DNA from: an uncultured Methanosarcinaceae archaeon
GTDB taxonomy: Archaea > Halobacteriota > Methanosarcinia > Methanosarcinales > Methanosarcinaceae
NCBI GenBank assembly: GCA_963833425.1
Contig: CAWHXP010000007.1
Span: forward strand, 1 to 64,000
Length of the DNA: 64,000 nucleotides
Reading direction: 5' to 3'
Part shown: one piece after another, positions 1 to 64,000 of the stretch
Layout of the letters: each line of letters starts with the position of its first letter
Position numbering within the stretch: position 1 is the first letter of the stretch
Made by a program: the position numbers and the translations under genes
The notes under the pieces: generated by a model
Database searches by the model: none
The model's input: only the letters and a program-made list of their open reading frames with translations
What the model was told of the DNA's origin: nothing

Positions 1-1
1 T

Positions 2-568
2 GATTCACTTTCTGTTTCGCTTAAGAAAGATTGGGAAGAAAATTCAGGAGCTGAACTTTTTCAAAAAACAAAAAAAGATTTTGAGATAAAATTACAATTG
101 TCTCCTGAATTTTTCAGACTTTTCCTGACCAATGATAAAAATAAATTAATGACGGATATCAAACAACTTGCTAAATTGTCAGAAACTAACATAATATTCC
201 TAACGGATTGGGACTATAATCATCACCCAGATAGCTTGCTATCAATATTTGGAACAACTTTATCTATCAATATAGCGTTCGAAGCATGCGTTTCCATGGA
301 TATAATAAAAGGCCAATCCAATAAAGAAGCCATAAAATACTTAACACAAAAAAAGAACGAAGTGTCAGATGCAGAAATTGCACATTTAAGAAATTATTAT
401 ATGCATACTAAATTTGCACCTAAGTTTCTTAAAGGAAAAAAATTAATTCCCATTCAAAATCCCAAACTTGAAAAGATAGAAAAAGAATTCGAAGTCCATG
501 GAGGCGATTACATAGTTTATTATACTCCAGTAAACCAGGGATATAAGAATAACAGGACAATCTACTAA
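2..568 (+). CDS. Hypothetical protein, 5'-truncated by the window edge
   Basis: The frame of ORF 98..568 stays open back to base 2 (DSLSVSLKKDWEENSGAELF...). No recognisable motif. Converges on the integrase. Confidence 0.6.
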   Translation, partial: DSLSVSLKKDWEENSGAELFQKTKKDFEIKLQLSPEFFRLFLTNDKNKLMTDIKQLAKLSETNIIFLTDWDYNHHPDSLLSIFGTTLSINIAFEACVSMDIIKGQSNKEAIKYLTQKKNEVSDAEIAHLRNYYMHTKFAPKFLKGKKLIPIQNPKLEKIEKEFEVHGGDYIVYYTPVNQGYKNNRTIY

Positions 569-648
569 AATTAAGATTTTGACAGTCTAATTCTGTCTAC
601 TTTTGGTTTTTAGTTCGGGTGCTCAAACCCCGCATAAAAAATTATTTT

Positions 649-1815
649 TTAAGTCATTTTAGCTAGCAACTCATTAATTCTTGCTTCAACTAACTCGTTA
701 ATTTTTGATTCTAGCAATTCATTAAGACTATCATCAACAGGTTTAGCCTTTTCTTCTAAATCCATGGCAGTTTTTAGCGTCAAAACAGCACCGCATTTAT
801 AGCAGAAAAGATTATTCGGCGTGTTTATGTTCTTACATCTTGGGCAAACATTAATTTTTGGTTTATTTTCATCTTCTTTAATTTCAATACCATTTGCTCT
901 CAAAATAGCTTGATCCACATCTCTGCCAGACAAGTGGACGTAAATACTGGGCATGTTAGAACCCTGAACCCATCCAAAATGCATATTCATTTGAGCTTCT
1001 GTCAAATGATTTGCCATGTAAGTCGCCCTTGAATGCCTGAAAAGGTGAATATGAACTCTTTTTTTAATTCCAGCTGCTTCTGCTGCCCTTTGCAACTGCA
1101 TTCTTATAGCTTCATATCGCAGTCCTTCAAGGCCCTTTTTTCTGCGTGAAAGATTGAACCATAAAGGAGCTTCCAAATTCTCTTTTTCAGGATGCTCTTC
1201 TAACCAATTCATCAAATATGAGACGCTCCAGACAGCTCTTACCCTTCGTGGGCCAGTTTTCCCATTAACGATTATCACTGCTCCATACTCATCAAATTTG
1301 ATATGTTTAATTTTTAGCGTGCCTACTTCTCCAATTCGTGCACCAATATCCCATAATAAGCCTATCATAGCTTTATCACGAGTATTTGGTGTAGCGTTGA
1401 TCATTTTAATGATCTCTTCTTCTGTTAACATATCTTCAGGCAGCTTCTTATCTTTATTTTTAATATTAGTAGTAAACCATTTCGTGAGTTCAGACTCATC
1501 TCCTTTAGACAGCCACTTATAAAACTTCTTAAGTGTAATTTTATAGTCGTGCCTACTTGCTTCACTTTGCGTTTTTTTGCTGATTAGAATTAAAAGATAT
1601 TCAATATCCCTTTTAGTGGCTTTTTCAAAGTCCTTATTCATCAAAAGTGCAATACTTTTTAGCGTGGCAATATATTTCAAAATCCGGTGATCTGATAAAC
1701 CTTCAATATAACAACTATGAACAAAATTTTTAATTAATTCTCTATTTTCTTTTGATAGTCCGGAGTCACTTAAAGTATCTATTCTTGCTTGCACGTTTAT
1801 CTTGTAAAGTCCCAT
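649..1815 (-). CDS. Tyrosine recombinase/integrase with C-terminal zinc ribbon
   Basis: Catalytic motifs GARIGE (R), GKTG (K), HLFRH and IYVH (Y) are all present, plus a C-terminal CPRC...CYKC zinc ribbon. Confidence 0.92.
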   Translation of the reverse strand: MGLYKINVQARIDTLSDSGLSKENRELIKNFVHSCYIEGLSDHRILKYIATLKSIALLMNKDFEKATKRDIEYLLILISKKTQSEASRHDYKITLKKFYKWLSKGDESELTKWFTTNIKNKDKKLPEDMLTEEEIIKMINATPNTRDKAMIGLLWDIGARIGEVGTLKIKHIKFDEYGAVIIVNGKTGPRRVRAVWSVSYLMNWLEEHPEKENLEAPLWFNLSRRKKGLEGLRYEAIRMQLQRAAEAAGIKKRVHIHLFRHSRATYMANHLTEAQMNMHFGWVQGSNMPSIYVHLSGRDVDQAILRANGIEIKEDENKPKINVCPRCKNINTPNNLFCYKCGAVLTLKTAMDLEEKAKPVDDSLNELLESKINELVEARINELLAKMT

Positions 1816-2353
1816 CTTCTCGCCTGACTAAATATAAGGCTCATTAGTATTTAAAGGTAATTAAGTACATTGAACATTAAGTTCATATCATTATAAGAAC
1901 ATCCTCTTGGAGGGAATGATATATCAAGAAACAAGAGAATAGTTTAAAAAAACTTTCAGAGAACGAACTCATTCAATGACTAAAAATATATCCAAAGCAG
2001 GAAAGTTCTTGTTATTAATGTTCAAAGAGTGGATCTGAAGATGGAGTGTACAGCACTTTGTCATAATCACTATCATTTTTAGACATTGAAAATAAAAAAG
2101 GACTTTTAAGGATGCTATAGCTATCGTTAAAATTAACGAATAAGAATCCGGATAAAAAATCGGGTCAAACTCAGAAAGTAATGAAAAAGATTTAGACAGA
2201 TTCACGCGACGAAAAAACTAGAGGTAAATCGAAATGCTATAAAGGACATGACAGAAGTTACATAAGGCTAAAAATCATTTAATGTTAAACTCGCATAAAA
2301 GTCGAAGTAACCCTTAGATTACCTAATCCCTTAACCAATCAATGGTGATTGAT

Positions 2354-3700
2354 ATGACGATTCATCCTATAGATTATCGGTATGGTACTGTGGAAATGAA
2401 ACATGTATGGAGTCAGGAAAACAGACTTGCCAAGCTCCTGAATATTGAAGCAGCCCTTGCTCTGGCAGAAGCGGATATGGGGCTTATCCCCGCCGATGCG
2501 GCTGAAATCATATCAGAGAGCATTAATTCCGTAAAAATTGAGAGAGTTGAAGAAATCGAAGCCGAAATACACCACGATATGATGGCTGTGGTAGTTGCTA
2601 TTTCTGAAAAATGCCGCGATGATGCCGGTAAATGGGTACATTTCGGCGCTACTTCAAATGATATTCTAGATACGGCTACAGCTCTACAGATAAGAGATGC
2701 AATAGAGATTTTCGAAGACAAGCTTAAAATTCTACTAAGAAATTTGGTAAATCAGGCTGAAACCCATAAATATACTGTCTGCTGCAGCAGAACTCATGGA
2801 CAGATCGGAATTCCTACGACCTATGGACTCCGCTTTGCGATCTGGGCGTCGGAAATTTCAAGGCATCTAGATAGACTGAATCAACTTGCTCCAAGAGTGA
2901 TTGTAGGCCAAATGACTGGAGCTGTGGGGACCCAAGCTGCATTTGGGAAATCTGGAATTCTGGTTCAAAAACTCACTATGCAACACCTTGGTATCGGGAC
3001 TGTAGATGTATCCAATCAAATAATTCAGAGGGACAGACATGCAGAATTTGTAATGTGGATGGCAAATGTGGTCACAACTCTGGATAAAATTGGTATCGAA
3101 ATCAGGACTCTCCAGCGCAGCGAGATCGCCGAACTCGAGGAGAGCTTCGAAAAAAAACAGGTAGGTTCATCCACAATGCCTCATAAACGTAATCCTATAA
3201 AGTCAGAGCAGGTATGCGGACTTGCAAAGATAGTAAGAGCTATGGTCGAGCCTGAACTTCTTAATAACACTCTATGGGACGAAAGAGACTTAACAAACTC
3301 CTCCAGCGAACGAGTGGTTTTTCCTGAAGCTTGTATATTGACTGACCACATTCTTAAGCTTGGGATCAATGTACTTTCAAATCTTAAATTCTATCCTGAA
3401 AATATATTGAAGAATCTGGAATTGCTCAAGGGCTTGAACATGGGAGAAGCTATAATGATCGAACTTGCAAAGAGGGGCTTGGGTAGACAGGAAGCTCATC
3501 AACTTGTAAGAACTGCAGCAATGAAAGCTCATGAAACCGGACAATATTTCAAAAATGTACTACTTGAAACTCCTGAAATTTCAAGATATCTAACTGATGT
3601 AGACATTGAGAATTTGATAAATCCTGAAAGATACATAGGAACAGCTGTCGAACAGGTTGAAGCACTAGTTATAAAACTTCATGAGGCTTATAACCGCTGA
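2354..3700 (+). CDS. purB: Adenylosuccinate lyase
   Basis: HFGATSND, RTHGQ and the SSTMPHKRNP fumarase-family signature. Start placed at ATG 2354 behind a GGTGA SD. Confidence 0.96.
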   Translation: MTIHPIDYRYGTVEMKHVWSQENRLAKLLNIEAALALAEADMGLIPADAAEIISESINSVKIERVEEIEAEIHHDMMAVVVAISEKCRDDAGKWVHFGATSNDILDTATALQIRDAIEIFEDKLKILLRNLVNQAETHKYTVCCSRTHGQIGIPTTYGLRFAIWASEISRHLDRLNQLAPRVIVGQMTGAVGTQAAFGKSGILVQKLTMQHLGIGTVDVSNQIIQRDRHAEFVMWMANVVTTLDKIGIEIRTLQRSEIAELEESFEKKQVGSSTMPHKRNPIKSEQVCGLAKIVRAMVEPELLNNTLWDERDLTNSSSERVVFPEACILTDHILKLGINVLSNLKFYPENILKNLELLKGLNMGEAIMIELAKRGLGRQEAHQLVRTAAMKAHETGQYFKNVLLETPEISRYLTDVDIENLINPERYIGTAVEQVEALVIKLHEAYNR

Positions 3701-3731
3701 CCTAATCTATCCCTCCCTATTAACAACTATA

Positions 3732-3820
3732 GAGGGTTACGATAAATCTCTAAATTTTGTCATATATTTATAAATGTTATATAAGTAACTTGTGAAAACC
3801 AGAGATTTATCGAAATCCTC
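3732..3820. mobile_element. ~89-bp MITE-like element, copy 1
   Basis: Terminal inverted repeats GAGGGTTACGATAAATCTCT / AGAGATTTATCGAAATCCTC (18/20 complementary). Similar to three other copies and to the IS5 ends at 43790/44922. Confidence 0.75.
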
Positions 3821-3929
3821 AACAATTGTGGGGAATTTGGTTTAAAGGTATTCTGTCGAAAAAAGTAATATCTGAAAATCATCTTTTTATTTATATTTTA
3901 ATGAAGATTCCAGAGTAGCAACCATCTGC

Positions 3930-4490
3930 AAGCAACAGCAGATGTTCGCTACCTAGCTCAGGTTGTAAATGGATTATTCAAAATCAAATATTCCCATTTA
4001 CTTATTATGCTTCATTTTCTCACAGGTTTCCCTGATTTTCAGTATAGTTTTTCAAGGACTTAGGAGTTGTACCATAGCTAAATGTTCACTACACATGAAT
4101 GCTTCAAGATATCAGAGTATTCTGCGAATATTTTTTTAATTTGATAAGTTTTATAATCTGTATCTTGGAAAAAGAATAGTTTTGGTTCGGCCGAAAAAAA
4201 AAGATGTACTTTCTCGCCAGTGTTACCAATTTCATCAAAATCAAAGCAATAATTTTTAGCAAATTCAAAGTATATAGATTTAAAATAGTTGATGATGTCA
4301 TTGTCCAAAAGAATTTTTTTCACGATAATACATACAAAAAAAAAAAACCATGTGATACCCTTTTTTATAAACACAATGTTCTTCATTCCTTAATTCCATC
4401 AGCAGTAAAAAGGTGATTGAGGACATAAATTAATTATTTTAACAGCGGTTAACTGGAAAATTTCCATCCCCAGCAAGCTACTGAGTACCC
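3930..4490 (-). pseudogene. tnpA: Degraded IS200/IS605-family Y1 transposase
   Basis: Frameshifted LLDNDIINYFK..FDFDEIG..VHLF.AEPK..QIIK and C-terminal ENQGN segments. Confidence 0.75.
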
Positions 4491-5021
4491 TAGTTAAATA
4501 AAATTGATTTTATGCGATAAAAAAAATAGTATCAATAGAAGGATCAGTCTAAAAACTTCATTGTTTATTTTCCATAATTATGGAAGGATGTTTTCAACAA
4601 AATTGAACTTGTAGTGGCAAAAACAATATATTCTAAAGCAATTTTATGTTTTGATATTTTTGACCTTGGATCGTTAGTTCAGATTCCAGAGAATTGATAG
4701 TAGATTTTGGATCATGAAATAAAAAATTCTGACTTTTTTATAGAGCTACAAGTTGCTTCAGAGGCACAGTAATTATATCAACTACAATACGCAGCTCGGA
4801 AGATAAGACCGTAAATTAGCTACATCTATGACATAAATCGGCATTTCTCTTTGTCATAATCAACGACTTCATTATACCTTAAATCATTTTTTGATTATTC
4901 CTTTGATTTGTAAAAAATTATTTCGGAAATGAAGAAATTCAAAATCACTGTTTTGATGAAAAATGTTATATGTCTTAACATCCATTAAGCGGGCTATATA
5001 CTTGACCAATAACAAAATTGA

Positions 5022-5189
<168 letters not shown>

Positions 5190-5195
5190 TCTTGT

Positions 5196-5939
5196 TTGCA
5201 GGTGGAAGCACAACTTCAAAAGATTATTCTAAAGGAAGAAAAAGTTCATCTGACTCTCATAGACCCGGCATCCCAAACTCCCGAAAGAGCTGCAGAAATC
5301 GCTTTTGCTGCAGATAAAGGTGGCACTGATGCCATCATGATAGGTGGGTCAACAAGCTCATTTGGGACCTTGCTCGATGAAACCGTCCTAAAGATAAAGG
5401 AGAATGTAGATCTGCCCACTATCCTTTTTCCTGGAAATTCAGCTGGGCTAAGCAGGTATGCAGATGCCGTGTTCTTCATGAGTCTTTTGAATTCCAGAGA
5501 TTTGGGGTATGTGATCACCAACCAAGTTCTTGGAGCTCCACTTGTACACAAGAGTCAGATTGAGCCGATTTCCATGGCATACCTTGTGGTCGAACCAGGA
5601 GGAACTGTGGGTTGGATAGGAGACGCAAAGTTAATTCCCAGAAAGAAACCTGAAATTGCTGTAGCTTACGCCCTTGCAGGTAAATACTTGGGGATGCATT
5701 ATACTTACCTTGAAGCTGGATCTGGAGTTGATAAACCTGTCAATCCTGATATGATAGAAGCTGTCAAGCATGTACTTGGGGAAAACAAACTTATCGTTGG
5801 TGGCGGGATACGAGACGCAAAAACTGCTCAGATTTGTGCTTTTGCTGGTGCAGATATGATCGTTACAGGTACAATTGTTGAAGAAGTAAATGACATAACT
5901 GCGAAAGTATCGGAACTTGTATCAGCAATAAAAAAATGA
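5196..5939 (+). CDS. Geranylgeranylglyceryl phosphate synthase (PcrB family)
   Basis: HLTLIDP, IMIGGS, YLEAGSG and VGGGIR motifs; TTG start directly after rpl40e. Confidence 0.93.
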   Translation: MQVEAQLQKIILKEEKVHLTLIDPASQTPERAAEIAFAADKGGTDAIMIGGSTSSFGTLLDETVLKIKENVDLPTILFPGNSAGLSRYADAVFFMSLLNSRDLGYVITNQVLGAPLVHKSQIEPISMAYLVVEPGGTVGWIGDAKLIPRKKPEIAVAYALAGKYLGMHYTYLEAGSGVDKPVNPDMIEAVKHVLGENKLIVGGGIRDAKTAQICAFAGADMIVTGTIVEEVNDITAKVSELVSAIKK

Positions 5940-6239
5940 TTTTACTGAGGGAATTATTTAAGGATACTCTACCTGCCTTTAAGTTTAGAAAGAATAATGT
6001 TTAATTCGCTGTCTTTTTTATGGATTCATTCTTTTTAATGCTCATTTCCCTGAGCTTGGAGTTAATTTAGCACCTGAATAAATATGAGAATGAGTAAAAT
6101 CCAAATTTTTGGTCGCACACCAAGTTATGAGACTTTTTAATATACTGTGGTGTCTCAAAAATTATCATTAACCCGCCCCTACAATCAGCTGCAATCTATT
6201 AAAATTAAGAAATCAAAGTTTCGGTGGCGTGAAATATTA

Positions 6240-6830
6240 TACTCTGCACAATTGAGTAAGTTCGCACTATTGCTATAGAAACAAAGAAATTGTTCAAAAT
6301 CGAATAATTTCAGTTGCCAATTGCTTCCCTTTATCCTTGATTTTCACGATTTTCAACATCTTTTTTAAAATTACATCTGAAGTTGCAACTTAACCCACAG
6401 TTTCAATGTAGCCTCCATCACTTCACAGTTCAATATCATTAACTGTTTTTAAATCCAAGAGCATTCTTTAAAGACTTTTCTTTGTTTGATACTTCTAATA
6501 ATTTGCATTACTCCTGAAAGAGAATATTTTGTTTCAGCACCAATAGAAGATGTATATAATTACCATTATCTATTGTATAAAACTTAAAAAAGTACCCTTT
6601 AGTAATTTCAAAGGATACGAATTTAAATAATTGAATTTTGCATTGTCCAAAAGAAACTTGTTTCTTTATTTCATACAAAAAATATTTTATACCTTATTCT
6701 ATGGACATGAGGATTTGGATGTAGTAGCCCCATTCTAAATTGCAAATGTAACCCAAAATAGAAACCAATTACTCATTAACGATTCTCGGGGAAGTTTTCA
6801 TCCCATAATAAACTAGGGGTATTTGACTCG
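6240..6830 (-). pseudogene. tnpA: Degraded IS200/IS605-family transposase
   Basis: Broken frames read GAETKYSLSGVMQIIRSI and SDGGYIETVG..TSDVI. Confidence 0.7.
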
Positions 6831-7282
6831 AATCAATATTCAACATTACTTTTTTGTAAACTTGCCCAAAATGGGTGAAATTTAATGAATATCTTAGCCT
6901 ATTTATGAAGCACTTGATTCCCTTATTTTTGAAACCTATGATTATTTGTAACTATACGGCCAGAATAAAAAGTTTCAATTACCATTTTTACTCAATTTGA
7001 TGAGCAAATTTTGATGGGATGACATTATTAAACTGTCGACTATTGATCATGTTTTACGTCTTTTTATAAGTTGCTGATCATAAATGCCTCTTGAATCAAA
7101 ATAGATTAAGCCAACATATTTTAGATAGACTTAATAATTCAAATTATTTTCTGGTTTTCTTATGTATCGCTGTCAAAGGGCAGTTGAATTTATGGTAAAT
7201 ATTTGTGGTACCAAAATATATTGAAAAATATCGAATTTCTACTTATTTAAAAAATTAACGGCTTAATTTACCTCTTTTTCCT

Positions 7283-7669
7283 TCATTCTCCTAGCTTCAA
7301 AGCCCCATGTGGACACATCTTAATGCACATACCGCATTGAATACATTTCTTTTCATCTACTTGTACATTCCAGCCCACATCAAAACCATAGACATTCATA
7401 GGGCAGACAGAAATACAGGCTCCGCATTCCACACACTCTTCATCATCCCTATGAATAGGACGATCCAGAATGGAGACTATTGCTCCCCTTGCTTCTAGAG
7501 CATTTTTTATCCTATCGAACCGAAAATCGTTTACGTCTGCAATCAATTCTCCATAGGTGGAATCAATGTTTGCGACCATTATATTAATCGATATTCCGGT
7601 TTCGATTATAGATTCGGAAATAATTGGGTTATGTATCCTCTCTGTAGGGATGCTAATTTTTATTTTCGT
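7283..7669 (-). CDS. NIL-domain / 2x[4Fe-4S] ferredoxin partner of the homocysteine-biosynthesis sulfurtransferase; apparent ACG start
   Basis: CVECGACISVCP and CIQCGMCIKMCP. The frame extends 30 codons upstream of the ORF-track ATG to ACG-AAA-ATA-AAA-ATT, 8 nt after GGAGG. Confidence 0.85.
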   Translation of the reverse strand, partial: TKIKISIPTERIHNPIISESIIETGISINIMVANIDSTYGELIADVNDFRFDRIKNALEARGAIVSILDRPIHRDDEECVECGACISVCPMNVYGFDVGWNVQVDEKKCIQCGMCIKMCPHGALKLGE

Positions 7670-7671
7670 AC

Positions 7672-9174
7672 TCAGTACCTCCTTGCAAAGAGCTTACTTA
7701 TGTTATCACTGGTTATTATTCCGAGAACACGTCTTTGCGTATTGATTACTGGCATGGCAGATACACCATAACGATCCAGCCTGCGAGCTGCAATATCAAC
7801 TGGCTCGTTAGGAGCACATGTCAACACCTTTTTCGTCATAACACTTTCTACCGAATCAAAACAGTTCTCAGCAACGGCTTTGGATATATCCCAAGCAGTT
7901 AGTATACCAACAAGTTCGCCTGAATCAGAAATCACAGCCAGATGATTAAAAGAGTTTTCCCATATCTTCTTTGCAGCATCCTGAACTGTCTGATCTTTTT
8001 TAATGGTCACAATAAAGTCAGACATTACGTCCTTTACTAGAGGCACAGCCTGAGTCTGTTTCATTGGTTTGACCAAACCTTTGCATGGCAATCTCTCAAC
8101 CGGCATGGTGACGAAGAATTCCCCACATTTCAACCAATTCTTTAGCTCACTAGCTATTTTTCTTGCGTTCTTGAAACTAGAAAGAGAAGAAGTGGGTACA
8201 TCCTTCCCATCAATTTGCACCATACCTGACCTGAGTTCGCTGTAGTTTACCTGTCTGATGGATGGCTTATCCCGGCTACCTACTGCGTAATCCAAAATTT
8301 TAGTTATGATATCCTCGTCTCGCACTGCAGCTGCAGCAGCAAGTTTTTCATTTAAAATTGGTATAGGGATCCCGATCCCCATATAAAGGGTTGTCCCGTA
8401 GCCGGTAAATGAAGCGGCTCTTAAATAATCAGGATTCATTTCCTTCAAGTTTCCTTTGACCATCAGAGTACCTAAACCAGTAGACGGAGAATGTTGAGTT
8501 CCATTTCCTATAACATACCCTTGTGCTCCTCCTATGAAAATCCTTGTCCCTATACCGATAGTTTCATAATCTGGATCGTTGGAGAGAGGAGACAATACTC
8601 CAGCTCCAGAATAAGTTACGTTTCCGAAATTGGGGAGAAGTTCACCCATATAAGTATTTAAAATCCTTTTGGAACTATTGGTTGCAGCTGCATAATTCTG
8701 GTACGCATTTCTGGGATTTATAAGGACTGCTTCATTCAAATCTTCAAGTGTAATCGTCGTATCCAAAACTTTCCTTGGATAGCAATCAGTTCCGTATGAA
8801 GTTGCATGAACATTTATTTCTTTCCCCCTCAGGAGATCTTCAATGACATGAGCTCCACCATACTGAATTCCCCTTGTATCCGAAATCTGAGTAGCTCCGA
8901 GGTAAGCGTCGACAGCTGCAATTCCGCTATATGCTTCTACATTATTGAACCAGACCTTCTGAATTTTAATAGGTGACTCGGAGTGACCAAGATTAAGCAT
9001 TAGGCCAGATGAACACATGGCTCCGAATGTGCCTGTAGTGACCACGTCGACTTCTTTTGCAGCACATTCAACGCCAAGGTCTTCAACTATTACGACCATT
9101 TCCTCGGCTGTGACCACATTAACGTCGCCATCCTCTATTTTACGATTAATCTCATGAATTGATTTCCTAACCAT
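7672..9174 (-). CDS. L-aspartate semialdehyde sulfurtransferase (DUF39 + CBS domains), homocysteine biosynthesis
   Basis: DVVTTGTFGAMCSSG, YGGAHVIEDL, NPRNAYQNY, two C-terminal CBS repeats; adjacent to the NIL-ferredoxin gene. Confidence 0.9.
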   Translation of the reverse strand: MVRKSIHEINRKIEDGDVNVVTAEEMVVIVEDLGVECAAKEVDVVTTGTFGAMCSSGLMLNLGHSESPIKIQKVWFNNVEAYSGIAAVDAYLGATQISDTRGIQYGGAHVIEDLLRGKEINVHATSYGTDCYPRKVLDTTITLEDLNEAVLINPRNAYQNYAAATNSSKRILNTYMGELLPNFGNVTYSGAGVLSPLSNDPDYETIGIGTRIFIGGAQGYVIGNGTQHSPSTGLGTLMVKGNLKEMNPDYLRAASFTGYGTTLYMGIGIPIPILNEKLAAAAAVRDEDIITKILDYAVGSRDKPSIRQVNYSELRSGMVQIDGKDVPTSSLSSFKNARKIASELKNWLKCGEFFVTMPVERLPCKGLVKPMKQTQAVPLVKDVMSDFIVTIKKDQTVQDAAKKIWENSFNHLAVISDSGELVGILTAWDISKAVAENCFDSVESVMTKKVLTCAPNEPVDIAARRLDRYGVSAMPVINTQRRVLGIITSDNISKLFARRY

Positions 9175-9534
9175 GTGGATTTCCTCTTATTACAAATGTG
9201 GGTAGCAGAAGCATTTAGCAGGGGCATTTATAACATTGAAAATAACTAAGGCGATACCTTTTACATAAGTGGAAGAAGACTGTATCAGCGTCTGATCTAT
9301 AATTCAGACTGGCAAATTCACATTCTTACTTTAATAGCAATAGTATTTTTTTGTGCCATATATACTACTTACGGTAATCGAGTACTCCCAATCTAACATT
9401 AATCGAATAATAAATAAGTAACAGTTTACAATGTATAAGCTTGAACTACACAAAATTTCTATAAATCAGAATGCGAGTTTTTTTTCAGTAAGTTTCTTAT
9501 TCATTCAGAGTATTACCCGAGACCAGGTGATTTT

Positions 9535-9954
9535 TTGACACGTGTACTTGCTACCGGAACTTTTGACCTCCTCCACCCAGGGCATGTCTATTTCCTAACC
9601 CAAGCAAGAGCCCTGGGAGATGAACTTTTCGTCATTATTGCCAGAGATTCAAACGTAACTCACAAGCAAAAACCCATTGTACCCGAGGCACAAAGACTTG
9701 AAATGATAAATGCCCTGGGAATAGTCAACAAAGCCATTCTTGGCAGCGAACGAGATATTTTTGAGCCCCTTAAGCAGATCAGGCCTGATATTATTACTTT
9801 AGGTTACGACCAACATTTTGACACAAATGCTCTGGAAAAGGAAATCACCAAAAGAGGCATTTCTACAAAAGTTGTTAGAATTCCGTTTTCAAAGAAATGC
9901 CCACTATGCAGTTCGGGTGCCATAATAAAAGAGATTCTTGAAAGGTATGGATGA
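9535..9954 (+). CDS. ribL: Archaeal FAD synthase
   Basis: GTFDLLHPGH nucleotidyltransferase motif, LGYDQ, C-terminal CPLCSS; next to rib genes. Confidence 0.88.
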   Translation: MTRVLATGTFDLLHPGHVYFLTQARALGDELFVIIARDSNVTHKQKPIVPEAQRLEMINALGIVNKAILGSERDIFEPLKQIRPDIITLGYDQHFDTNALEKEITKRGISTKVVRIPFSKKCPLCSSGAIIKEILERYG

Positions 9955-10038
9955 ACACATCCTTCTACTATTTGCATATTAAACCACAAAAAACTTTACT
10001 GACTCCGGTCTAAAAGAAATCATGTGCTGCAAGTTGTT

Positions 10039-11181
10039 TTATCCAAATACTTTTTCGAGCCTTTCAAGAGCTTCCCTGATCCTGTCAATAGATGTCGCGT
10101 AAGAAACTCTAATAAAATCCTCACCTGAAGCACCAAAAGCAATTCCTGGAGTAACTGCCACATGAGCCTCTTTCAAGAGCCTTTCTGCAACTGTTGTCCC
10201 ATTTCCATATTCGCTTACATCAGCAAAGGCATAAAAGGCTCCATCTGGTTTTTTGCATTCAAAACCCAATTTGCTCAAACCTTCAATAAGGACATCACGT
10301 CGCACCTTGAATCTGTCAACCATTGCTTTGACTCCTTCCTGTGGCCCCTGAAGGGCTTCAAGCCCTCCATACTGAACAAATGTAGTCGCACTACTTACCG
10401 AATGAGACTGGATTTTCAGCAGAAGCTTGAAAATCTCTGGGGGCGCGGTCAGGTATCCAAGTCTCCAGCCTGTCATTGCATAGGCTTTGGAAAAACCATT
10501 TACTGTTATGGTTCTTTCCTGCATCCCGTCGAAACTGCCAATGCTGATATGCTCCTTGTCGTAGATGATTTTCTCATATATTTCATCCGAGACTACTAAA
10601 AGATCGTGGTCAATTGCAAGATCCGCAATACACTGTAAAATCTTTTTCCCAAATACCCCACCTGTAGGATTTCCAGGACTGTTTACTACAATCAGTTTTG
10701 TTTTCTCATTTATGTAATCCACAAAGTTGTCCGGAAGAAAGCCTTTTTCAGGGACTGTGGGGATCCATACTGATTCTGCTCCCGCAAAACGGATACATGC
10801 GTCATAGGTCACCCAGGCTGGATCAAAAAGAAGAGCCTGATCGCGATCATCGAGGACTCCCAACATTATCTCAAAAATTCCCTGTTTAGCCCCGGGAGTC
10901 ACAAGAACGCTTGCATCTATCACATCAATTTTGTTTTCTCGTTTCAATTTTTCAGCAATAGCTGTTCTTAACTCAGGAATGCCTCCAGAAGGTGCATAGT
11001 GAGTTTTTCCCTCATACATAGCTTTTACTGCAGCGTCGCAGATATTCTGGGGAGTACTGAAATCAGGTTCACCAAGGCTGAAATTGATAACGTCTATACC
11101 CTCTTTAATCATTCTGGTCGCAATGTTAGAAATCCTGATCGTTGCGGATTCTTCTACACGCTTGAGCCTTTCGGATGTCAT
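10039..11181 (-). CDS. Class I/II PLP aminotransferase (aspartate aminotransferase-like)
   Basis: LGEPDF, NSPGNPTG, SDEIY and SKAYAMTGWRLG. Confidence 0.93.
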   Translation of the reverse strand: MTSERLKRVEESATIRISNIATRMIKEGIDVINFSLGEPDFSTPQNICDAAVKAMYEGKTHYAPSGGIPELRTAIAEKLKRENKIDVIDASVLVTPGAKQGIFEIMLGVLDDRDQALLFDPAWVTYDACIRFAGAESVWIPTVPEKGFLPDNFVDYINEKTKLIVVNSPGNPTGGVFGKKILQCIADLAIDHDLLVVSDEIYEKIIYDKEHISIGSFDGMQERTITVNGFSKAYAMTGWRLGYLTAPPEIFKLLLKIQSHSVSSATTFVQYGGLEALQGPQEGVKAMVDRFKVRRDVLIEGLSKLGFECKKPDGAFYAFADVSEYGNGTTVAERLLKEAHVAVTPGIAFGASGEDFIRVSYATSIDRIREALERLEKVFG

Positions 11182-11236
11182 AGGGGTGTTCCTGATTTGT
11201 CACATTTTGCTAGTTTATAAAAAATATTCTCGAATT

Positions 11237-11641
11237 TCACAGCCTTTGCACCAGCTTTACTGCAGCTTCAACTGCTCTTTTTGCATAGTCTACACGTTCA
11301 TGAGCCGCCATCCGGGTCATGCCTGGACCTGGAATCCCGAGAGTAACTGGTTTATTGAACTCAAGGGAGAGATCCATGATCTTCCTTGCAGCATGCTGCA
11401 TAACCACCTGGTCATGATCGGTCTCACCTTCGATTACCGACCCTATGGTAACCACAGCATCGATATCATCCCTCTGGCAAAGTTTCTTGATTGCAAGAGG
11501 CATATCAAAGACCCCTGGAACGAGAATAGTCTCTTTAACTGTAGTCCCCAAGAATTCTGCATGTTCTCTTCCCAGCAGTTCCATTTGATAGGTCAGATCT
11601 CTGTTAAATTCAGCTACAACGAATCCCAAGCTGATGGTCAT
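11237..11641 (-). CDS. ribH: 6,7-dimethyl-8-ribityllumazine synthase
   Basis: [13 protein letters not shown] and GETDHD. Confidence 0.93.
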
Positions 11642-11680
11642 TTAATAAGATCTCCATTAATCGCTTTTACTTAAATTACT

Positions 11681-12163
<483 letters not shown>

Positions 12164-12224
12164 TTAAGATTATAACTTTATGGGGTTTACCTGAAAAATT
12201 TGATACTTCTACAATTTATTTGAT

Positions 12225-13376
12225 TCATAACCTGTCGATAACCTGCATTGCAGCTTCTGTACCTGCCCCCACGCTGTCAATGTAACCTCGTTTATTCAGC
12301 ACAATTTCCAACTGCTGGATTGTTGAGAGCACATCTCTTGCAGTGATAATTCCCATGCACCCAATTCTGAAGAGTTTACCCTTCAGACGTTCTTGCCCAC
12401 CAGCGATGATTATACCACACTTCTTCATATCGTTTTTTAGATCCTCCCCATCAATTCCCGCAGGCGCCTTCATGGCAGAGACGGTGTTGGAGTAAGAGCT
12501 ATATTCATTAAGCTGTGGGAACATCTCGATGTTCATCTCGGCAACTGCTGCCCGTATGGCTTTCGTAAGAATCCTATGCCTTATAATTCGTGCCTCAATT
12601 CCTTCTTCTTGTACGATATGTAGAGCTTCCTGAAGTGCATAGAAGAGGGGAATTGCAGGGGTGTATGGTGTCTCAGGCTTGAGTTTGTTAGCACTTCTTT
12701 TATATGCTAGAAGATCGTTGTAATATGGCCTCTTTACTATCTCTTCCATAGCTTCAAAGGCTTTTTCACTTACTGAGACCGCAGCAAGTCCAGGAGGTGC
12801 CGCAAGACATTTCTGAGAGCCTACGACAGCGATGTCAACTCCCCATTCATCGACTTTGACGTCATCCCCACCAAGGGATGTCACTCCGTCCAAAATAAAA
12901 ATTGCTCCATATTTTTTAGTAAGTTTGCCAATTTCTGCAGCTGGGTTAAGTATGCCTGTGGAAGTTTCATTGTGAACAAGAGTAACAGCTTTTGCCCCAT
13001 CCTCGAGCTTTTCTTTGATAATTTCGATGTCAACAGGATGACCCCACTCGAAAACTAGAGGCACAACTTCCGCATAGAGAGCTGCAAGATCTCTGAAACG
13101 TTCTCCAAACTTTCCATTTTCGATCGCAATAACCTTATCGCCACTCTGAGTCACAGACCCAACTGCAGCTTCCATACCTGCAGTTCCAGAACCGCTAAGT
13201 ATAAAAATGTCATTATTTGTCTGAAAAATGCTGGAAAGTACTGTTCTGCAATCAGTATAGATACCTGCAAACTCCGTACTCCGATGATTGATCATCGGTT
13301 TTGACATTGCTCTAAGGACTCTGGGCGCAACGGGTACGGGACCAGGCATCATGAGAAGGTTATCTTCCAGATTCAT
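12225..13376 (-). CDS. Class V PLP aminotransferase (serine-pyruvate/alanine-glyoxylate family)
   Basis: LMMPGP, VHNETSTG, GSQKCL and FRIGCMG. Confidence 0.92.
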   Translation of the reverse strand: MNLEDNLLMMPGPVPVAPRVLRAMSKPMINHRSTEFAGIYTDCRTVLSSIFQTNNDIFILSGSGTAGMEAAVGSVTQSGDKVIAIENGKFGERFRDLAALYAEVVPLVFEWGHPVDIEIIKEKLEDGAKAVTLVHNETSTGILNPAAEIGKLTKKYGAIFILDGVTSLGGDDVKVDEWGVDIAVVGSQKCLAAPPGLAAVSVSEKAFEAMEEIVKRPYYNDLLAYKRSANKLKPETPYTPAIPLFYALQEALHIVQEEGIEARIIRHRILTKAIRAAVAEMNIEMFPQLNEYSSYSNTVSAMKAPAGIDGEDLKNDMKKCGIIIAGGQERLKGKLFRIGCMGIITARDVLSTIQQLEIVLNKRGYIDSVGAGTEAAMQVIDRL

Positions 13377-14479
13377 ATGTATTTATGCTCCACATTTTTT
13401 AATATTTAATTAATTTTTGTTTATTTACTTATTTAAATAAATTTATTAAAATCTGTAAATTTAAACTCTTTTTTATTTCAAACCTATGAAACAATCACGA
13501 TTTATATTCTTGTGGATATATGTATGCGAGAAGCTCCTGTGCATCTGACGCCTTAAATCTATTCAACAGGAAACAATAATATTCAAGTCACTTTGGACAT
13601 TTCAATACTGAATCAAATTCAAGATTTAGGTCTAAATTTAACCGTGGTAACATTTGCTCTGTTTTTAGCTTCCAATCTCAACCCTAACTCTACATCAGGA
13701 AAGAATTCAGCTCACTGGTCCTTAAATAGGCTTAATTAAATCGTTTTTTGCTACTAAGCCAACAGTTTTCCTTTTTTAGAACCAGCACAGCAGAATTTCC
13801 TTATGAATTTCCTTCTTTAATACATACAAACTACTGAGAGAATGAAATCAACAAATACTTTGTGAAAGAGCTCTTGTATTACCCTTGAGATTGCAGCTGG
13901 AAAATATATTTTTTTGTTACTTTCTACAACTAATCTCACTTCATATCCTAATATAATACTTCCAACAAGACTCCCCTTTCAAGCGCAGAACTTGTAAAAA
14001 ACCATGATATACCATCAAGTTTAATGCTTCTTCGCTAAAGTCAGCTGCTCCTTTTCAACTTTCTCAAAAGCGTCAAGTATTTTCCTGAAGAATAAAGCTT
14101 AGGTTACACATCTCAATACTCTTTGCTAGCAATAATGAGCTGAATTGATCATGCCCTTTAAGACAGATCCCTCTGATTAAACTACATTTCACTCCTTCTT
14201 TTTTTAAGATATTAGGATGTTGGAAGCTGCATATGTATTATCCATATTAATTATGATATTTAACCTCATTGGTTAACATAATTTGAAAGTAGATATATAA
14301 ATCATTTATAGAAATAAATAATAGATATAAGAGAAAAACTTAGCCTAAAAAATCAAGAAGAAAAAAATTAAATTCCAAGATATAACCAACTTAATTAAAG
14401 ATTGATATTCATGAAATTTACATAATTGAGAATGTATTAAGGAAAGAAAATAAAATTTTTGTGCCGCACAAACTCCAAA

Positions 14480-14730
14480 AAACTTATATGTTCGTACTCG
14501 CGCTCTGGTATAGAGGAAATATTCAAAATCAAATATTTTCATTTGCTTATCTGCCTCTTTTTCGTCCAGCTTCCCATGAGTCCCAACGTTCTTTTAATGA
14601 CATCGGAAATTGTAACATCACCCACAGTTCCAATGTATCTTCAGCACACAACAGCCAACCATCACAACTCTTTTTGTGAATTTCAGAGCATTCTTAAAAT
14701 ATATTACTTGCTTTGATACTCCTTTTTAAC
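14480..14730 (-). pseudogene. tnpA: 3' fragment of an IS200/IS605 transposase
   Basis: YIGTVGDVTISDVIK...KQMKIFDFE; its downstream end resembles those near 3945 and 17713. Confidence 0.65.
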
Positions 14731-16208
14731 CTTATCGCTATTGAATGAAAATATTTTAACTCAGCGTCAACGAAAATTGTACATGATTACAATGAATGCC
14801 TGAGATTGAATATTAATATATAGATCTATATGAATAATTAGAAAAAAAATAAAATTATTGAGAGAATAACTGAACGACTTTTAGAAAAATTATACATTTA
14901 CTCATAAAATGCAATATCATTTAAAATTTCGACTACAACATTTATTTTGATTTCACTAGCTGTTGCCCTAGCTATAATATAAAAGAAAAGCCAAACAGAG
15001 AGATAATTTTTTAAGAAAGATCCTAAAAATCAGCAATTAAAATTAAAGATTCTGCATCATTTTTTCCAAAATCAGCAACTTAGATCAAAATAATAATTTC
15101 CAGCTTATATTTCCCATAGTCTGATTGAAAATTATTTACTCCATAGTTTTGATGTCAATGCCAAGGTCCTTTATGAGTTCGCGACAGATGAAAGCATGAA
15201 TGCCACAGTTTAAGTCTAGTTGTCCAAAAATCTCAGATTGAGCATTTCTTATGAATATTTTGCGAAAAAATTCCCACAATCAGACCAACTGTCTTACATA
15301 AAGAAATGTTAATATAATTGATACGCACACTTTGATAAAAATATATATTATCAAACCATTTAAATCAAACTTTTTAGTACGATAATAGCATGAACCTCAT
15401 TTTTAACAAGTATTATTTTTTTCTGCAAATGTGTGGCGCAGCTGAACATATTAAATAAATTAGAAACAATATTTTGAAAAAAATAAATCTATAGATCATA
15501 TTGACAAGTACCGATTTTACAAAAACTTCTAACAGACATCATATTTTTTTATGCATACATTACTTCCTATAATGTGCATTTCCAATTATAACAAATAGAT
15601 ATCTCATCAATGAATAAGAAATGGAAACAAAAAAACACTTACTGTTTCACATGCGACAACATTATATTTTATCTGCAGAATCAATTTTTTAAGGATTAAA
15701 ATAACATCGTCATCTATAGGAAAATTTGTTATTATTTTTCACCTGATATACTGAAGATGATACAAAAAAAATTTTAAGAATGCCTAAATCACGTTATTTG
15801 TTCATTATTGCAAACAACCCAGTTTCATCATATCTACACAAGAATGCCATCTATTTTATTAACATGACAACAAATTAAAAGTGATCTTACTTTCAATTAA
15901 TAATAGGGGATAGATAAGAAACAAATAATGCACACACGTACATTTGAGGAATGGATCCTACATTACATCAAATTAAAGGAAAACAAGAGAAAGTAAACCA
16001 ATAGTGTATGACGAACATTAAGTTAGAAAAAAGAAATATTGGAAAAATTATGCCTAAAGCTTGAAAATAAATAAAATGGTAGAATTTAAATAGGCTTCAT
16101 GCACTTAAGCAGAAAAATAAAATTCTACACACTTTGTGAGTATATTTGCGTTTTTGACAAATGAAGGCTTAATACCATAGATTTCTCAGTTCTACCGAGT
16201 ATGTCCTA

Positions 16209-16436
16209 TTAAAGTTTGAGTTCTTTAGCCATCTCCTGAAAAACTTTTCCTTTATCAGTGGTGACGAAAAGCCCATTTTCATTCCTGATAAGTTCTCTCT
16301 CTCTTAGCATTTCCAGATATTTCTGGGCGATGTTAAAATTTAGATTTACCTCATATACGATATGAGTTTTCTTTGCTCCATTCATAGCTACTCTTAAAAT
16401 ATCTACTGCAATATCAGTCCTGCTCCTTCTTTTAAT
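16209..16436 (-). CDS. Small winged helix-turn-helix regulator, 75 aa; apparent ATT start (absent from the ORF track)
   Basis: (I/M)KRRSRTDIAVDILRVAMNGAKKTHIVYEVNLNFNIAQKYLEML...TTDKGKVF, an uninterrupted frame starting 7 nt after GGAGG. Confidence 0.85.
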   Translation of the reverse strand: MKRRSRTDIAVDILRVAMNGAKKTHIVYEVNLNFNIAQKYLEMLRERELIRNENGLFVTTDKGKVFQEMAKELKL

Positions 16437-17082
16437 ACTGATTCCTCCCCCACGGTTAACTTTAAAACAATCTTTGCGAAAAAAATTGCTTTAAAAATGA
16501 CTTAAAGCATATCTTTTTGTCGGTAACAAAGATCCTAACACTTTATCGTTCGCCTTTCTATATAACTATATCATTGTTATATAAAAATTCAAGTTATAAC
16601 AAAGTAGTTCAAATCTCGCTAATTTTTAATCTCTCTCAAATAAGTAGGGCTTACACAGTAGCATGCTCTTTAAATTTGTCTCTCTCAGACTGTTCCAATA
16701 TTACAATAAATTTAAATTTTATCTTAATTAGCTCATATTAAATTATTCTATTATTTTATGAATTTCTTTACTTTCAAGCAAGATCTAGTTTATAATTTTT
16801 TTGAATTCCAGCTTTAGAAAAGCTATTAATGAGAATGTCACATTTGCTTTCCTTAGCTCTTTTTCGTTGCCTGACATCTTTAAAAACAACATACTATTTC
16901 ATTACCCCATATATCCTTCAATTATCCATAATTTATTAGCAAGCTTCTTCCCTGAATTTGTCTTTACCCGGCATATTTGCGACCCAATACCACACTCTTC
17001 GAGTTTGGAACTATCCTATTAATGATCTCACATACCTATACACTTTCAGATTTCTCCCGACGTAGACTAAAGCGTTATCTAA

Positions 17083-17175
17083 TTTTTCAATGGAATAGCA
17101 ATTCAAAAATTAATCTGACTTTCAATGAATAGTAATAGACAAACAGGCAAATAAATATATAACTATGTACATCTG
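17083..17175 (+). repeat. Dispersed ~90-bp repeat, copy A
   Basis: Core AAAAATTAATCT..CTTTCAATGAATA..CAAA(C/T)AGGCAAA..ATCTG is shared with 53956-54048 and 55545-55638. Confidence 0.55.
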
Positions 17176-17699
17176 CAGGATATCGAATGATAGCTTAGAT
17201 GTTATTTCCGCTCGTAAATCAAGCATAAAAAATGATGAATTCCAGCTTAAACTCAGTCATTTTTCTTTATCAAGCATATTAGAGGGATTATTACACTTGG
17301 TTTATTGTTATCATCGATATTTAAAACCAACAGACAAATTAAATTCACTACTACCCAAAACAAGGTAGTCAGATGAATTACCTTTAACAATATGGTGTTT
17401 ACCACCTCAATCATACAAAAAATATATGCTTTCATCATAAAATTCATATAATTTTGAGTAATCGACAATCAGATGATCTTCTTTAGAGTAAAAAATTTCC
17501 TCACCCCAGCCTTAAGAATTCTGTACCAAAAAGTTATTTGTGAAGGGCATGAGTAAAAAAATGATAGGATGATCATTTGAGACAGGAATAATAGAGAGCA
17601 GACTCGATAATATAAAAACAGCAGAATCGGTGATAACAAAAATATCATTAAAATCTTTGAATAATATACACAAGTCAAATTTGCAATGTGCCTCTCACT

Positions 17700-18130
17700 T
17701 AAAGAACGAGGTGTTTCGCGCCTCTGCGCTGGATATAACGGAGATTATTCAAACCCCAATTTTTAATTTGCTTACATTCTTCATTTTCGCCCCGATTTCC
17801 CTGATTTTAAATAGGCTTTAAATTAAATCGGAAGTTTACCAGCACCAAGTTTCCAACGTAAGGTCAATAAGGTTATATTAAATTTAGTTCTAAAAACCGT
17901 TATGAGATGAATCATTAAATTGATATCAAAGACTCAAATGTGACTTTGATCACAAACTCTAAATTTAATACTTCGCCAAAATATCTTTTCCACTCTTTAC
18001 CCATTTGTTTGCCTCAAATATTCCAGCATCGTATAATGATTAACTTTTGCCCCAACAAACCATCGATTAGAAGCACAAATGAATCTAATCTAGATTTCAT
18101 TTCATTCAAAAACTTAGTTCTCTTTTGACA
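17700..18130 (-). pseudogene. tnpA: Highly degraded IS200/IS605 transposase relic
   Basis: C-terminal TSD..NQGNRGENEE and a right-end sequence matching the other relics; the 5' part is barely recognisable. Confidence 0.5.
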
Positions 18131-19426
18131 ATTGCAAAATATTTTTTCTAAAAGTGTACCATATGTTTTTTTAGCAAGAAGATATTAGCCATAAAAATAA
18201 TTGATATCGCCGAGAAGTTCGATAAAGTAAGCGAGGTATTAAACATTCATTTTATTTTCTTATAGTAGCAACCGGTAAAGTAAATTTTTTACTTTTGCTA
18301 TTGATGTTGATACAGAAATATGAGGAAAAAACTTATCTACTTATCAGCATGTCCAAGTACCATGCCACCTTGGTAAGATAAATCTGGTTTTCCACATTAG
18401 GGATAATTGGTGTAATTAACGGCGAATTCATAGGTACTATCTATCTTCATGACTTCTATTAAGTTTTAAAAGAGAATAATTCATTCACTCAAATAAGATT
18501 TTCATGTTATTTTTTGAAGTGGTAACACAGGTATTTTTCGAACACAAATTTTGAGACTTCTTTGAGACGTAGTGAACTGAATTCACGGTGACTTTCAGAC
18601 TCACAATTGATAAAAAACTAGTTACATGACTGAGTGAATCATTTATCTTGAGATCAAGAGAGAATTTTGATAAACCTCAATTTATTGTTAATTACATATT
18701 AATTGGGAATAAATTATTCGTGAAGATCAGAGTCACATAGAATTTCTAAGGATCTTTAGAGGGCGACATATAACAGCAATACACATTTTTGATTTTATTC
18801 TGATTCGAGAAATGGTTTCACATCTAACTAAATTTTGAACCATTAAGCAATTCACATGGTTTTTGCCAACTACTTACTAAGAACTTTTGATTTAAGCAAA
18901 CTTTGTATTACCATAAAAATTTAAGACAAAGAATTAAGCGCACCATCTTCAGCATCTTACCTCTAGCACAATTTTCCTTAATTTGCAGGAATTGAGAGAT
19001 TTTATGAAATCGCAAATTAAGAGAATCCAAATAAGATAATTAAATCAGTATTTATGAAAAAATATAGTAATTAAAACGATTAAAAATAGGTAAAAATGAA
19101 AAATAAAATTATTGAAAACACTTATTTTTCCTTTTTTTACTTTTTGGAGTTATCTTATTGATATAATCTAAAATTAAAAAATTAATGACTATTGAAATAA
19201 TATTAGTCCATTAAGATAAATATTTATATTTAGTATAATGTAGTTCTATTATGTAAAAACGTAAAAAAACTTTGGAGTGGAGGAAAAACATGAAAATTAG
19301 AATTATTAATTCCAGAGAAGAAATTCTCCCCTTTTAATCCATAATGAGCTCGTTGTTCACCTGAATTTCAGACACCATAGCAAGGATATTTTTGATTAGC
19401 AAAAATTGTTAAAAAATTATAACACT

Positions 19427-19468
19427 CTCTCAAATCTTACACTTACACTCTCAAATCTTACACTTACA
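19427..19468. repeat. Perfect 21-bp tandem duplication
   Basis: CTCTCAAATCTTACACTTACA x2. Confidence 0.85.
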
Positions 19469-19869
19469 TAAACATGGCTTAAAGTCCATCGAAATGTCCC
19501 TTAATATAAGGAAATAAGTTTTGAAAGAAATTTAATAGGTAGCGGTAAGGATTCTATACATAGCACGTTAGCTTTGAAAGACAGACTGTACAAATGGGGG
19601 AAGAAAAATGAAAAATAAAATTTTGCTGATGACACAATTTTATCCACATCTAATAACGTTATCGTTAACAAGGCTTACGGAATACTACCCAATATCTAGG
19701 AACACAATAATTAATTAATCAAAATTCTGGTCGCTTTAGATTTTCAAGAGTTTTGAAAATCTCAAAAAATTTCACGACATTTTTCAAAAATACTTTTCAG
19801 ATTTGATCAAGAATTAAGAATGCAACCAAAATTATTGACAGATTTCACTTAGTTTTGGGGGGTATTAAA

Positions 19870-22002
19870 ATGTCAGAATATAAGTTTTTACTTAATCAAA
19901 AAACTAAAGAATTTTATTCTGAGCGACATCATATAATATCGGTTTTAAGAAGAGAATTAGTACTTCTTTCCCTAGTAAGTTGCCTTGTACTTGCAAGCGT
20001 TCATACTGCTTTATGCAGAACTTCCGTGCCTGTAATTTATATTGCAGGAGATGGTAGTGGAGATTTTAATTGCTATGGAAAAAATGACAATGTACAGATC
20101 AACGAAGCCCTAAAATATGTAGCAGGAAACCCCGGATATACAACTGTCCACCTTAAAGGACCTTTTACGTACGCCATAAATGATACTCTTCTGATCGGCA
20201 GCAATACAATTCTGGAAGGAGACCCTACTGCTGTGATTAAACTGATGGATCATGCTGGATGGTATACAATGAAACCCCTGATCCAGCAGATGAACTGTTC
20301 AGGAAACAATAACATTATAATAAAGGGCTTTGAGGTTAATGTAAATGCTGCTGGTAATAGTGAAATCAAATTAGGGAGAGGATACTATAATGTAATTTAT
20401 TTCAAACATTCTGAAAATATAAAAGTATACGATATGTACATACATGATGGAATGGGAGACGGGCTGAGAATAAATCAGTGCAAAAACGTTCAGTTCTATA
20501 ACAACAGCATATACAAACTAGGGCATGACGGAATGTTTGCAATTGGGTGTGAGAACGTGGAAGCCTGGAACAACAGAATCGTCTGCAGGACAAATAGCGC
20601 TCTTAGAATATGGAACTCTAACAAAGTAAAATTGCACAATAACATAATAGATTCTTTCTATCATCGGACTGCAGGTGGACCTGGTATTCAGATCGAAAAG
20701 AGTTCTGGAATTATGGATAATATAGAAGTCTACGAGAATACTATCCACGATACATATGGACCTGGAATCTGGTTCTTTAATTATGATACCTCTCTTGATA
20801 CCAGAGATCAGGGAAAGAATATCCATATTCATCACAATATCTTCTACAATACAGGCACTAATCCTATAATTAAGTGGGTAGGGGGCATTCTTGGAAGTAG
20901 ATTCCATGGCACTCTTATCGAAAATAATGTTTTTGATGGAGTATACCATGCGGCCATTGTCCTCTTGCATCCTAATGATTACTCATTTGAATATTCACCA
21001 AAAGAAGGATACAAGACGATTGTGCGTAATAACATAATCGTAGATACTCAGAAACGAAAAAATAATCCTGAAGGGACAGGGTATGCAGTTATGAATTATC
21101 TTCCTGAAACTCATTACATTATCCTGGAAAATAACTGCCTTTATAAGAATGCTGGTGGGAATTATATGAACGCGAACTCAACGACTGATATTTATGCAGA
21201 CCCACTCTTTGCAGATCAAAAAAATCATGACTACCATTTAAAGGTTCCAATAATCGCAATGGGTATACCTACTGCACATTTCAAAATCAATCCAACTGCT
21301 GGTCCTGTTCCACTTACTGTACAATTCACGGATAAAACTACAGGATCACCAACGTCTTGGTACTGGGACTTTGGAGATGGAACTACTTCTACCCTACAGA
21401 ATCCAGTGCATATCTACGATACAGCAGGAATCTATACCCCTAAACTGACAGCAAGCAATATAGCCGGTACAAACACGATGACATCGACTGTTCCAATAAT
21501 CGCAATGGGTATACCTACTGCACATTTCAGAATCAATCCAACTGCTGGTCCTGTTCCACTTACTGTACAATTCACGGATAAAACTACAGGATCACCAACG
21601 TCTTGGTACTGGGACTTTGGAGATGGAACTACTTCTACCCTACAGAATCCAGTGCATATCTACGATACAGCAGGAATCTATACCCCTAAACTGACAGCAA
21701 GCAATATAGCCGGTACAAACACGATGACATCGACTGTTCCAATAATCGCAATGGGTATACCTACTGCACATTTCAGAATCAATCCAACTGCTGGTCCTGT
21801 TCCACTTACTGTACAATTCACGGATAGAACTACAGGATCACCAACGTCTTGGTACTGGGACTTTGGAGATGGAACTACTTCTACCCTACAGAATCCAGTG
21901 CATATCTACGATACAGCAGGAATCTATACCCCTAAACTGACAGCAAGCAATATAGCCGGTACAAACACGATGACATCGACTGTTCCAATCACTGTAACAT
22001 AA
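19870..22002 (+). CDS. Cell-surface protein: right-handed beta-helix (disaggregatase-related) plus 3 PKD domains
   Basis: Hydrophobic signal-like segment, AGDGSGDFNC N-terminus, Asn-rich beta-helix repeats, three WYWDFGDG PKD repeats. Confidence 0.85.
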   Translation: MSEYKFLLNQKTKEFYSERHHIISVLRRELVLLSLVSCLVLASVHTALCRTSVPVIYIAGDGSGDFNCYGKNDNVQINEALKYVAGNPGYTTVHLKGPFTYAINDTLLIGSNTILEGDPTAVIKLMDHAGWYTMKPLIQQMNCSGNNNIIIKGFEVNVNAAGNSEIKLGRGYYNVIYFKHSENIKVYDMYIHDGMGDGLRINQCKNVQFYNNSIYKLGHDGMFAIGCENVEAWNNRIVCRTNSALRIWNSNKVKLHNNIIDSFYHRTAGGPGIQIEKSSGIMDNIEVYENTIHDTYGPGIWFFNYDTSLDTRDQGKNIHIHHNIFYNTGTNPIIKWVGGILGSRFHGTLIENNVFDGVYHAAIVLLHPNDYSFEYSPKEGYKTIVRNNIIVDTQKRKNNPEGTGYAVMNYLPETHYIILENNCLYKNAGGNYMNANSTTDIYADPLFADQKNHDYHLKVPIIAMGIPTAHFKINPTAGPVPLTVQFTDKTTGSPTSWYWDFGDGTTSTLQNPVHIYDTAGIYTPKLTASNIAGTNTMTSTVPIIAMGIPTAHFRINPTAGPVPLTVQFTDKTTGSPTSWYWDFGDGTTSTLQNPVHIYDTAGIYTPKLTASNIAGTNTMTSTVPIIAMGIPTAHFRINPTAGPVPLTVQFTDRTTGSPTSWYWDFGDGTTSTLQNPVHIYDTAGIYTPKLTASNIAGTNTMTSTVPITVT
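21244..21989 (+). repeat. Three near-identical 246-bp tandem units encoding PKD domains
   Basis: Units start at 21244, 21490 and 21736, with a partial unit at 21982. I see only two substitutions among them. Confidence 0.95.
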
Positions 22003-22629
22003 CCAACATAGCAGGCTCCTAATTAGCCCGAAAAACTATTAACTGGGTAAAAGATCAACTAGATAGGGTGTGTCAACAAAGAGGAAAACACGAATGCAGT
22101 AAAATATTGTAATTGATACTTCAAGCAATCAAGTTAAGTAACAGCGAGTATTTGAATAGCGAGTATTTTAATAAGCATCCAAAATGCCTAAAAATAAATA
22201 AAAGATGAAGAGTCAAAAAACTCCTTTTCTAATCTTTTATACTCATAAGCCCCCTAAAGTTTGCTGCGAATACTGCTACAGGGACATAATGCAGCCCAAA
22301 GATCAGGACCATGCAATGACAATTCTATTTATTTTAAGTAGAACTATATCGTTAAAATGCAAAAAATATGTAATAAATTAAATCTAATTACATGTTGAAG
22401 GTTTCGCTACACTTTAGATTATAATACCTATAGACTAATAAAATAAAGTAGAAGAAATCTCTTTTGAAATTTGAGCATATAACATACAAATATTATATTT
22501 TTATAGCCATATATATTTGCAAAACTTTGCTACGGATACTGCAGTAAGAGCATAGGAAGTCCAAACACAAATTATTGCTGATTCACTATGGTATATGGGG
22601 GTCAATTTAGAAAGCCTTCCTAACTTCAT

Positions 22630-22950
22630 TGCTTATTCTCTCTCAGGATCTTCCCATATAACCGTAACTCTAGGACTTTTACCACGTTCACGAATTGATG
22701 TTATTATCATCCCCAAATATACTAATTCTTGTAGAGCTCTTGTGAAAGATCTTTTATTGACACCAAAAATATCCTTTGCTTTAGAACTGGGAACAACAAG
22801 ATCTGTTTTTGTTTGCTTTTAAGCCCTTAAAGTACCAAATATACAAAGCTAATTTAGCAGCATTTACATTACCTTGTAGCAGCAAAGCTTTCTGAATCCA
22901 AGGAAGTGGAATATTTGGGATAAAATGATGTTAATTTTTTATTATTTGTC
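22630..22950 (-). pseudogene. Degraded small HTH-type protein of a mobile element
   Basis: Frameshifted FIPNIPLPWIQKA..IWYFKG..FGVNKRSFTRALQELVYLGMI..RGKSPRVTVI, directly downstream of the PolA relic. Confidence 0.5.
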
Positions 22951-23028
22951 AAAGTATCTACCCATATAATATTAAATACTGATATATCTAAAAATAATTA
23001 ATATGACGGAGTAGAATCCGTGTCTCTT

Positions 23029-23072
23029 TAAATAGTCACAGATCTCTATGTAAATAGCCACAGATTCTTATG
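23029..23072. repeat. Imperfect 22-bp tandem repeat (iteron-like)
   Basis: TAAATAGTCACAGATCTCTATG followed by TAAATAGCCACAGATTCTTATG. Confidence 0.6.
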
Positions 23073-23081
23073 TCGCATTTA

Positions 23082-23752
23082 TCAAGCACCAAAACTTTCG
23101 GCTTTTATTACTTCCATAATTCTTAGGACCCGATTCCAAGTCTCAATCCCTCTAGGGTCTGAGCATCTTTCAGTGTATTTGATGACATCAACGTCAGTTT
23201 CAATAGAATTACCAAAACCCAAAACCATGGTAGATGCTTCCGTCATTAACTTTTGAGCTTTCGGAATAATCTCATCCACCTCTTCTTCGCCGCATTCGAT
23301 AAGAATTGCGTCATGAATAGGAGCAATGATTTTGATACAATTCTCTGCAGGAAGAATGCAAGCAACTTTGAGAATTTCTGCACCTGTTGATTGACAAGGA
23401 AAGTTTTTAATCGTCCTTCCTTCTTTCATTTCTCCCCCAAAAATGTGCAATTGCCAACCAAAACAGGTTGTATTCGTTTAGACAACAGAGTTGTATCAAA
23501 ACATGCTCACACCAGTCCCAATATCTTTTATAAACCCGTTTATGGTGTCTCAGTAATTCTTTAGCATATGGATAGGTTTTCCGACACTCAAAGCCAGATT
23601 ACCAGGCCCCATACCGTATTGAACCCCAAATACACAAGCCTTAAAAAGATCTCTTGTAGCTTTATGAGTAAATTTTGTAGCTTCAAGCGGCACTATACTG
23701 CCTGTTTTGCAAATGCTAAATCAGGATCTCCTGTGAAATATGCAGCTTTCAT
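23082..23752 (-). pseudogene. Family A DNA polymerase (PolA-like), C-terminal relic
   Basis: Frameshifted GDP.LAFAK, motif B RDLFKACVFGVQYGMG, NFPCQSTGAEI and motif C APIHDAILIE. Confidence 0.8.
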
Positions 23753-24250
23753 TTCTTACGGCGTTTCTCCACATCTGAAGCACTCTTGAATTGAAGCGGC
23801 GATCCTTTGGCTGCTTTCCCGCGAGAAGTTGAGAAATTCGTACTCTAAATAAAGCTTCAAATCATCAAAGTATTTTCCCTGCCTACTTTGCTTGAATCTT
23901 AATATTTCAATATTTATTATCCCCTTAGAATTTAAGCTGTTTACTTAAATTAACAATTCTTAACCAGTCTAATTTCTTCAGGTCGCTCTGTCACTAGTTC
24001 AAAGAATGCATCGAATACGGATCTCATTAGTTGACAATAGAAATATTCAGATGAGGGGTTGAAGTTGCCACTTTCATGGAACGCCTTTCTAGAACAGCGA
24101 CCACACAAGGCCTATAGGCACATGGTCCACATCAAATGACTGTAATCACTCAAAAAAACCAGAAGAAATAAAAAAGATATAACATTGTAATGCGGAGTAG
24201 AATATACCTGCGACAAAAAGCTTTAAGATAATAAGCCCATAAAGCAGGCT

Positions 24251-25087
24251 ATGCTCACATTCATAGGGCTGGGCCTTTTTAGCGAGTATGATATTTCTTT
24301 AAAGGGACTAGATGCTGTCAGGAAAGCTGACATAGTTTATGTGGAGTTCTATACTTCTCGTCTCATGGGTACGAGCCTGGATAAAATGGAAAAGCTATAT
24401 GGAAAAAGTGTTTGTTTGCTCTCAAGAGAGAATGTAGAACTGCAGCCTGATTGGTTATTAGAGGCAAAAGAAATGAATATAGTTTTTTTGACTGGTGGAG
24501 ACACGATGATTTCTACAACCCATGTGGATCTGCGCCTGAGAGCAGAAAAATTAGGGATAGACACCAAGCTGATCCATGGAGCTTCCATTACTTCAGCTGT
24601 TTCAGGGCTCACAGGGTTACAAAACTATCGCTTTGGGAAATCCACAAGCATTCCCCACCCATATAACAGCAAGAGAGGCACAAGAATTATCTCAGAAACA
24701 CCTTATGATATTATAAAGCAAAATATAGAAATGGGCCTTCATACTTTAATTTTTTTGGATATTGATAAGGAAAACGGCTACATGACCCTGAACACAGCAC
24801 TCGAGCTGCTTTTGGAAATTGATAAAAGGAGAGGAGAAGGAATAATAAACCGAGCTGTTGCAATTGGGATAGCTAGAGCAGGCTCGGAAAAGCCAGTAAT
24901 AAAAGCTGATTATGCAAAAAAGTTAAAATATTTCAATTTTGGAAAACCCCTACATATACTCGTAATTCCAGGAAAGCTACACTTCTTTGAAGCTGAAGCA
25001 CTTGTGATGCTTGCTGGAGGACCGATGGAGCTTATGGAAAAGAGTGGAGTAAAAGAGAGTAAAGATACCAATCCGCTTCTCAGGTGA
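24251..25087 (+). CDS. dph5: Diphthine synthase
   Basis: FIGLGL, EFYTS, GDTMISTTH, GLQNYRFGKS and GLHTLIFLDI. Confidence 0.95.
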   Translation: MLTFIGLGLFSEYDISLKGLDAVRKADIVYVEFYTSRLMGTSLDKMEKLYGKSVCLLSRENVELQPDWLLEAKEMNIVFLTGGDTMISTTHVDLRLRAEKLGIDTKLIHGASITSAVSGLTGLQNYRFGKSTSIPHPYNSKRGTRIISETPYDIIKQNIEMGLHTLIFLDIDKENGYMTLNTALELLLEIDKRRGEGIINRAVAIGIARAGSEKPVIKADYAKKLKYFNFGKPLHILVIPGKLHFFEAEALVMLAGGPMELMEKSGVKESKDTNPLLR

Positions 25088-25092
25088 TCAAG

Positions 25093-25374
25093 ATGCCTGC
25101 CGATTTAAATGAAAAAGTCAAAAGATATAAAGATATGCTAAAAAAAGCACTACAAAAAGCAAAATATTTCCCTACCCCAAATTCCCATATGAATGAAATT
25201 GCAAAGGATTATTACACAATGGCTGAAGCCTATTATAAGGATGGAGTTTATTTTCTTAACAATGGAGATCCTGTAAATGCCCTAGCATCTTTCAGCTACG
25301 GTCATGCATGGCTTGATGCGGGAACGAAACTAGGTATTTTTGTAGTTGATGATGAAAACCTCTTCACTATATAA
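25093..25374 (+). CDS. DUF357 family protein
   Basis: MAEAYYKDG..GDPVNALASFSYGHAWLDAG; ATG follows a GGTGA SD. Confidence 0.85.
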   Translation: MPADLNEKVKRYKDMLKKALQKAKYFPTPNSHMNEIAKDYYTMAEAYYKDGVYFLNNGDPVNALASFSYGHAWLDAGTKLGIFVVDDENLFTI

Positions 25375-25636
25375 GAAAAAAGAACAAAGAAGCAAAAAAC
25401 GAGAATGTGGGAATCCACATCGAATGGAGAAATAGGTATCCCCTAGTGAAAAAATTGAAAAGTATAAACTAAAAAGTAAAAGCATAACTGAAAAACAATA
25501 TTAAAAGGACGTACATAACAATTACCAGAATAAGAAACAATTTATATAATTTAATCTATTCTTAGATTCTGCGAAAATTTTTCCCAATCAAAAAATATTC
25601 CTAAAAAGTATAATAGAATAATTACGGTGAATAATA

Positions 25637-26026
25637 ATGAAAAACTTTCATGTGGTACTTGAAGCAGCTTGGTTGGTTAGAGACGTAAAGACAACTGATG
25701 ATGCGATAGGGGTAGCGATTTCTGAAGCTGGGAAGCGCCTGAACCCCAAATTAGACTTTGTAGAGGTCGACGTAGGAACCACTTCGTGCCCTGCATGTTG
25801 TGAACCCTTCAGCAGTGTATTTATAGCAGCGAATACTGCTCTTGTGGGACTTATTTTTGAGATGAAAGTTTTTGATGCCGAATCTGCAGAACATGCAGAA
25901 AGGATTACAAAATCTGTGATAGGTAAATCTCTCCGCGATATTCCACTAACAGTTGTCGAGGTGACTGAATTCGAAAGATTAGGAGAGAAGGGAGAAAAAA
26001 AACAGAAAAATAAATCAGATAAATAA
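25637..26026 (+). CDS. DUF555 / UPF0212 family protein
   Basis: [32 protein letters not shown]. Confidence 0.85.
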
Positions 26027-26126
26027 ACAATTTTTTTTGAAAACCTGGCAAAAACATTTTTCTAGAAAAATTGTCAAGAATAACAGAAATAAAATAGGCA
26101 TAATGGTGAAGCTTTTCAGTTACAAA

Positions 26127-26216
26127 GAGGACTTTGATAAAATTTCGACTTTTCACGGATATTAAAGATACAAGTTATATTTATATGAAAAATTTTAGTG
26201 ATTTATCCAAATTCTT
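26127..26216. mobile_element. MITE-like element, copy 2 (reverse orientation)
   Basis: GAGGACTTTGATAAAATTTCGACTTTTCACG...GATTTATCCAAATTCTT; its reverse complement aligns with copy 1. Confidence 0.65.
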
Positions 26217-26399
26217 ATAAATTAGTCCAGAGAAGTTCAAACAAACTCATGGGAAAAAGAAAGCGTATTTCATAGATAGAACCCGACAAAAAAGAATGTT
26301 CATCATTTCCTGCATATTTATTCATCTTTTAAGGGTATATAATCCCAAAAATCCTTGGACTCATCTGAACCCCATGGAATAACAAGGCACTAAACAGGC

Positions 26400-27300
26400 A
26401 GAGAAATCTCCATAGTGGAACATTATGCTAGGGATCACAACGTTGAAGTTGAGAGAATAGCAGAAAAATGAATATTCCCCACGATTGATTATCAGGAGTA
26501 AAAAGGCAGGGTGCTGCCAACATTGTGAATGCCATTGTAAGGCTTGGGAAGAAGAGCCAGTTAATTTCCCTTGTCTATACAGATTGTATAAATTTAGGGT
26601 ATAATAAAACTCTTATAGATGCTTGCGTTGACCTTTCACACCTCTACAAAATTGGAGACAAATAAATTTCCAAAGCTTTTATATTCACAAATAAGGAAGT
26701 TAACCAGACAACATATTTTCACCAGAGCCTCCTCAAACTTTGAAGAATTTGAACCTAATATATTTGCTTTGTCTATTTAACTATCAATTATCCAATATCT
26801 AATGCAACTATCGCGCAAATAACCAAGTTTATAGCCTTTGTCCGAGCCAAGACCTAGCACATATTCAAAGAGGAACCAGAACTCATCCTTTATCAGACTG
26901 ATATTCTTTTCCAAACTGGCATTATAAACAAGGCGGATTTCTAGAATTGCCAGGAAAAGCTTCAATAAACTCAAGAACATGATTGCAAATATCATAGTCA
27001 CATAAGATGCTGAAGGCAGCAAAATCTATACCGATAAAGAAGAATCACAATTCCTGCGATTTTTATTAGAAATGGTGACACCACTAGAGCAGGTGATACT
27101 TACAGGGCAGGTTTCGCACTGGTCCTCACGCGATAATACTCTCTTTCAACATGCAGAAAATGTACCCACTGTAGCTCCTTTTTCAGTACAGAAACAGGGC
27201 TGCCAGACCAACATTCCAAAATGAGAAGAAATAAAATCTCTTCAAAAAGCCAATTTTGGAAATCTGGAAAAATATATTGAGGTAGGAAATACCGAAGACT
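26400..27300 (+). pseudogene. PfkB-family carbohydrate/nucleoside kinase pseudogene
   Basis: Broken frames give GAANIVNAIVRLGKKSQLIS, IIVT*DAEGSKIY and DTT.AGDTYRAGF (PfkB signature), with many stops and frameshifts. Confidence 0.75.
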
Positions 27301-27396
27301 AAAGGCTAAAAAATCAAAAAATATATCAAATATTACATAATGAACCACGATCATAGCCCTAAGATACGGAAAAAGTGGTTATACATAGGGATGTAG

Positions 27397-28069
27397 ATGA
27401 AACTCGCAGCGCTAATTTCAGGTGGCAAGGACTCTATTTTTGCCATACACAAAGCCTTTGAAGAAGGTCATGAGGTCACTCACCTCATTAACATTATTCC
27501 AGCAAGGAGAGATTCCTACATGTTTCATTCCATCAACCTTCACATGGTAGAATTAATATCAACCGCCTGTGAAATCCCGTTGATCCAGCAACAGTCAAGT
27601 GGGATTAAGGAACTTGAACTAGATGACCTTACCCTTGCCCTAAAAAAAGTGGCTGTAGAAGGGATATTAGTAGGAGCTATTGAATCTCAGTATCAGGCCG
27701 GCAGAATTCAGAAAATTTGTGATTCCATGGATCTTAAAGTCTACGCTCCACTATGGCACAGGGATCCTGAGGAGTTGCTCAACGAGATGTCAAAAGTTCT
27801 TGACATCCGGATTGTCCATGTTGCAGCTGAAGGCCTTGATAAATCCTGCCTTGGCCGTCCTATCAATGTAAATTCCATTGAACATCTTAAAGCTCTTAAT
27901 CGCAGGCATATGATCCACATGGCCGGAGAAGGGGGGGGAATATGAAACTCTTGTCCTTGATGCTCCTTTCTATAAGAGACACATCGAAATTGTAAAAAGT
28001 GAAGTTGAATGGGAAGGAGATAGGGGATCTTTAAATATTCTGGAAGCAAAACTCGTCGATAAAAACTGA
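27397..28069 (+). CDS. dph6: Diphthine--ammonia ligase, with a one-base frameshift in a G8 run at 27931-27938
   Basis: SGGKDS PP-loop, SYMFHS and PLWH. Removing one G restores GEGGEYETLVLDAPFY to a stop at 28067-28069. Confidence 0.88.
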
Positions 28070-28123
28070 TTTCCGAAGCAGATTATCTAGAAAAAAAGTT
28101 TTAACGCCATTTCATGAAGTTTC

Positions 28124-28211
28124 AAGGACTTCGATAAGCTCCTAAATTTAGTCGTATACTTACAAATTGTATATAATTGATTCGTGAAAATTAAAGATTT
28201 ATCGATATGTC
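28124..28211. mobile_element. MITE-like element, copy 3
   Basis: AAGGACTTCGATAAGCTCCTAAATTTAGTC...GTGAAAATTAAAGATTTATCGATATGTC; colinear with copy 1. Confidence 0.65.
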
Positions 28212-29431
28212 TACAATGATATTGTAGTCCTTTAAATATTAGATTCTTGTGTTTTACTTTCTGGTAATGTCCACGAATTATTGAAAATCTAAATAATAAG
28301 ATTCTCTATAAATTTTTCTAAGAAGCTTAAGTAATTCCTTTCTAAGATTTGATCATAATTCAAAGAAACAACCCGAAATTAAACCTGAGTAAAAAAAATA
28401 AGTAGTTAAGGACTAGTTTTACTCCGTCATTTAGTTGATTTTGTTCCCAAAATTTATGTAATTATATTTTTTTATTATATACCATTAAATAGCTACTATT
28501 TTCATCCTAGAATATAATTTGTCACAAAACACTCGTATTCTAAGCTTGTATCCATACTTAGAGACCAAAACTACATAGCACAGAAAATTAAGTGCAGAGG
28601 CAGTTATGTGACTTTTGTGGATAAACATTAACCCATTAATTTGCAGCCACCTATTTTTGTTCCGCACTTCATTCATATTAGTTAGAGCAGATCAATTCAC
28701 TGAATGAAAACACAAACTTTCTTCAAACCGGGAACTCAATTATGGAGACCTCAACTACTTAATGAAGGCAAAAAAAATAATGTTGTGGACTTAGTCAGCA
28801 ATTAAACCTGAAAAATGAATATTCTTCCCATTTTAGGGCAAAACTCGATAAACACTTTTGTTTGCAATTTTCAATAACTCACCGACAAGATTCAGAAATT
28901 AAAAATAATAAACCTTTTCTGGCGTTGACTCATTAATCACATCTGAAAACCTGGTATGCATCTGATTTATGAGAAAATGTAAAAGGGGTTTAAATTTACG
29001 ATTTTCAACAACTCATAGACAAAACATAGTTTCCTGTTCAGAAAATTATATTTGAATATCTCATCCAAAAGAAGCATGAAGTGGAAAAAATGTGCGTTAA
29101 ATAACAGCATGTCTTTTTTCAGATGAATGAATTCCATATTTATAGTAAAGCATCTGAAAACATCCTTTTCTGCTGTAAACCTACTAACACTTTGCGCAGT
29201 AGTCCGCCAAAACTCTCAATAATTCAAATGCACATCTCTTCAACACTTTTACTAATCTACCAACTTGACCAGATCGATTCATTTAGACTCTTAAAAAATA
29301 TCCCGGGAAATGTGGAATGATCTACGTTATACGCGACGAGGTCTTAGTAAAAAGCGTTCCAAATTTTTAAAAATAGGATCTCAGACAAAGCCCATTTGAT
29401 AGCGAAGAATCGCTTATTCCTTAAGCCTTTA

Positions 29432-29824
29432 CTAGCTATCAATTAAATCTAGAATTCTCATGGCAAGGTATGCACCATTTGCTCCGTTATCGATTCCAAC
29501 ACTTCCGACAGGTACACCTTTAGGCATTTGGGCTATGGAAAGAAGAGCATCGAGCCCGCCAAGTTTTGCACTCACTGGAACTCCAACTACAGGTTTTTTA
29601 GTCTTGGAAGCTACGAATCCAGGGAGAGCTGCCGACAAACCTGCAATTGTGATAAAGACCTTTGCATCGGTGCTTGAAACGTAACTATCAAGTTCTGCCG
29701 GATTCCTGTGGGCGGAAATAACCATCACTTCATAAGTATACTTGCTATTTTCAAGCACAGATGTCGCACGATTCGCGATTGACCTGTCGGATTCAGAACC
29801 CATAATCACTGAGATATCGACCAT
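29432..29824 (-). CDS. purE: AIR carboxylase / N5-CAIR mutase
   Basis: [21 protein letters not shown] and QMPKGVPV. Confidence 0.95.
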
Positions 29825-29842
29825 TTTAGCTCCTCTTAGCAG

Positions 29843-30130
29843 TCAAGGCAGGTTTCCTTTGCCACTCAACTCATTCTGACGTTCGATACTCATTCTTATT
29901 AGGATCTCAAAAATAGCCTTCACAGACCCCAGATCAAGGTTGAGCTCTGTTGCTATATTTAAGGCCCTGCTGATTACAATCTCATTTTGCTTGTGGTCAT
30001 TTATTGAAGTTCCATTTATTCTTTTTGAGTCAAGCACCTTTTCAGCCAGATTGATTCTTCTATCAATAAGGGTAAGGATTTCTAGATCAATTTCTTCGAT
30101 TTCTTTACGGACAGCTTCAAGTTCAGTCAA
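29843..30130 (-). CDS. Chorismate mutase (AroQ type)
   Basis: LEAVRKEIEEIDLEILTLIDRR; probable TTG start after a GGAGTGA SD; lies between aroK and purE. Confidence 0.85.
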   Translation of the reverse strand: MTELEAVRKEIEEIDLEILTLIDRRINLAEKVLDSKRINGTSINDHKQNEIVISRALNIATELNLDLGSVKAIFEILIRMSIERQNELSGKGNLP

Positions 30131-30144
30131 GATAGTCACTCCCT

Positions 30145-31008
30145 TCATAAAGATATTGCTGACTTGTTATTTATAGTGGTTTCTATTATCCTGCCTTCCG
30201 TTCCACAACTTTCCCAGGCAGATTTCAGCTCTTTTGCCTGCTCATTCTTCACAAGTGCTACGTATGAAGGACCAGTTCCAGATAGGCTCACTCCTTTTAC
30301 ACCACATTCGAGAGCTTTTAACATGTATTCCGTGTCAAAGCTAAGGGCCCCACAGTAGAGAAAACCATTAAGTGTCATGGCTTGTTCATAGTCACCTTTC
30401 AAGGCAAGATCGTATGCAATTTCTACATACTGAGCGATCAACCGGGAACGTTTGACATCAGTATCTGCACTAAAAGCCTTCCTGTCAGGAGCAAATATAA
30501 AAACCTTAGATTCAATTTCCTCGCGTCTGATTAGCTCCATTTTACGATTATCAGTAACCACGATTCCTCCAAGGAAAGAAGCACAAGCATCGTCAAAGGC
30601 TCCTGTTACGGTAACTCCTGCGCTTCTTGCAGCTCTTACCCCAAGTTTCACGGTCTCTAGGGGGGTTAGAGTCTTGCCAATGGCACGTAGAGTTGCAAGG
30701 ATGGAAGCATTTGCTGCAGCGCTACTGCTCTTGAGACCGCCTGCAAGAGGGACTTCACTACTTGTCCTTACCGTCCCACCTAACTCAAGCCCAAACTTTT
30801 CTAGAACCATCTCAACGCAGAGCTCTATGAGACGAGCATCACCCTCAGGTATCTCTTCAATTGACCCTAAAATTCCGATTTCATTTTCAGAGAGTTTAAC
30901 CTCTGCAAATGTTTTCAAATCTATCCCAAATGCTGCACCTTTCCAGGTAGCTATGGCGTTTATTATAGTTCCTGCTCCGAATGCACATGCATGCCCTTTG
31001 AGTGTCAT
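30145..31008 (-). CDS. aroK: Archaeal shikimate kinase (GHMP family)
   Basis: GAGTIINAIATWKG, PLAGGLKSSSAA, TGAFDDA and LSGTGPS. Confidence 0.94.
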   Translation of the reverse strand: MTLKGHACAFGAGTIINAIATWKGAAFGIDLKTFAEVKLSENEIGILGSIEEIPEGDARLIELCVEMVLEKFGLELGGTVRTSSEVPLAGGLKSSSAAANASILATLRAIGKTLTPLETVKLGVRAARSAGVTVTGAFDDACASFLGGIVVTDNRKMELIRREEIESKVFIFAPDRKAFSADTDVKRSRLIAQYVEIAYDLALKGDYEQAMTLNGFLYCGALSFDTEYMLKALECGVKGVSLSGTGPSYVALVKNEQAKELKSAWESCGTEGRIIETTINNKSAISL

Positions 31009-31249
31009 CAAATCCAAAATGCACTGCTCTTTAATATTTTTTGCGACTCTTTCTCAGAGTATATATAATAGACACCATTAATAATGAGACCTTTATATTT
31101 AAATACCTAAATTTCCAAAATTTCATCAATATGTGACTTAAATACTCAAGAGTTTTGAATGATTATTGGCTTTAATATTTTTAGAAGGTTTTAAACAATA
31201 TTTTATACGTTTGACCATATATTGGATAGCTAGATTAAAAATTCAAGTT

Positions 31250-31760
31250 GTTTTGGCACTAGCAGACCTTACCACAAGCAACAATATATTAGCTTCACTA
31301 CTTTGGATATCAAATAATTATTCAAAATCAAATATTTTCATTCGCTCTTGAATTCGTTTTTTGCCTAGTTCCATTGATTTTCAACACAGTTTTTAGTTGC
31401 ATTGAAATTTGTACAGTCATCGACACTTCCAAAGTAATGTCCGTCAATCTACAAATCACTACTTTATAACTATCTTTTAATATTATAGTACTTATTTTAA
31501 AGGTTTTTCTTGCCTTGACACTATTCATAAACTGCATCAATTTGATGGATAATATTTTGTTCGACGTCAACAGAAAATGCATACAATTAACATCAGTACC
31601 AATTACATAAAAATCTAAACAGTAACTTTTGCCCATTTCAAAGTAGATATATTTTGAATAGTTGATGATTTCATTGCTTAAAAAATATTTCAATACCTCA
31701 TACAAAAAAACATGAGATATCTTATTTTATAGCACAATAGTTTATACGAATTAGCTCCTT
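31250..31760 (-). pseudogene. tnpA: Degraded IS200/IS605 transposase
   Basis: FLSNEIINY..FEMGKSYCLDF.VIGTDVNCMHF..MQFMNSVKARKTFK; homologous to the 3930-4490 relic. Confidence 0.7.
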
Positions 31761-32322
31761 TTATAGCGTAAATGTACTTGAAAAATATAAACAATTAAGT
31801 CAATAATGATTTTTCGGTGAAGTTTCCATCCAAACAAATTGTTGTGGGTATTCAATTTCAAGAACGACATGCATTCAGGATCCGCAGGAGAAGCCAAAAG
31901 CAAAGTCTTAATCTTGCAAAATAAGGGGTATTTGCTGAAAGCAGACTCAAAAAATTGATGAGAAACCTGCAGGCGGCCTGAAGCATATCCCATGCATTAA
32001 ATTAATGGATGCATGCAATTTTACCTCAGCCTTGATCATGAGTCACTGAACAATCCGAAAAAAGAGTAAGTACGTACAAATATTTTTGCCAAACCAAGAT
32101 TTGCGTCAATAAGACATTCCTGATCAGTATCACAATATTCCTTTAAGATCGGCCGAAATCAGCTATATTGGAAGTCTGCTCTACATTCTTCTTTTGAGCG
32201 ATGATCCAGCTGATCTCTCTAGTATGAGCTTCATAACATAATGTGAATTAAACCTAAGAGATTAATGTGAAATCTTTTTCATTATATGCTCTAGCTGTCT
32301 ATAGCATAGTGTTATACCAAAT

Positions 32323-34230
32323 TTAAAAGAACTTTGGCCTTGCAGAAAGATACTTTGCAAGTGGCAATTTCCTATAAGGTTTACCAGTTATTTCTTCTCT
32401 AACCCGCTCATTGAGTTTTTCAGGAGTTATTTGCACTTTTTTTAGCTTATCATGATCGTAATTGGCTCTAATGGTAACGCTAATAGTACCATCCTCAATT
32501 TCTTTGTCGCCAAGTACCACTAAATAAGGTATCCATTCCCTACTGGCCTCCCTTACCTTCTTCCCGATGGACATGTCGCGGTCATCAATATCCACCCTAC
32601 AGTCAAGCCTTTTTGAAACCTCTTCAGCAAAAGACAGGTGCTTTTCCGAAATCGGCACTATTCGAACTTGGGTTGGAGAAAGCCAAATTGGGAGCAGGGG
32701 AACTTTTCCATCATCAACTTCCATTGCAGCCTTTTCGAGAAGAGCATAAATACAGCGCTCAATTGCCCCGCTTGGCGAGCAATGAAGAACCGTCGGATTT
32801 ATAGATTTCCCTTCAGCATTTACATAAGAAATATCATACCTTTCAGCGTTTTCCACATCTATTTGAACAGTAGAAAGGGCACTTGCCTTTGCCAAAGCAT
32901 CTACAAAATTAAACTCAAACTTAAGTACGAAATAGAAGAATCTGGTATCCCACATTTCAACAAGCACGGGTTTGTCAACGGTTTTTGCCATGCTGACTAC
33001 AAGCTCTTTATTCAACTCGTAAAAGTCCCTGGTAAAACGGATGGCAACCTCATAATCATCAACGTAAATCCCCATATTTGCAAGTACACTGATGCATAAA
33101 TCATATTGCTTTTTAAACTGATCCACTGCCTGAGTCATATCCTCACAAAGAGTGTGCATATCAGGCATGGTAAAAGCCCGAAGTCTTCTCAAACCCACGA
33201 GTTCTCCTCGCTGTTCCTTCCTAAAACTATAGCGGGTCATTTCTATCATTTTCAGAGGCAAATTCTTATAAGAAATAGTCATGTCATGGTTCATCAAGAA
33301 TTGCCCAAAACAGGCTGCAAAACGTAGGAACATCTGTCGCTTATCAGATTCGATCGAATACTGCCTTGCTGGGAATCTATCTAGATATCTCTTCAGAGTA
33401 GGATGGTTCGCATCGTACATAAGGGGAGTTTCAACTTCCATTGCCCCGAATTCAGTTGTTACATCAAGCACGTAATTTTCAAGAAGGGACTTTACAAGCC
33501 TCCCTTTTGGGTAGTAGCGCATGTTTCCGGAATCTGACCCTGGCTCATAATCTGCAAGTTCAAGCCTTCGCATAAGCTCTACATGTGGAGGAGCCCCCTC
33601 AACAACTCTGCTCTTGGAAATTTCATAGTTTACGAACTGCTGAAGCTTAGTGTAAGGAGTCAAGTCAAAATTCTCAATTTCATGAAGTTCGCCATCAGGA
33701 GTCAGAATGCACCAGTGAGATCTAGCAGTACTTTCAGCTTTCAGCGCCTCGGACACAAATTCGTCTTTTTCTCCGGCCGCATCTGCTTTACTTACTGCCA
33801 CTGCCACTCCTACAGGGCGAATGCTTCTGGAAAGTTCGGAAAGGGGATGCCCTTTACAGCTTATTGTAAAGGCTTTATACCACCCAAAAGGAGCACGTTT
33901 TACATCATATTTACCTAAGAGAGCCGTCTCTATTCCTTTTAATACCTGCACTGCGATTTTCGGGGAGGAAAGATCAGAACTTAAGTGCGCATAAGGATAG
34001 AGCATTATACGATTGGTTTTGACCTGGGCCGCAACCTTTTCGATTTCAAAAACAGCTTTATCTATAGATTCCTTAGGATTTACTTCATCTATGCTTTCCA
34101 CAGCTGTAAAAGCCGTAAGTGCCTCTTCAAGCCTGCAAGACTTTAAGGACTCCTCAATTTTTTCAGCAACTGTAGTTTGTTTTTTGATTTCGTATTCTAT
34201 GTAATTAGAATGAATTAGCAATAACTGCAT
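32323..34230 (-). CDS. thrS: Threonine--tRNA ligase (archaeal type)
   Basis: Archaeal editing domain ([17 protein letters not shown]), [17 protein letters not shown] and [10 protein letters not shown]. Confidence 0.97.
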
Positions 34231-34816
34231 TCTATCACCGTGTTCTATGAAAAGCTGGAATATGCTCCCGAATTAACTTCGATTCAGAATCAAATAAATT
34301 GAATTATTTTATAATCGTCTGATATCTGCATTTGTCATTAGATCTTGATTAAATGAATACAAAGAATATACGAGGATTCTAATATCCTGCAACGATATAA
34401 AGTAATCCCTTAACTGATATCTCTTATTTTATCCTCAGAGCTTTTCTAAATTTTAAGAACGATTCGGTCACTTTTTGATTTCTAGGAATTTATGCTCTGA
34501 TTCATCCTTACGAGAGCATGTCAGATTCTTGAATAGCAAAATCTAAGCATATATTAAAATTATATTAATCACGATTTTATCAGAATGGAAAATAGATTTA
34601 TAAATTATCTGAATTTTCTTACTGTTCTTAAACTTGGAGGAGAAGCATAAAAAAGAATATCAAAAACGTTTTTTGCTTCATTCTCAAATCTTTTTTGGGT
34701 ATTGAAAAATTGAGTTCCTGATGATGTTTATTTGTGGTTTTGTTTTGTTGTAGCATCCGTGTGATTATTTTTTCGAATTTTTCTATTTATGATTGTGCTT
34801 TAATTCAATTAATTAC

Positions 34817-34885
34817 AAGTGTTCCAAATGTTCTAAGTGATCCATGAGCTCCATAAGCTCTATGAGTTTCATAAGTTCCATGAGT
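34817..34885. repeat. Degenerate 9-bp minisatellite
   Basis: TCCATGAGC TCCATAAGC TCTATGAGT TTCATAAGT TCCATGAGT, preceded by AAGTGTTCC-type 9-mers. Confidence 0.6.
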
Positions 34886-35178
34886 CGTAGATAAGCAATT
34901 TCTTCTTATTTTGGATGGACCTTAAGAAATTAAGAGATTTTATCACAAAAACTTTATACAAATGTAACTCTAAAAACAGAAGCTTTTTCAATAAAAAATT
35001 GGCTCGGTAATATTTGTTTGTGATGAAGTAAAGTGATATATAGTCAATTAGATTCACGTATGTTTAACTACATTGTCATGAAAGCAGATTGGCTTTGTAA
35101 ACATTAGAAAGATATCTGAACAACATATTCTTATGCATCCTTGTGATAAAACAGCTTCAATATATGGAGAAAAACTTA

Positions 35179-35730
35179 ATGTCTTTAAGATTTAATTTCT
35201 TTATAGCGCTTGGAATTGCAATGTATGCTTTTGCAGTATCCATGTCTAGAAGTACCACAATAAAACCTTTCAGTGTTAATGGCGCTCTAAAATTTGCTAT
35301 TTTTTTGGAGGATTTTCAGGCTTTGATGCCTGTATTTGGCTGGCTTGGCGGGTACACAATATAAAACTATTTTCTACTTATGGTCAATAGATTGCATCTG
35401 ATATTCTTGTTTTTATTGGAATTAAGACGATATCTGAAGCTTTTTACAAAAAACCGGACGGAAAAAAGGGTTCTCTTAATTATTCGATACTTCTTATGCT
35501 TGCAGTTGCAACAAGTATAGATGCTTTTTTTTGTAAGAAGAAGTTTTATATTTCTCAATGTGCCTATTATTTGAATCTGCACTCATTATAGGTTGTGTGA
35601 CGTTTGTTATGGTTTTTGTGGAGCGATTATAGGATATAGATTAGGGCACTTCTTTGGGAATGAAATAGAAATTCTAGCTGGCCTGATCCTGATAGGACTT
35701 GGAATCTATTCATTTGTATTTACTAATTGA
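35179..35730 (+). pseudogene. mntP: Manganese efflux pump MntP pseudogene
   Basis: IALGIAMYAFAVS..FQALMPVFGWLGG, then frameshifted ATSIDAF and EILAGLILIGLGI. Confidence 0.75.
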
Positions 35731-35879
35731 TTCGAGCAATAACCATGTGAATACAGAGAGCAGATTTCACGGTTACTGTCAACAAATCTAAATTTTCAAA
35801 TGGAAAAAATATAATAATAAACCTGAAAATTAGATGAACATTAATAAAATCAACGAAGAAAACGATAATAATCCTAAAA

Positions 35880-36390
35880 AAACCGTAGAAACGCTCGAAA
35901 CCCTGCCCCAAAGGCCAGCAGTCATAAGGTCCGGCTGCCTACGTCATTTCTGCAGCCGTCGTATGCCATTTGCCGATAGCATAGGGGTTGTAACCATGCT
36001 GCAGAAGTATCTCCAACAAAAAAAACCGTTTTCAAAATGTATATTGCCATTATACCCTGGAAAACCCGTTGATCCTCCAATGACACTTGCCATTTTATTC
36101 GAATGACGGTTTCGGCCGGCAATTATGCACGACTGTAGGGGGCACAGGGCAATCGTATGCATATTGGCATAGGCAAGACCTCCAGCAGCCAAGCTAACAA
36201 ATGTTTGGTGTATTGATAGGGCTACCATACACCTTTTTGTCCAAATCCCATTTTGTCAAATACGATGAACAGTACATCGGGAGCGCCCTCTTTAGCACCC
36301 AGTGGTTCCGGCCAAGCTGGTCCAGACTGATCTATTGTACGCCCGATTATGCCTGGAAAAGTGGTTCCTGATTTATATTTTTTAATGACA
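35880..36390 (-). pseudogene. Arylsulfatase, N-terminal fragment
   Basis: FPGIIGRTIDQSGPAWPEP..GAPDVLFIV, GLAYANMHT, GFPGYNG, AIGKWH and GFERFYGF in shifted frames; truncated. Confidence 0.75.
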
Positions 36391-36529
36391 ATTTGTTTCC
36401 TCGATTGTTAGTTGATACTGTTTGAAAGCTCCGGAAAACGAGGCAAATAGAAAAGGAATTCGTCTACTTTCACCCGACTTTTTTGGTAAAATTCATAATT
36501 TTCTTGCCTGATTATCAATTCTGAAAAAG

Positions 36530-37560
36530 CTAAGGATTTTTAGTTGAGTTGGCAAGGCAATGATCGAATTTCTCACTCAATGTTTTTTCATCTACTGTTC
36601 CATGCGCGCCGATAGCAACAATCTTTGTACACGGTGTACGCTTACCCCATTCCTCCGCAAGCGTGATGTCAACACGCTTGCCAATTACCTGTAGCACTGC
36701 GCGTTTATCGGGGGTGTCGGCAGTGAAGATCACACCCTTGCAACGATAGATATTCGCTGGAAGGCGCGATGTCACTTCCCATAGCGCTTCGATTGATAGC
36801 GGTTGGTTGGTCTCATAGCACCAGGTACTGAAGGTAAGCGTATGATCGTTGTGATGCTGTTGACATTGTGGGTCATTACAGATTCGTTCATCATGGTAGT
36901 TGGTATCGAAGTCCAACTGCGACGTGTCGAAGCGCCCGGCAGAGAGCAATATTTCCAACGGAACATCACACTTCCTAGCCTCGATGATCCTGTAACGATG
37001 GAAATGCTCATCAAGATAAGCTTTGATCCTCTCGATCTGGTCGCGATCCACCAAGTCTATCATTATTCAAGAACAACATGTCTGCTGTAGCAATCTGCCA
37101 GAGTTTGAGTCGGATTTGCTCCGGCGAATTGAAAACCTGCTCCGCATCCATCACGCAAGTGATGCTATCGAGCCGGATGCTATCACGGAAACGTGCATCG
37201 GTAAAAGTTATCGCGATTCCTGCCGGGTCGGCGAAGCCGCTGGCTTCGAGGAGGATGTATTCAGGGTTCTCGGGGCGTTCCATCACCTGTTCAACCGCTC
37301 GATCAGGTCATCGCGGATCAAGCAGCAGACACAGCCGTTGGAGAGGCTTATGACGTCGCTCTCACTCCGACCACGAGATCGGCATCGATGTTGATGGAGC
37401 CGAAGTCGTTCACGAGCACGGCCACACTCAAGCCGTGATCACCGTTGGGAATAAGGTTGAGAAGCGTGGTCTTGCCTGCACCAAGGAAAACGGTCAGGAC
37501 GGTGACGGGCACAGCCCGTCGTTCCATTGGCATTTCAAGTTCCGATGGGTTCATTTTCAA
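36530..37560 (-). pseudogene. CobW/COG0523 metallochaperone GTPase pseudogene
   Basis: FLGAGKTTLLN, VNDFG, LSNGCVCCL, LEASG and the C-terminal RCKG domain, split over several frames. Confidence 0.85.
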
Positions 37561-37599
37561 GCACGTGGTGTGTAAGGATCACTCGTTTCTATGGGGATC

Positions 37600-38939
37600 G
37601 GGGGATACTTCTTGAGGCTCTCCTGGAAAGATACAAGTGCCTTGGCTATCCCATGCAACACCCAGCCGTGTGTGATGGTTGTCTGCAGACTTTCGTCCGA
37701 CCGCTCTCAGGGTTGATATAGAGATCGAACAGTCTAGGGATAGCTAGCTTCTGCGGAGCGTCGTTCATACTTTCTTGCCAAATAAAATGCGCTTTCCAGT
37801 TGCACCACTTTACCGCATAAAGATTGGTTCCCAGAAATACCGGTAACCATTCACGCGCCGAATGCTCCTGCTTACCCAACATAAAACCTGTCTGGTCCAA
37901 GTCCGTAGATAGCCCTATCGATAGGAATCTCAGCACCACCAATCAATGCCAACGTGGTATACACGTCCCCTTCGTGCACGATTTAGTTGCTCACGCTACC
38001 TTAGGAATCTTGCCCGGCCAGCGGATAATTAAGGGCACACGCGGAGAGCCTTCAATAGTGGTCACGTAAGATCCAGACCACGGACCGTTCCAGCCACGCC
38101 ACGCTCGCGTGTCCTCAGGTCCATTATCGCTACAGAATATGAAAATTGAATTATCCTGGATTTTCAAGTCTGCCACAGCGTCGAGCATCTGTCCCACGCA
38201 CCAGTCAACCTGGGCAAGCACATCAGCAAAGTCTCAGTGTCCTGTTTTACCAGAGAATTTATTCGATGGTTCTGTTGGCAGGTGCGGCTGGGTTATCGGT
38301 ACGTAGGCGAAGAAAGGTTTCCCCCTTTCACGCTACGCTTCATGAAGTCGATAGTCTTCTAAGTGACCTCGACGTCAATTTCACGACTGGCATCAGCGTC
38401 GTAGACTTTCAATTTCTTAGTCTCCTCGCCCCGATGACCCTCCATGATATACTCCAAGCTTGCAATCGTAGGATCGAAATCCGATTGCTGTGCCCACATG
38501 CTTTCGTCCAACGAGTTAGGGATACCCCACCATTCATCGAAGCGTTGGTCATTCGGATAGCGCCCTTGGCTATCTCCAAGATGCCACTTATCATAATGAA
38601 CCGTAGAGTAGCCCTTTTTGGACAGCATTTCCGCTAGCGTGATCTCCCACTGCACCAGCCCGTAGGAGCGACCATCAGCCGGGACAGTGTGAGTGCCAGA
38701 GCGAATTGGGTAGTCTGGCCTGTTATGAGTGCGAAACGGCTGGGAGTACACGATGATTCAACATTGAAGTTCATCAGCCTCATCCCCTCGCCGGTGAGTT
38801 TGTCGAGCCGCGGCGTCGGAGGTCCACGCAGAATGCCACCGCCATAAGAGCCGAGTTTGCCGTAGCCAAGGTTGTCAGCGAAGATTAGGACAATGTTTGA
38901 TTTATTGTCTGCGGTGTTAGCAACTGATTTAGGTGTCAT
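37600..38939 (-). pseudogene. Arylsulfatase pseudogene
   Basis: [19 protein letters not shown] (CxPxR), KWHLG, SDNGPE and RVPLIIRWPG across frameshifts. Confidence 0.85.
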
Positions 38940-39169
38940 GAATTTATCCTCCAGTTTATGATTGTTGATGATTACTTGATCCACGTTAGTTGTCCCTCAC
39001 TTTCTAGTATCCTTCATGGCTATCTGCGACTCCACAATCCAGTTCTATGCATGTCAAATAGCCGGTTGCGGCTCTTGCTCACTACATAGCCGTCGATGCG
39101 GTCGTAATCGATGTTTTCAGCCCATGATGACTAAGTTCAGGCTGTCGACGTATCACCGAACTCGTGCAT

Positions 39170-40537
39170 GAGCAAAAGCAGACACATCCATGTTTCACGG
39201 TTACTTCATTGGGGCGGCTATTTTTTCTCCCCACCTGGCAACATTTTCTCGACATCAATCTTCAAGCTCTTAGGGAATGCCGTGTGACGCTCACGATAGA
39301 CATCAGGAGGGTAGTATTTCTTCGGATCGATCTACTGGTCGCGCCCAGCCTGCTCCACGAGGTCCTAATATTTATTCCAGGAGTCAGGGTAGGTGACTTC
39401 GGTCTTCGTGGGACTGAAATCGAAAATCTCAACGGCATCCCTGGAACTGGGTCTTGCGGAGTTACCTGATTCGGGGATTGCGGCTTTGCGCGTCCAGATT
39501 GCTTCCTTGGTCACGTTGACGACGACTCCGTCAGACGCTCCGAACTGGAACAACCCGTCCCAATGCGTCCGGATTCCTGCGATTATTTCAGGGATAAGTC
39601 CCTCGCAGTATTGTATATGAGTTGCCATTGCAACGCGCTGCTAGGACCTGCTTGAAGAGGTATCCTGTAGCATAATGGACTGTGTGTGCGATGTCGATGG
39701 CTGTGGTGCCGATGATTGGTGGCATCCCGAACTTCATCGCTTGGACGTTCAGGTGTCCGGGATCAACTCGGTGACGAATACATCCGCACCCTTAGAGAGC
39801 TTGGCTGTCAGCTCGTCGGGGCGGACTTCGCCTGTCCAGACAAAGCTTAAACCATTCCATTCGAGCCAATAGGCTGAGGCACCGTCCTTGTTGTGTGTGC
39901 GGCGTCAGTGGCGGATGATTACACCATCCTTATCGTTGCAAATGCCATTGTCGTCACGGAAATCGAACTCTTTGACCTCGACCTCATAGACCGTCATCCA
40001 TCGGCATGGCATTGAAACATCCGTATTCCAGTAGGTCATACCCTTCATGTGATAGATCATTGCTTTAGTGCTGTCTTTTGGCGTGCTACCGATGGGCCAG
40101 TCACACGCAACGGCTTCCAGCGACCCAGCCACGGAGAAAGGCAGTAGATGTACGGCAGTTCGCCATAGTGATCAATATGCAGATGGGTGAGAAAGACGTC
40201 ATTGACCATCACTAGTGGCACCTGCATAGCGACAATGTTGCGTAGGCAGCCTGGGACGAGATCGAAAAAGAACCTTTTACCATGCCCAACTCGACCATGA
40301 TACAGGTGGCTGCCTGCGTCCGTGTGGGCGGAACGGGCGAACTACCCATGAACGATATGCGCATTTCGTCTGGACCAAGTTCTTCAAGACCGGGAGAATA
40401 GTTGTTTGAGTTCTTCACCGAGGGCGTTGGCCGGTAGTAAGGCGGTAACGTGATACCTGTGTTCGGCTTCCCACAGTAAGGGTTCTTTACTTGATACTTC
40501 TCATCAGTGTTTTCGGATGTTTCATCAGTTTACACAT
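39170..40537 (-). pseudogene. Metallo-beta-lactamase-fold hydrolase (RNase Z/AtsA-like) pseudogene
   Basis: EELGPDEMRISFMGS, FLTHLHIDHYG (HxHxDH) and a C-terminal ATH, fragmented by frameshifts. Confidence 0.75.
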
Positions 40538-40613
40538 GTACCCTTCCTTTATTGGAAAATTCTTGAAGATACAAATAATAGGAAAGGAATTTCTTCTCCT
40601 TCACCCGATTACA

Positions 40614-40825
40614 GAGATATTACTGAGCATAAAAAAGACAGAAGAAATTATTAGGTTATCAAATATTTATAACCGTAGTCTAATAGAAGCTAGCTTGTAC
40701 CCCTTAGTAGCCATTGGACATGATGGTAAAATTACTGATATAAATCTTCAACAGAATTGATTACTAGTTATTCACGGGACGAACTTATTGGTACCGATTT
40801 TACGAACTATTTCACTAATCCATAA
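40614..40825 (+). pseudogene. PAS-domain fragment of a sensor protein
   Basis: DITEHKKTEE..YNRSLIEASL.PLV.IGHDGKITDIN..SRDELIGTDF.NYFT.P with a frameshift. Confidence 0.7.
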
Positions 40826-40899
40826 AAATATTTTTAATAGTCCTAATAAATACTACTTTTTTTGCATTGTTTCAACTTGTCCTAAGAGAACTTACGACA

Positions 40900-41655
40900 T
40901 TTGTTCAAAGCACCTTTCATTCTCAATATCTTAGTTTCCTAATACAACCCGATAGATTAAGGTTTCAATATTTCAATCCTAAAAAAACATCAATTCGCCT
41001 AGTATCTAGTCCTTTCCGTCCAACTTGTGGCCACAATTTCAAATAAGGTGATGGCTACTAAAATAATCAAAGGATAGGTCACTTAGACATAACAGTAATC
41101 TGACTTAAAATGAACTGGACTTTAGATTAATAGTCAAATATCTAGAAAATTCCGATTGGATGCAAATATATCAGAGGAACAAATTAGTTAGCTCCAAAAT
41201 TTCTACACTATCAAACCCAACCATAATTTTATGCTCCGTTAACTGTAAAAGCTGCCCATAGTAGGGATGATGGAAAGGCTTCTCATTTGGTGATTCTTCG
41301 GCCATTTTGAAGTAGCAATCCCTGCATTTTTCTATAAATTCTTCGCTTTTACCTTCCCATTTGCCCGAATGGTAGTATTTTGATACTAAAATTCTTGCCT
41401 TTGGGTGCCATTTTCCAGGTAATGAGAATGATTAATTTTCCTAATTGTAAAAATTTACACTGATTTTGCAACAAAGCCAGATTTTTTGCACCACAACTAG
41501 TTTAAGGAAAGAATTTCCAAAGTACTTAGGAAAACATAACCTTGGATATCGATATCATAAAATTATTTGGGCTTCAATTAATCTACAACTGGATAATCAC
41601 AGTGGAAAAATATTTTTTTAGTCATCCTATAAAATGGGTTGTGGTGCAAAAAGTT
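40900..41655 (-). mobile_element. Possible degraded IS (IS1-like) relic
   Basis: Inverted copies of GTTGTGGTGCAAAA near 41484-41497 and 41638-41651, plus a weak GK..CRDC InsA-like remnant. Family uncertain. Confidence 0.3.
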
Positions 41656-41791
41656 CTGTCTATATAAATTTTGGTGGATTTATGGATTACATCCCATTAA
41701 CTGACCAAAGTTAATAGGAGAGCTTCCTACAGTACCGCGGTTGTAGAATTGTTTGTGGATTTTCAATTAGAGAAACAGTTGTTGTTGCGGG

Positions 41792-42811
41792 TCATCCTAT
41801 AAATTTCCCTAATGCAAAGGGCATGTTTCCTACATTCATCTTGGATCTAACAGTGTTTGCTGCAGTGTCAATTATAACGACCGTGTTGTCCCCAGGGTTT
41901 GTCAAATAAACCTTTGTTCCGTCAGGAGTGATTGCAGCTCCTACAGGATTAGATCCAATATGTACCGTGGCTATAACGGTGTTAGTGGATGTATCGATTA
42001 CAGAAACTGTGCCACTTCCCTCATTAGCCACATATACCTTTGTTCCATCAGGTGTGACTGCAGCTTCCCACGGAGTGTTTCCCACATCTATTGAAGCTGT
42101 AACAGTGTATGTAGCTGCATCAATTACAGATACATTGCTGCTTTCTTGATTCGTCACATATACCTTTTTTCCATTTGGTGTGATAGCAATTCCCTTTGGC
42201 TTTAGCCCTACATTCACGGTGGCTGTGACCATGTTTGTAGCTGTGTCAATTACAGTTACATTGTTGCTATCGTAGATTGCCACATACGCCTTTGTTCCCG
42301 CTGGGTTGACTACAACTCCTTCAGGTTCCCCGCTCACATTCACCGTGGTTGTAACCCTGTTGATTGCTGTGTTAATTACAGAGACATTGCTATCTCCTGA
42401 ATTCGTCACATATATAGTTGTTCCATCCGGGGTTACTGCAACTCCCGCAGGACAGAATCCTACATTTATCGTATCTGTGACCTTTTTTGTGGCAGTATCA
42501 ATTATAGATACAGTGTTGCTGCCCTCGTTCGCCACATATACTTTTGTTCCATCATTGGCGACCGTGACTCCTTCTGGTGATGATCCTACATCCACAGTGG
42601 CAATAATGGTGCCAGTGGATGTGTCAATAACCGAGACATTGTTGCTGCCGTCGTTCGTGATATATGCACATGTTGCCTTCGGCGATGAACTTTGTATAGG
42701 AGCTGCCGAAGCTACAGATAAAACGAAAATTAAAGAAAATACCACCAACGAAATTGCCAACTTCTTATTTTCGTTGCTAAATAACTGTTTCACCATTTGT
42801 TTAAGCCCCAA
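41792..42811 (-). CDS. Secreted YVTN beta-propeller surface protein
   Basis: Signal-peptide-like N-terminus and about seven YVTN/YVAN-SVID-VG.P repeats. Confidence 0.9.
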   Translation of the reverse strand: MGLKQMVKQLFSNENKKLAISLVVFSLIFVLSVASAAPIQSSSPKATCAYITNDGSNNVSVIDTSTGTIIATVDVGSSPEGVTVANDGTKVYVANEGSNTVSIIDTATKKVTDTINVGFCPAGVAVTPDGTTIYVTNSGDSNVSVINTAINRVTTTVNVSGEPEGVVVNPAGTKAYVAIYDSNNVTVIDTATNMVTATVNVGLKPKGIAITPNGKKVYVTNQESSNVSVIDAATYTVTASIDVGNTPWEAAVTPDGTKVYVANEGSGTVSVIDTSTNTVIATVHIGSNPVGAAITPDGTKVYLTNPGDNTVVIIDTAANTVRSKMNVGNMPFALGKFIG

Positions 42812-43789
42812 ACTCTTGATAAATTTTAGTTAACTTTTAAAACACAATTGTGGAATATATGCATATTATATGCATATACTATAATATATGTGGAAATATA
42901 AATAAGGAACAAATAAATTTATCGGCCATTTTTATCTTTCTACGTTTTGATGATACTAATGGTCAGTAAACTTCTTAATGTAAATTTGACTCAAAGATCA
43001 ATCATCGTTAGCTTGCGCATTTATACCTTTAGTGCTTCTTCCAGCTTCAATATACTTAATATCCTAGAATCTCGAATTCTTATTATTATTCCTAATAATA
43101 AAATTTTAATAACTATAACTATATGTTAGCATAAGTATAAATTATCTGACATTTGTTTTTTTTTTAAACCGTTAACTTTGGTATTCATATCTATTATAAA
43201 ACATTGAACAAGAAGACAATCTTCTTTCGATTGACCTCCAAGAAAGGCGAAAAAGATCCAGAAAAGCAGGCTCCAGAAATGTTTGAACCTCATAAAATTT
43301 TTTACCGATGAAATCGAAATTTTCGATATGAAATTTCCAACTGTGTTTATGTAAAGTACAAAAGTGAGATGAAAATTTTGACGTAGGTTCTATATATGGG
43401 AAATAGTTTCAGAGACTCTCATTTCTGGAATAAGCAATTTCAATGATTTTTTTTCTCAGGAGATCAGATTGCTTCATGGCTTGGATCTTTCTGAATGTAT
43501 ACCAATCTGTGGATAAAATATACAACCACAGAATCTCAAGGATTGTATAGGAAGTACCAAGGTTGATCTAATACAGATAATTCAAGAAGCAGAAAGAAAA
43601 ATAACAAGTCAAAAGAATTTTTTAACCAAAAAAGAAATCAATTGGATAGCAGAGGCAATTATTACTCTACAAGAAAAATAGCCACAATAACGTAGCATCT
43701 AATTGCAAATGATGAGATTTATGAGATTAAAAAAGTGCGAAAATGGGGAAATTCATGAAAGAAAGATTGTCGAGACTGAGAAATCCTAA

Positions 43790-44922
43790 GAAAATTTCGA
43801 TAAACTTCGGATTTTATTTCTTAGCAGGAATTTCTCATATCTTCCACTCAATTTCTCTATTTAATTCCTCTTTTTGGCTTTACTTTATTCTCAATTCTTT
43901 GATTTTAAAGATAGCTTCCGCTATCTTCAATATACTTTTTTTATTTTCAATGTCCTCAATTGATGGAGATTATAACAAAAAGCCGTAAACAACATTTTTA
44001 GATTTACTCTTTTAACAGTAGTAACAAAAACTCTTCCTGCTTTGAAAATTTCATTCGTTACTGAATAAACTCTTTCTCCTGGGACTCTTTTTGAGCTAAT
44101 TCTCTTATTTCTTAATATATCCTTTATTCCCAGCGTATGTCCTTTGACCGTTCTTTTCATTGTTGCATTATACCCTTTCGTTTTTGCTCCAAAGTATCCT
44201 CTGCCCCTATAAACCACTTCTTTTTCCTCTGTTATATCTACATACGAATCATGTACTTACGCAGTTGTTGTTTTGAATCTTCTGATCAGCTCATAATCTC
44301 TGTCTATTATATTATGAAACTTATATCCAAAGTGAAACTTACCTCCCTTCTTTATCCATGTTCCGTCTCTGATTATTCTTGTTTTTGCCTCATCTCTCTG
44401 CTTTTGCATGTCATGGATCTGAATGGATAAAAGTAGCATCCTGAATCATTCATTGCTTTATCCGTAAATCCAGAGCATCAAGTTGGCTTTGCAACTTTCC
44501 CCATATTTTCTTTGAAATTCTCGATAATTCTCTCCCTAAATAGCCATACAGTAGTACTGTCAGGTATGTATTCCAGAAATCCAAGGAATTTCCTAAAAGA
44601 AATTCGATCTATACACTGTTCTCAAGTTCAAAATCAGAGAGCCTGTGCCATTGTTGCAAAATAAGCATTTTGAACATCACAACGATATCAGTTTCAGGTC
44701 GCCCTCCCGAAATGGTTTTGTCGATATACATAGACTCAAGGATAATACGAAACGTTTTCCAATCAATTAAGGAAGCAATTCAGCAAGCTGATCTCCACCA
44801 GATTCAAGACGTTTATACTCTTCTTGAAGAGCAAAATCAATAAGAGTTTTCATGAATATACATAAATATTGACAAATTTAAAGTCAACCATGCTCAAGAA
44901 CATGGAGTTTATCGAAATTCTC
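43790..44922 (-). mobile_element. IS5-family insertion sequence with a frameshifted transposase
   Basis: 19-bp TIRs GAAAATTTCGATAAACTTC / reverse complement GAGAATTTCGATAAACTCC (17/19). Fragments GGRPETD, DGTWIKKGGKFHFGYK and KRVPGERVYSV. Confidence 0.85.
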
Positions 44923-44946
44923 TATAGTAACTACCATAAAAATGAA

Positions 44947-45033
44947 GAGTATTCCGAGAAATCCAAATGTTTTGTCGTCCCATCTAAATCGTATATTAAT
45001 GTCGTGAAGGCCAGAGATTTTTTGATAATCCTC
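44947..45033. mobile_element. MITE-like element, copy 4
   Basis: GAGTATTCCGAGAAATCC...GTGAAGGCCAGAGATTTTTTGATAATCCTC, about 25 bp from the IS5 end. Confidence 0.6.
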
Positions 45034-45103
45034 TAAAGCGTACAAAATATTACATACCATCAATGGAATAAATTGTAGGTGCAGAAAGTCCGAGGTAATA
45101 ATT

Positions 45104-46366
45104 TTGAGAAATGACTCGAGTTCAGAAACGCTTGAAGCCTGGATAATCCGACTTCGGCGCGAATTTCACCAATACCCAGAACTTAGTTTTAAAGAATACG
45201 AAACCCAGAAACAAATACTGAAAAAACTTGGAGAATTGGGAATAGAAGCAAAGAAAATTGCAGATACAGGCGTGCTTGCAAGTATTAAAGGTAATGCCCC
45301 TGGTCCCTGCATCGCTCTTCGATCGGATACTGACGGACTGGAAGTACAGGAAAAATTGACAGAAAGAAACGGAGACTATATTTCAAAAAACAATGGAGTA
45401 ATGCACGCCTGTGGGCATGACGGACATATGGCAATGCTCTTTGGAGCTGCTAGGCTTTTTCAGGAAACTGGGAACTTCCCTGGAGAAGTCCGTCTCATCT
45501 TTCAGCCTGCAGAAGAAATCCCTCAAGGTGGTTCGAAAAGAGTGATTGCAGAAGGAGGGCTCGAGGGGGTGGATGCAATTATAGGTATGCATATATTTAC
45601 CAACTACGAATCGGGTAGCATTGGTCTTCATCCTGGGCCCTTCATGGCAAGCACCAACCGATTCGAGGTCACGCTTAAGGGAAAAGGAGGTCACATATCA
45701 GAACCTGAAAGCTGCATTGATCCTATCAGGATTGCAATCGACTTCATAAATACTCTCTACGCTGCCCTGGAAAATAAACTAGAACCGGATAAATATGTCC
45801 TGGGAATAGGAAAGATCCAGGGAGGAGCTCAATTTAACAGAACTCCTGATAATGTAGGAATCCTTGGAAGCTACAGGACTTTTTATAAGGAGACCACATA
45901 TACTATTGACAAAACTATAAAGGATTGCTTGGATACCTTAATGGAAAAGTATAGGAAACCTAGAGAAGAATTAATAGGTTTTCCAGATTACGATCTTGAA
46001 ATTCTCCATGGCTATCCTGTCCTTGTGAATGACCCTACTTTCACAAGTGCAGTTCATTCAAAACTTCAGAAGAGTCTCCCAGAACTCAAAATATATTCAG
46101 AGATAACAAAAACATTCGCATCCGAAGATTTTGCAAGTTATCTCCAAATAGTGCCTGGAGTATTCATTTATCTAGGCTCAAGGAATCCACAAAAAAAAAT
46201 TGTTGAAATCAATCACTCATGCACTTTTGATATTGATGAAGAAATCCTAATTACTGGCACAAATATTTTTTATACTGTTTCTCTAGACTTTTTGAAAAAT
46301 CCAGAGAAATACATCAATTCTAAAAGAGATTTCCGCAAGAAATATTTCAATCCTGAACTACTTTGA
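45104..46366 (+). CDS. M20-family amidohydrolase
   Basis: RREFHQYPELSFKE, MHACGHDGH, FQPAEE and SEDFA. Confidence 0.92.
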   Translation: MRNDSSSETLEAWIIRLRREFHQYPELSFKEYETQKQILKKLGELGIEAKKIADTGVLASIKGNAPGPCIALRSDTDGLEVQEKLTERNGDYISKNNGVMHACGHDGHMAMLFGAARLFQETGNFPGEVRLIFQPAEEIPQGGSKRVIAEGGLEGVDAIIGMHIFTNYESGSIGLHPGPFMASTNRFEVTLKGKGGHISEPESCIDPIRIAIDFINTLYAALENKLEPDKYVLGIGKIQGGAQFNRTPDNVGILGSYRTFYKETTYTIDKTIKDCLDTLMEKYRKPREELIGFPDYDLEILHGYPVLVNDPTFTSAVHSKLQKSLPELKIYSEITKTFASEDFASYLQIVPGVFIYLGSRNPQKKIVEINHSCTFDIDEEILITGTNIFYTVSLDFLKNPEKYINSKRDFRKKYFNPELL

Positions 46367-46548
46367 TGAAATCTGAAGACCTGTAGATTTGGGAGCATCG
46401 GGATCTCTGAATCTTTTTTGGAAAATAAATAAATCATGTAGTACTCTAAATTCATCTATTAAACTTAAAAAATAGTATCAAATTTCTTAGGAAAATTTAG
46501 GGATCGTCTCATTTATAGTATTTCCACAACTCATGGATAAGATCGAAA

Positions 46549-46986
46549 ATGATGATACAAGAATATGAAGATTCCAGAAAGGAAGAAGTTTGTGCCGTTG
46601 TTCTTGGTGTCCTGCTGGAGCATGGTTTTGAATATGACAGATTTAAGGATGCCGACCTTGAGGATATTAACAACTATTACTTCACAAGTGGAGGTACTTT
46701 TTTTATAGGAGTTGCCGATAGCAAGGTTGTAGGTACTGCAGGTGTCCGAAAATGTAAGGGGAATCTATGCGAAATCAGACGCATCTACATTAAAAAAGAT
46801 TTCAGAGGGAAAGGGGATGGGAAAAAACTTTTTATAGCTGCATTGGAATTTGTCGAAGAAAATTGCTCAGGTGTCATGCTTAAAACCGATCCCATTCTCA
46901 AGAACGCTATAGACATGTACCTCAGGAATGGCTTTACTTTCCAGAAAGAAAAAAATGGGCATATATACTTCGAGAAAAAATTTTAA
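46549..46986 (+). CDS. GNAT-family N-acetyltransferase
   Basis: EIRRIYIKKDFRGKGDG acetyl-CoA loop and AIDMYLRNGF. Confidence 0.88.
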   Translation: MMIQEYEDSRKEEVCAVVLGVLLEHGFEYDRFKDADLEDINNYYFTSGGTFFIGVADSKVVGTAGVRKCKGNLCEIRRIYIKKDFRGKGDGKKLFIAALEFVEENCSGVMLKTDPILKNAIDMYLRNGFTFQKEKNGHIYFEKKF

Positions 46987-47376
46987 ATTATTTTGCTAAA
47001 TCACAAAATTTTGTCATATTCTTATGAGTAGTATGAAAATGAATGATAAAAACCTGAGGTTAATTAAACTTTTCTTTAATGTTCGAGTTGCTCCAGTAGA
47101 ATCGCAGCTGTAAAATGTGCAGCCTGCATCATCCGATTTGCTTATTCAAGAACTAATTCAAAAATGTGAAAACTACTTCCTGGATTTTAGTATTTCCAGT
47201 GGTTTAAATTTTAATTTTGATTAGCTAAGGAATTTTACTACTGACTGCATCAATTTAATGACCACAATTTTTGGCAGATTATTTCTAGAACCCGGATAGC
47301 ATTTGTTGAAATTTGATTTTTATCGAAATTGTCTATATGTTTCTGAGTATATTTTTCTATTATCGTTCTGTTTTTC

Positions 47377-49377
47377 TTAATAACTGCTGGAAAAGCCTCC
47401 GATTTTGTCAAGGGATTGTAGATATTCAAGTACAGCCAGCACATAGGCTGAATGAGACCAAGCCAAAGGAAGAACCGAAATAGATTTTCCTCTGTCATCT
47501 ACCTGTTCGGACAATAGGCCCGAGGGAGAAGTGTGAGTTGCACACCAATCCAGAAGTTCGAGAGCTCTTTCTAAGTTTCCGATTGCTGAATGCCACTGAG
47601 ACAGCCAGAGAGTGCAAATGATCCAGCTGTTCATGTAGCCATAATAGCTGTCTTGAAGATACCGGGCAATTCCGCCAGAGGGACGCTTAAGTTCTCGTTC
47701 AATAGTTTCCATTGTACGGATAATTTTTGGATCATCTGGAGGAAGAATTCCGAAGTACCAGACCGAAAAAACCGACGAATCAAGCGTAGGATCATCTAGA
47801 GAACGTCTGAAGCGCCTGAGTTTATTGTCATAGAGTCTCTCAATAATAGATTTTTTTATGCTAACTGCAGCTTCTTTCCAGCCTTTTGCTATGTAGTCAT
47901 CGCCAAGGGAGCGGGCAAGTTCAGAGGCACCGTTAAGGCCAGCATAGACAGTACAGGCACTGTAGGTATGTACCCCCTTTCGCTCTTCCCATAAGTCGAA
48001 ACTTGAAATTGGAAGGCCTATTTCCCTGTCGATTGCTTTTGTAAGATAGTTAGCTGCTGGAATCACAAGCTCTCTGTAGTATCTGCCTGTAGTCCACACA
48101 CTCTTTGCGATTTTCCAGTTGTTATATAGAGCATAAAGAGGGAGTCCTGTCTCGTCAATCTGAATCATTGGCACCGGATGCCATGTGCTACCGAAATCTC
48201 CTGCAGGAGTATATTTGTGAAGGAAGTTACCTCTGGGTGTGATGATTTTTGAGAAAAACTCAAATATCTCGGTACTCAAGTGGTGGTATCGAGCACTATC
48301 GAGTGCAAGGCATACCCAAGCAGCATCTCTGGGCCAACAGTAGCTATAAAGGTCTGCTCCAAATTGCTTGATATCAGAATCGCAGGATGCAATCACTGAA
48401 CCTGTAATATCCATGTGGGCGACAACTACAAGGAGGCTCCTGTAAAAGCAATTTGAGATTCTTTCCGGAAGCTGAAGCATGTTGGAAAATTCTTGAAGAA
48501 CGGATACTCTTTCAATAAATGAGTTCCAGAAATTTAAATTATGGTGAAAAAAAGTGCTTCTTTCCGTTTCTTTTATACTTTTATTGGCTTTGAGCACATT
48601 GCAATACTTTTTCCCTAGAACAATCCAGTAGTTTATCCGCGTAGATTCTCCAGATTCAAGCTCAGGAAGAGTCCAGCCGAGGGTAGAATCCACCGAGCCA
48701 TGAGCAACAGAATTTCCACTCAAAGAGGCGTCGTTTTCCATATCTTTCCATGTTCCTTCAAATTCCCTCCATTCCGCGGTCCCAGCAGCATACTGGTCAA
48801 AAACAGGGTCACTAGAATGTAGAAAATAACGGTCGCGCTTGTAATGAATCAGATTTTGTTTATCAATAATAGCTGTTTCTCCGATTTTTGTCTCAAGAAT
48901 ACGATAATTCTGGTTGGAAAACAGACGAAGACACCTGGAAGTTTTGGAAATATTCCTGACATCAATGGTCCTGTAAAAGATGTTTACTGATGGGTGGACA
49001 GCTTCCCAGATTGTAATCCTTAGCCCTAGATCAGAATTTTCAAATACCGTTTCTCCTATATTTGAAACAACTTTTCTGCAGGTTTCATGTAACTTATTCT
49101 TACCAGTCTCTTCTCTTCCCCCCTCTCCCTCACCCTCGTCCTTTGAAATTTTAGGATTGTGGTTACAAAATTGTTCTTCGAACTCTGATTTGTACCGCTG
49201 TTGAATCCTCCAGTTTTCAAGCCAGCTGCAATAAAGGGAGTCAAGGTCGCATATACCGACTTTTATAGAGTTACCGTGATTCTCAAGCCCAACGTATGGG
49301 AAATAGACATCTCTTATGGTACCTATTTCATCTTCACATATCAAAATTCTTCCATTTCCGAAAATTAGCGGCCTAAT
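47377..49377 (-). CDS. Glycoside hydrolase family 15 (glucoamylase-like); probable ATT start
   Basis: YSYCWPRDA, QIDETG, FDLWEE, LSEQ and PLAWSH. Conserved-looking RPLIFGNG begins at ATT, 7 nt after GGAGG; the ORF track extends the frame to 49482. Confidence 0.85.
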   Translation of the reverse strand: MRPLIFGNGRILICEDEIGTIRDVYFPYVGLENHGNSIKVGICDLDSLYCSWLENWRIQQRYKSEFEEQFCNHNPKISKDEGEGEGGREETGKNKLHETCRKVVSNIGETVFENSDLGLRITIWEAVHPSVNIFYRTIDVRNISKTSRCLRLFSNQNYRILETKIGETAIIDKQNLIHYKRDRYFLHSSDPVFDQYAAGTAEWREFEGTWKDMENDASLSGNSVAHGSVDSTLGWTLPELESGESTRINYWIVLGKKYCNVLKANKSIKETERSTFFHHNLNFWNSFIERVSVLQEFSNMLQLPERISNCFYRSLLVVVAHMDITGSVIASCDSDIKQFGADLYSYCWPRDAAWVCLALDSARYHHLSTEIFEFFSKIITPRGNFLHKYTPAGDFGSTWHPVPMIQIDETGLPLYALYNNWKIAKSVWTTGRYYRELVIPAANYLTKAIDREIGLPISSFDLWEERKGVHTYSACTVYAGLNGASELARSLGDDYIAKGWKEAAVSIKKSIIERLYDNKLRRFRRSLDDPTLDSSVFSVWYFGILPPDDPKIIRTMETIERELKRPSGGIARYLQDSYYGYMNSWIICTLWLSQWHSAIGNLERALELLDWCATHTSPSGLLSEQVDDRGKSISVLPLAWSHSAYVLAVLEYLQSLDKIGGFSSSY

Positions 49378-50567
49378 CTGGATACCTCCAACTCTGTTTT
49401 CCTTACGTTTTGTGATCAATAAGGAAAATTCTGCATGTGGAATAAAATGCGAAATTTGATTTGAATCCACAAACAATAACATTTACACGATTTACGTCAG
49501 AATGGCATCTATTTTCTAAATATGACAGTAACTTAAAATTGATCCAACTTTCTATGAACAGTAATGGCAACTGGGCAAACAAATTTCACATCTAAATACA
49601 TCTAGATTGCACCTATACTGGTCCATTAGATTTTGAATATTTTTCTGAGAGAATATCGAAACCTTCGTTTTTATTTGGTTGATATAAAGAACAAAATTCT
49701 TTGAAATTAGAGGTTGTTTTATCCTGAAATAACTTTGCGTAGAAATTATGTTTAATTTTTTTCACACCCTCTCAATCCAGATAACATAACTTCCATTATA
49801 AATTTTAATTCTGCTTATTTCTCTTCCAGAAGGGATTTTCTGGCCTGTAGAACTCCTATAAGTTATGCATTTTTCTTCGTCTTTAGTGAAAAATAAGGAG
49901 TATATTATAACTTAATAGATATAATAATCTAGTGTAAAAGTTCAATTTAGAGCATCTCTACAGAGCCGAAATTTTGGACCTATAAAACTGAACCTAGAGC
50001 AAGAAATTAACAACAATCGATGAGAACTACACATCTAAAAGTGCTATATGTGGAACTAGAAACGAAATGCTTTTTTGAACAAAATGTGAAGTGTAGTTGT
50101 TGAAACGTAATTAATAGGGATCTAACTGGCACAATCAGTATCTTGAAATGTTTCATATCACATAATTATTTTGTGGACTAGCCATCATATACATCAAATA
50201 CTTCGCAAAGAATTGGTTTAACGGTATTCAACTGCGCTAGAGTGCTATTCAAGTTATATAAAAATTTTTAATAAGTTCGCCCCACGTGAATGGGCACAAA
50301 AGATTATCTGGAAGGTATGGTGAACCCTTCGATTTTTTTCTTTGATCTATTTTAATTATCGAGCATACAAGAAATTAGTCTTAATGTTTATTAGGAATTT
50401 CTAAGGAACTGTAATTAATAACACATATAAAAATTTTAAATGAAATCATAGTCAGCAATTACGGGAAATGATTTTAAAATATTTACCCATTAAATCTCAA
50501 ATAAATGGATAATGATGTTTCTTCATCCAAGTTGAATAGTTGCCATTTATCCTTTATATTTTCTCTT

Positions 50568-51842
50568 TCACTTTTGAGTACACTTGGTAATTTCTCCACT
50601 AATGTCTTCCCTGAACATCGAAACAGCTTTATTGAAATCATTGGTCTGGCCAAGAACCCACATTAGCTTGACAAGTGAAGTTTCAGGTAAAATATCTTCA
50701 CCCTCAATTGCTCCAGCTTTTATCATATCAGAACCAGTATCATAGACACGATCGCAAATTCTACCACTAAGGCATTGAGATGTAATTACAACAGGTATTT
50801 TTGCATCTGTGGCTTTTCGGATTATCGGGATCCATGTAGTAGAAACGTGACCTAGCCCTGTACCCTCGAGAACCAGTCCCTTATAACCATTTTTGATATA
50901 AAAGTTAAGAACTGCAGGGTCTGCACCTGGGATAAACTTCACAAGAGCACATTTAGGCTCCATTCCGGCCTTGAATTTTAGAGTTTTTTCTCCACGCTTA
51001 GTATAGTCAATGAAAGTTTTTATTTCCCTTGTATTGTAGCCTACAACTCCTATTGGAAGAGAATTTATAGACTTGAAAGCATCCCTGCGAGAACTGTGCA
51101 TTTTTCGGACTTTTGTGCCTCGATGAATTTCACAAAAATCATCTGAAGTAGTGCCATGCATAACAACCGAAACCTCGGCAATGTCGCTTATCGCTACCAA
51201 AGCTGCACAGATTGCATTCATGGCATTGTCACTGCTGGGACGATCTGCACTCCTCTGGGAACCTACAAGAACAATAGGTACAGGTGTTTCTATCATAAAA
51301 GAAAGGGCTGCAGCAGTATACATCATGGTGTCCGTTCCATGGGTGATAATCACTCCGTCAGCTCCTGTGTGTATTTCTTCTACGACTGCATGGGCAAGGT
51401 TTTGCCAGGATTCCGAATCCATATTTTCCGATAGGATGCTTGAGATAACTTTGCCTTTGAAGTCAGCTATTTCCCTGAGTTCAGGAATTGTATCAAGGAT
51501 ATCATCAGCAGTAAACTGGGACGTAACTGCTCCTGTCCGATAGTCGATCTTACTTGCAATGGTTCCACCTGTTGAAAGAATTGCTACTTTAGGAAGCTTT
51601 TTTCCAGTCCATGGAAGTTTTTCTCTTGTCTTTTTTTGTTCTTCACAACCTTTAAAGCTTTTATTTATATCTTTTCCTTTACTTTCCAGAAGGGTTATTT
51701 GAACATTATTCATGGAAAAACCAGCGTTGTAGCCGCTTTTCATTTTTATTGTAATGTATCCTTCCATTGAAGGCATCACTTGGCCTTCAAATGCCGCCCC
51801 ATTTTTTTCAATACGTATCCAGTCGCTTTGTTTGAATTCCAT
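50568..51842 (-). CDS. gatD: Glu-tRNA(Gln) amidotransferase subunit D
   Basis: [27 protein letters not shown] and [12 protein letters not shown]. Confidence 0.96.
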
Positions 51843-52006
51843 GCATTTACCCCTTTTCTACTGATTTTTTAAGGTGTTATCTCGAGATACGATCAAAAAC
51901 ATCATATTACTTGTGTGATACTAAAGATAACGAATATTTTGTGCGATGTTAAGAGGTTAAAAGATAATACTAAAATTAAATGTGTTTTCGTGCTTAAATT
52001 CAACAT

Positions 52007-53482
52007 TCAAGTTTTTCTATATTCATTAACTATTGAAAGCAAATTTTCAAAAGCAGAATTGGTGATTTTTTTAAGATTTGCAGTTTCCAGCTTATCAAGT
52101 TCTAGATCAGTCAGCCTTTTTGCAAGATAACGCAGTACTTCCTCTGGAGCGGGCCCACCAGCAACTTTTCGTCTCTTTATGTTAGAAACAGGGTCTAGTG
52201 CTTCAGTGACCATATTTTCTGTTAGTCCTATCCTTGAAAGAGACTCTTCCAACACAATTTTGGCCGCAGAATCAATCTTTTCTAGTGTAAGTTTTCCCCC
52301 TTCCTTTGCTAGCATTCCTACAATTTGGTGGGCAGTCCTAAATGGGATTCCGGTTTCACGAACGATGGTATCTGCAAGTTCGGTAGCTGTCGTAAAACCT
52401 TCAATAGACTGGTTTGCTAGTACGTCAAGGTGGACTTTCATAGTCCTTATCATTCCCTCCATTATCTTTACAGACGCTCTAACTGTTTCAACCGAGCGCC
52501 AGATATTTGGAGTGGCTTCCTGAAGGTCCCGATTGTAACTCAAGGGCAGGCCTTTGCAGATCGTGAGCAAAGAAATGAGAGCTCCAAAAGCCACCCCAGT
52601 TTTCCCGCGCACGAGTTCTGCAGAGTCAGGATTTTTTTTCTGTGGCATTATCGAGGAAGTGGAGGCATACATATCATTGAGTTCGAAGAAGTTGAATTCG
52701 GATGAAGACCAAACTACAACTTCTTCGGCCATCCGGCTTAGGTTTACCATCAGGTTTGCAAACACCGAGGCGCATTCAATAAGAAAATCCCTGCTGCTTA
52801 CAGCATCCATCGAGTTTTCGAGCAACCCTTCAAAACCCAGGAGTTCTTGAGTCCTTTTTCTGTTGAGGTCAAAACCCGTAGATGCGAATGCAGCAGCTCC
52901 AAGGGGGCAGAGGTTTGTCCTGTAAAACGCATCACGAACCCTGTCAAAGTCTCTGCTGAATGCAGCTTCATGGGCGCATATATGATGGGCAAAGGTTGTT
53001 GGCTGGGCATGTTGCAGGTGTGTAAAACCAGGCATAAGGGTGTTGATATGTTTTCCTGCAAGAGTGATTAGGGTACTTCGAAAGACTAAAATTTCCTCCA
53101 GAAGTCCTGTCAGCTCTTCTCTTAGAGCCAGCCGGATACAGGTTGCAACTTCATCGTTTCTGGAACGTCCAGAGTGCATTCTGCCCCCGACTTCTTCCCC
53201 AACAATATTAATAAGTCTTGACTCTAGGGATATATGAATATCTTCGTAGCTGAAATCAAGCTTTTCCATCCCTTCGTCCCGGATTCTCAAAAGCCCACCA
53301 AGGATTTTACTACAGTCTTCCTTACTAATAATGCCCTGTTCTTTCAACATAACTGTATGAGCAAGGTCTACTGATATATCATACTTAAAAAGCCATCTGT
53401 CAGCTTCCATTGAGGAGTTATAACGCAATATTTCGTCTTCCTGAGCCGCTTCCAGCCTTCCTCTACGTAAAATATTGCTCAT
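52007..53482 (-). CDS. argH: Argininosuccinate lyase
   Basis: HSGRSRNDEV, PGFTHLQHAQP and SSIMPQKKNPD. Confidence 0.96.
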   Translation of the reverse strand: MSNILRRGRLEAAQEDEILRYNSSMEADRWLFKYDISVDLAHTVMLKEQGIISKEDCSKILGGLLRIRDEGMEKLDFSYEDIHISLESRLINIVGEEVGGRMHSGRSRNDEVATCIRLALREELTGLLEEILVFRSTLITLAGKHINTLMPGFTHLQHAQPTTFAHHICAHEAAFSRDFDRVRDAFYRTNLCPLGAAAFASTGFDLNRKRTQELLGFEGLLENSMDAVSSRDFLIECASVFANLMVNLSRMAEEVVVWSSSEFNFFELNDMYASTSSIMPQKKNPDSAELVRGKTGVAFGALISLLTICKGLPLSYNRDLQEATPNIWRSVETVRASVKIMEGMIRTMKVHLDVLANQSIEGFTTATELADTIVRETGIPFRTAHQIVGMLAKEGGKLTLEKIDSAAKIVLEESLSRIGLTENMVTEALDPVSNIKRRKVAGGPAPEEVLRYLAKRLTDLELDKLETANLKKITNSAFENLLSIVNEYRKT

Positions 53483-53955
53483 AGGGTTTCCTCCTTATAA
53501 TTTTTTTATTATTTTCTGAAAGGAACTTACATGTATGAGAATTTTTATTCCACTAATATATTTTTCTATAGAAGTATATCTTGGAAATCAAAAGTATCCT
53601 TGAGCTCATCCGTCAAAAATTTATAGCAGGGTATCTCTCCAAGCGCTTCATATGAATTACTATCCGTAAATTTTTAATAAAAGTTCTATCAAAGGAGCAC
53701 TTTTCTTCTAGGTGAGTTCGATTAAATTTCAAAACATTACCCACACTGTTGGCTTCAGTACTTCGCTGAAACCTCGCATCCACTGTTATTCCATCTTTAT
53801 ACCTCATACATTCCACTGCTATTCTAACTCTTGACTTTAATCTTAATTATTCTTAAATTCGAGGTATAAACATATCAAATCTTTACTTTTCTTCATCTAT
53901 GGCTTTATAACTCGTTTGAACATACTTTCATCCAATGTAACAAGAATACCATCTC

Positions 53956-54048
53956 TTTTTTCAATATGATAGCAGCTTAAAAATTAATCTAACTTCCAAT
54001 GAATAATAAGGGCAAATAGGCAAACAAATTAACATTTGTCTTAATCTG
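53956..54048 (+). repeat. Dispersed ~90-bp repeat, copy B (3' side of ftr)
   Basis: AGCTTAAAAATTAATCTAACTTCCAATGAATAATAAGGGCAAATAGGCAAACAAATTAACATTTGT. Confidence 0.7.
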
Positions 54049-54413
54049 GGATTGAGGTACTATACTTTGTCACGAGAAATCGTTTGTTCAATACGATATT
54101 TATCCGTTTTTGCTATGAATTATAGATTTGGCTACATAAATGCATATAACTAAAGTGAAATTATAATATCTAAATTATCGTGTTAAGTAGCATGCTTAGT
54201 GTTTTTTGGATGTATTTTAGATTTGTTAAGAAGATTTGAATGAGAACTTTTTTAATATTTATTCTTTCGCTACTCGAAAAATCAGTCCGTGAAGTCAATA
54301 TTTCTTTTTTTGCATTTTTTTCTTACCGTTATATCACGTGTTGTTCTTTTACCTCTTCGTCCTTAATCAGTAAAAAAGAAATTGTGAAAACTGAAACCAA
54401 AAAAATATGGAGA

Positions 54414-55307
54414 TCAGAATAGGTCGTGTAGTTTAAACTTGTATTTCCCGAGTTTTCCGTCATAGTTTCCTGCGGAGATCTTCTTGATGCCTGGAACGGT
54501 TACAGCGCACTTAATTCCTGCTCTCATGGCGGCTTTAACGCTGTTTTCATCAAGCCCATTGATAACTATTTCATAAACAGAATTGACATTTGCCGGAATT
54601 TCAGTGTTCTCAATTTTGTATTTTATGGAGGGACAAAATTTTTCGTTAGTTGTAGCCTTCAGGAATTTGTACTTGTTTGCTCCGGATTTGGATCCACTGG
54701 CCACTATACCTCCAGGAAAGGGTGTAATTGTGCCTTCGAGCTCTGCAATTGCTTCCACAGCAACTTCGGCTGCCGTCAGAGCGCTCATCTGTGAGTCTCC
54801 AAAGATAAAGAAATTACCGCCTGCAATTCCATCTAAAGCTCCGATATTTACTTCATTCAGGAAATCTCCTCCCATTGTAGGAATTTTATATACTTTGCGT
54901 CCCGAGATCTGGGATTCTGATTCCATACCATCTCCGAAAAATTTGAGTTTAGAGCCTATGTTAAATTGCTTTTCAGCTTCATAAAGCCCATTGAAAACTG
55001 AAGTTGTAGGAGCTGTAAGTATGCATTGTCCGATCCTTTCAAGTAATTGTTTTTCGAGAGCTTCATATTTGAAATTACAGATTTGGATGTAAACTCCAGG
55101 CCTGTTATCTGGAGTTTCACTTGGGCTTGCTAGTTTTTCGATTCCTGCTTCTGCAGGACACATTATAACGGACGTCGCGAAACCTGTAGCTTCAGTAGCT
55201 GCCACGAGGGCCCAGCGTTTAGTAACGGCGGTGATGAGCACTCGTGAAATCTTGATTTGAAAAGCTTCTGCGTATGTATCTTCGATTTCTACTCCATTGA
55301 TTTCTAT
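54414..55307 (-). CDS. ftr: Formylmethanofuran--tetrahydromethanopterin formyltransferase; apparent ATA start
   Basis: The frame extends to ATA-GAA-ATC-AAT-GGA (canonical MEINGVEIEDTYAEAF), 297 aa. Motifs RIGQCILTAPTT, PFPGGIVASGSK and YEIVING. Confidence 0.95.
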   Translation of the reverse strand: MEINGVEIEDTYAEAFQIKISRVLITAVTKRWALVAATEATGFATSVIMCPAEAGIEKLASPSETPDNRPGVYIQICNFKYEALEKQLLERIGQCILTAPTTSVFNGLYEAEKQFNIGSKLKFFGDGMESESQISGRKVYKIPTMGGDFLNEVNIGALDGIAGGNFFIFGDSQMSALTAAEVAVEAIAELEGTITPFPGGIVASGSKSGANKYKFLKATTNEKFCPSIKYKIENTEIPANVNSVYEIVINGLDENSVKAAMRAGIKCAVTVPGIKKISAGNYDGKLGKYKFKLHDLF

Positions 55308-55544
55308 AGAAATCCCTCTTTTACAATCATTTTTAATTTAGAGATATTTTAATATATTGTGGGATCGAAAAAAATTATCATCAATTTTACTGGCAATTGA
55401 CTGTAATTAATCAAAAATTCAGGTAAAATTTTTCAATGAATAATCCTACATTTCGCAAATGTATACAGCTGTATATTTCATTTGTCTATTGGCCCATAGT
55501 TATTCTAGAACTCACGTCCCTTAGATGTATACACGAATTATTTA

Positions 55545-55638
55545 TTTTCTCAATAAGGATAAAGCTTAAAAATTAATTTACCTTTCAAGAATAATAGTGG
55601 TCAAATAGGCAAACAGATTATACATTTGTGTACATCTG
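55545..55638 (+). repeat. Dispersed ~90-bp repeat, copy C (5' side of ftr)
   Basis: AGCTTAAAAATTAATTTACCTTTCAAGAATAATAGTGGTCAAATAGGCAAACAGATTATACATTTGT. Confidence 0.7.
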
Positions 55639-55999
55639 AAGAATGTCAGTTAAAATAATCAAATTTGAAACATTCTTTTTTTGGATACTTTAGACCAGAT
55701 TCACTATTTCATATTTTTCGTTCAAGTTTCTTCTTCAATTCCCAGTTTCAAATTTTTTAATTTCTCTTGTCTTACAGGAGAAGCTACTTAATTAAATATG
55801 TTATTTAATCAAATTGTTGTTCAAATTTAGAGATTTGTAACATTTTTGAGAATTTCCAAAATCGGTTTTTAATTCCACTAGCAATTGACTTCAATAAATC
55901 ATAAAATCCAGAAATAATGGCAAGTATCCTGTAAAGAATATTTTTTCATTATCTTCAAAATGATGGTTCGATTTGAAAACTTTAAATAATTTTCAATAT

Positions 56000-56830
56000 T
56001 TATTTTGGTTTTTCATATAATTTGGTTTTCTTCAGCAGGATGCCGCTTTTTGCATGGGATTGTCTGAAGACAGTGTCGTTGGATTTTTCAATTTCTCTTG
56101 CTTGAGTTGCAAGATGAGCGGCAGCTCCCATTATTTCGTGTCCTGCTGCAGCTGTAAGGCATATTTGGTCAAGTTCCTTTAGAGTGAAACAGACTGGGTA
56201 GTTAACCTGTGCTACTTTTTCAGCTATGTGAAGGGCAGCAAGAGCCTTTGCTTTCGCATAGGGATTTGAGAAACCTGCATGTTGAATACATGTTTCTGGT
56301 TTTGCAAAAAGATGTGGAAGCTCCAGTTCCTGTCCAGACTTTCCATGATCAAGTTGAGCGGTTATTCTGTCTAATTCCTCTTGAATAAGTCTCACAACTC
56401 CACAAATAGAGAGAACTTTCATTACATCGGCGTTGAAGGCTACCATTTCTACTGGATCAAGAAACTCTCTTTTTGCTCCTATGAGCGGATCCACCGTCAG
56501 GATAATATATCCAAAGCCTTGTTGCTCCAAAGCTTCTCTGGCTTCTTTCTGTTTTGGCCCATCTGAGATCACAATGCATGGCACTTCCTTCCATGCTTCA
56601 AGGACTGCCGCAGGACCTGGAGCAGTTGCGTTAGGGCTGATAATTACTACAAAGTCTGGATTCCACTGCTTGAAACTTTCAGTATCAATAGCCTCGGCTA
56701 GGCCCATCTTAGCACCTGTTCCAAATACCCGTACTGTGATTCCCTCTCGCATTGCCATTTCATCCTGGATCAGAGTGATAATCTGACTCATCCCCAGATT
56801 ACCCATCTTTATAATGCCGATCTTAACCAT
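56000..56830 (-). CDS. mtd: F420-dependent methylene-H4MPT dehydrogenase
   Basis: KIGIIKMGNLG, GTGAKMG, SPNATAPGP, DPLIGAKREFLDPVEM and FSNPYAKAKA. Confidence 0.94.
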   Translation of the reverse strand: MVKIGIIKMGNLGMSQIITLIQDEMAMREGITVRVFGTGAKMGLAEAIDTESFKQWNPDFVVIISPNATAPGPAAVLEAWKEVPCIVISDGPKQKEAREALEQQGFGYIILTVDPLIGAKREFLDPVEMVAFNADVMKVLSICGVVRLIQEELDRITAQLDHGKSGQELELPHLFAKPETCIQHAGFSNPYAKAKALAALHIAEKVAQVNYPVCFTLKELDQICLTAAAGHEIMGAAAHLATQAREIEKSNDTVFRQSHAKSGILLKKTKLYEKPK

Positions 56831-57380
56831 TTTACCCGTAATCCTGAGTTGACTATTTTCTTCAATAATGAAGTTTCGAAAGAATTTATTAACCTTCTAG
56901 TAATGTACTCCACTATGTGATATTCTATAAATTTATGCTTTATATATGCCTTTTTTCTTTATGTTTATATAATTTATGCCGTAGAAATCTGTAAGGCGTA
57001 CGATTATTATTTAGTTGTCACCAATTAATTACTTGTTACGGAAGCCTTAAGGCAAAGTTATAGATTCAGTCACACAAAGCGGCCCTAAAGATGCATTCGA
57101 GGAACTGATCCGATGCAACAGAGCTCGGGCAGAGCGATGAGTAGTTGTCGGGGATGATTCAAAAGATGCCAGTATCAGATGCAATCTAGTTTTGAGCGTA
57201 ATAATCCTATCTTACTTTCGCACGGATCTGTTGCATCTCATATTTCTAAAAACAAGATTTCTTGCGATATGTTTCTATGTTGGCTCCTCGTATTTTCTAC
57301 TTTATGTTTAAGAAGATCTAAAAATAAAACCCATGGTTATATACATTGTGCAAAAAAAATCAAATTCCGATAAATATCTT

Positions 57381-57800
57381 ATGGGAACATTTCCAAAACA
57401 GGAAAAAGATCCTAAGGCGCTTTCACAAATCTAATAGGTAATTTTCTTTCATGGTTTTCTTAACTTGGAGCATTAAGCGGTATTCATATGTTCAATATTG
57501 CAAGTGGGATGGTCGATATCTGAGAATTAGAACGCATATATGTGATATTCGAGACGCAAAGCTTTATTCCCAACCAATTCTAGATCCTTCCTGTAGCTAC
57601 CATCGGAAACAATTGATTTGATAAAACATGAACTTGGGGAAATAGCGGTATAATAAGCAAAAATGCTCCTAAAGTAGTCCACAGCATAAGAGGTGTTCAA
57701 AAAACCTAGACTCGGAGAAAACGATGAACTATCTGAACTCCAATTTGGTATTCGAACACTGTAACTTGGCTACTTTGCGGCGTATGCACAGAATAACTTT
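57381..57800 (+). pseudogene. fmdE: FmdE pseudogene, heavily degraded
   Basis: DPKALSQI**VIFFHGFL, ERIYVIFETQSFIP..ATIGNN and IRGV..DSEKT in broken frames, at the fmdE position immediately upstream of fmdF. Confidence 0.7.
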
Positions 57801-57814
57801 GAGAGGTAAGCAAA

Positions 57815-58852
57815 ATGCATGAATGTGAACTATTTTCTATCTTCTCCGGACAGAAAACCCGGCAGCTAATCTATATACCTAAAAAATGCATCGGCTGTGG
57901 GACCTGCGTACAAGCATGCCCCAAAAGTAGCCTTTCAGTAGGGGCTGTGGGCGCAATAGTAAGAAAGTTATTGAATGCAGATTTTCTGGAAAAAAAGAGC
58001 GAAGATTGCCTTGTGTGTGATATTTGTGCGAGAGTTTGTCCTACAGGTGCTCTTGAGTTGAGACAAGATGGAAAAATCCTTAATGACATGTCCTATATTT
58101 TCGAGGCCATGAAACCGACGAAAGTAGATGAAAATTGTGTCCACTGTGGGCTTTGTGAGGATATCTGCCCAAGAGCCTGTATTGAAGTCATCCAAAATAT
58201 TTCAAAGGATGGCAGCCTGAAGATGGTTGGAAAGACTCTCATTAATTCGGCGTCCTGCGTTCACTGTGGCTGGTGTGCTGCAGTATGCCCGGTGAATGCA
58301 ATTTTTGTGGAAAAACCCTTTAAAGGACAATGGATCTGGGTTGAGGATGTCTGTCAGACCTGCCATACCTGTATAGAAGTCTGTCCTTCAAATGCCCTTT
58401 TTAGCAAAGAGGCCAAATCCGGAGAAAAAGTCGAAAAGATAACTCTCCGGCCAGATGCATGTATTTATTGTGGAGCCTGTGCAGTTGCCTGTCCTGTAAA
58501 CGCTATTACCGTTCGAAAAACTGCAATCCTTCCGAGTTTGGAGAATAAAGGTCCCCTAGAGAAAAAGATACTCGAAGCTCCTGTTCCGGAAGTTACGCAT
58601 CGCACACGCATAGAAACGGATGAAGATGCATGTCTGGGATGTGGGAATTGTGTTATTGTCTGTCCAGCAAATGCCCTCAATAACCGTGAACTTGCTGCAG
58701 GATACTTAAACAATATGGATGAAAAAGTTCTTCTTGAGGTTAAAAACGGAAAAATTTTTGTTGTAACCCAGGAACTCTGCGGAGAAGATGGAATATGCGT
58801 TCTTATTTGTCCTGTTAGTGCGATCTGGTTTGTAAAAAGAGAGGTGAAATAA
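57815..58852 (+). CDS. fmdF: Formylmethanofuran dehydrogenase subunit F (polyferredoxin)
   Basis: Eight CxxCxxCxxxCP-type motifs (the last with Asp at position 2), upstream of fmdA. Confidence 0.9.
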   Translation: MHECELFSIFSGQKTRQLIYIPKKCIGCGTCVQACPKSSLSVGAVGAIVRKLLNADFLEKKSEDCLVCDICARVCPTGALELRQDGKILNDMSYIFEAMKPTKVDENCVHCGLCEDICPRACIEVIQNISKDGSLKMVGKTLINSASCVHCGWCAAVCPVNAIFVEKPFKGQWIWVEDVCQTCHTCIEVCPSNALFSKEAKSGEKVEKITLRPDACIYCGACAVACPVNAITVRKTAILPSLENKGPLEKKILEAPVPEVTHRTRIETDEDACLGCGNCVIVCPANALNNRELAAGYLNNMDEKVLLEVKNGKIFVVTQELCGEDGICVLICPVSAIWFVKREVK

Positions 58853-60607
58853 ATGGCAGGGACAATTGTGATCAAGAATGGATATGTCTTTGACCCCCTC
58901 AACGAAATAAATGGGGAAATCATGGATATCTTCGTACAGGACGGAAAAGTTGTGACAGATCTTTCTGCGGCTGAACTGAAAACAGGAACGTTTATTAATG
59001 CCTCAGGAATGACTGTCATGCCGGGGGGAGTAGACTCTCATTCTCATGTTGCAGGCTCGAAGGTTAACACCGGTAGGATGATGCGCCCTGAAGACCACCA
59101 TAAAGCAACTATCCAGAAAACTTCACTCCTTCACTCGGGTTCAGGTTATACCGTTCCCTCGGTTTACAAACAGGGTTATGATTACGCATTAATGGGTTAT
59201 ACAACTGTGTTTGAAGCTGCAATTCCTCCTCTCGAAGCTCGCCATACGCATGAAGAAATGCGTGCAACTCCAATTCTTGATATGGGGGGGTATCTGTTGC
59301 TCGGGAACAATTTCTTTATTATGCGCTACCTCCGAGAAGGTGATATAGAAAAGGCTGCTGCTTATGTGTCTTGGATGATGAAAACTCACAAGACTTATGG
59401 AGTCAAATGCGTCAACCCCGCAGGAGTCGAAAACTGGAGTTGGGGAAAAAACGTAAGTTCTCTTGATGAGGCCAACATCCATTTTGAAATTACCCCAAGA
59501 GAGATAATAAAAGGACTTTCCGAGATTAACGAACGCTTGGGCATGCCGATGCCTCTTCACTTGCATGCCAACAATCTTGGCCATCCAGGTTGCTATACTA
59601 TTGCCAAAGAATCCCTCAAAATCCCCGGTAGCATAAAGCCGAGGCAGAACATAAATGTGGAATGGGCTGAAACCAAAATGAATCCTGCAAAGAATCGTTC
59701 AGTATACCTTGCCCATTTGATGTTCAATAGTTTTGCAGGCACCACCTGGGCAGACTTCGAATCTGGTGTTAAAGAACTCGCAGTATATATCAACAACACG
59801 GATCATGTCGTAATAGACAGCGGATGCGTGCCTTTCGGTGAAGCTACACCCATGACCGGAGACGGGCCTGCAATCCATGATATTTATGCACTAACAGGAA
59901 GCAAGTGGTCCAATAAAGACGTCGAGATGGAGTGCGGCTCAGGTGTCCTGCCATTTACCTACCTCAAGTCCAATCCAGTGCACAGCGTGCAGTGGGCGAT
60001 GGGGCTTGAATGTCTCCTTCTAATCAACGACCCTTGGAAGACTATTATGACTACGGATAGCCCCAACGGCGGTCCGTTTACTAAATATCCGGAAGTCATG
60101 ACCTGGCTAGTATCTGAGGCTTACAGGAAGCAAACACTAAGTGAGTGCCACAAATGGGCCAATGATAGGAGTGAGCTCGGAGGAGTGAGACGGGAACTTT
60201 CCTTCTACGATCTTGCGATTCTAACTAGAGCCAACCCTTCCCGGACAATTGGCATGGCGCACAGGAAAGGTTCCCTTGGGGTGGGTGCTGACGGAGATAT
60301 TACAATTTACAACATAAACCCGGAGCAACTTGATCCGAACAATTATGAAGCTCTCCTCAGGACTTTAAGGAGGGCAGAATATACCATAAAAGGAGGTGAA
60401 ATTGTTGTTGCTAAGGGGGAGGTCGTTTCCATTCCAGAGAAACGGACTTACTATTCCGAAGTGCATGTAGAAGACAAAAGGGAAAAAGAGATGCTGGCTG
60501 ATTTGAAGGAATGGTTCAGGTACTATACCCTGGGCTTTGCTAACTACCCAACTCCCAAAGAGTATCTGAGAAACCCGACTCCAATACAGGTTAATGGTGA
60601 GAGGTGA
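58853..60607 (+). CDS. fmdA: Formylmethanofuran dehydrogenase subunit A (amidohydrolase)
   Basis: PGGVDSHSH, GVKCVNP, HLHANNLG, AHLMF and TTDSPNGGPF. Confidence 0.96.
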   Translation: MAGTIVIKNGYVFDPLNEINGEIMDIFVQDGKVVTDLSAAELKTGTFINASGMTVMPGGVDSHSHVAGSKVNTGRMMRPEDHHKATIQKTSLLHSGSGYTVPSVYKQGYDYALMGYTTVFEAAIPPLEARHTHEEMRATPILDMGGYLLLGNNFFIMRYLREGDIEKAAAYVSWMMKTHKTYGVKCVNPAGVENWSWGKNVSSLDEANIHFEITPREIIKGLSEINERLGMPMPLHLHANNLGHPGCYTIAKESLKIPGSIKPRQNINVEWAETKMNPAKNRSVYLAHLMFNSFAGTTWADFESGVKELAVYINNTDHVVIDSGCVPFGEATPMTGDGPAIHDIYALTGSKWSNKDVEMECGSGVLPFTYLKSNPVHSVQWAMGLECLLLINDPWKTIMTTDSPNGGPFTKYPEVMTWLVSEAYRKQTLSECHKWANDRSELGGVRRELSFYDLAILTRANPSRTIGMAHRKGSLGVGADGDITIYNINPEQLDPNNYEALLRTLRRAEYTIKGGEIVVAKGEVVSIPEKRTYYSEVHVEDKREKEMLADLKEWFRYYTLGFANYPTPKEYLRNPTPIQVNGER

Positions 60608-60611
60608 AGTA

Positions 60612-61421
60612 ATGACAGAAGTAATACTTATTCCAAAAAGGAAGGTTGATATTAAACTGGAGGCAGATATTATTACTCCTGACTCTTTTGCAGGCAAAAG
60701 TTCAGAAGAAATCGGAAATCTTTCAATCTGGCAGGGACCAAGGACATATCCTCTCTGCGAATTTTTTGAAGTAAGAGGAAATGGAGGTATTTCTGAAGCT
60801 GATACTATAATTCGCATAAAAGGTGATGCAAGCAGGGTCAAAAGAATCGGAGAGGGTATGAGTGCAGGAAAAATTGAAATTGAGAGTTCTGCAGGAATGC
60901 ATTTAGGGACTGGAATGAAAGGAGGCAAAATCTTCGTTTTTGGAGATGTAGATTCCTGGCCAGCTATGGAAATGACAGGTGGACTAGTTCACATTAAAGG
61001 TAATGCTGGAGATCATGTTGGCTGTGCTTACAGAGGCAAATGGCACGGTATGAAAGGTGGGCGAATTGTAATCGAAGGTTCAGCTGGGCATCAGGTAGGG
61101 GGCGGAATCGATGGAGGCGAAATCTTTGTGGAGGGAGATGTTGAAAGCTTCTGTGGGATCCGCCAGAACGGTGGATTAATCATCGTGAAAGGCAGAGCTC
61201 TTCGGGGTGTAGGTGCCGAAATGACAGCCGGGACCATAGTGATCGGGGGCAAAATCGAACGCTTTTCTCCGGGCTTCGAATATATTGGCATTGAAGAAGG
61301 GCTCAATCTTGGCGATTTTGAGTTAAAAGGTAAGTTCAAGAAATTCATAGGGGATTATGCGATTAGCACGCGAGCAAAAGGAGTGCTTTATGTGGCTGTG
61401 GATACAAACTCCGAGCTTTGA
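60612..61421 (+). CDS. fmdC: Formylmethanofuran dehydrogenase subunit C
   Basis: EADIITPD, GxxMxGGxI beta-helix repeats and GCAYRG; ATG follows a GAGGTGA SD. Confidence 0.94.
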   Translation: MTEVILIPKRKVDIKLEADIITPDSFAGKSSEEIGNLSIWQGPRTYPLCEFFEVRGNGGISEADTIIRIKGDASRVKRIGEGMSAGKIEIESSAGMHLGTGMKGGKIFVFGDVDSWPAMEMTGGLVHIKGNAGDHVGCAYRGKWHGMKGGRIVIEGSAGHQVGGGIDGGEIFVEGDVESFCGIRQNGGLIIVKGRALRGVGAEMTAGTIVIGGKIERFSPGFEYIGIEEGLNLGDFELKGKFKKFIGDYAISTRAKGVLYVAVDTNSEL

Positions 61422-61430
61422 GGTTAGATA

Positions 61431-61820
61431 ATGAAAGTATTACTCATTACTGGAAGTACCATTGAAGAAGGCAGACTTGCAAAGGGCGGGGATAAATTTA
61501 AGGCTGAATATGCTAAAGAGTGCGCAGTCTGCTGGATTTCTCCAGTTGATTTTGTGACTCTCTGCTCTCCTGAAAAAGTTAAGGTGACAAGTAAAAGCGG
61601 TAAACATTCGGTTGTAGTTTGTGCAAAATGCATGGATTCAATCCAACCAGGGAATGTATTCATGCCAAAAGCAATCTGGTCCAATGTAATTGTGGATCCA
61701 GATACCCTTTCTACGGGATCCCCTCTCTACAAAGGTGCCCCAGTGGGAATTGAGCTCACCGAAGAAAATGTACTAAGTGTCGAAGATATTGTGCTAAAAG
61801 TTTATGTCGGAGGGCAATGA
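61431..61820 (+). CDS. fmdD: Formylmethanofuran dehydrogenase subunit D
   Basis: LITGSTIEEG, PGNVFMP..WSN and TGSPLYKG. Confidence 0.92.
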   Translation: MKVLLITGSTIEEGRLAKGGDKFKAEYAKECAVCWISPVDFVTLCSPEKVKVTSKSGKHSVVVCAKCMDSIQPGNVFMPKAIWSNVIVDPDTLSTGSPLYKGAPVGIELTEENVLSVEDIVLKVYVGGQ

Positions 61821-63124
61821 ACATGGTGTTTAAAAATATATTCTGTACGGCCTGTGGAGCTGCCTGTGATGACATCCAAATAGAACTAGGGGATGGCACA
61901 ATTGAAACTAAAAATGCGTGTAAGATTGGAAATGCCAAATTTAAGGAAGTTGTAAGTTCCAATAGGCTTCAGCAGCCCCTCCTGAAAAAAGATGGACGGC
62001 TGATGCCTGTAGCTTGGGATGAAGCTCTTGAAAAGGCCACAGATATCCTTATTTCTGCCAAACGTCCCTTGCTTTTCTTGGGCAGCGAGGTATCCTGCGA
62101 GGCTCACGAAGTAGGGCTCCATATTGGAGAATACCTTGGTGCAGTTGTAGACTCAAATACATCTATCTACCATGGGCCAACAGCTATGGGAATCCAAGAA
62201 GCTGGCAAAATCGGTGCAACAGAAGGGCAGAAAAAAAACAGATGTGACCTAATAGTCTATTGGGGAACCAACCCTCTTGAGTCCGTCCCGAGGCAGATGT
62301 CAAGGTATGATGTTTTCCCTCGTGGCTATTGGACTAAACGTGGACGTTTCGACAGAATAATCGTCACGTTGGACCCGAGAAGGACTCCTACTACTGAAGC
62401 TTCAGACTTCCACGTGCAGCTAAAGCCTAATTCCGATTATGAACTTATCAGTGCTCTTCTTACACTACTGCATGGTAAAATTCCTCACCCTTCAGTTGAA
62501 AAAATTACAGGTATTCCTATTTTGGTATTAGAAGAGATACTCGATATGATGAAAAATTGTAATTTCGGTGTAATTTCAGTGGGTTTAGGGCTTTCATCAT
62601 CAATTGGGAAACACAGGAATGCAGAAATTGCCATGAACCTTGTAAAAGAACTGAACAATTACACCAAATTTACTCTTGGAGCTCTCAATAGCTACTGCAA
62701 CGCTGTAGGCTTTAACCAGGTGGCCTCCTACATGTATGGATATCCTTTCGGGCTCGACTTCACACGAGGATATCCACGTTTCAACCCTGGAGAATTTACG
62801 ACTGTAGACATGCTTCGGGAAAGAGACGTGGATGCAGCTCTTATAGTGTGCTCTGATCTTGTTAGTAATCTCCCTGCTGACTGTGCGGCCTACCTTGCCG
62901 AAATACCCCTGATTTGCCTATACATTGTACCTTGTCCAACAACAATTATTTCAGATCTCGTGCTCCCTGGAGTCATTGATGCCATGGAATGTGATGGGAC
63001 TTTTTACAGGCAAGACGAAGTGCCAGTGTACTTAGAACCTTTTACAAGTTCGCCATTTGAGTTCACAAAAAGTAATGAAGATACCTTAAGACAGCTTTTT
63101 GCAAAAATTCGACAGAAGAAATAA
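61817..63124 (+). CDS. fmdB: Formylmethanofuran dehydrogenase subunit B homologue with a degenerate Mo/W active site
   Basis: The [4Fe-4S] motif CTACGAACDD..C and GTNP..PR..SRY are kept. The expected ICHGP reads IYHGP and the expected RGHCNV reads NSYCNA. Confidence 0.92.
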   Translation: MNMVFKNIFCTACGAACDDIQIELGDGTIETKNACKIGNAKFKEVVSSNRLQQPLLKKDGRLMPVAWDEALEKATDILISAKRPLLFLGSEVSCEAHEVGLHIGEYLGAVVDSNTSIYHGPTAMGIQEAGKIGATEGQKKNRCDLIVYWGTNPLESVPRQMSRYDVFPRGYWTKRGRFDRIIVTLDPRRTPTTEASDFHVQLKPNSDYELISALLTLLHGKIPHPSVEKITGIPILVLEEILDMMKNCNFGVISVGLGLSSSIGKHRNAEIAMNLVKELNNYTKFTLGALNSYCNAVGFNQVASYMYGYPFGLDFTRGYPRFNPGEFTTVDMLRERDVDAALIVCSDLVSNLPADCAAYLAEIPLICLYIVPCPTTIISDLVLPGVIDAMECDGTFYRQDEVPVYLEPFTSSPFEFTKSNEDTLRQLFAKIRQKK

Positions 63125-64000
63125 ATCAAGCATATATTTTTTTCGACAGATATGCTGGAGGAAAAACAATACCTAAAAAAGTGAGTATCTTTTCTCCTAC
63201 ATTTTGTTAGAAACTATACTCTTCAACAAAATCCTAAAAAATTCCAATTAAATGGCCTCTGTGGAAAAAGTCTGCGAATGTTCCGGTCTGACACAAGACA
63301 ACTTTTGTTATGGAACCGTACCTTAACCTTTGTATATAACTCACCATTAGGAGCTATACTTGGTGTAGGTATGAGACATTAAAGGCTTATTTCAAGCCAA
63401 CTGATAATAAAAAATATAAAACAGCAATAAGTAGGCTTCTTCAAAGTAACACAGGCTAATCCTACAATTACCTAGAGTAACCCTGCTGATAGATCTAGGC
63501 CGTGTCATTGAGCTATGATCAATTATATGCAGGAACTTCACAAGCAGCTTGAATTTTTTACTCTCATCCATACGCAGGTACTGTATTGGTTGTAGGTAAC
63601 CAAATATTGCATGTTGATTTTAACCTGCTGATGCTTTAAATTGTACTAACGCATATAAGATCATTTATTATTGTAATGTATTGCGCAGAAAGAAAAAGAT
63701 TTTATCATGGGTCTGAGCATGCTATATTCTTGCCTTAAATTGGGATAACACTTCTAATACTGACTGAAGAATAAAAAATCAAACAACTCATTTTTCTAAT
63801 TCAATAGAAAATACGGGACTGAAAAATTGGCAGTTTACAAAACGTTCAGTAAAAGATGATAGTACGCAGAGTCATGTTTATTCTAACAAAATTTCTGTCT
63901 TTCTTATTTTCACTAATGCGTAGTTTTTAAAGTAAACATGTGTATCTTTTCTACTGCAACTTTCCGTTACCATTTTTTTTTGCACTCTTTAACTCCAAGC

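Follow-up and report, generated by a model that had tools for sequence, protein, structure and literature searches.

A basal Methanosarcina lineage maintains under purifying selection an fmd operon whose FmdB has lost the metal-ligating cysteine

Introduction

Through formylmethanofuran dehydrogenase, CO2 enters methanogenesis and methyl oxidation has its exit. In its FmdB/FwdB subunit, Cys118 is described as the ligand of Mo or W (PMC6926001, PMC11656701) and Arg288 of FwdB as catalytically important (PMC6926001); positions 119, 291, and 293 of the FmdB studied here are His119, Arg288, and His290 in M. wolfeii numbering. FhcB of Methylorubrum extorquens is depicted as a cofactor-less scaffold with Ser in place of Cys118, and a route from Fwd to Fhc is presented as a proposal from structures alone (PMC6926001). 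Methanosphaera is described as keeping fmd/fwd genes without molybdopterin synthesis, the pathway being said to serve anabolism (PMC6120340, PMC13135261). For a Cys-less “Molybdop” protein encoded in HdrA2-FdhB clusters of Methanosarcinales, the role of a noncatalytic structural subunit has been proposed (PMC12054007).

Here we analyze an fmd operon carried by a 64,000-nucleotide stretch (referred to below as the window) of contig CAWHXP010000007.1 from an uncultured Methanosarcinaceae archaeon, in which a first-pass annotation had recognized an FmdB with an altered active site. The literature searched, subscription papers being outside the search, contained no description of a Cys-less FmdB in Methanosarcina.

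Results

The last gene of the operon, fmdB (61817..63124, forward strand), encodes 435 amino acids without an internal stop, so that the intact frame reported by the first-pass annotation stands. The protein matches the TIGR03129 profile with 584.6 bits (cutoff, 327.8) over profile positions 1 to 421 of 421, and a structure-sequence search returned 9sw6_J as the closest solved FmdB (E value of 4.9e-178). Retranslation and residue-by-residue alignment to this chain bore out the codons that had been singled out. Codon 118 (62168..62170, forward strand) is TAC in SIYHGP (ICHGP in 9sw6_J), which puts Tyr in place of the Mo/W-ligating Cys. Codons 291 to 293 (62687..62695, forward strand) are AAT AGC TAC in LNSYCN (IRGHCN), or Asn-Ser-Tyr for Arg-Gly-His, and codon 369 (62921..62923, forward strand) is TAC in CLYIV (CIDIA), or Tyr for Asp. 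The changes are thus Cys118 to Tyr, Arg291 to Asn, Gly292 to Ser, His293 to Tyr, and Asp369 to Tyr. The N-terminal [4Fe-4S] domain is present with its Cys residues 10, 13, 17, and 35, which are also found in 120 of the 120 best database homologues, and the His119-Gly-Pro motif is kept. Profile match, Fe−S cysteines, and the fmdD, fmdA, and fmdC context agree with an FmdB/FwdB protein; Cys or Sec at position 118 and the Arg and His of the active site are missing, and His119 is retained.

Among the 120 best database homologues, position 118 is occupied by Cys (74 proteins), Gly (38), Ala (3), Tyr (2), Val (2), or Asp (1); Cys118 is absent in 45 of these closest homologues in addition to the window's own protein. 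The same 120 proteins have Arg at 291 in 114 cases, His at 293 in 94, and Asp at 369 in 114. Cys118, His119, Arg291, Gly292, and His293 are invariant in 123 of 123 Cys-type Methanosarcinales FmdB proteins, and Asp369 is found in 121 of the 123. Since positions 118, 291, and 293 never vary in these Cys-type relatives, the changes are not chance variation. Across representatives of the family, Asp369 occurs in 88% of the Cys-type versus 28% of the Cys-less proteins. Annotation by the TIGR03129 profile does not separate live from dead B subunits.

The other four subunit genes lie on the same strand and are open. The polyferredoxin gene fmdF (57815..58852) matches Fer4 families; 3 to 4 of 135 invariant FmdF columns are changed, none of them a Cys. 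The amidohydrolase gene fmdA (58853..60607; TIGR03121, 826.3 bits) encodes all binuclear-zinc ligand motifs: as had been stated, HxH, the Lys of GVKCVNP, LHLH, the His of AHL, and the Asp of TTDSPN are kept, and they align with FwdA 5t5i_A. The fmdC gene (60594..61421; TIGR03122, 290.7 bits) is intact, as is fmdD (61431..61820; Molydop_binding or “fourth domain,” PF01568, E value of 3.6e-10), which overlaps fmdB by 4 bases (ATGA) and in which 1 to 3 of 50 invariant columns are changed. The substitutions are concentrated in FmdB, with 16 to 20 of 182 invariant columns changed versus 2 to 6% of those of FmdF, FmdA, FmdC, and FmdD. FmdA and FmdC are the best-conserved subunits in the clade described below. 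The metal-ligating Cys and the active-site Arg and His have disappeared from an otherwise well-conserved FmdB that accompanies an intact FmdA.

Upstream of fmdF, on the forward strand, lies a pseudogene remnant of fmdE (57333..57700) that consists of two pieces in different frames, with several stops and the 3' part deleted. In tblastn, it matches FmdE of locus L006 in two segments of 43% and 48% identity, and a three-frame reading showed a deletion of about 140 bases common to all five clade loci. An intact fmdE (PF02663) precedes fmdF in L006 and L004. A strong FmdE match was obtained at 39 loci, L001 included, although the L001 remnant is split over two frames.

Further upstream, on the reverse strand, are the formylmethanofuran:H4MPT formyltransferase gene ftr (54414..55307; PF01913 and PF02741 covered from profile position 1) and mtd (56000..56830; NF002162, 402 bits), the latter intact in the window. 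Among the 80 loci kept, ftr and mtd stand directly upstream of fmd only in the clade. With mtd in between, ftr lies 2.5 kb upstream in opposite orientation. The codon at the expected ATG start of ftr is ATA in the window, L001, L002, L003, and L076. Two sister genomes have mtd as a pseudogene, L002 with 3 stops and no start codon and L076 with a 1-base deletion; unless they carry another mtd, methyl-level C1 units can no longer be converted to formyl-methanofuran there. The fmdA gene of L005 has TAA at codon 448, and the 5' end of L005 fmdB is disrupted beside an NN gap. Given the ATA start of ftr, the dead mtd of two sisters, and the fmdA stop of one, the pathway looks downgraded.

The window had been described as full of broken genes; a gene-integrity scan of its 79 stop-to-stop frames does not agree, since the housekeeping genes purB, pcrB, HcyBio, ThrRS, gatD, argH, and others are full length. 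Genes that are clearly fragmentary comprise cobW, which is split, sulfatase and polA, of which pieces are present, and fmdE with its remnant. An Rfam scan of the window gave no match, which ruled out rRNA as the identity of a GC-rich stretch at 36 to 40 kb.

In the FmdB tree, the window's protein falls among those of Methanosarcina, and C118Y and the loss of Arg291 are common to a clade of at least seven members from Methanosarcina-like genomes (100% SH-aLRT). Codon 118 is TAC in the window and in the independent assemblies L001, L002, L003, and L076, which share its ftr-mtd-fmdFACDB synteny; the sister genomes thus confirm the codon and speak against a read or assembly error. Tyr118 is present in 7 of 7 clade members and also in L005; database proteins P0002 and P0003 carry it as well. 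In the rest of the clade, codon 291 is CAT and codon 293 is CAC, both for His, and codon 369 is GAT or GAC in L001, L002, L003, and L076. Asp369 is kept in 6 of the 7, and His119-Gly-Pro, Asn152, and Asn268 are kept in all. P0002 is 95% identical to the window's FmdB, yet it differs at 291 (Ser), 293 (Asn), and 369. The 15 private FmdB changes of the window are conservative except H291N, H293Y, D369Y, S236L, and K52Q. H293Y and D369Y are private to the window. The core changes are not recent events of this genome, as the first-pass annotation had taken them to be, since C118Y and the loss of Arg291 are clade-wide and ancestral to at least seven sequences.

In the FmdA tree, the clade (100% support) is a basal branch of Methanosarcina with L006 and L040 as its neighbors, both of which have a Cys-type FmdB. 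Vertical inheritance of the clade's operon copy is favored by this tree and by gene order. Identity to Cys-type Methanosarcina operons is 78 to 82% for FmdB and 83 to 86% for FmdA. The lineage is a basal Methanosarcina of bog and soil (peat). P0219, a remote protein of the FwdB type that has Tyr118 and Asn291, was considered as a second Tyr family and rejected because it is an isolated exception within an ANME-1 group; among 115 sequences tallied at positions 118 and 119, 98 have Cys-His, and Tyr-His occurs only in P0219.

FmdB is still under purifying selection. Within the clade, pairwise dN/dS values are 0.15 to 0.31 for fmdB, 0.10 to 0.16 for fmdA, and 0.12 to 0.21 for fmdC in 14 of 15 pairs (L003-L005 gives 0.425 at a dS of 0.06), all three computed at dS values of 0.06 to 0.47; they are 0.14 to 0.36 for fmdD, 0.17 to 0.60 for fmdF, and 0.08 to 0.16 for ftr. 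The per-subunit comparison that had been proposed thus gives values below 1 for fmdB, fmdA, fmdC, fmdD, and fmdF. On the window's own branch, fmdB has 14 nonsynonymous and 31 synonymous changes (dN/dS of about 0.13), and values across all five genes are 0.10 to 0.25. Cys-type operons have an fmdB dN/dS of 0.04 (18 pairs), the lowest of their subunits; FmdB is not the most constrained subunit in the clade, where its value is about 4 times higher and still far below 1, and for all five subunits the clade values are about 2 to 4 times those of Cys-type operons. Four flanking genes of the same genomes have similar values (0.05 to 0.18), and fmdB therefore evolves there like an ordinary live gene.

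The reading frames point the same way. The fmdB frame is whole in 5 of 5 fully readable clade genomes; a neutral simulation gave a probability of no stop of 0.016 for fmdB at 0.105 substitutions per site. All five genes, about 1770 codons, are open in the window, L001, L002, L003, and L076, and fmdE, fragmented in 5 of 5 clade genomes, serves as an internal control within the operon. Early decay under relaxed selection, the alternative offered with the first-pass annotation, is contradicted by the dN/dS of the window's branch, the whole frames, and the 1.6% chance of remaining free of stops. The substitutions are neither a private oddity nor early decay.

Discussion

We see roughly an even chance that FmdB of this lineage is a redox-dead scaffold and that the complex is restricted to the FmdA half-reaction between formyl-methanofuran and formate, as in bacterial Fhc. 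Starting from an fmdEFACDB operon for a molybdenum-type formylmethanofuran dehydrogenase, the ancestor of the lineage lost the Mo/W-ligating Cys of FmdB (C118Y), the Arg lining the CO2/formate site (R291H, later Asn or Ser), and the accessory gene fmdE. FmdB would since have been kept as a folded, selected pseudo-enzyme or scaffold, its former active-site positions drifting freely. Coupling to CO2/ferredoxin redox would be gone, and the complex probably no longer reduces CO2; because the zinc site of FmdA is kept, it should still interconvert formyl-methanofuran and formate plus methanofuran and could be, in terms of function, a hydrolase of the Fhc kind that stands near the beginning of the path from Fwd to Fhc. 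Both the loss of redox activity and the hydrolase-only function are inferred from sequence; that the complex works like Fhc is plausible. Provision of formate to purine synthesis or ribonucleotide reductase, the role put forward with the first-pass annotation, may apply, but the mtd pseudogenes of two sister genomes speak against it there. D369Y and V296A suggest that the pterin is being lost in the window's FmdB, while the clade as a whole may still bind it, given Asp369 in 6 of 7 members and His119-Gly-Pro, Asn152, and Asn268 in all. The retained pterin-capping FmdD, Fe−S cysteines of FmdB, and cysteines of FmdF would be needless in a pure hydrolase unless they are structural and so argue against one. 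The signs of dispensability, namely the dead mtd of L002 and L076, the fmdA stop of L005, the ATA start of ftr, and the roughly fourfold-higher fmdB dN/dS, also count against this reading.

The same signs, together with the clade-wide death of fmdE and the two- to fourfold-raised dN/dS of the five subunits, would fit a slow loss in which the CO2-reduction/methyl-oxidation branch has become dispensable, the operon is a not-yet-broken remnant without current function, and H293Y, D369Y, and V296A of the window are the next steps of decay. We consider this unlikely in view of the dN/dS of 0.10 to 0.25 for all five genes on the window's branch, values similar to those of the flanking genes, the improbability of an open fmdB alone under neutrality, and the roughly 1770 open codons in five genomes. 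The mostly conservative nature of the private changes also counts against it; function may, though, have been lost very recently. An artefact of sequencing or assembly at the critical codons is of negligible probability: nothing was found in its favor, even if frameshifts occur in some related assemblies (L076), and TAC recurs in five assemblies obtained independently, with Tyr118 also present in two more proteins of the database. Sharing of subunits is known from the isoenzymes of Methanothermobacter, and FmdF, FmdA, FmdC, and FmdD could in principle serve another B subunit, such as a tungsten FwdB, with the Tyr-type FmdB as passenger or competitor. The good conservation of FmdA and FmdC would agree with this, as would the several B genes common in Methanosarcina (2 to 3 loci in 18 of 56 assemblies, among the 80 loci kept), the second, 36%-identical DBAC cluster beside the fmd operon of L009, and PDB entry 9sw6, in which the best FmdB match has as its partner a chain labeled tungsten FwdA. 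A passenger, however, should decay as fmdE did, whereas fmdB has a dN/dS of about 0.13 to 0.17 and keeps its translational coupling to fmdD through the ATGA overlap. Moreover, no clade assembly yielded an Fmd-type fmdB locus other than that of the altered operon, a second one occurring in 0 of 5 among the 80 loci kept, outside which a tungsten-type B would rank. We hold such sharing to be very doubtful.

It is also quite improbable, in our estimate, that the protein is still a metallopterin enzyme that keeps its Mo/W-bisPGD with the Tyr118 oxygen, or an oxo/hydroxo group as in arsenite oxidase without a protein ligand, in the sixth position, electrons passing through FmdF and the [4Fe-4S] cluster with altered chemistry or potential. 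Consistent with it are the retention of FmdD, FmdF, all Fe−S cysteines, His119-Gly-Pro, Asn152, and Asn268, with Asp369 in 6 of 7, the strict conservation of Tyr118 (7 of 7 and L005) by the single codon TAC, and the His-rich pocket of the clade ancestor (Tyr118, His119, His291, and His293). Yet the residues at 291 and 293 change even among sequences that are 95% identical, Asp369 has given way to Tyr in the window, and fmdE, which accompanies the Mo-type operons with a Cys-type FmdB examined here as an accessory gene, is a pseudogene. We see little likelihood in the more specific proposal that a Mo/W-pterin remains bound with Tyr118 as its sixth ligand, or that Tyr118 belongs to a new metal site of Tyr and His residues supplied through FmdF and the [4Fe-4S] cluster; we know of no Tyr-ligated member of the Mo/W-bisPGD enzyme family. 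If Tyr118 were such a ligand, this would be the first Tyr-coordinated member, and the internal tunnel that leads to FmdA would start from a reaction other than CO2/formate interconversion. A further point against a working metallopterin site is the disappearance of the equivalent of Arg288, described as catalytically important (PMC6926001), from all clade members.

If the redox site is dead, the lineage would be unable to use its Fmd enzyme for hydrogenotrophic methanogenesis or methyl disproportionation, and this would bear on the use of metagenomic calls of “fmd/fwd present” in predicting wetland methane pathways. Should the scaffold reading be true, the complex would represent a naturally occurring intermediate, still under selection, between the CO2-fixing Fwd and the formate-releasing Fhc, one in which dehydrogenase chemistry was lost first, with the D subunit, Fe−S domain, and polyferredoxin still present.

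Compared with the Mo-type fmdEFACDB operons of Methanosarcina (M. barkeri, M. acetivorans fmd1), the window has the same F-A-C-D-B order with an fmdE remnant in front; it differs in the replacement of Cys118, Arg291, His293, and Asp369 and in having fmdE as a pseudogene. Because no fmdE open reading frame precedes fmdF, M. acetivorans “fmd2” (fmdF2A2C2D2B2, PMC2838876) was suspected at first, an assignment dropped in view of the fmdE remnant and the basal place in the FmdA tree.

A comparison within the genus is offered by orphan Cys-less fmdB paralogues (“GNGP” type), 73 to 78% identical to the window's FmdB, which likewise have Cys118 replaced, retain the four Fe−S cysteines, and have lost the same second-shell positions. 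These paralogues stand alone, with no fmdF, fmdA, fmdC, or fmdD within 10 kb in 20 loci, often beside molybdate-type ABC transport, TOBE, fdhA, or nitrogenase genes; they have Gly-Asn for Cys-His at 118 and 119 and keep Arg291 in 61 of 67 cases. The window gene, unlike them, ends a full operon and has Tyr-His. Positions 49, 118, 289, 292, and 351 are lost in both groups, mostly to different residues, and the tree link between them is weak (84 to 91% SH-aLRT). A common origin was set aside, since synteny, the FmdA tree, and the different residues speak otherwise; the two losses of Cys may be independent and are taken as such.

The Cys-less “Molybdop” protein of the HdrA2-FdhB clusters is placed in another clade (near FdhG and FhcB) and another complex, outside the fmd operon (PMC12054007). 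By the descriptions given of it, Methanosphaera resembles the window in keeping enzyme genes although the dehydrogenase cannot work; there the loss lies in cofactor synthesis (PMC6120340, PMC13135261), and in the window it lies in the enzyme itself, through replacement of its ligand and active-site residues. The likeness to FhcABCD (PDB 6s6y) lies in a B subunit without the ligating Cys and active-site Arg (C118Y and R291N in the window) and an A subunit that keeps the zinc amidohydrolase site (PMC6926001). In the same account, FhcB has no [4Fe-4S] domain, loops fill the pterin site, a D subunit is absent, and the formyltransferase FhcD, encoded in the cluster, is bound to the C subunit (PMC6926001). 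The window, in contrast, keeps the Fe−S cysteines, fmdD, and fmdF, and has ftr as a gene apart that is transcribed divergently; its FmdB scores 26.9 bits against 6s6y_B versus 595 bits against archaeal FmdB, and its FmdA scores 239 bits against 6s6y_A. The archaeal Fhc identity that had been suggested thus gives way, for with FmdD conserved, the [4Fe-4S] domain and its four Cys residues present, and every invariant Cys of the polyferredoxin kept, the window's complex is not a member of the Fhc family, even if it may share with Fhc the half-reaction of FmdA.

An Mo-Type Fmd Operon with a Replaced FmdB Active Site

The window carries fmdF (57815-58852), fmdA (58853-60607), fmdC (60594-61421), fmdD (61431-61820), and fmdB (61817-63124) on the forward strand, while mtd (56000-56830) and ftr (54414-55307) lie upstream of this operon on the opposite strand. 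The final gene, fmdB, is overlapped by fmdD through ATGA and is an uninterrupted frame of 435 aa. Its product matches TIGR03129 end to end (584.6 bits versus a cut-off of 327.8), and its nearest solved structure is an FmdB, chain 9sw6_J (E 4.9e-178). By sequence, operon, and tree, the complex is a Methanosarcina Mo-type Fmd.

Aligned with 9sw6_J, the window FmdB has Tyr in place of Cys in ICHGP, Asn-Ser-Tyr in place of Arg-Gly-His, and Tyr in place of Asp in CIDIA. Residue numbering accords with that of Methanothermobacter wolfeii FwdB, in which, as described in two reports (PMC6926001; PMC11656701), tungsten is ligated by Cys118 and surrounded by His119, Arg288, and His290. The family catalytic features Cys118, Arg288, and His290 (M. 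wolfeii numbering) are all absent from the window protein. In window numbering, C118, H119, R291, G292, and H293 are invariant in all 123 Cys-type (Cys118-containing) Methanosarcinales FmdBs gathered, and D369 is kept in 121 of them. The replaced active site described in the first-pass annotation is thus genuine: codon 118 is the same TAC in four further assemblies, and Tyr118 also occurs in locus L005 and two database proteins. The zinc-ligand motifs of FmdA are intact, as had been claimed, all of them aligning with FwdA of 5t5i.

An Old Tyr118 Clade at the Base of Methanosarcina

A survey with one genome per species, from which the best 80 loci were listed, identified Tyr118 in Methanosarcina or Methanosarcinaceae assemblies (L001, L002, L003, L076, and the partial L005); two of these assemblies take their names from a bog and a fen. 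All have the layout of the window, with ftr, mtd, and then fmdF-A-C-D-B. In the FmdB tree, the clade of seven, including the window and the database proteins P0002 (95% identical) and P0003, has 100% support. No member has Arg291. Five of the seven have His at this position, P0002 has Ser, and Asn is found in the window as well as in L005. Position 293 is replaced in the window and P0002, and Asp369 in the window; H293Y and D369Y are window-private, single-base changes. The core changes are therefore an old clade trait rather than recent, genome-specific events.

In the FmdA tree, the Tyr clade (100% support) holds the basal position in Methanosarcina, with L006 and L040, whose FmdBs are of the normal Cys type, next to it. 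This placement makes the operon the vertical counterpart of the ordinary Methanosarcina fmd operon and neither foreign nor a special paralogue.

Database protein P0007, which is 80% identical to the window FmdB and groups as the sister of the Tyr clade with 91% support, has Gly118-His119 and Asn-Ser-Asn at 291-293, suggesting that the loss of Arg291 may predate two separate replacements of Cys118. Cys118 was independently changed to Tyr, with Asn at 291, in P0219, which is named as a Halobacteriota MAG protein and belongs to an ANME-1-type FwdB group. This is the sole Tyr-His at 118-119 among 115 sequences tallied (98 have Cys-His); in the close relatives of P0219, of ANME-1 type, the motif is Lys-Gly-His, with position 291 occupied by Lys instead of Arg.

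fmdB Is Maintained While Its Pocket Drifts

The operon contains its own dead-gene control. An intact fmdE (PF02663) directly precedes fmdF in L006 and L004, and a strong FmdE match is found at 39 loci, L001 included, though its remnant spans two frames. In the window, the remnant (57333-57700, forward strand) has lost its 3' part and contains several stops; what is left falls into two segments, matching at 43% and 48% identity, that are read in different frames. Because a deletion of ~140 bases is common to all five clade loci, their ancestor already carried a dead fmdE. Within the clade these remnants are 0.10 to 0.22 substitutions per site apart and show what becomes of an unselected operon gene over the clade's history.

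Early decay under relaxed selection had been offered as the alternative to a retained function. Synonymous divergence within the Tyr clade (dS 0.06 to 0.47) indicates no saturation. Pairwise dN/dS is 0.15 to 0.31 for fmdB (0.15 to 0.17 for pairs with the window), 0.10 to 0.16 for fmdA, 0.12 to 0.21 for fmdC (0.425 for one close pair, L003-L005), 0.14 to 0.36 for fmdD, and 0.17 to 0.60 for fmdF. Parsimony counts along the branch leading to the window assign fmdB 31 synonymous and 14 nonsynonymous single-step changes (dN/dS ~0.13); the corresponding ratios are 0.10 for fmdA and 0.11 for fmdC. Four flanking genes in L001, L003, and L076 give 0.05 to 0.18, so fmdB behaves as an ordinary live gene in these genomes. 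Under random substitution at window-branch depth, its frame stayed stop-free in only 1.6% of trials. The low dN/dS and this small chance leave early decay unsupported for the gene as a whole; fmdB is maintained under selection.

Constraint has nevertheless been released unevenly. In Cys-type operons (18 pairs of similar divergence) every other subunit is less constrained than fmdB, whose median dN/dS is 0.041 versus 0.066 for fmdA, 0.089 for fmdC, 0.106 for fmdF, and 0.116 for fmdD; in the Tyr clade fmdB is up about fourfold and the remaining subunits about twofold. Clade members have changed 16 to 20 of 182 Cys-type-invariant columns in FmdB, compared with 3 to 4 of 135 in FmdF, 8 to 12 of 285 in FmdA, 3 to 6 of 108 in FmdC, and 1 to 3 of 50 in FmdD. 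Of the 15 replacements private to the window, all but H291N, H293Y, D369Y, S236L, and K52Q are conservative exchanges among Val, Ile, Leu, and Met; the window and P0002, 95% identical, differ at 291 (Asn/Ser), 293 (Tyr/Asn), and 369 (Tyr/Asp). H49, C118, A289, G292, and H351, invariant in Cys-type FmdB, are lost in the Tyr clade, and an unrelated Cys-less clade has lost them too, for the most part to different residues, which identifies them as a coupled active-site set. The pattern is that of a pseudoenzyme, with the fold maintained and the former catalytic pocket drifting.

The Surrounding Pathway Is Being Downgraded

In all five clade loci (window 55305-55307, reverse strand; same site in L001, L002, L003, and L076) ftr starts with ATA where ATG is expected (…GAGGGATTTCT ATA GAA ATC AAT GGA…). 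Initiation at the next common start codon in the frame, GTG at 55241, would cost the protein 22 conserved residues. Despite the ATA, ftr is under strong purifying selection (dN/dS 0.08 to 0.16 in the clade). The window, L001, and L003 have an intact mtd, and the two sisters L002 (4173-5003, reverse strand; three in-frame stops, start lost) and L076 (4170-5010, reverse strand; one-base deletion at base 535) have a pseudogene. In L005, fmdA (115-1866) has TAA at codon 448 and the first codons of fmdB (5' end, 3073-3110) are disrupted beside an NN gap, reflecting either real decay or an assembly problem. The pathway around the window-type operon is thus being downgraded. Where mtd is dead (L002 and L076), ftr (dN/dS 0.083) and fmdA (0.10) are still tightly constrained, a hint of a role independent of Mtd flux, unless a second mtd exists. 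Of the 56 assemblies behind the best 80 loci, 18 supplied two or three, whereas none of the five clade assemblies supplied a second Fmd-type B; a tungsten-type FwdB (~36% identical, as in L009) would rank below these 80.

Cys-Less Relatives and Other Regions of the Window

A large clade of stand-alone, Cys-less fmdB paralogues occurs in Methanosarcina (L031, L037, L039, L041, L042, L045, L046, L052, L053, L057-L063, L065-L068, and L072), at about 10001-11300 in most loci. Cys118-His119 is changed to Gly-Asn (rarely Ala, Val, or Asp), and the four FeS cysteines are kept. Their surroundings are free of fmdF, A, C, and D out to 10 kb. Neighbors within 3 kb are often molybdenum related, others unrelated; they include ModA-like SBP_bac_11 (L037, L039, L041, L058, and L068), ABC permease or ATPase (L037, L045, L061, L063, and L072), TOBE (L072), fdhA with fdhB (L031), a Molybdop_Fe4S4 gene (L068), and nitrogenase with two P-II genes (L067). 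That the stand-alone genes take part in handling Mo/W is a guess. Only 32 of 113 full-length family representatives (50% identity) have Cys at position 118, while each of the four N-terminal FeS cysteines is kept in at least 107, so forms that lack Cys118 but have an FeS domain are common throughout the broader family, whose members are uniformly annotated as "subunit B."

The window had been described as full of broken genes, which holds only in part. Clear fragments are limited to a cobW gene that is split, pieces of sulfatase, one piece of polA, and fmdE, and most housekeeping genes are full length. The cobW gene (36533-37307, over two frames) and the sulfatase fragments (37994-38996) lie within 36000-40000, where G+C is 0.50 versus 0.30 to 0.42 elsewhere; this stretch, which has no RNA-family matches, looks like decaying foreign DNA. 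Another region of ~6.4 kb (13400-19800) is almost devoid of ORFs of at least 90 aa, its sole Pfam match being a small HTH_45 frame (16212-16490). The family-A DNA polymerase fragment (23085-23477) is isolated.

A Possible Fhc-Like Activity

With its Cys ligand and catalytically important Arg gone, FmdB should, from established FDH and FMD chemistry, hardly be able to reduce CO2 or oxidize formate. Because FmdA is intact, the complex should still catalyze formyl-methanofuran + water <-> formate + methanofuran. According to PMC6926001, the bacterial formyltransferase/hydrolase complex (Fhc) performs this reaction with a cofactor-less FhcB scaffold. A redox-dead FmdB with the FmdA half-reaction kept, giving an Fhc-like activity, is the favored reading, a prediction by analogy that we regard as evenly balanced.

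What the clade retains speaks against a fully Fhc-like state. All four [4Fe-4S] cysteines of FmdB and every invariant Cys of the polyferredoxin FmdF are kept, and FmdD is retained and conserved. FmdD is described in PMC11656701 as a pterin-capping domain, the absence of which helps explain pterin loss in Fhc. Cofactor-linked positions were defined as those conserved in 16 Cys-type family representatives and rare among 81 Cys-less representatives. Of these positions, H119, G120, P121, N152, and N268 persist in the clade, and D369 persists in six of the seven members. The Tyr clade may therefore still bind pterin, or the retained parts may serve a purely structural need; with its D369Y and V296A, the window looks to be one step further along than the rest.

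No description of a Cys-less FmdB in Methanosarcina was found in the non-subscription literature searched. The earlier interpretation of FmdB as part of an Fhc-like hydrolase is partly supported: the loss of the ligand Cys and Arg and the intact FmdA motifs agree with it, and the likeness to Fhc would lie in probable activity. However, the window complex departs from Fhc in three defining features, since it has the FeS domain, has a D subunit, and lacks sequence kinship with FhcB. Precedents in spirit are Methanosphaera, which keeps fmd/fwd genes without molybdopterin synthesis (PMC6120340; PMC13135261), and HdrA2 clusters, which contain a Cys-less molybdopterin-family protein proposed to be noncatalytic (PMC12054007).
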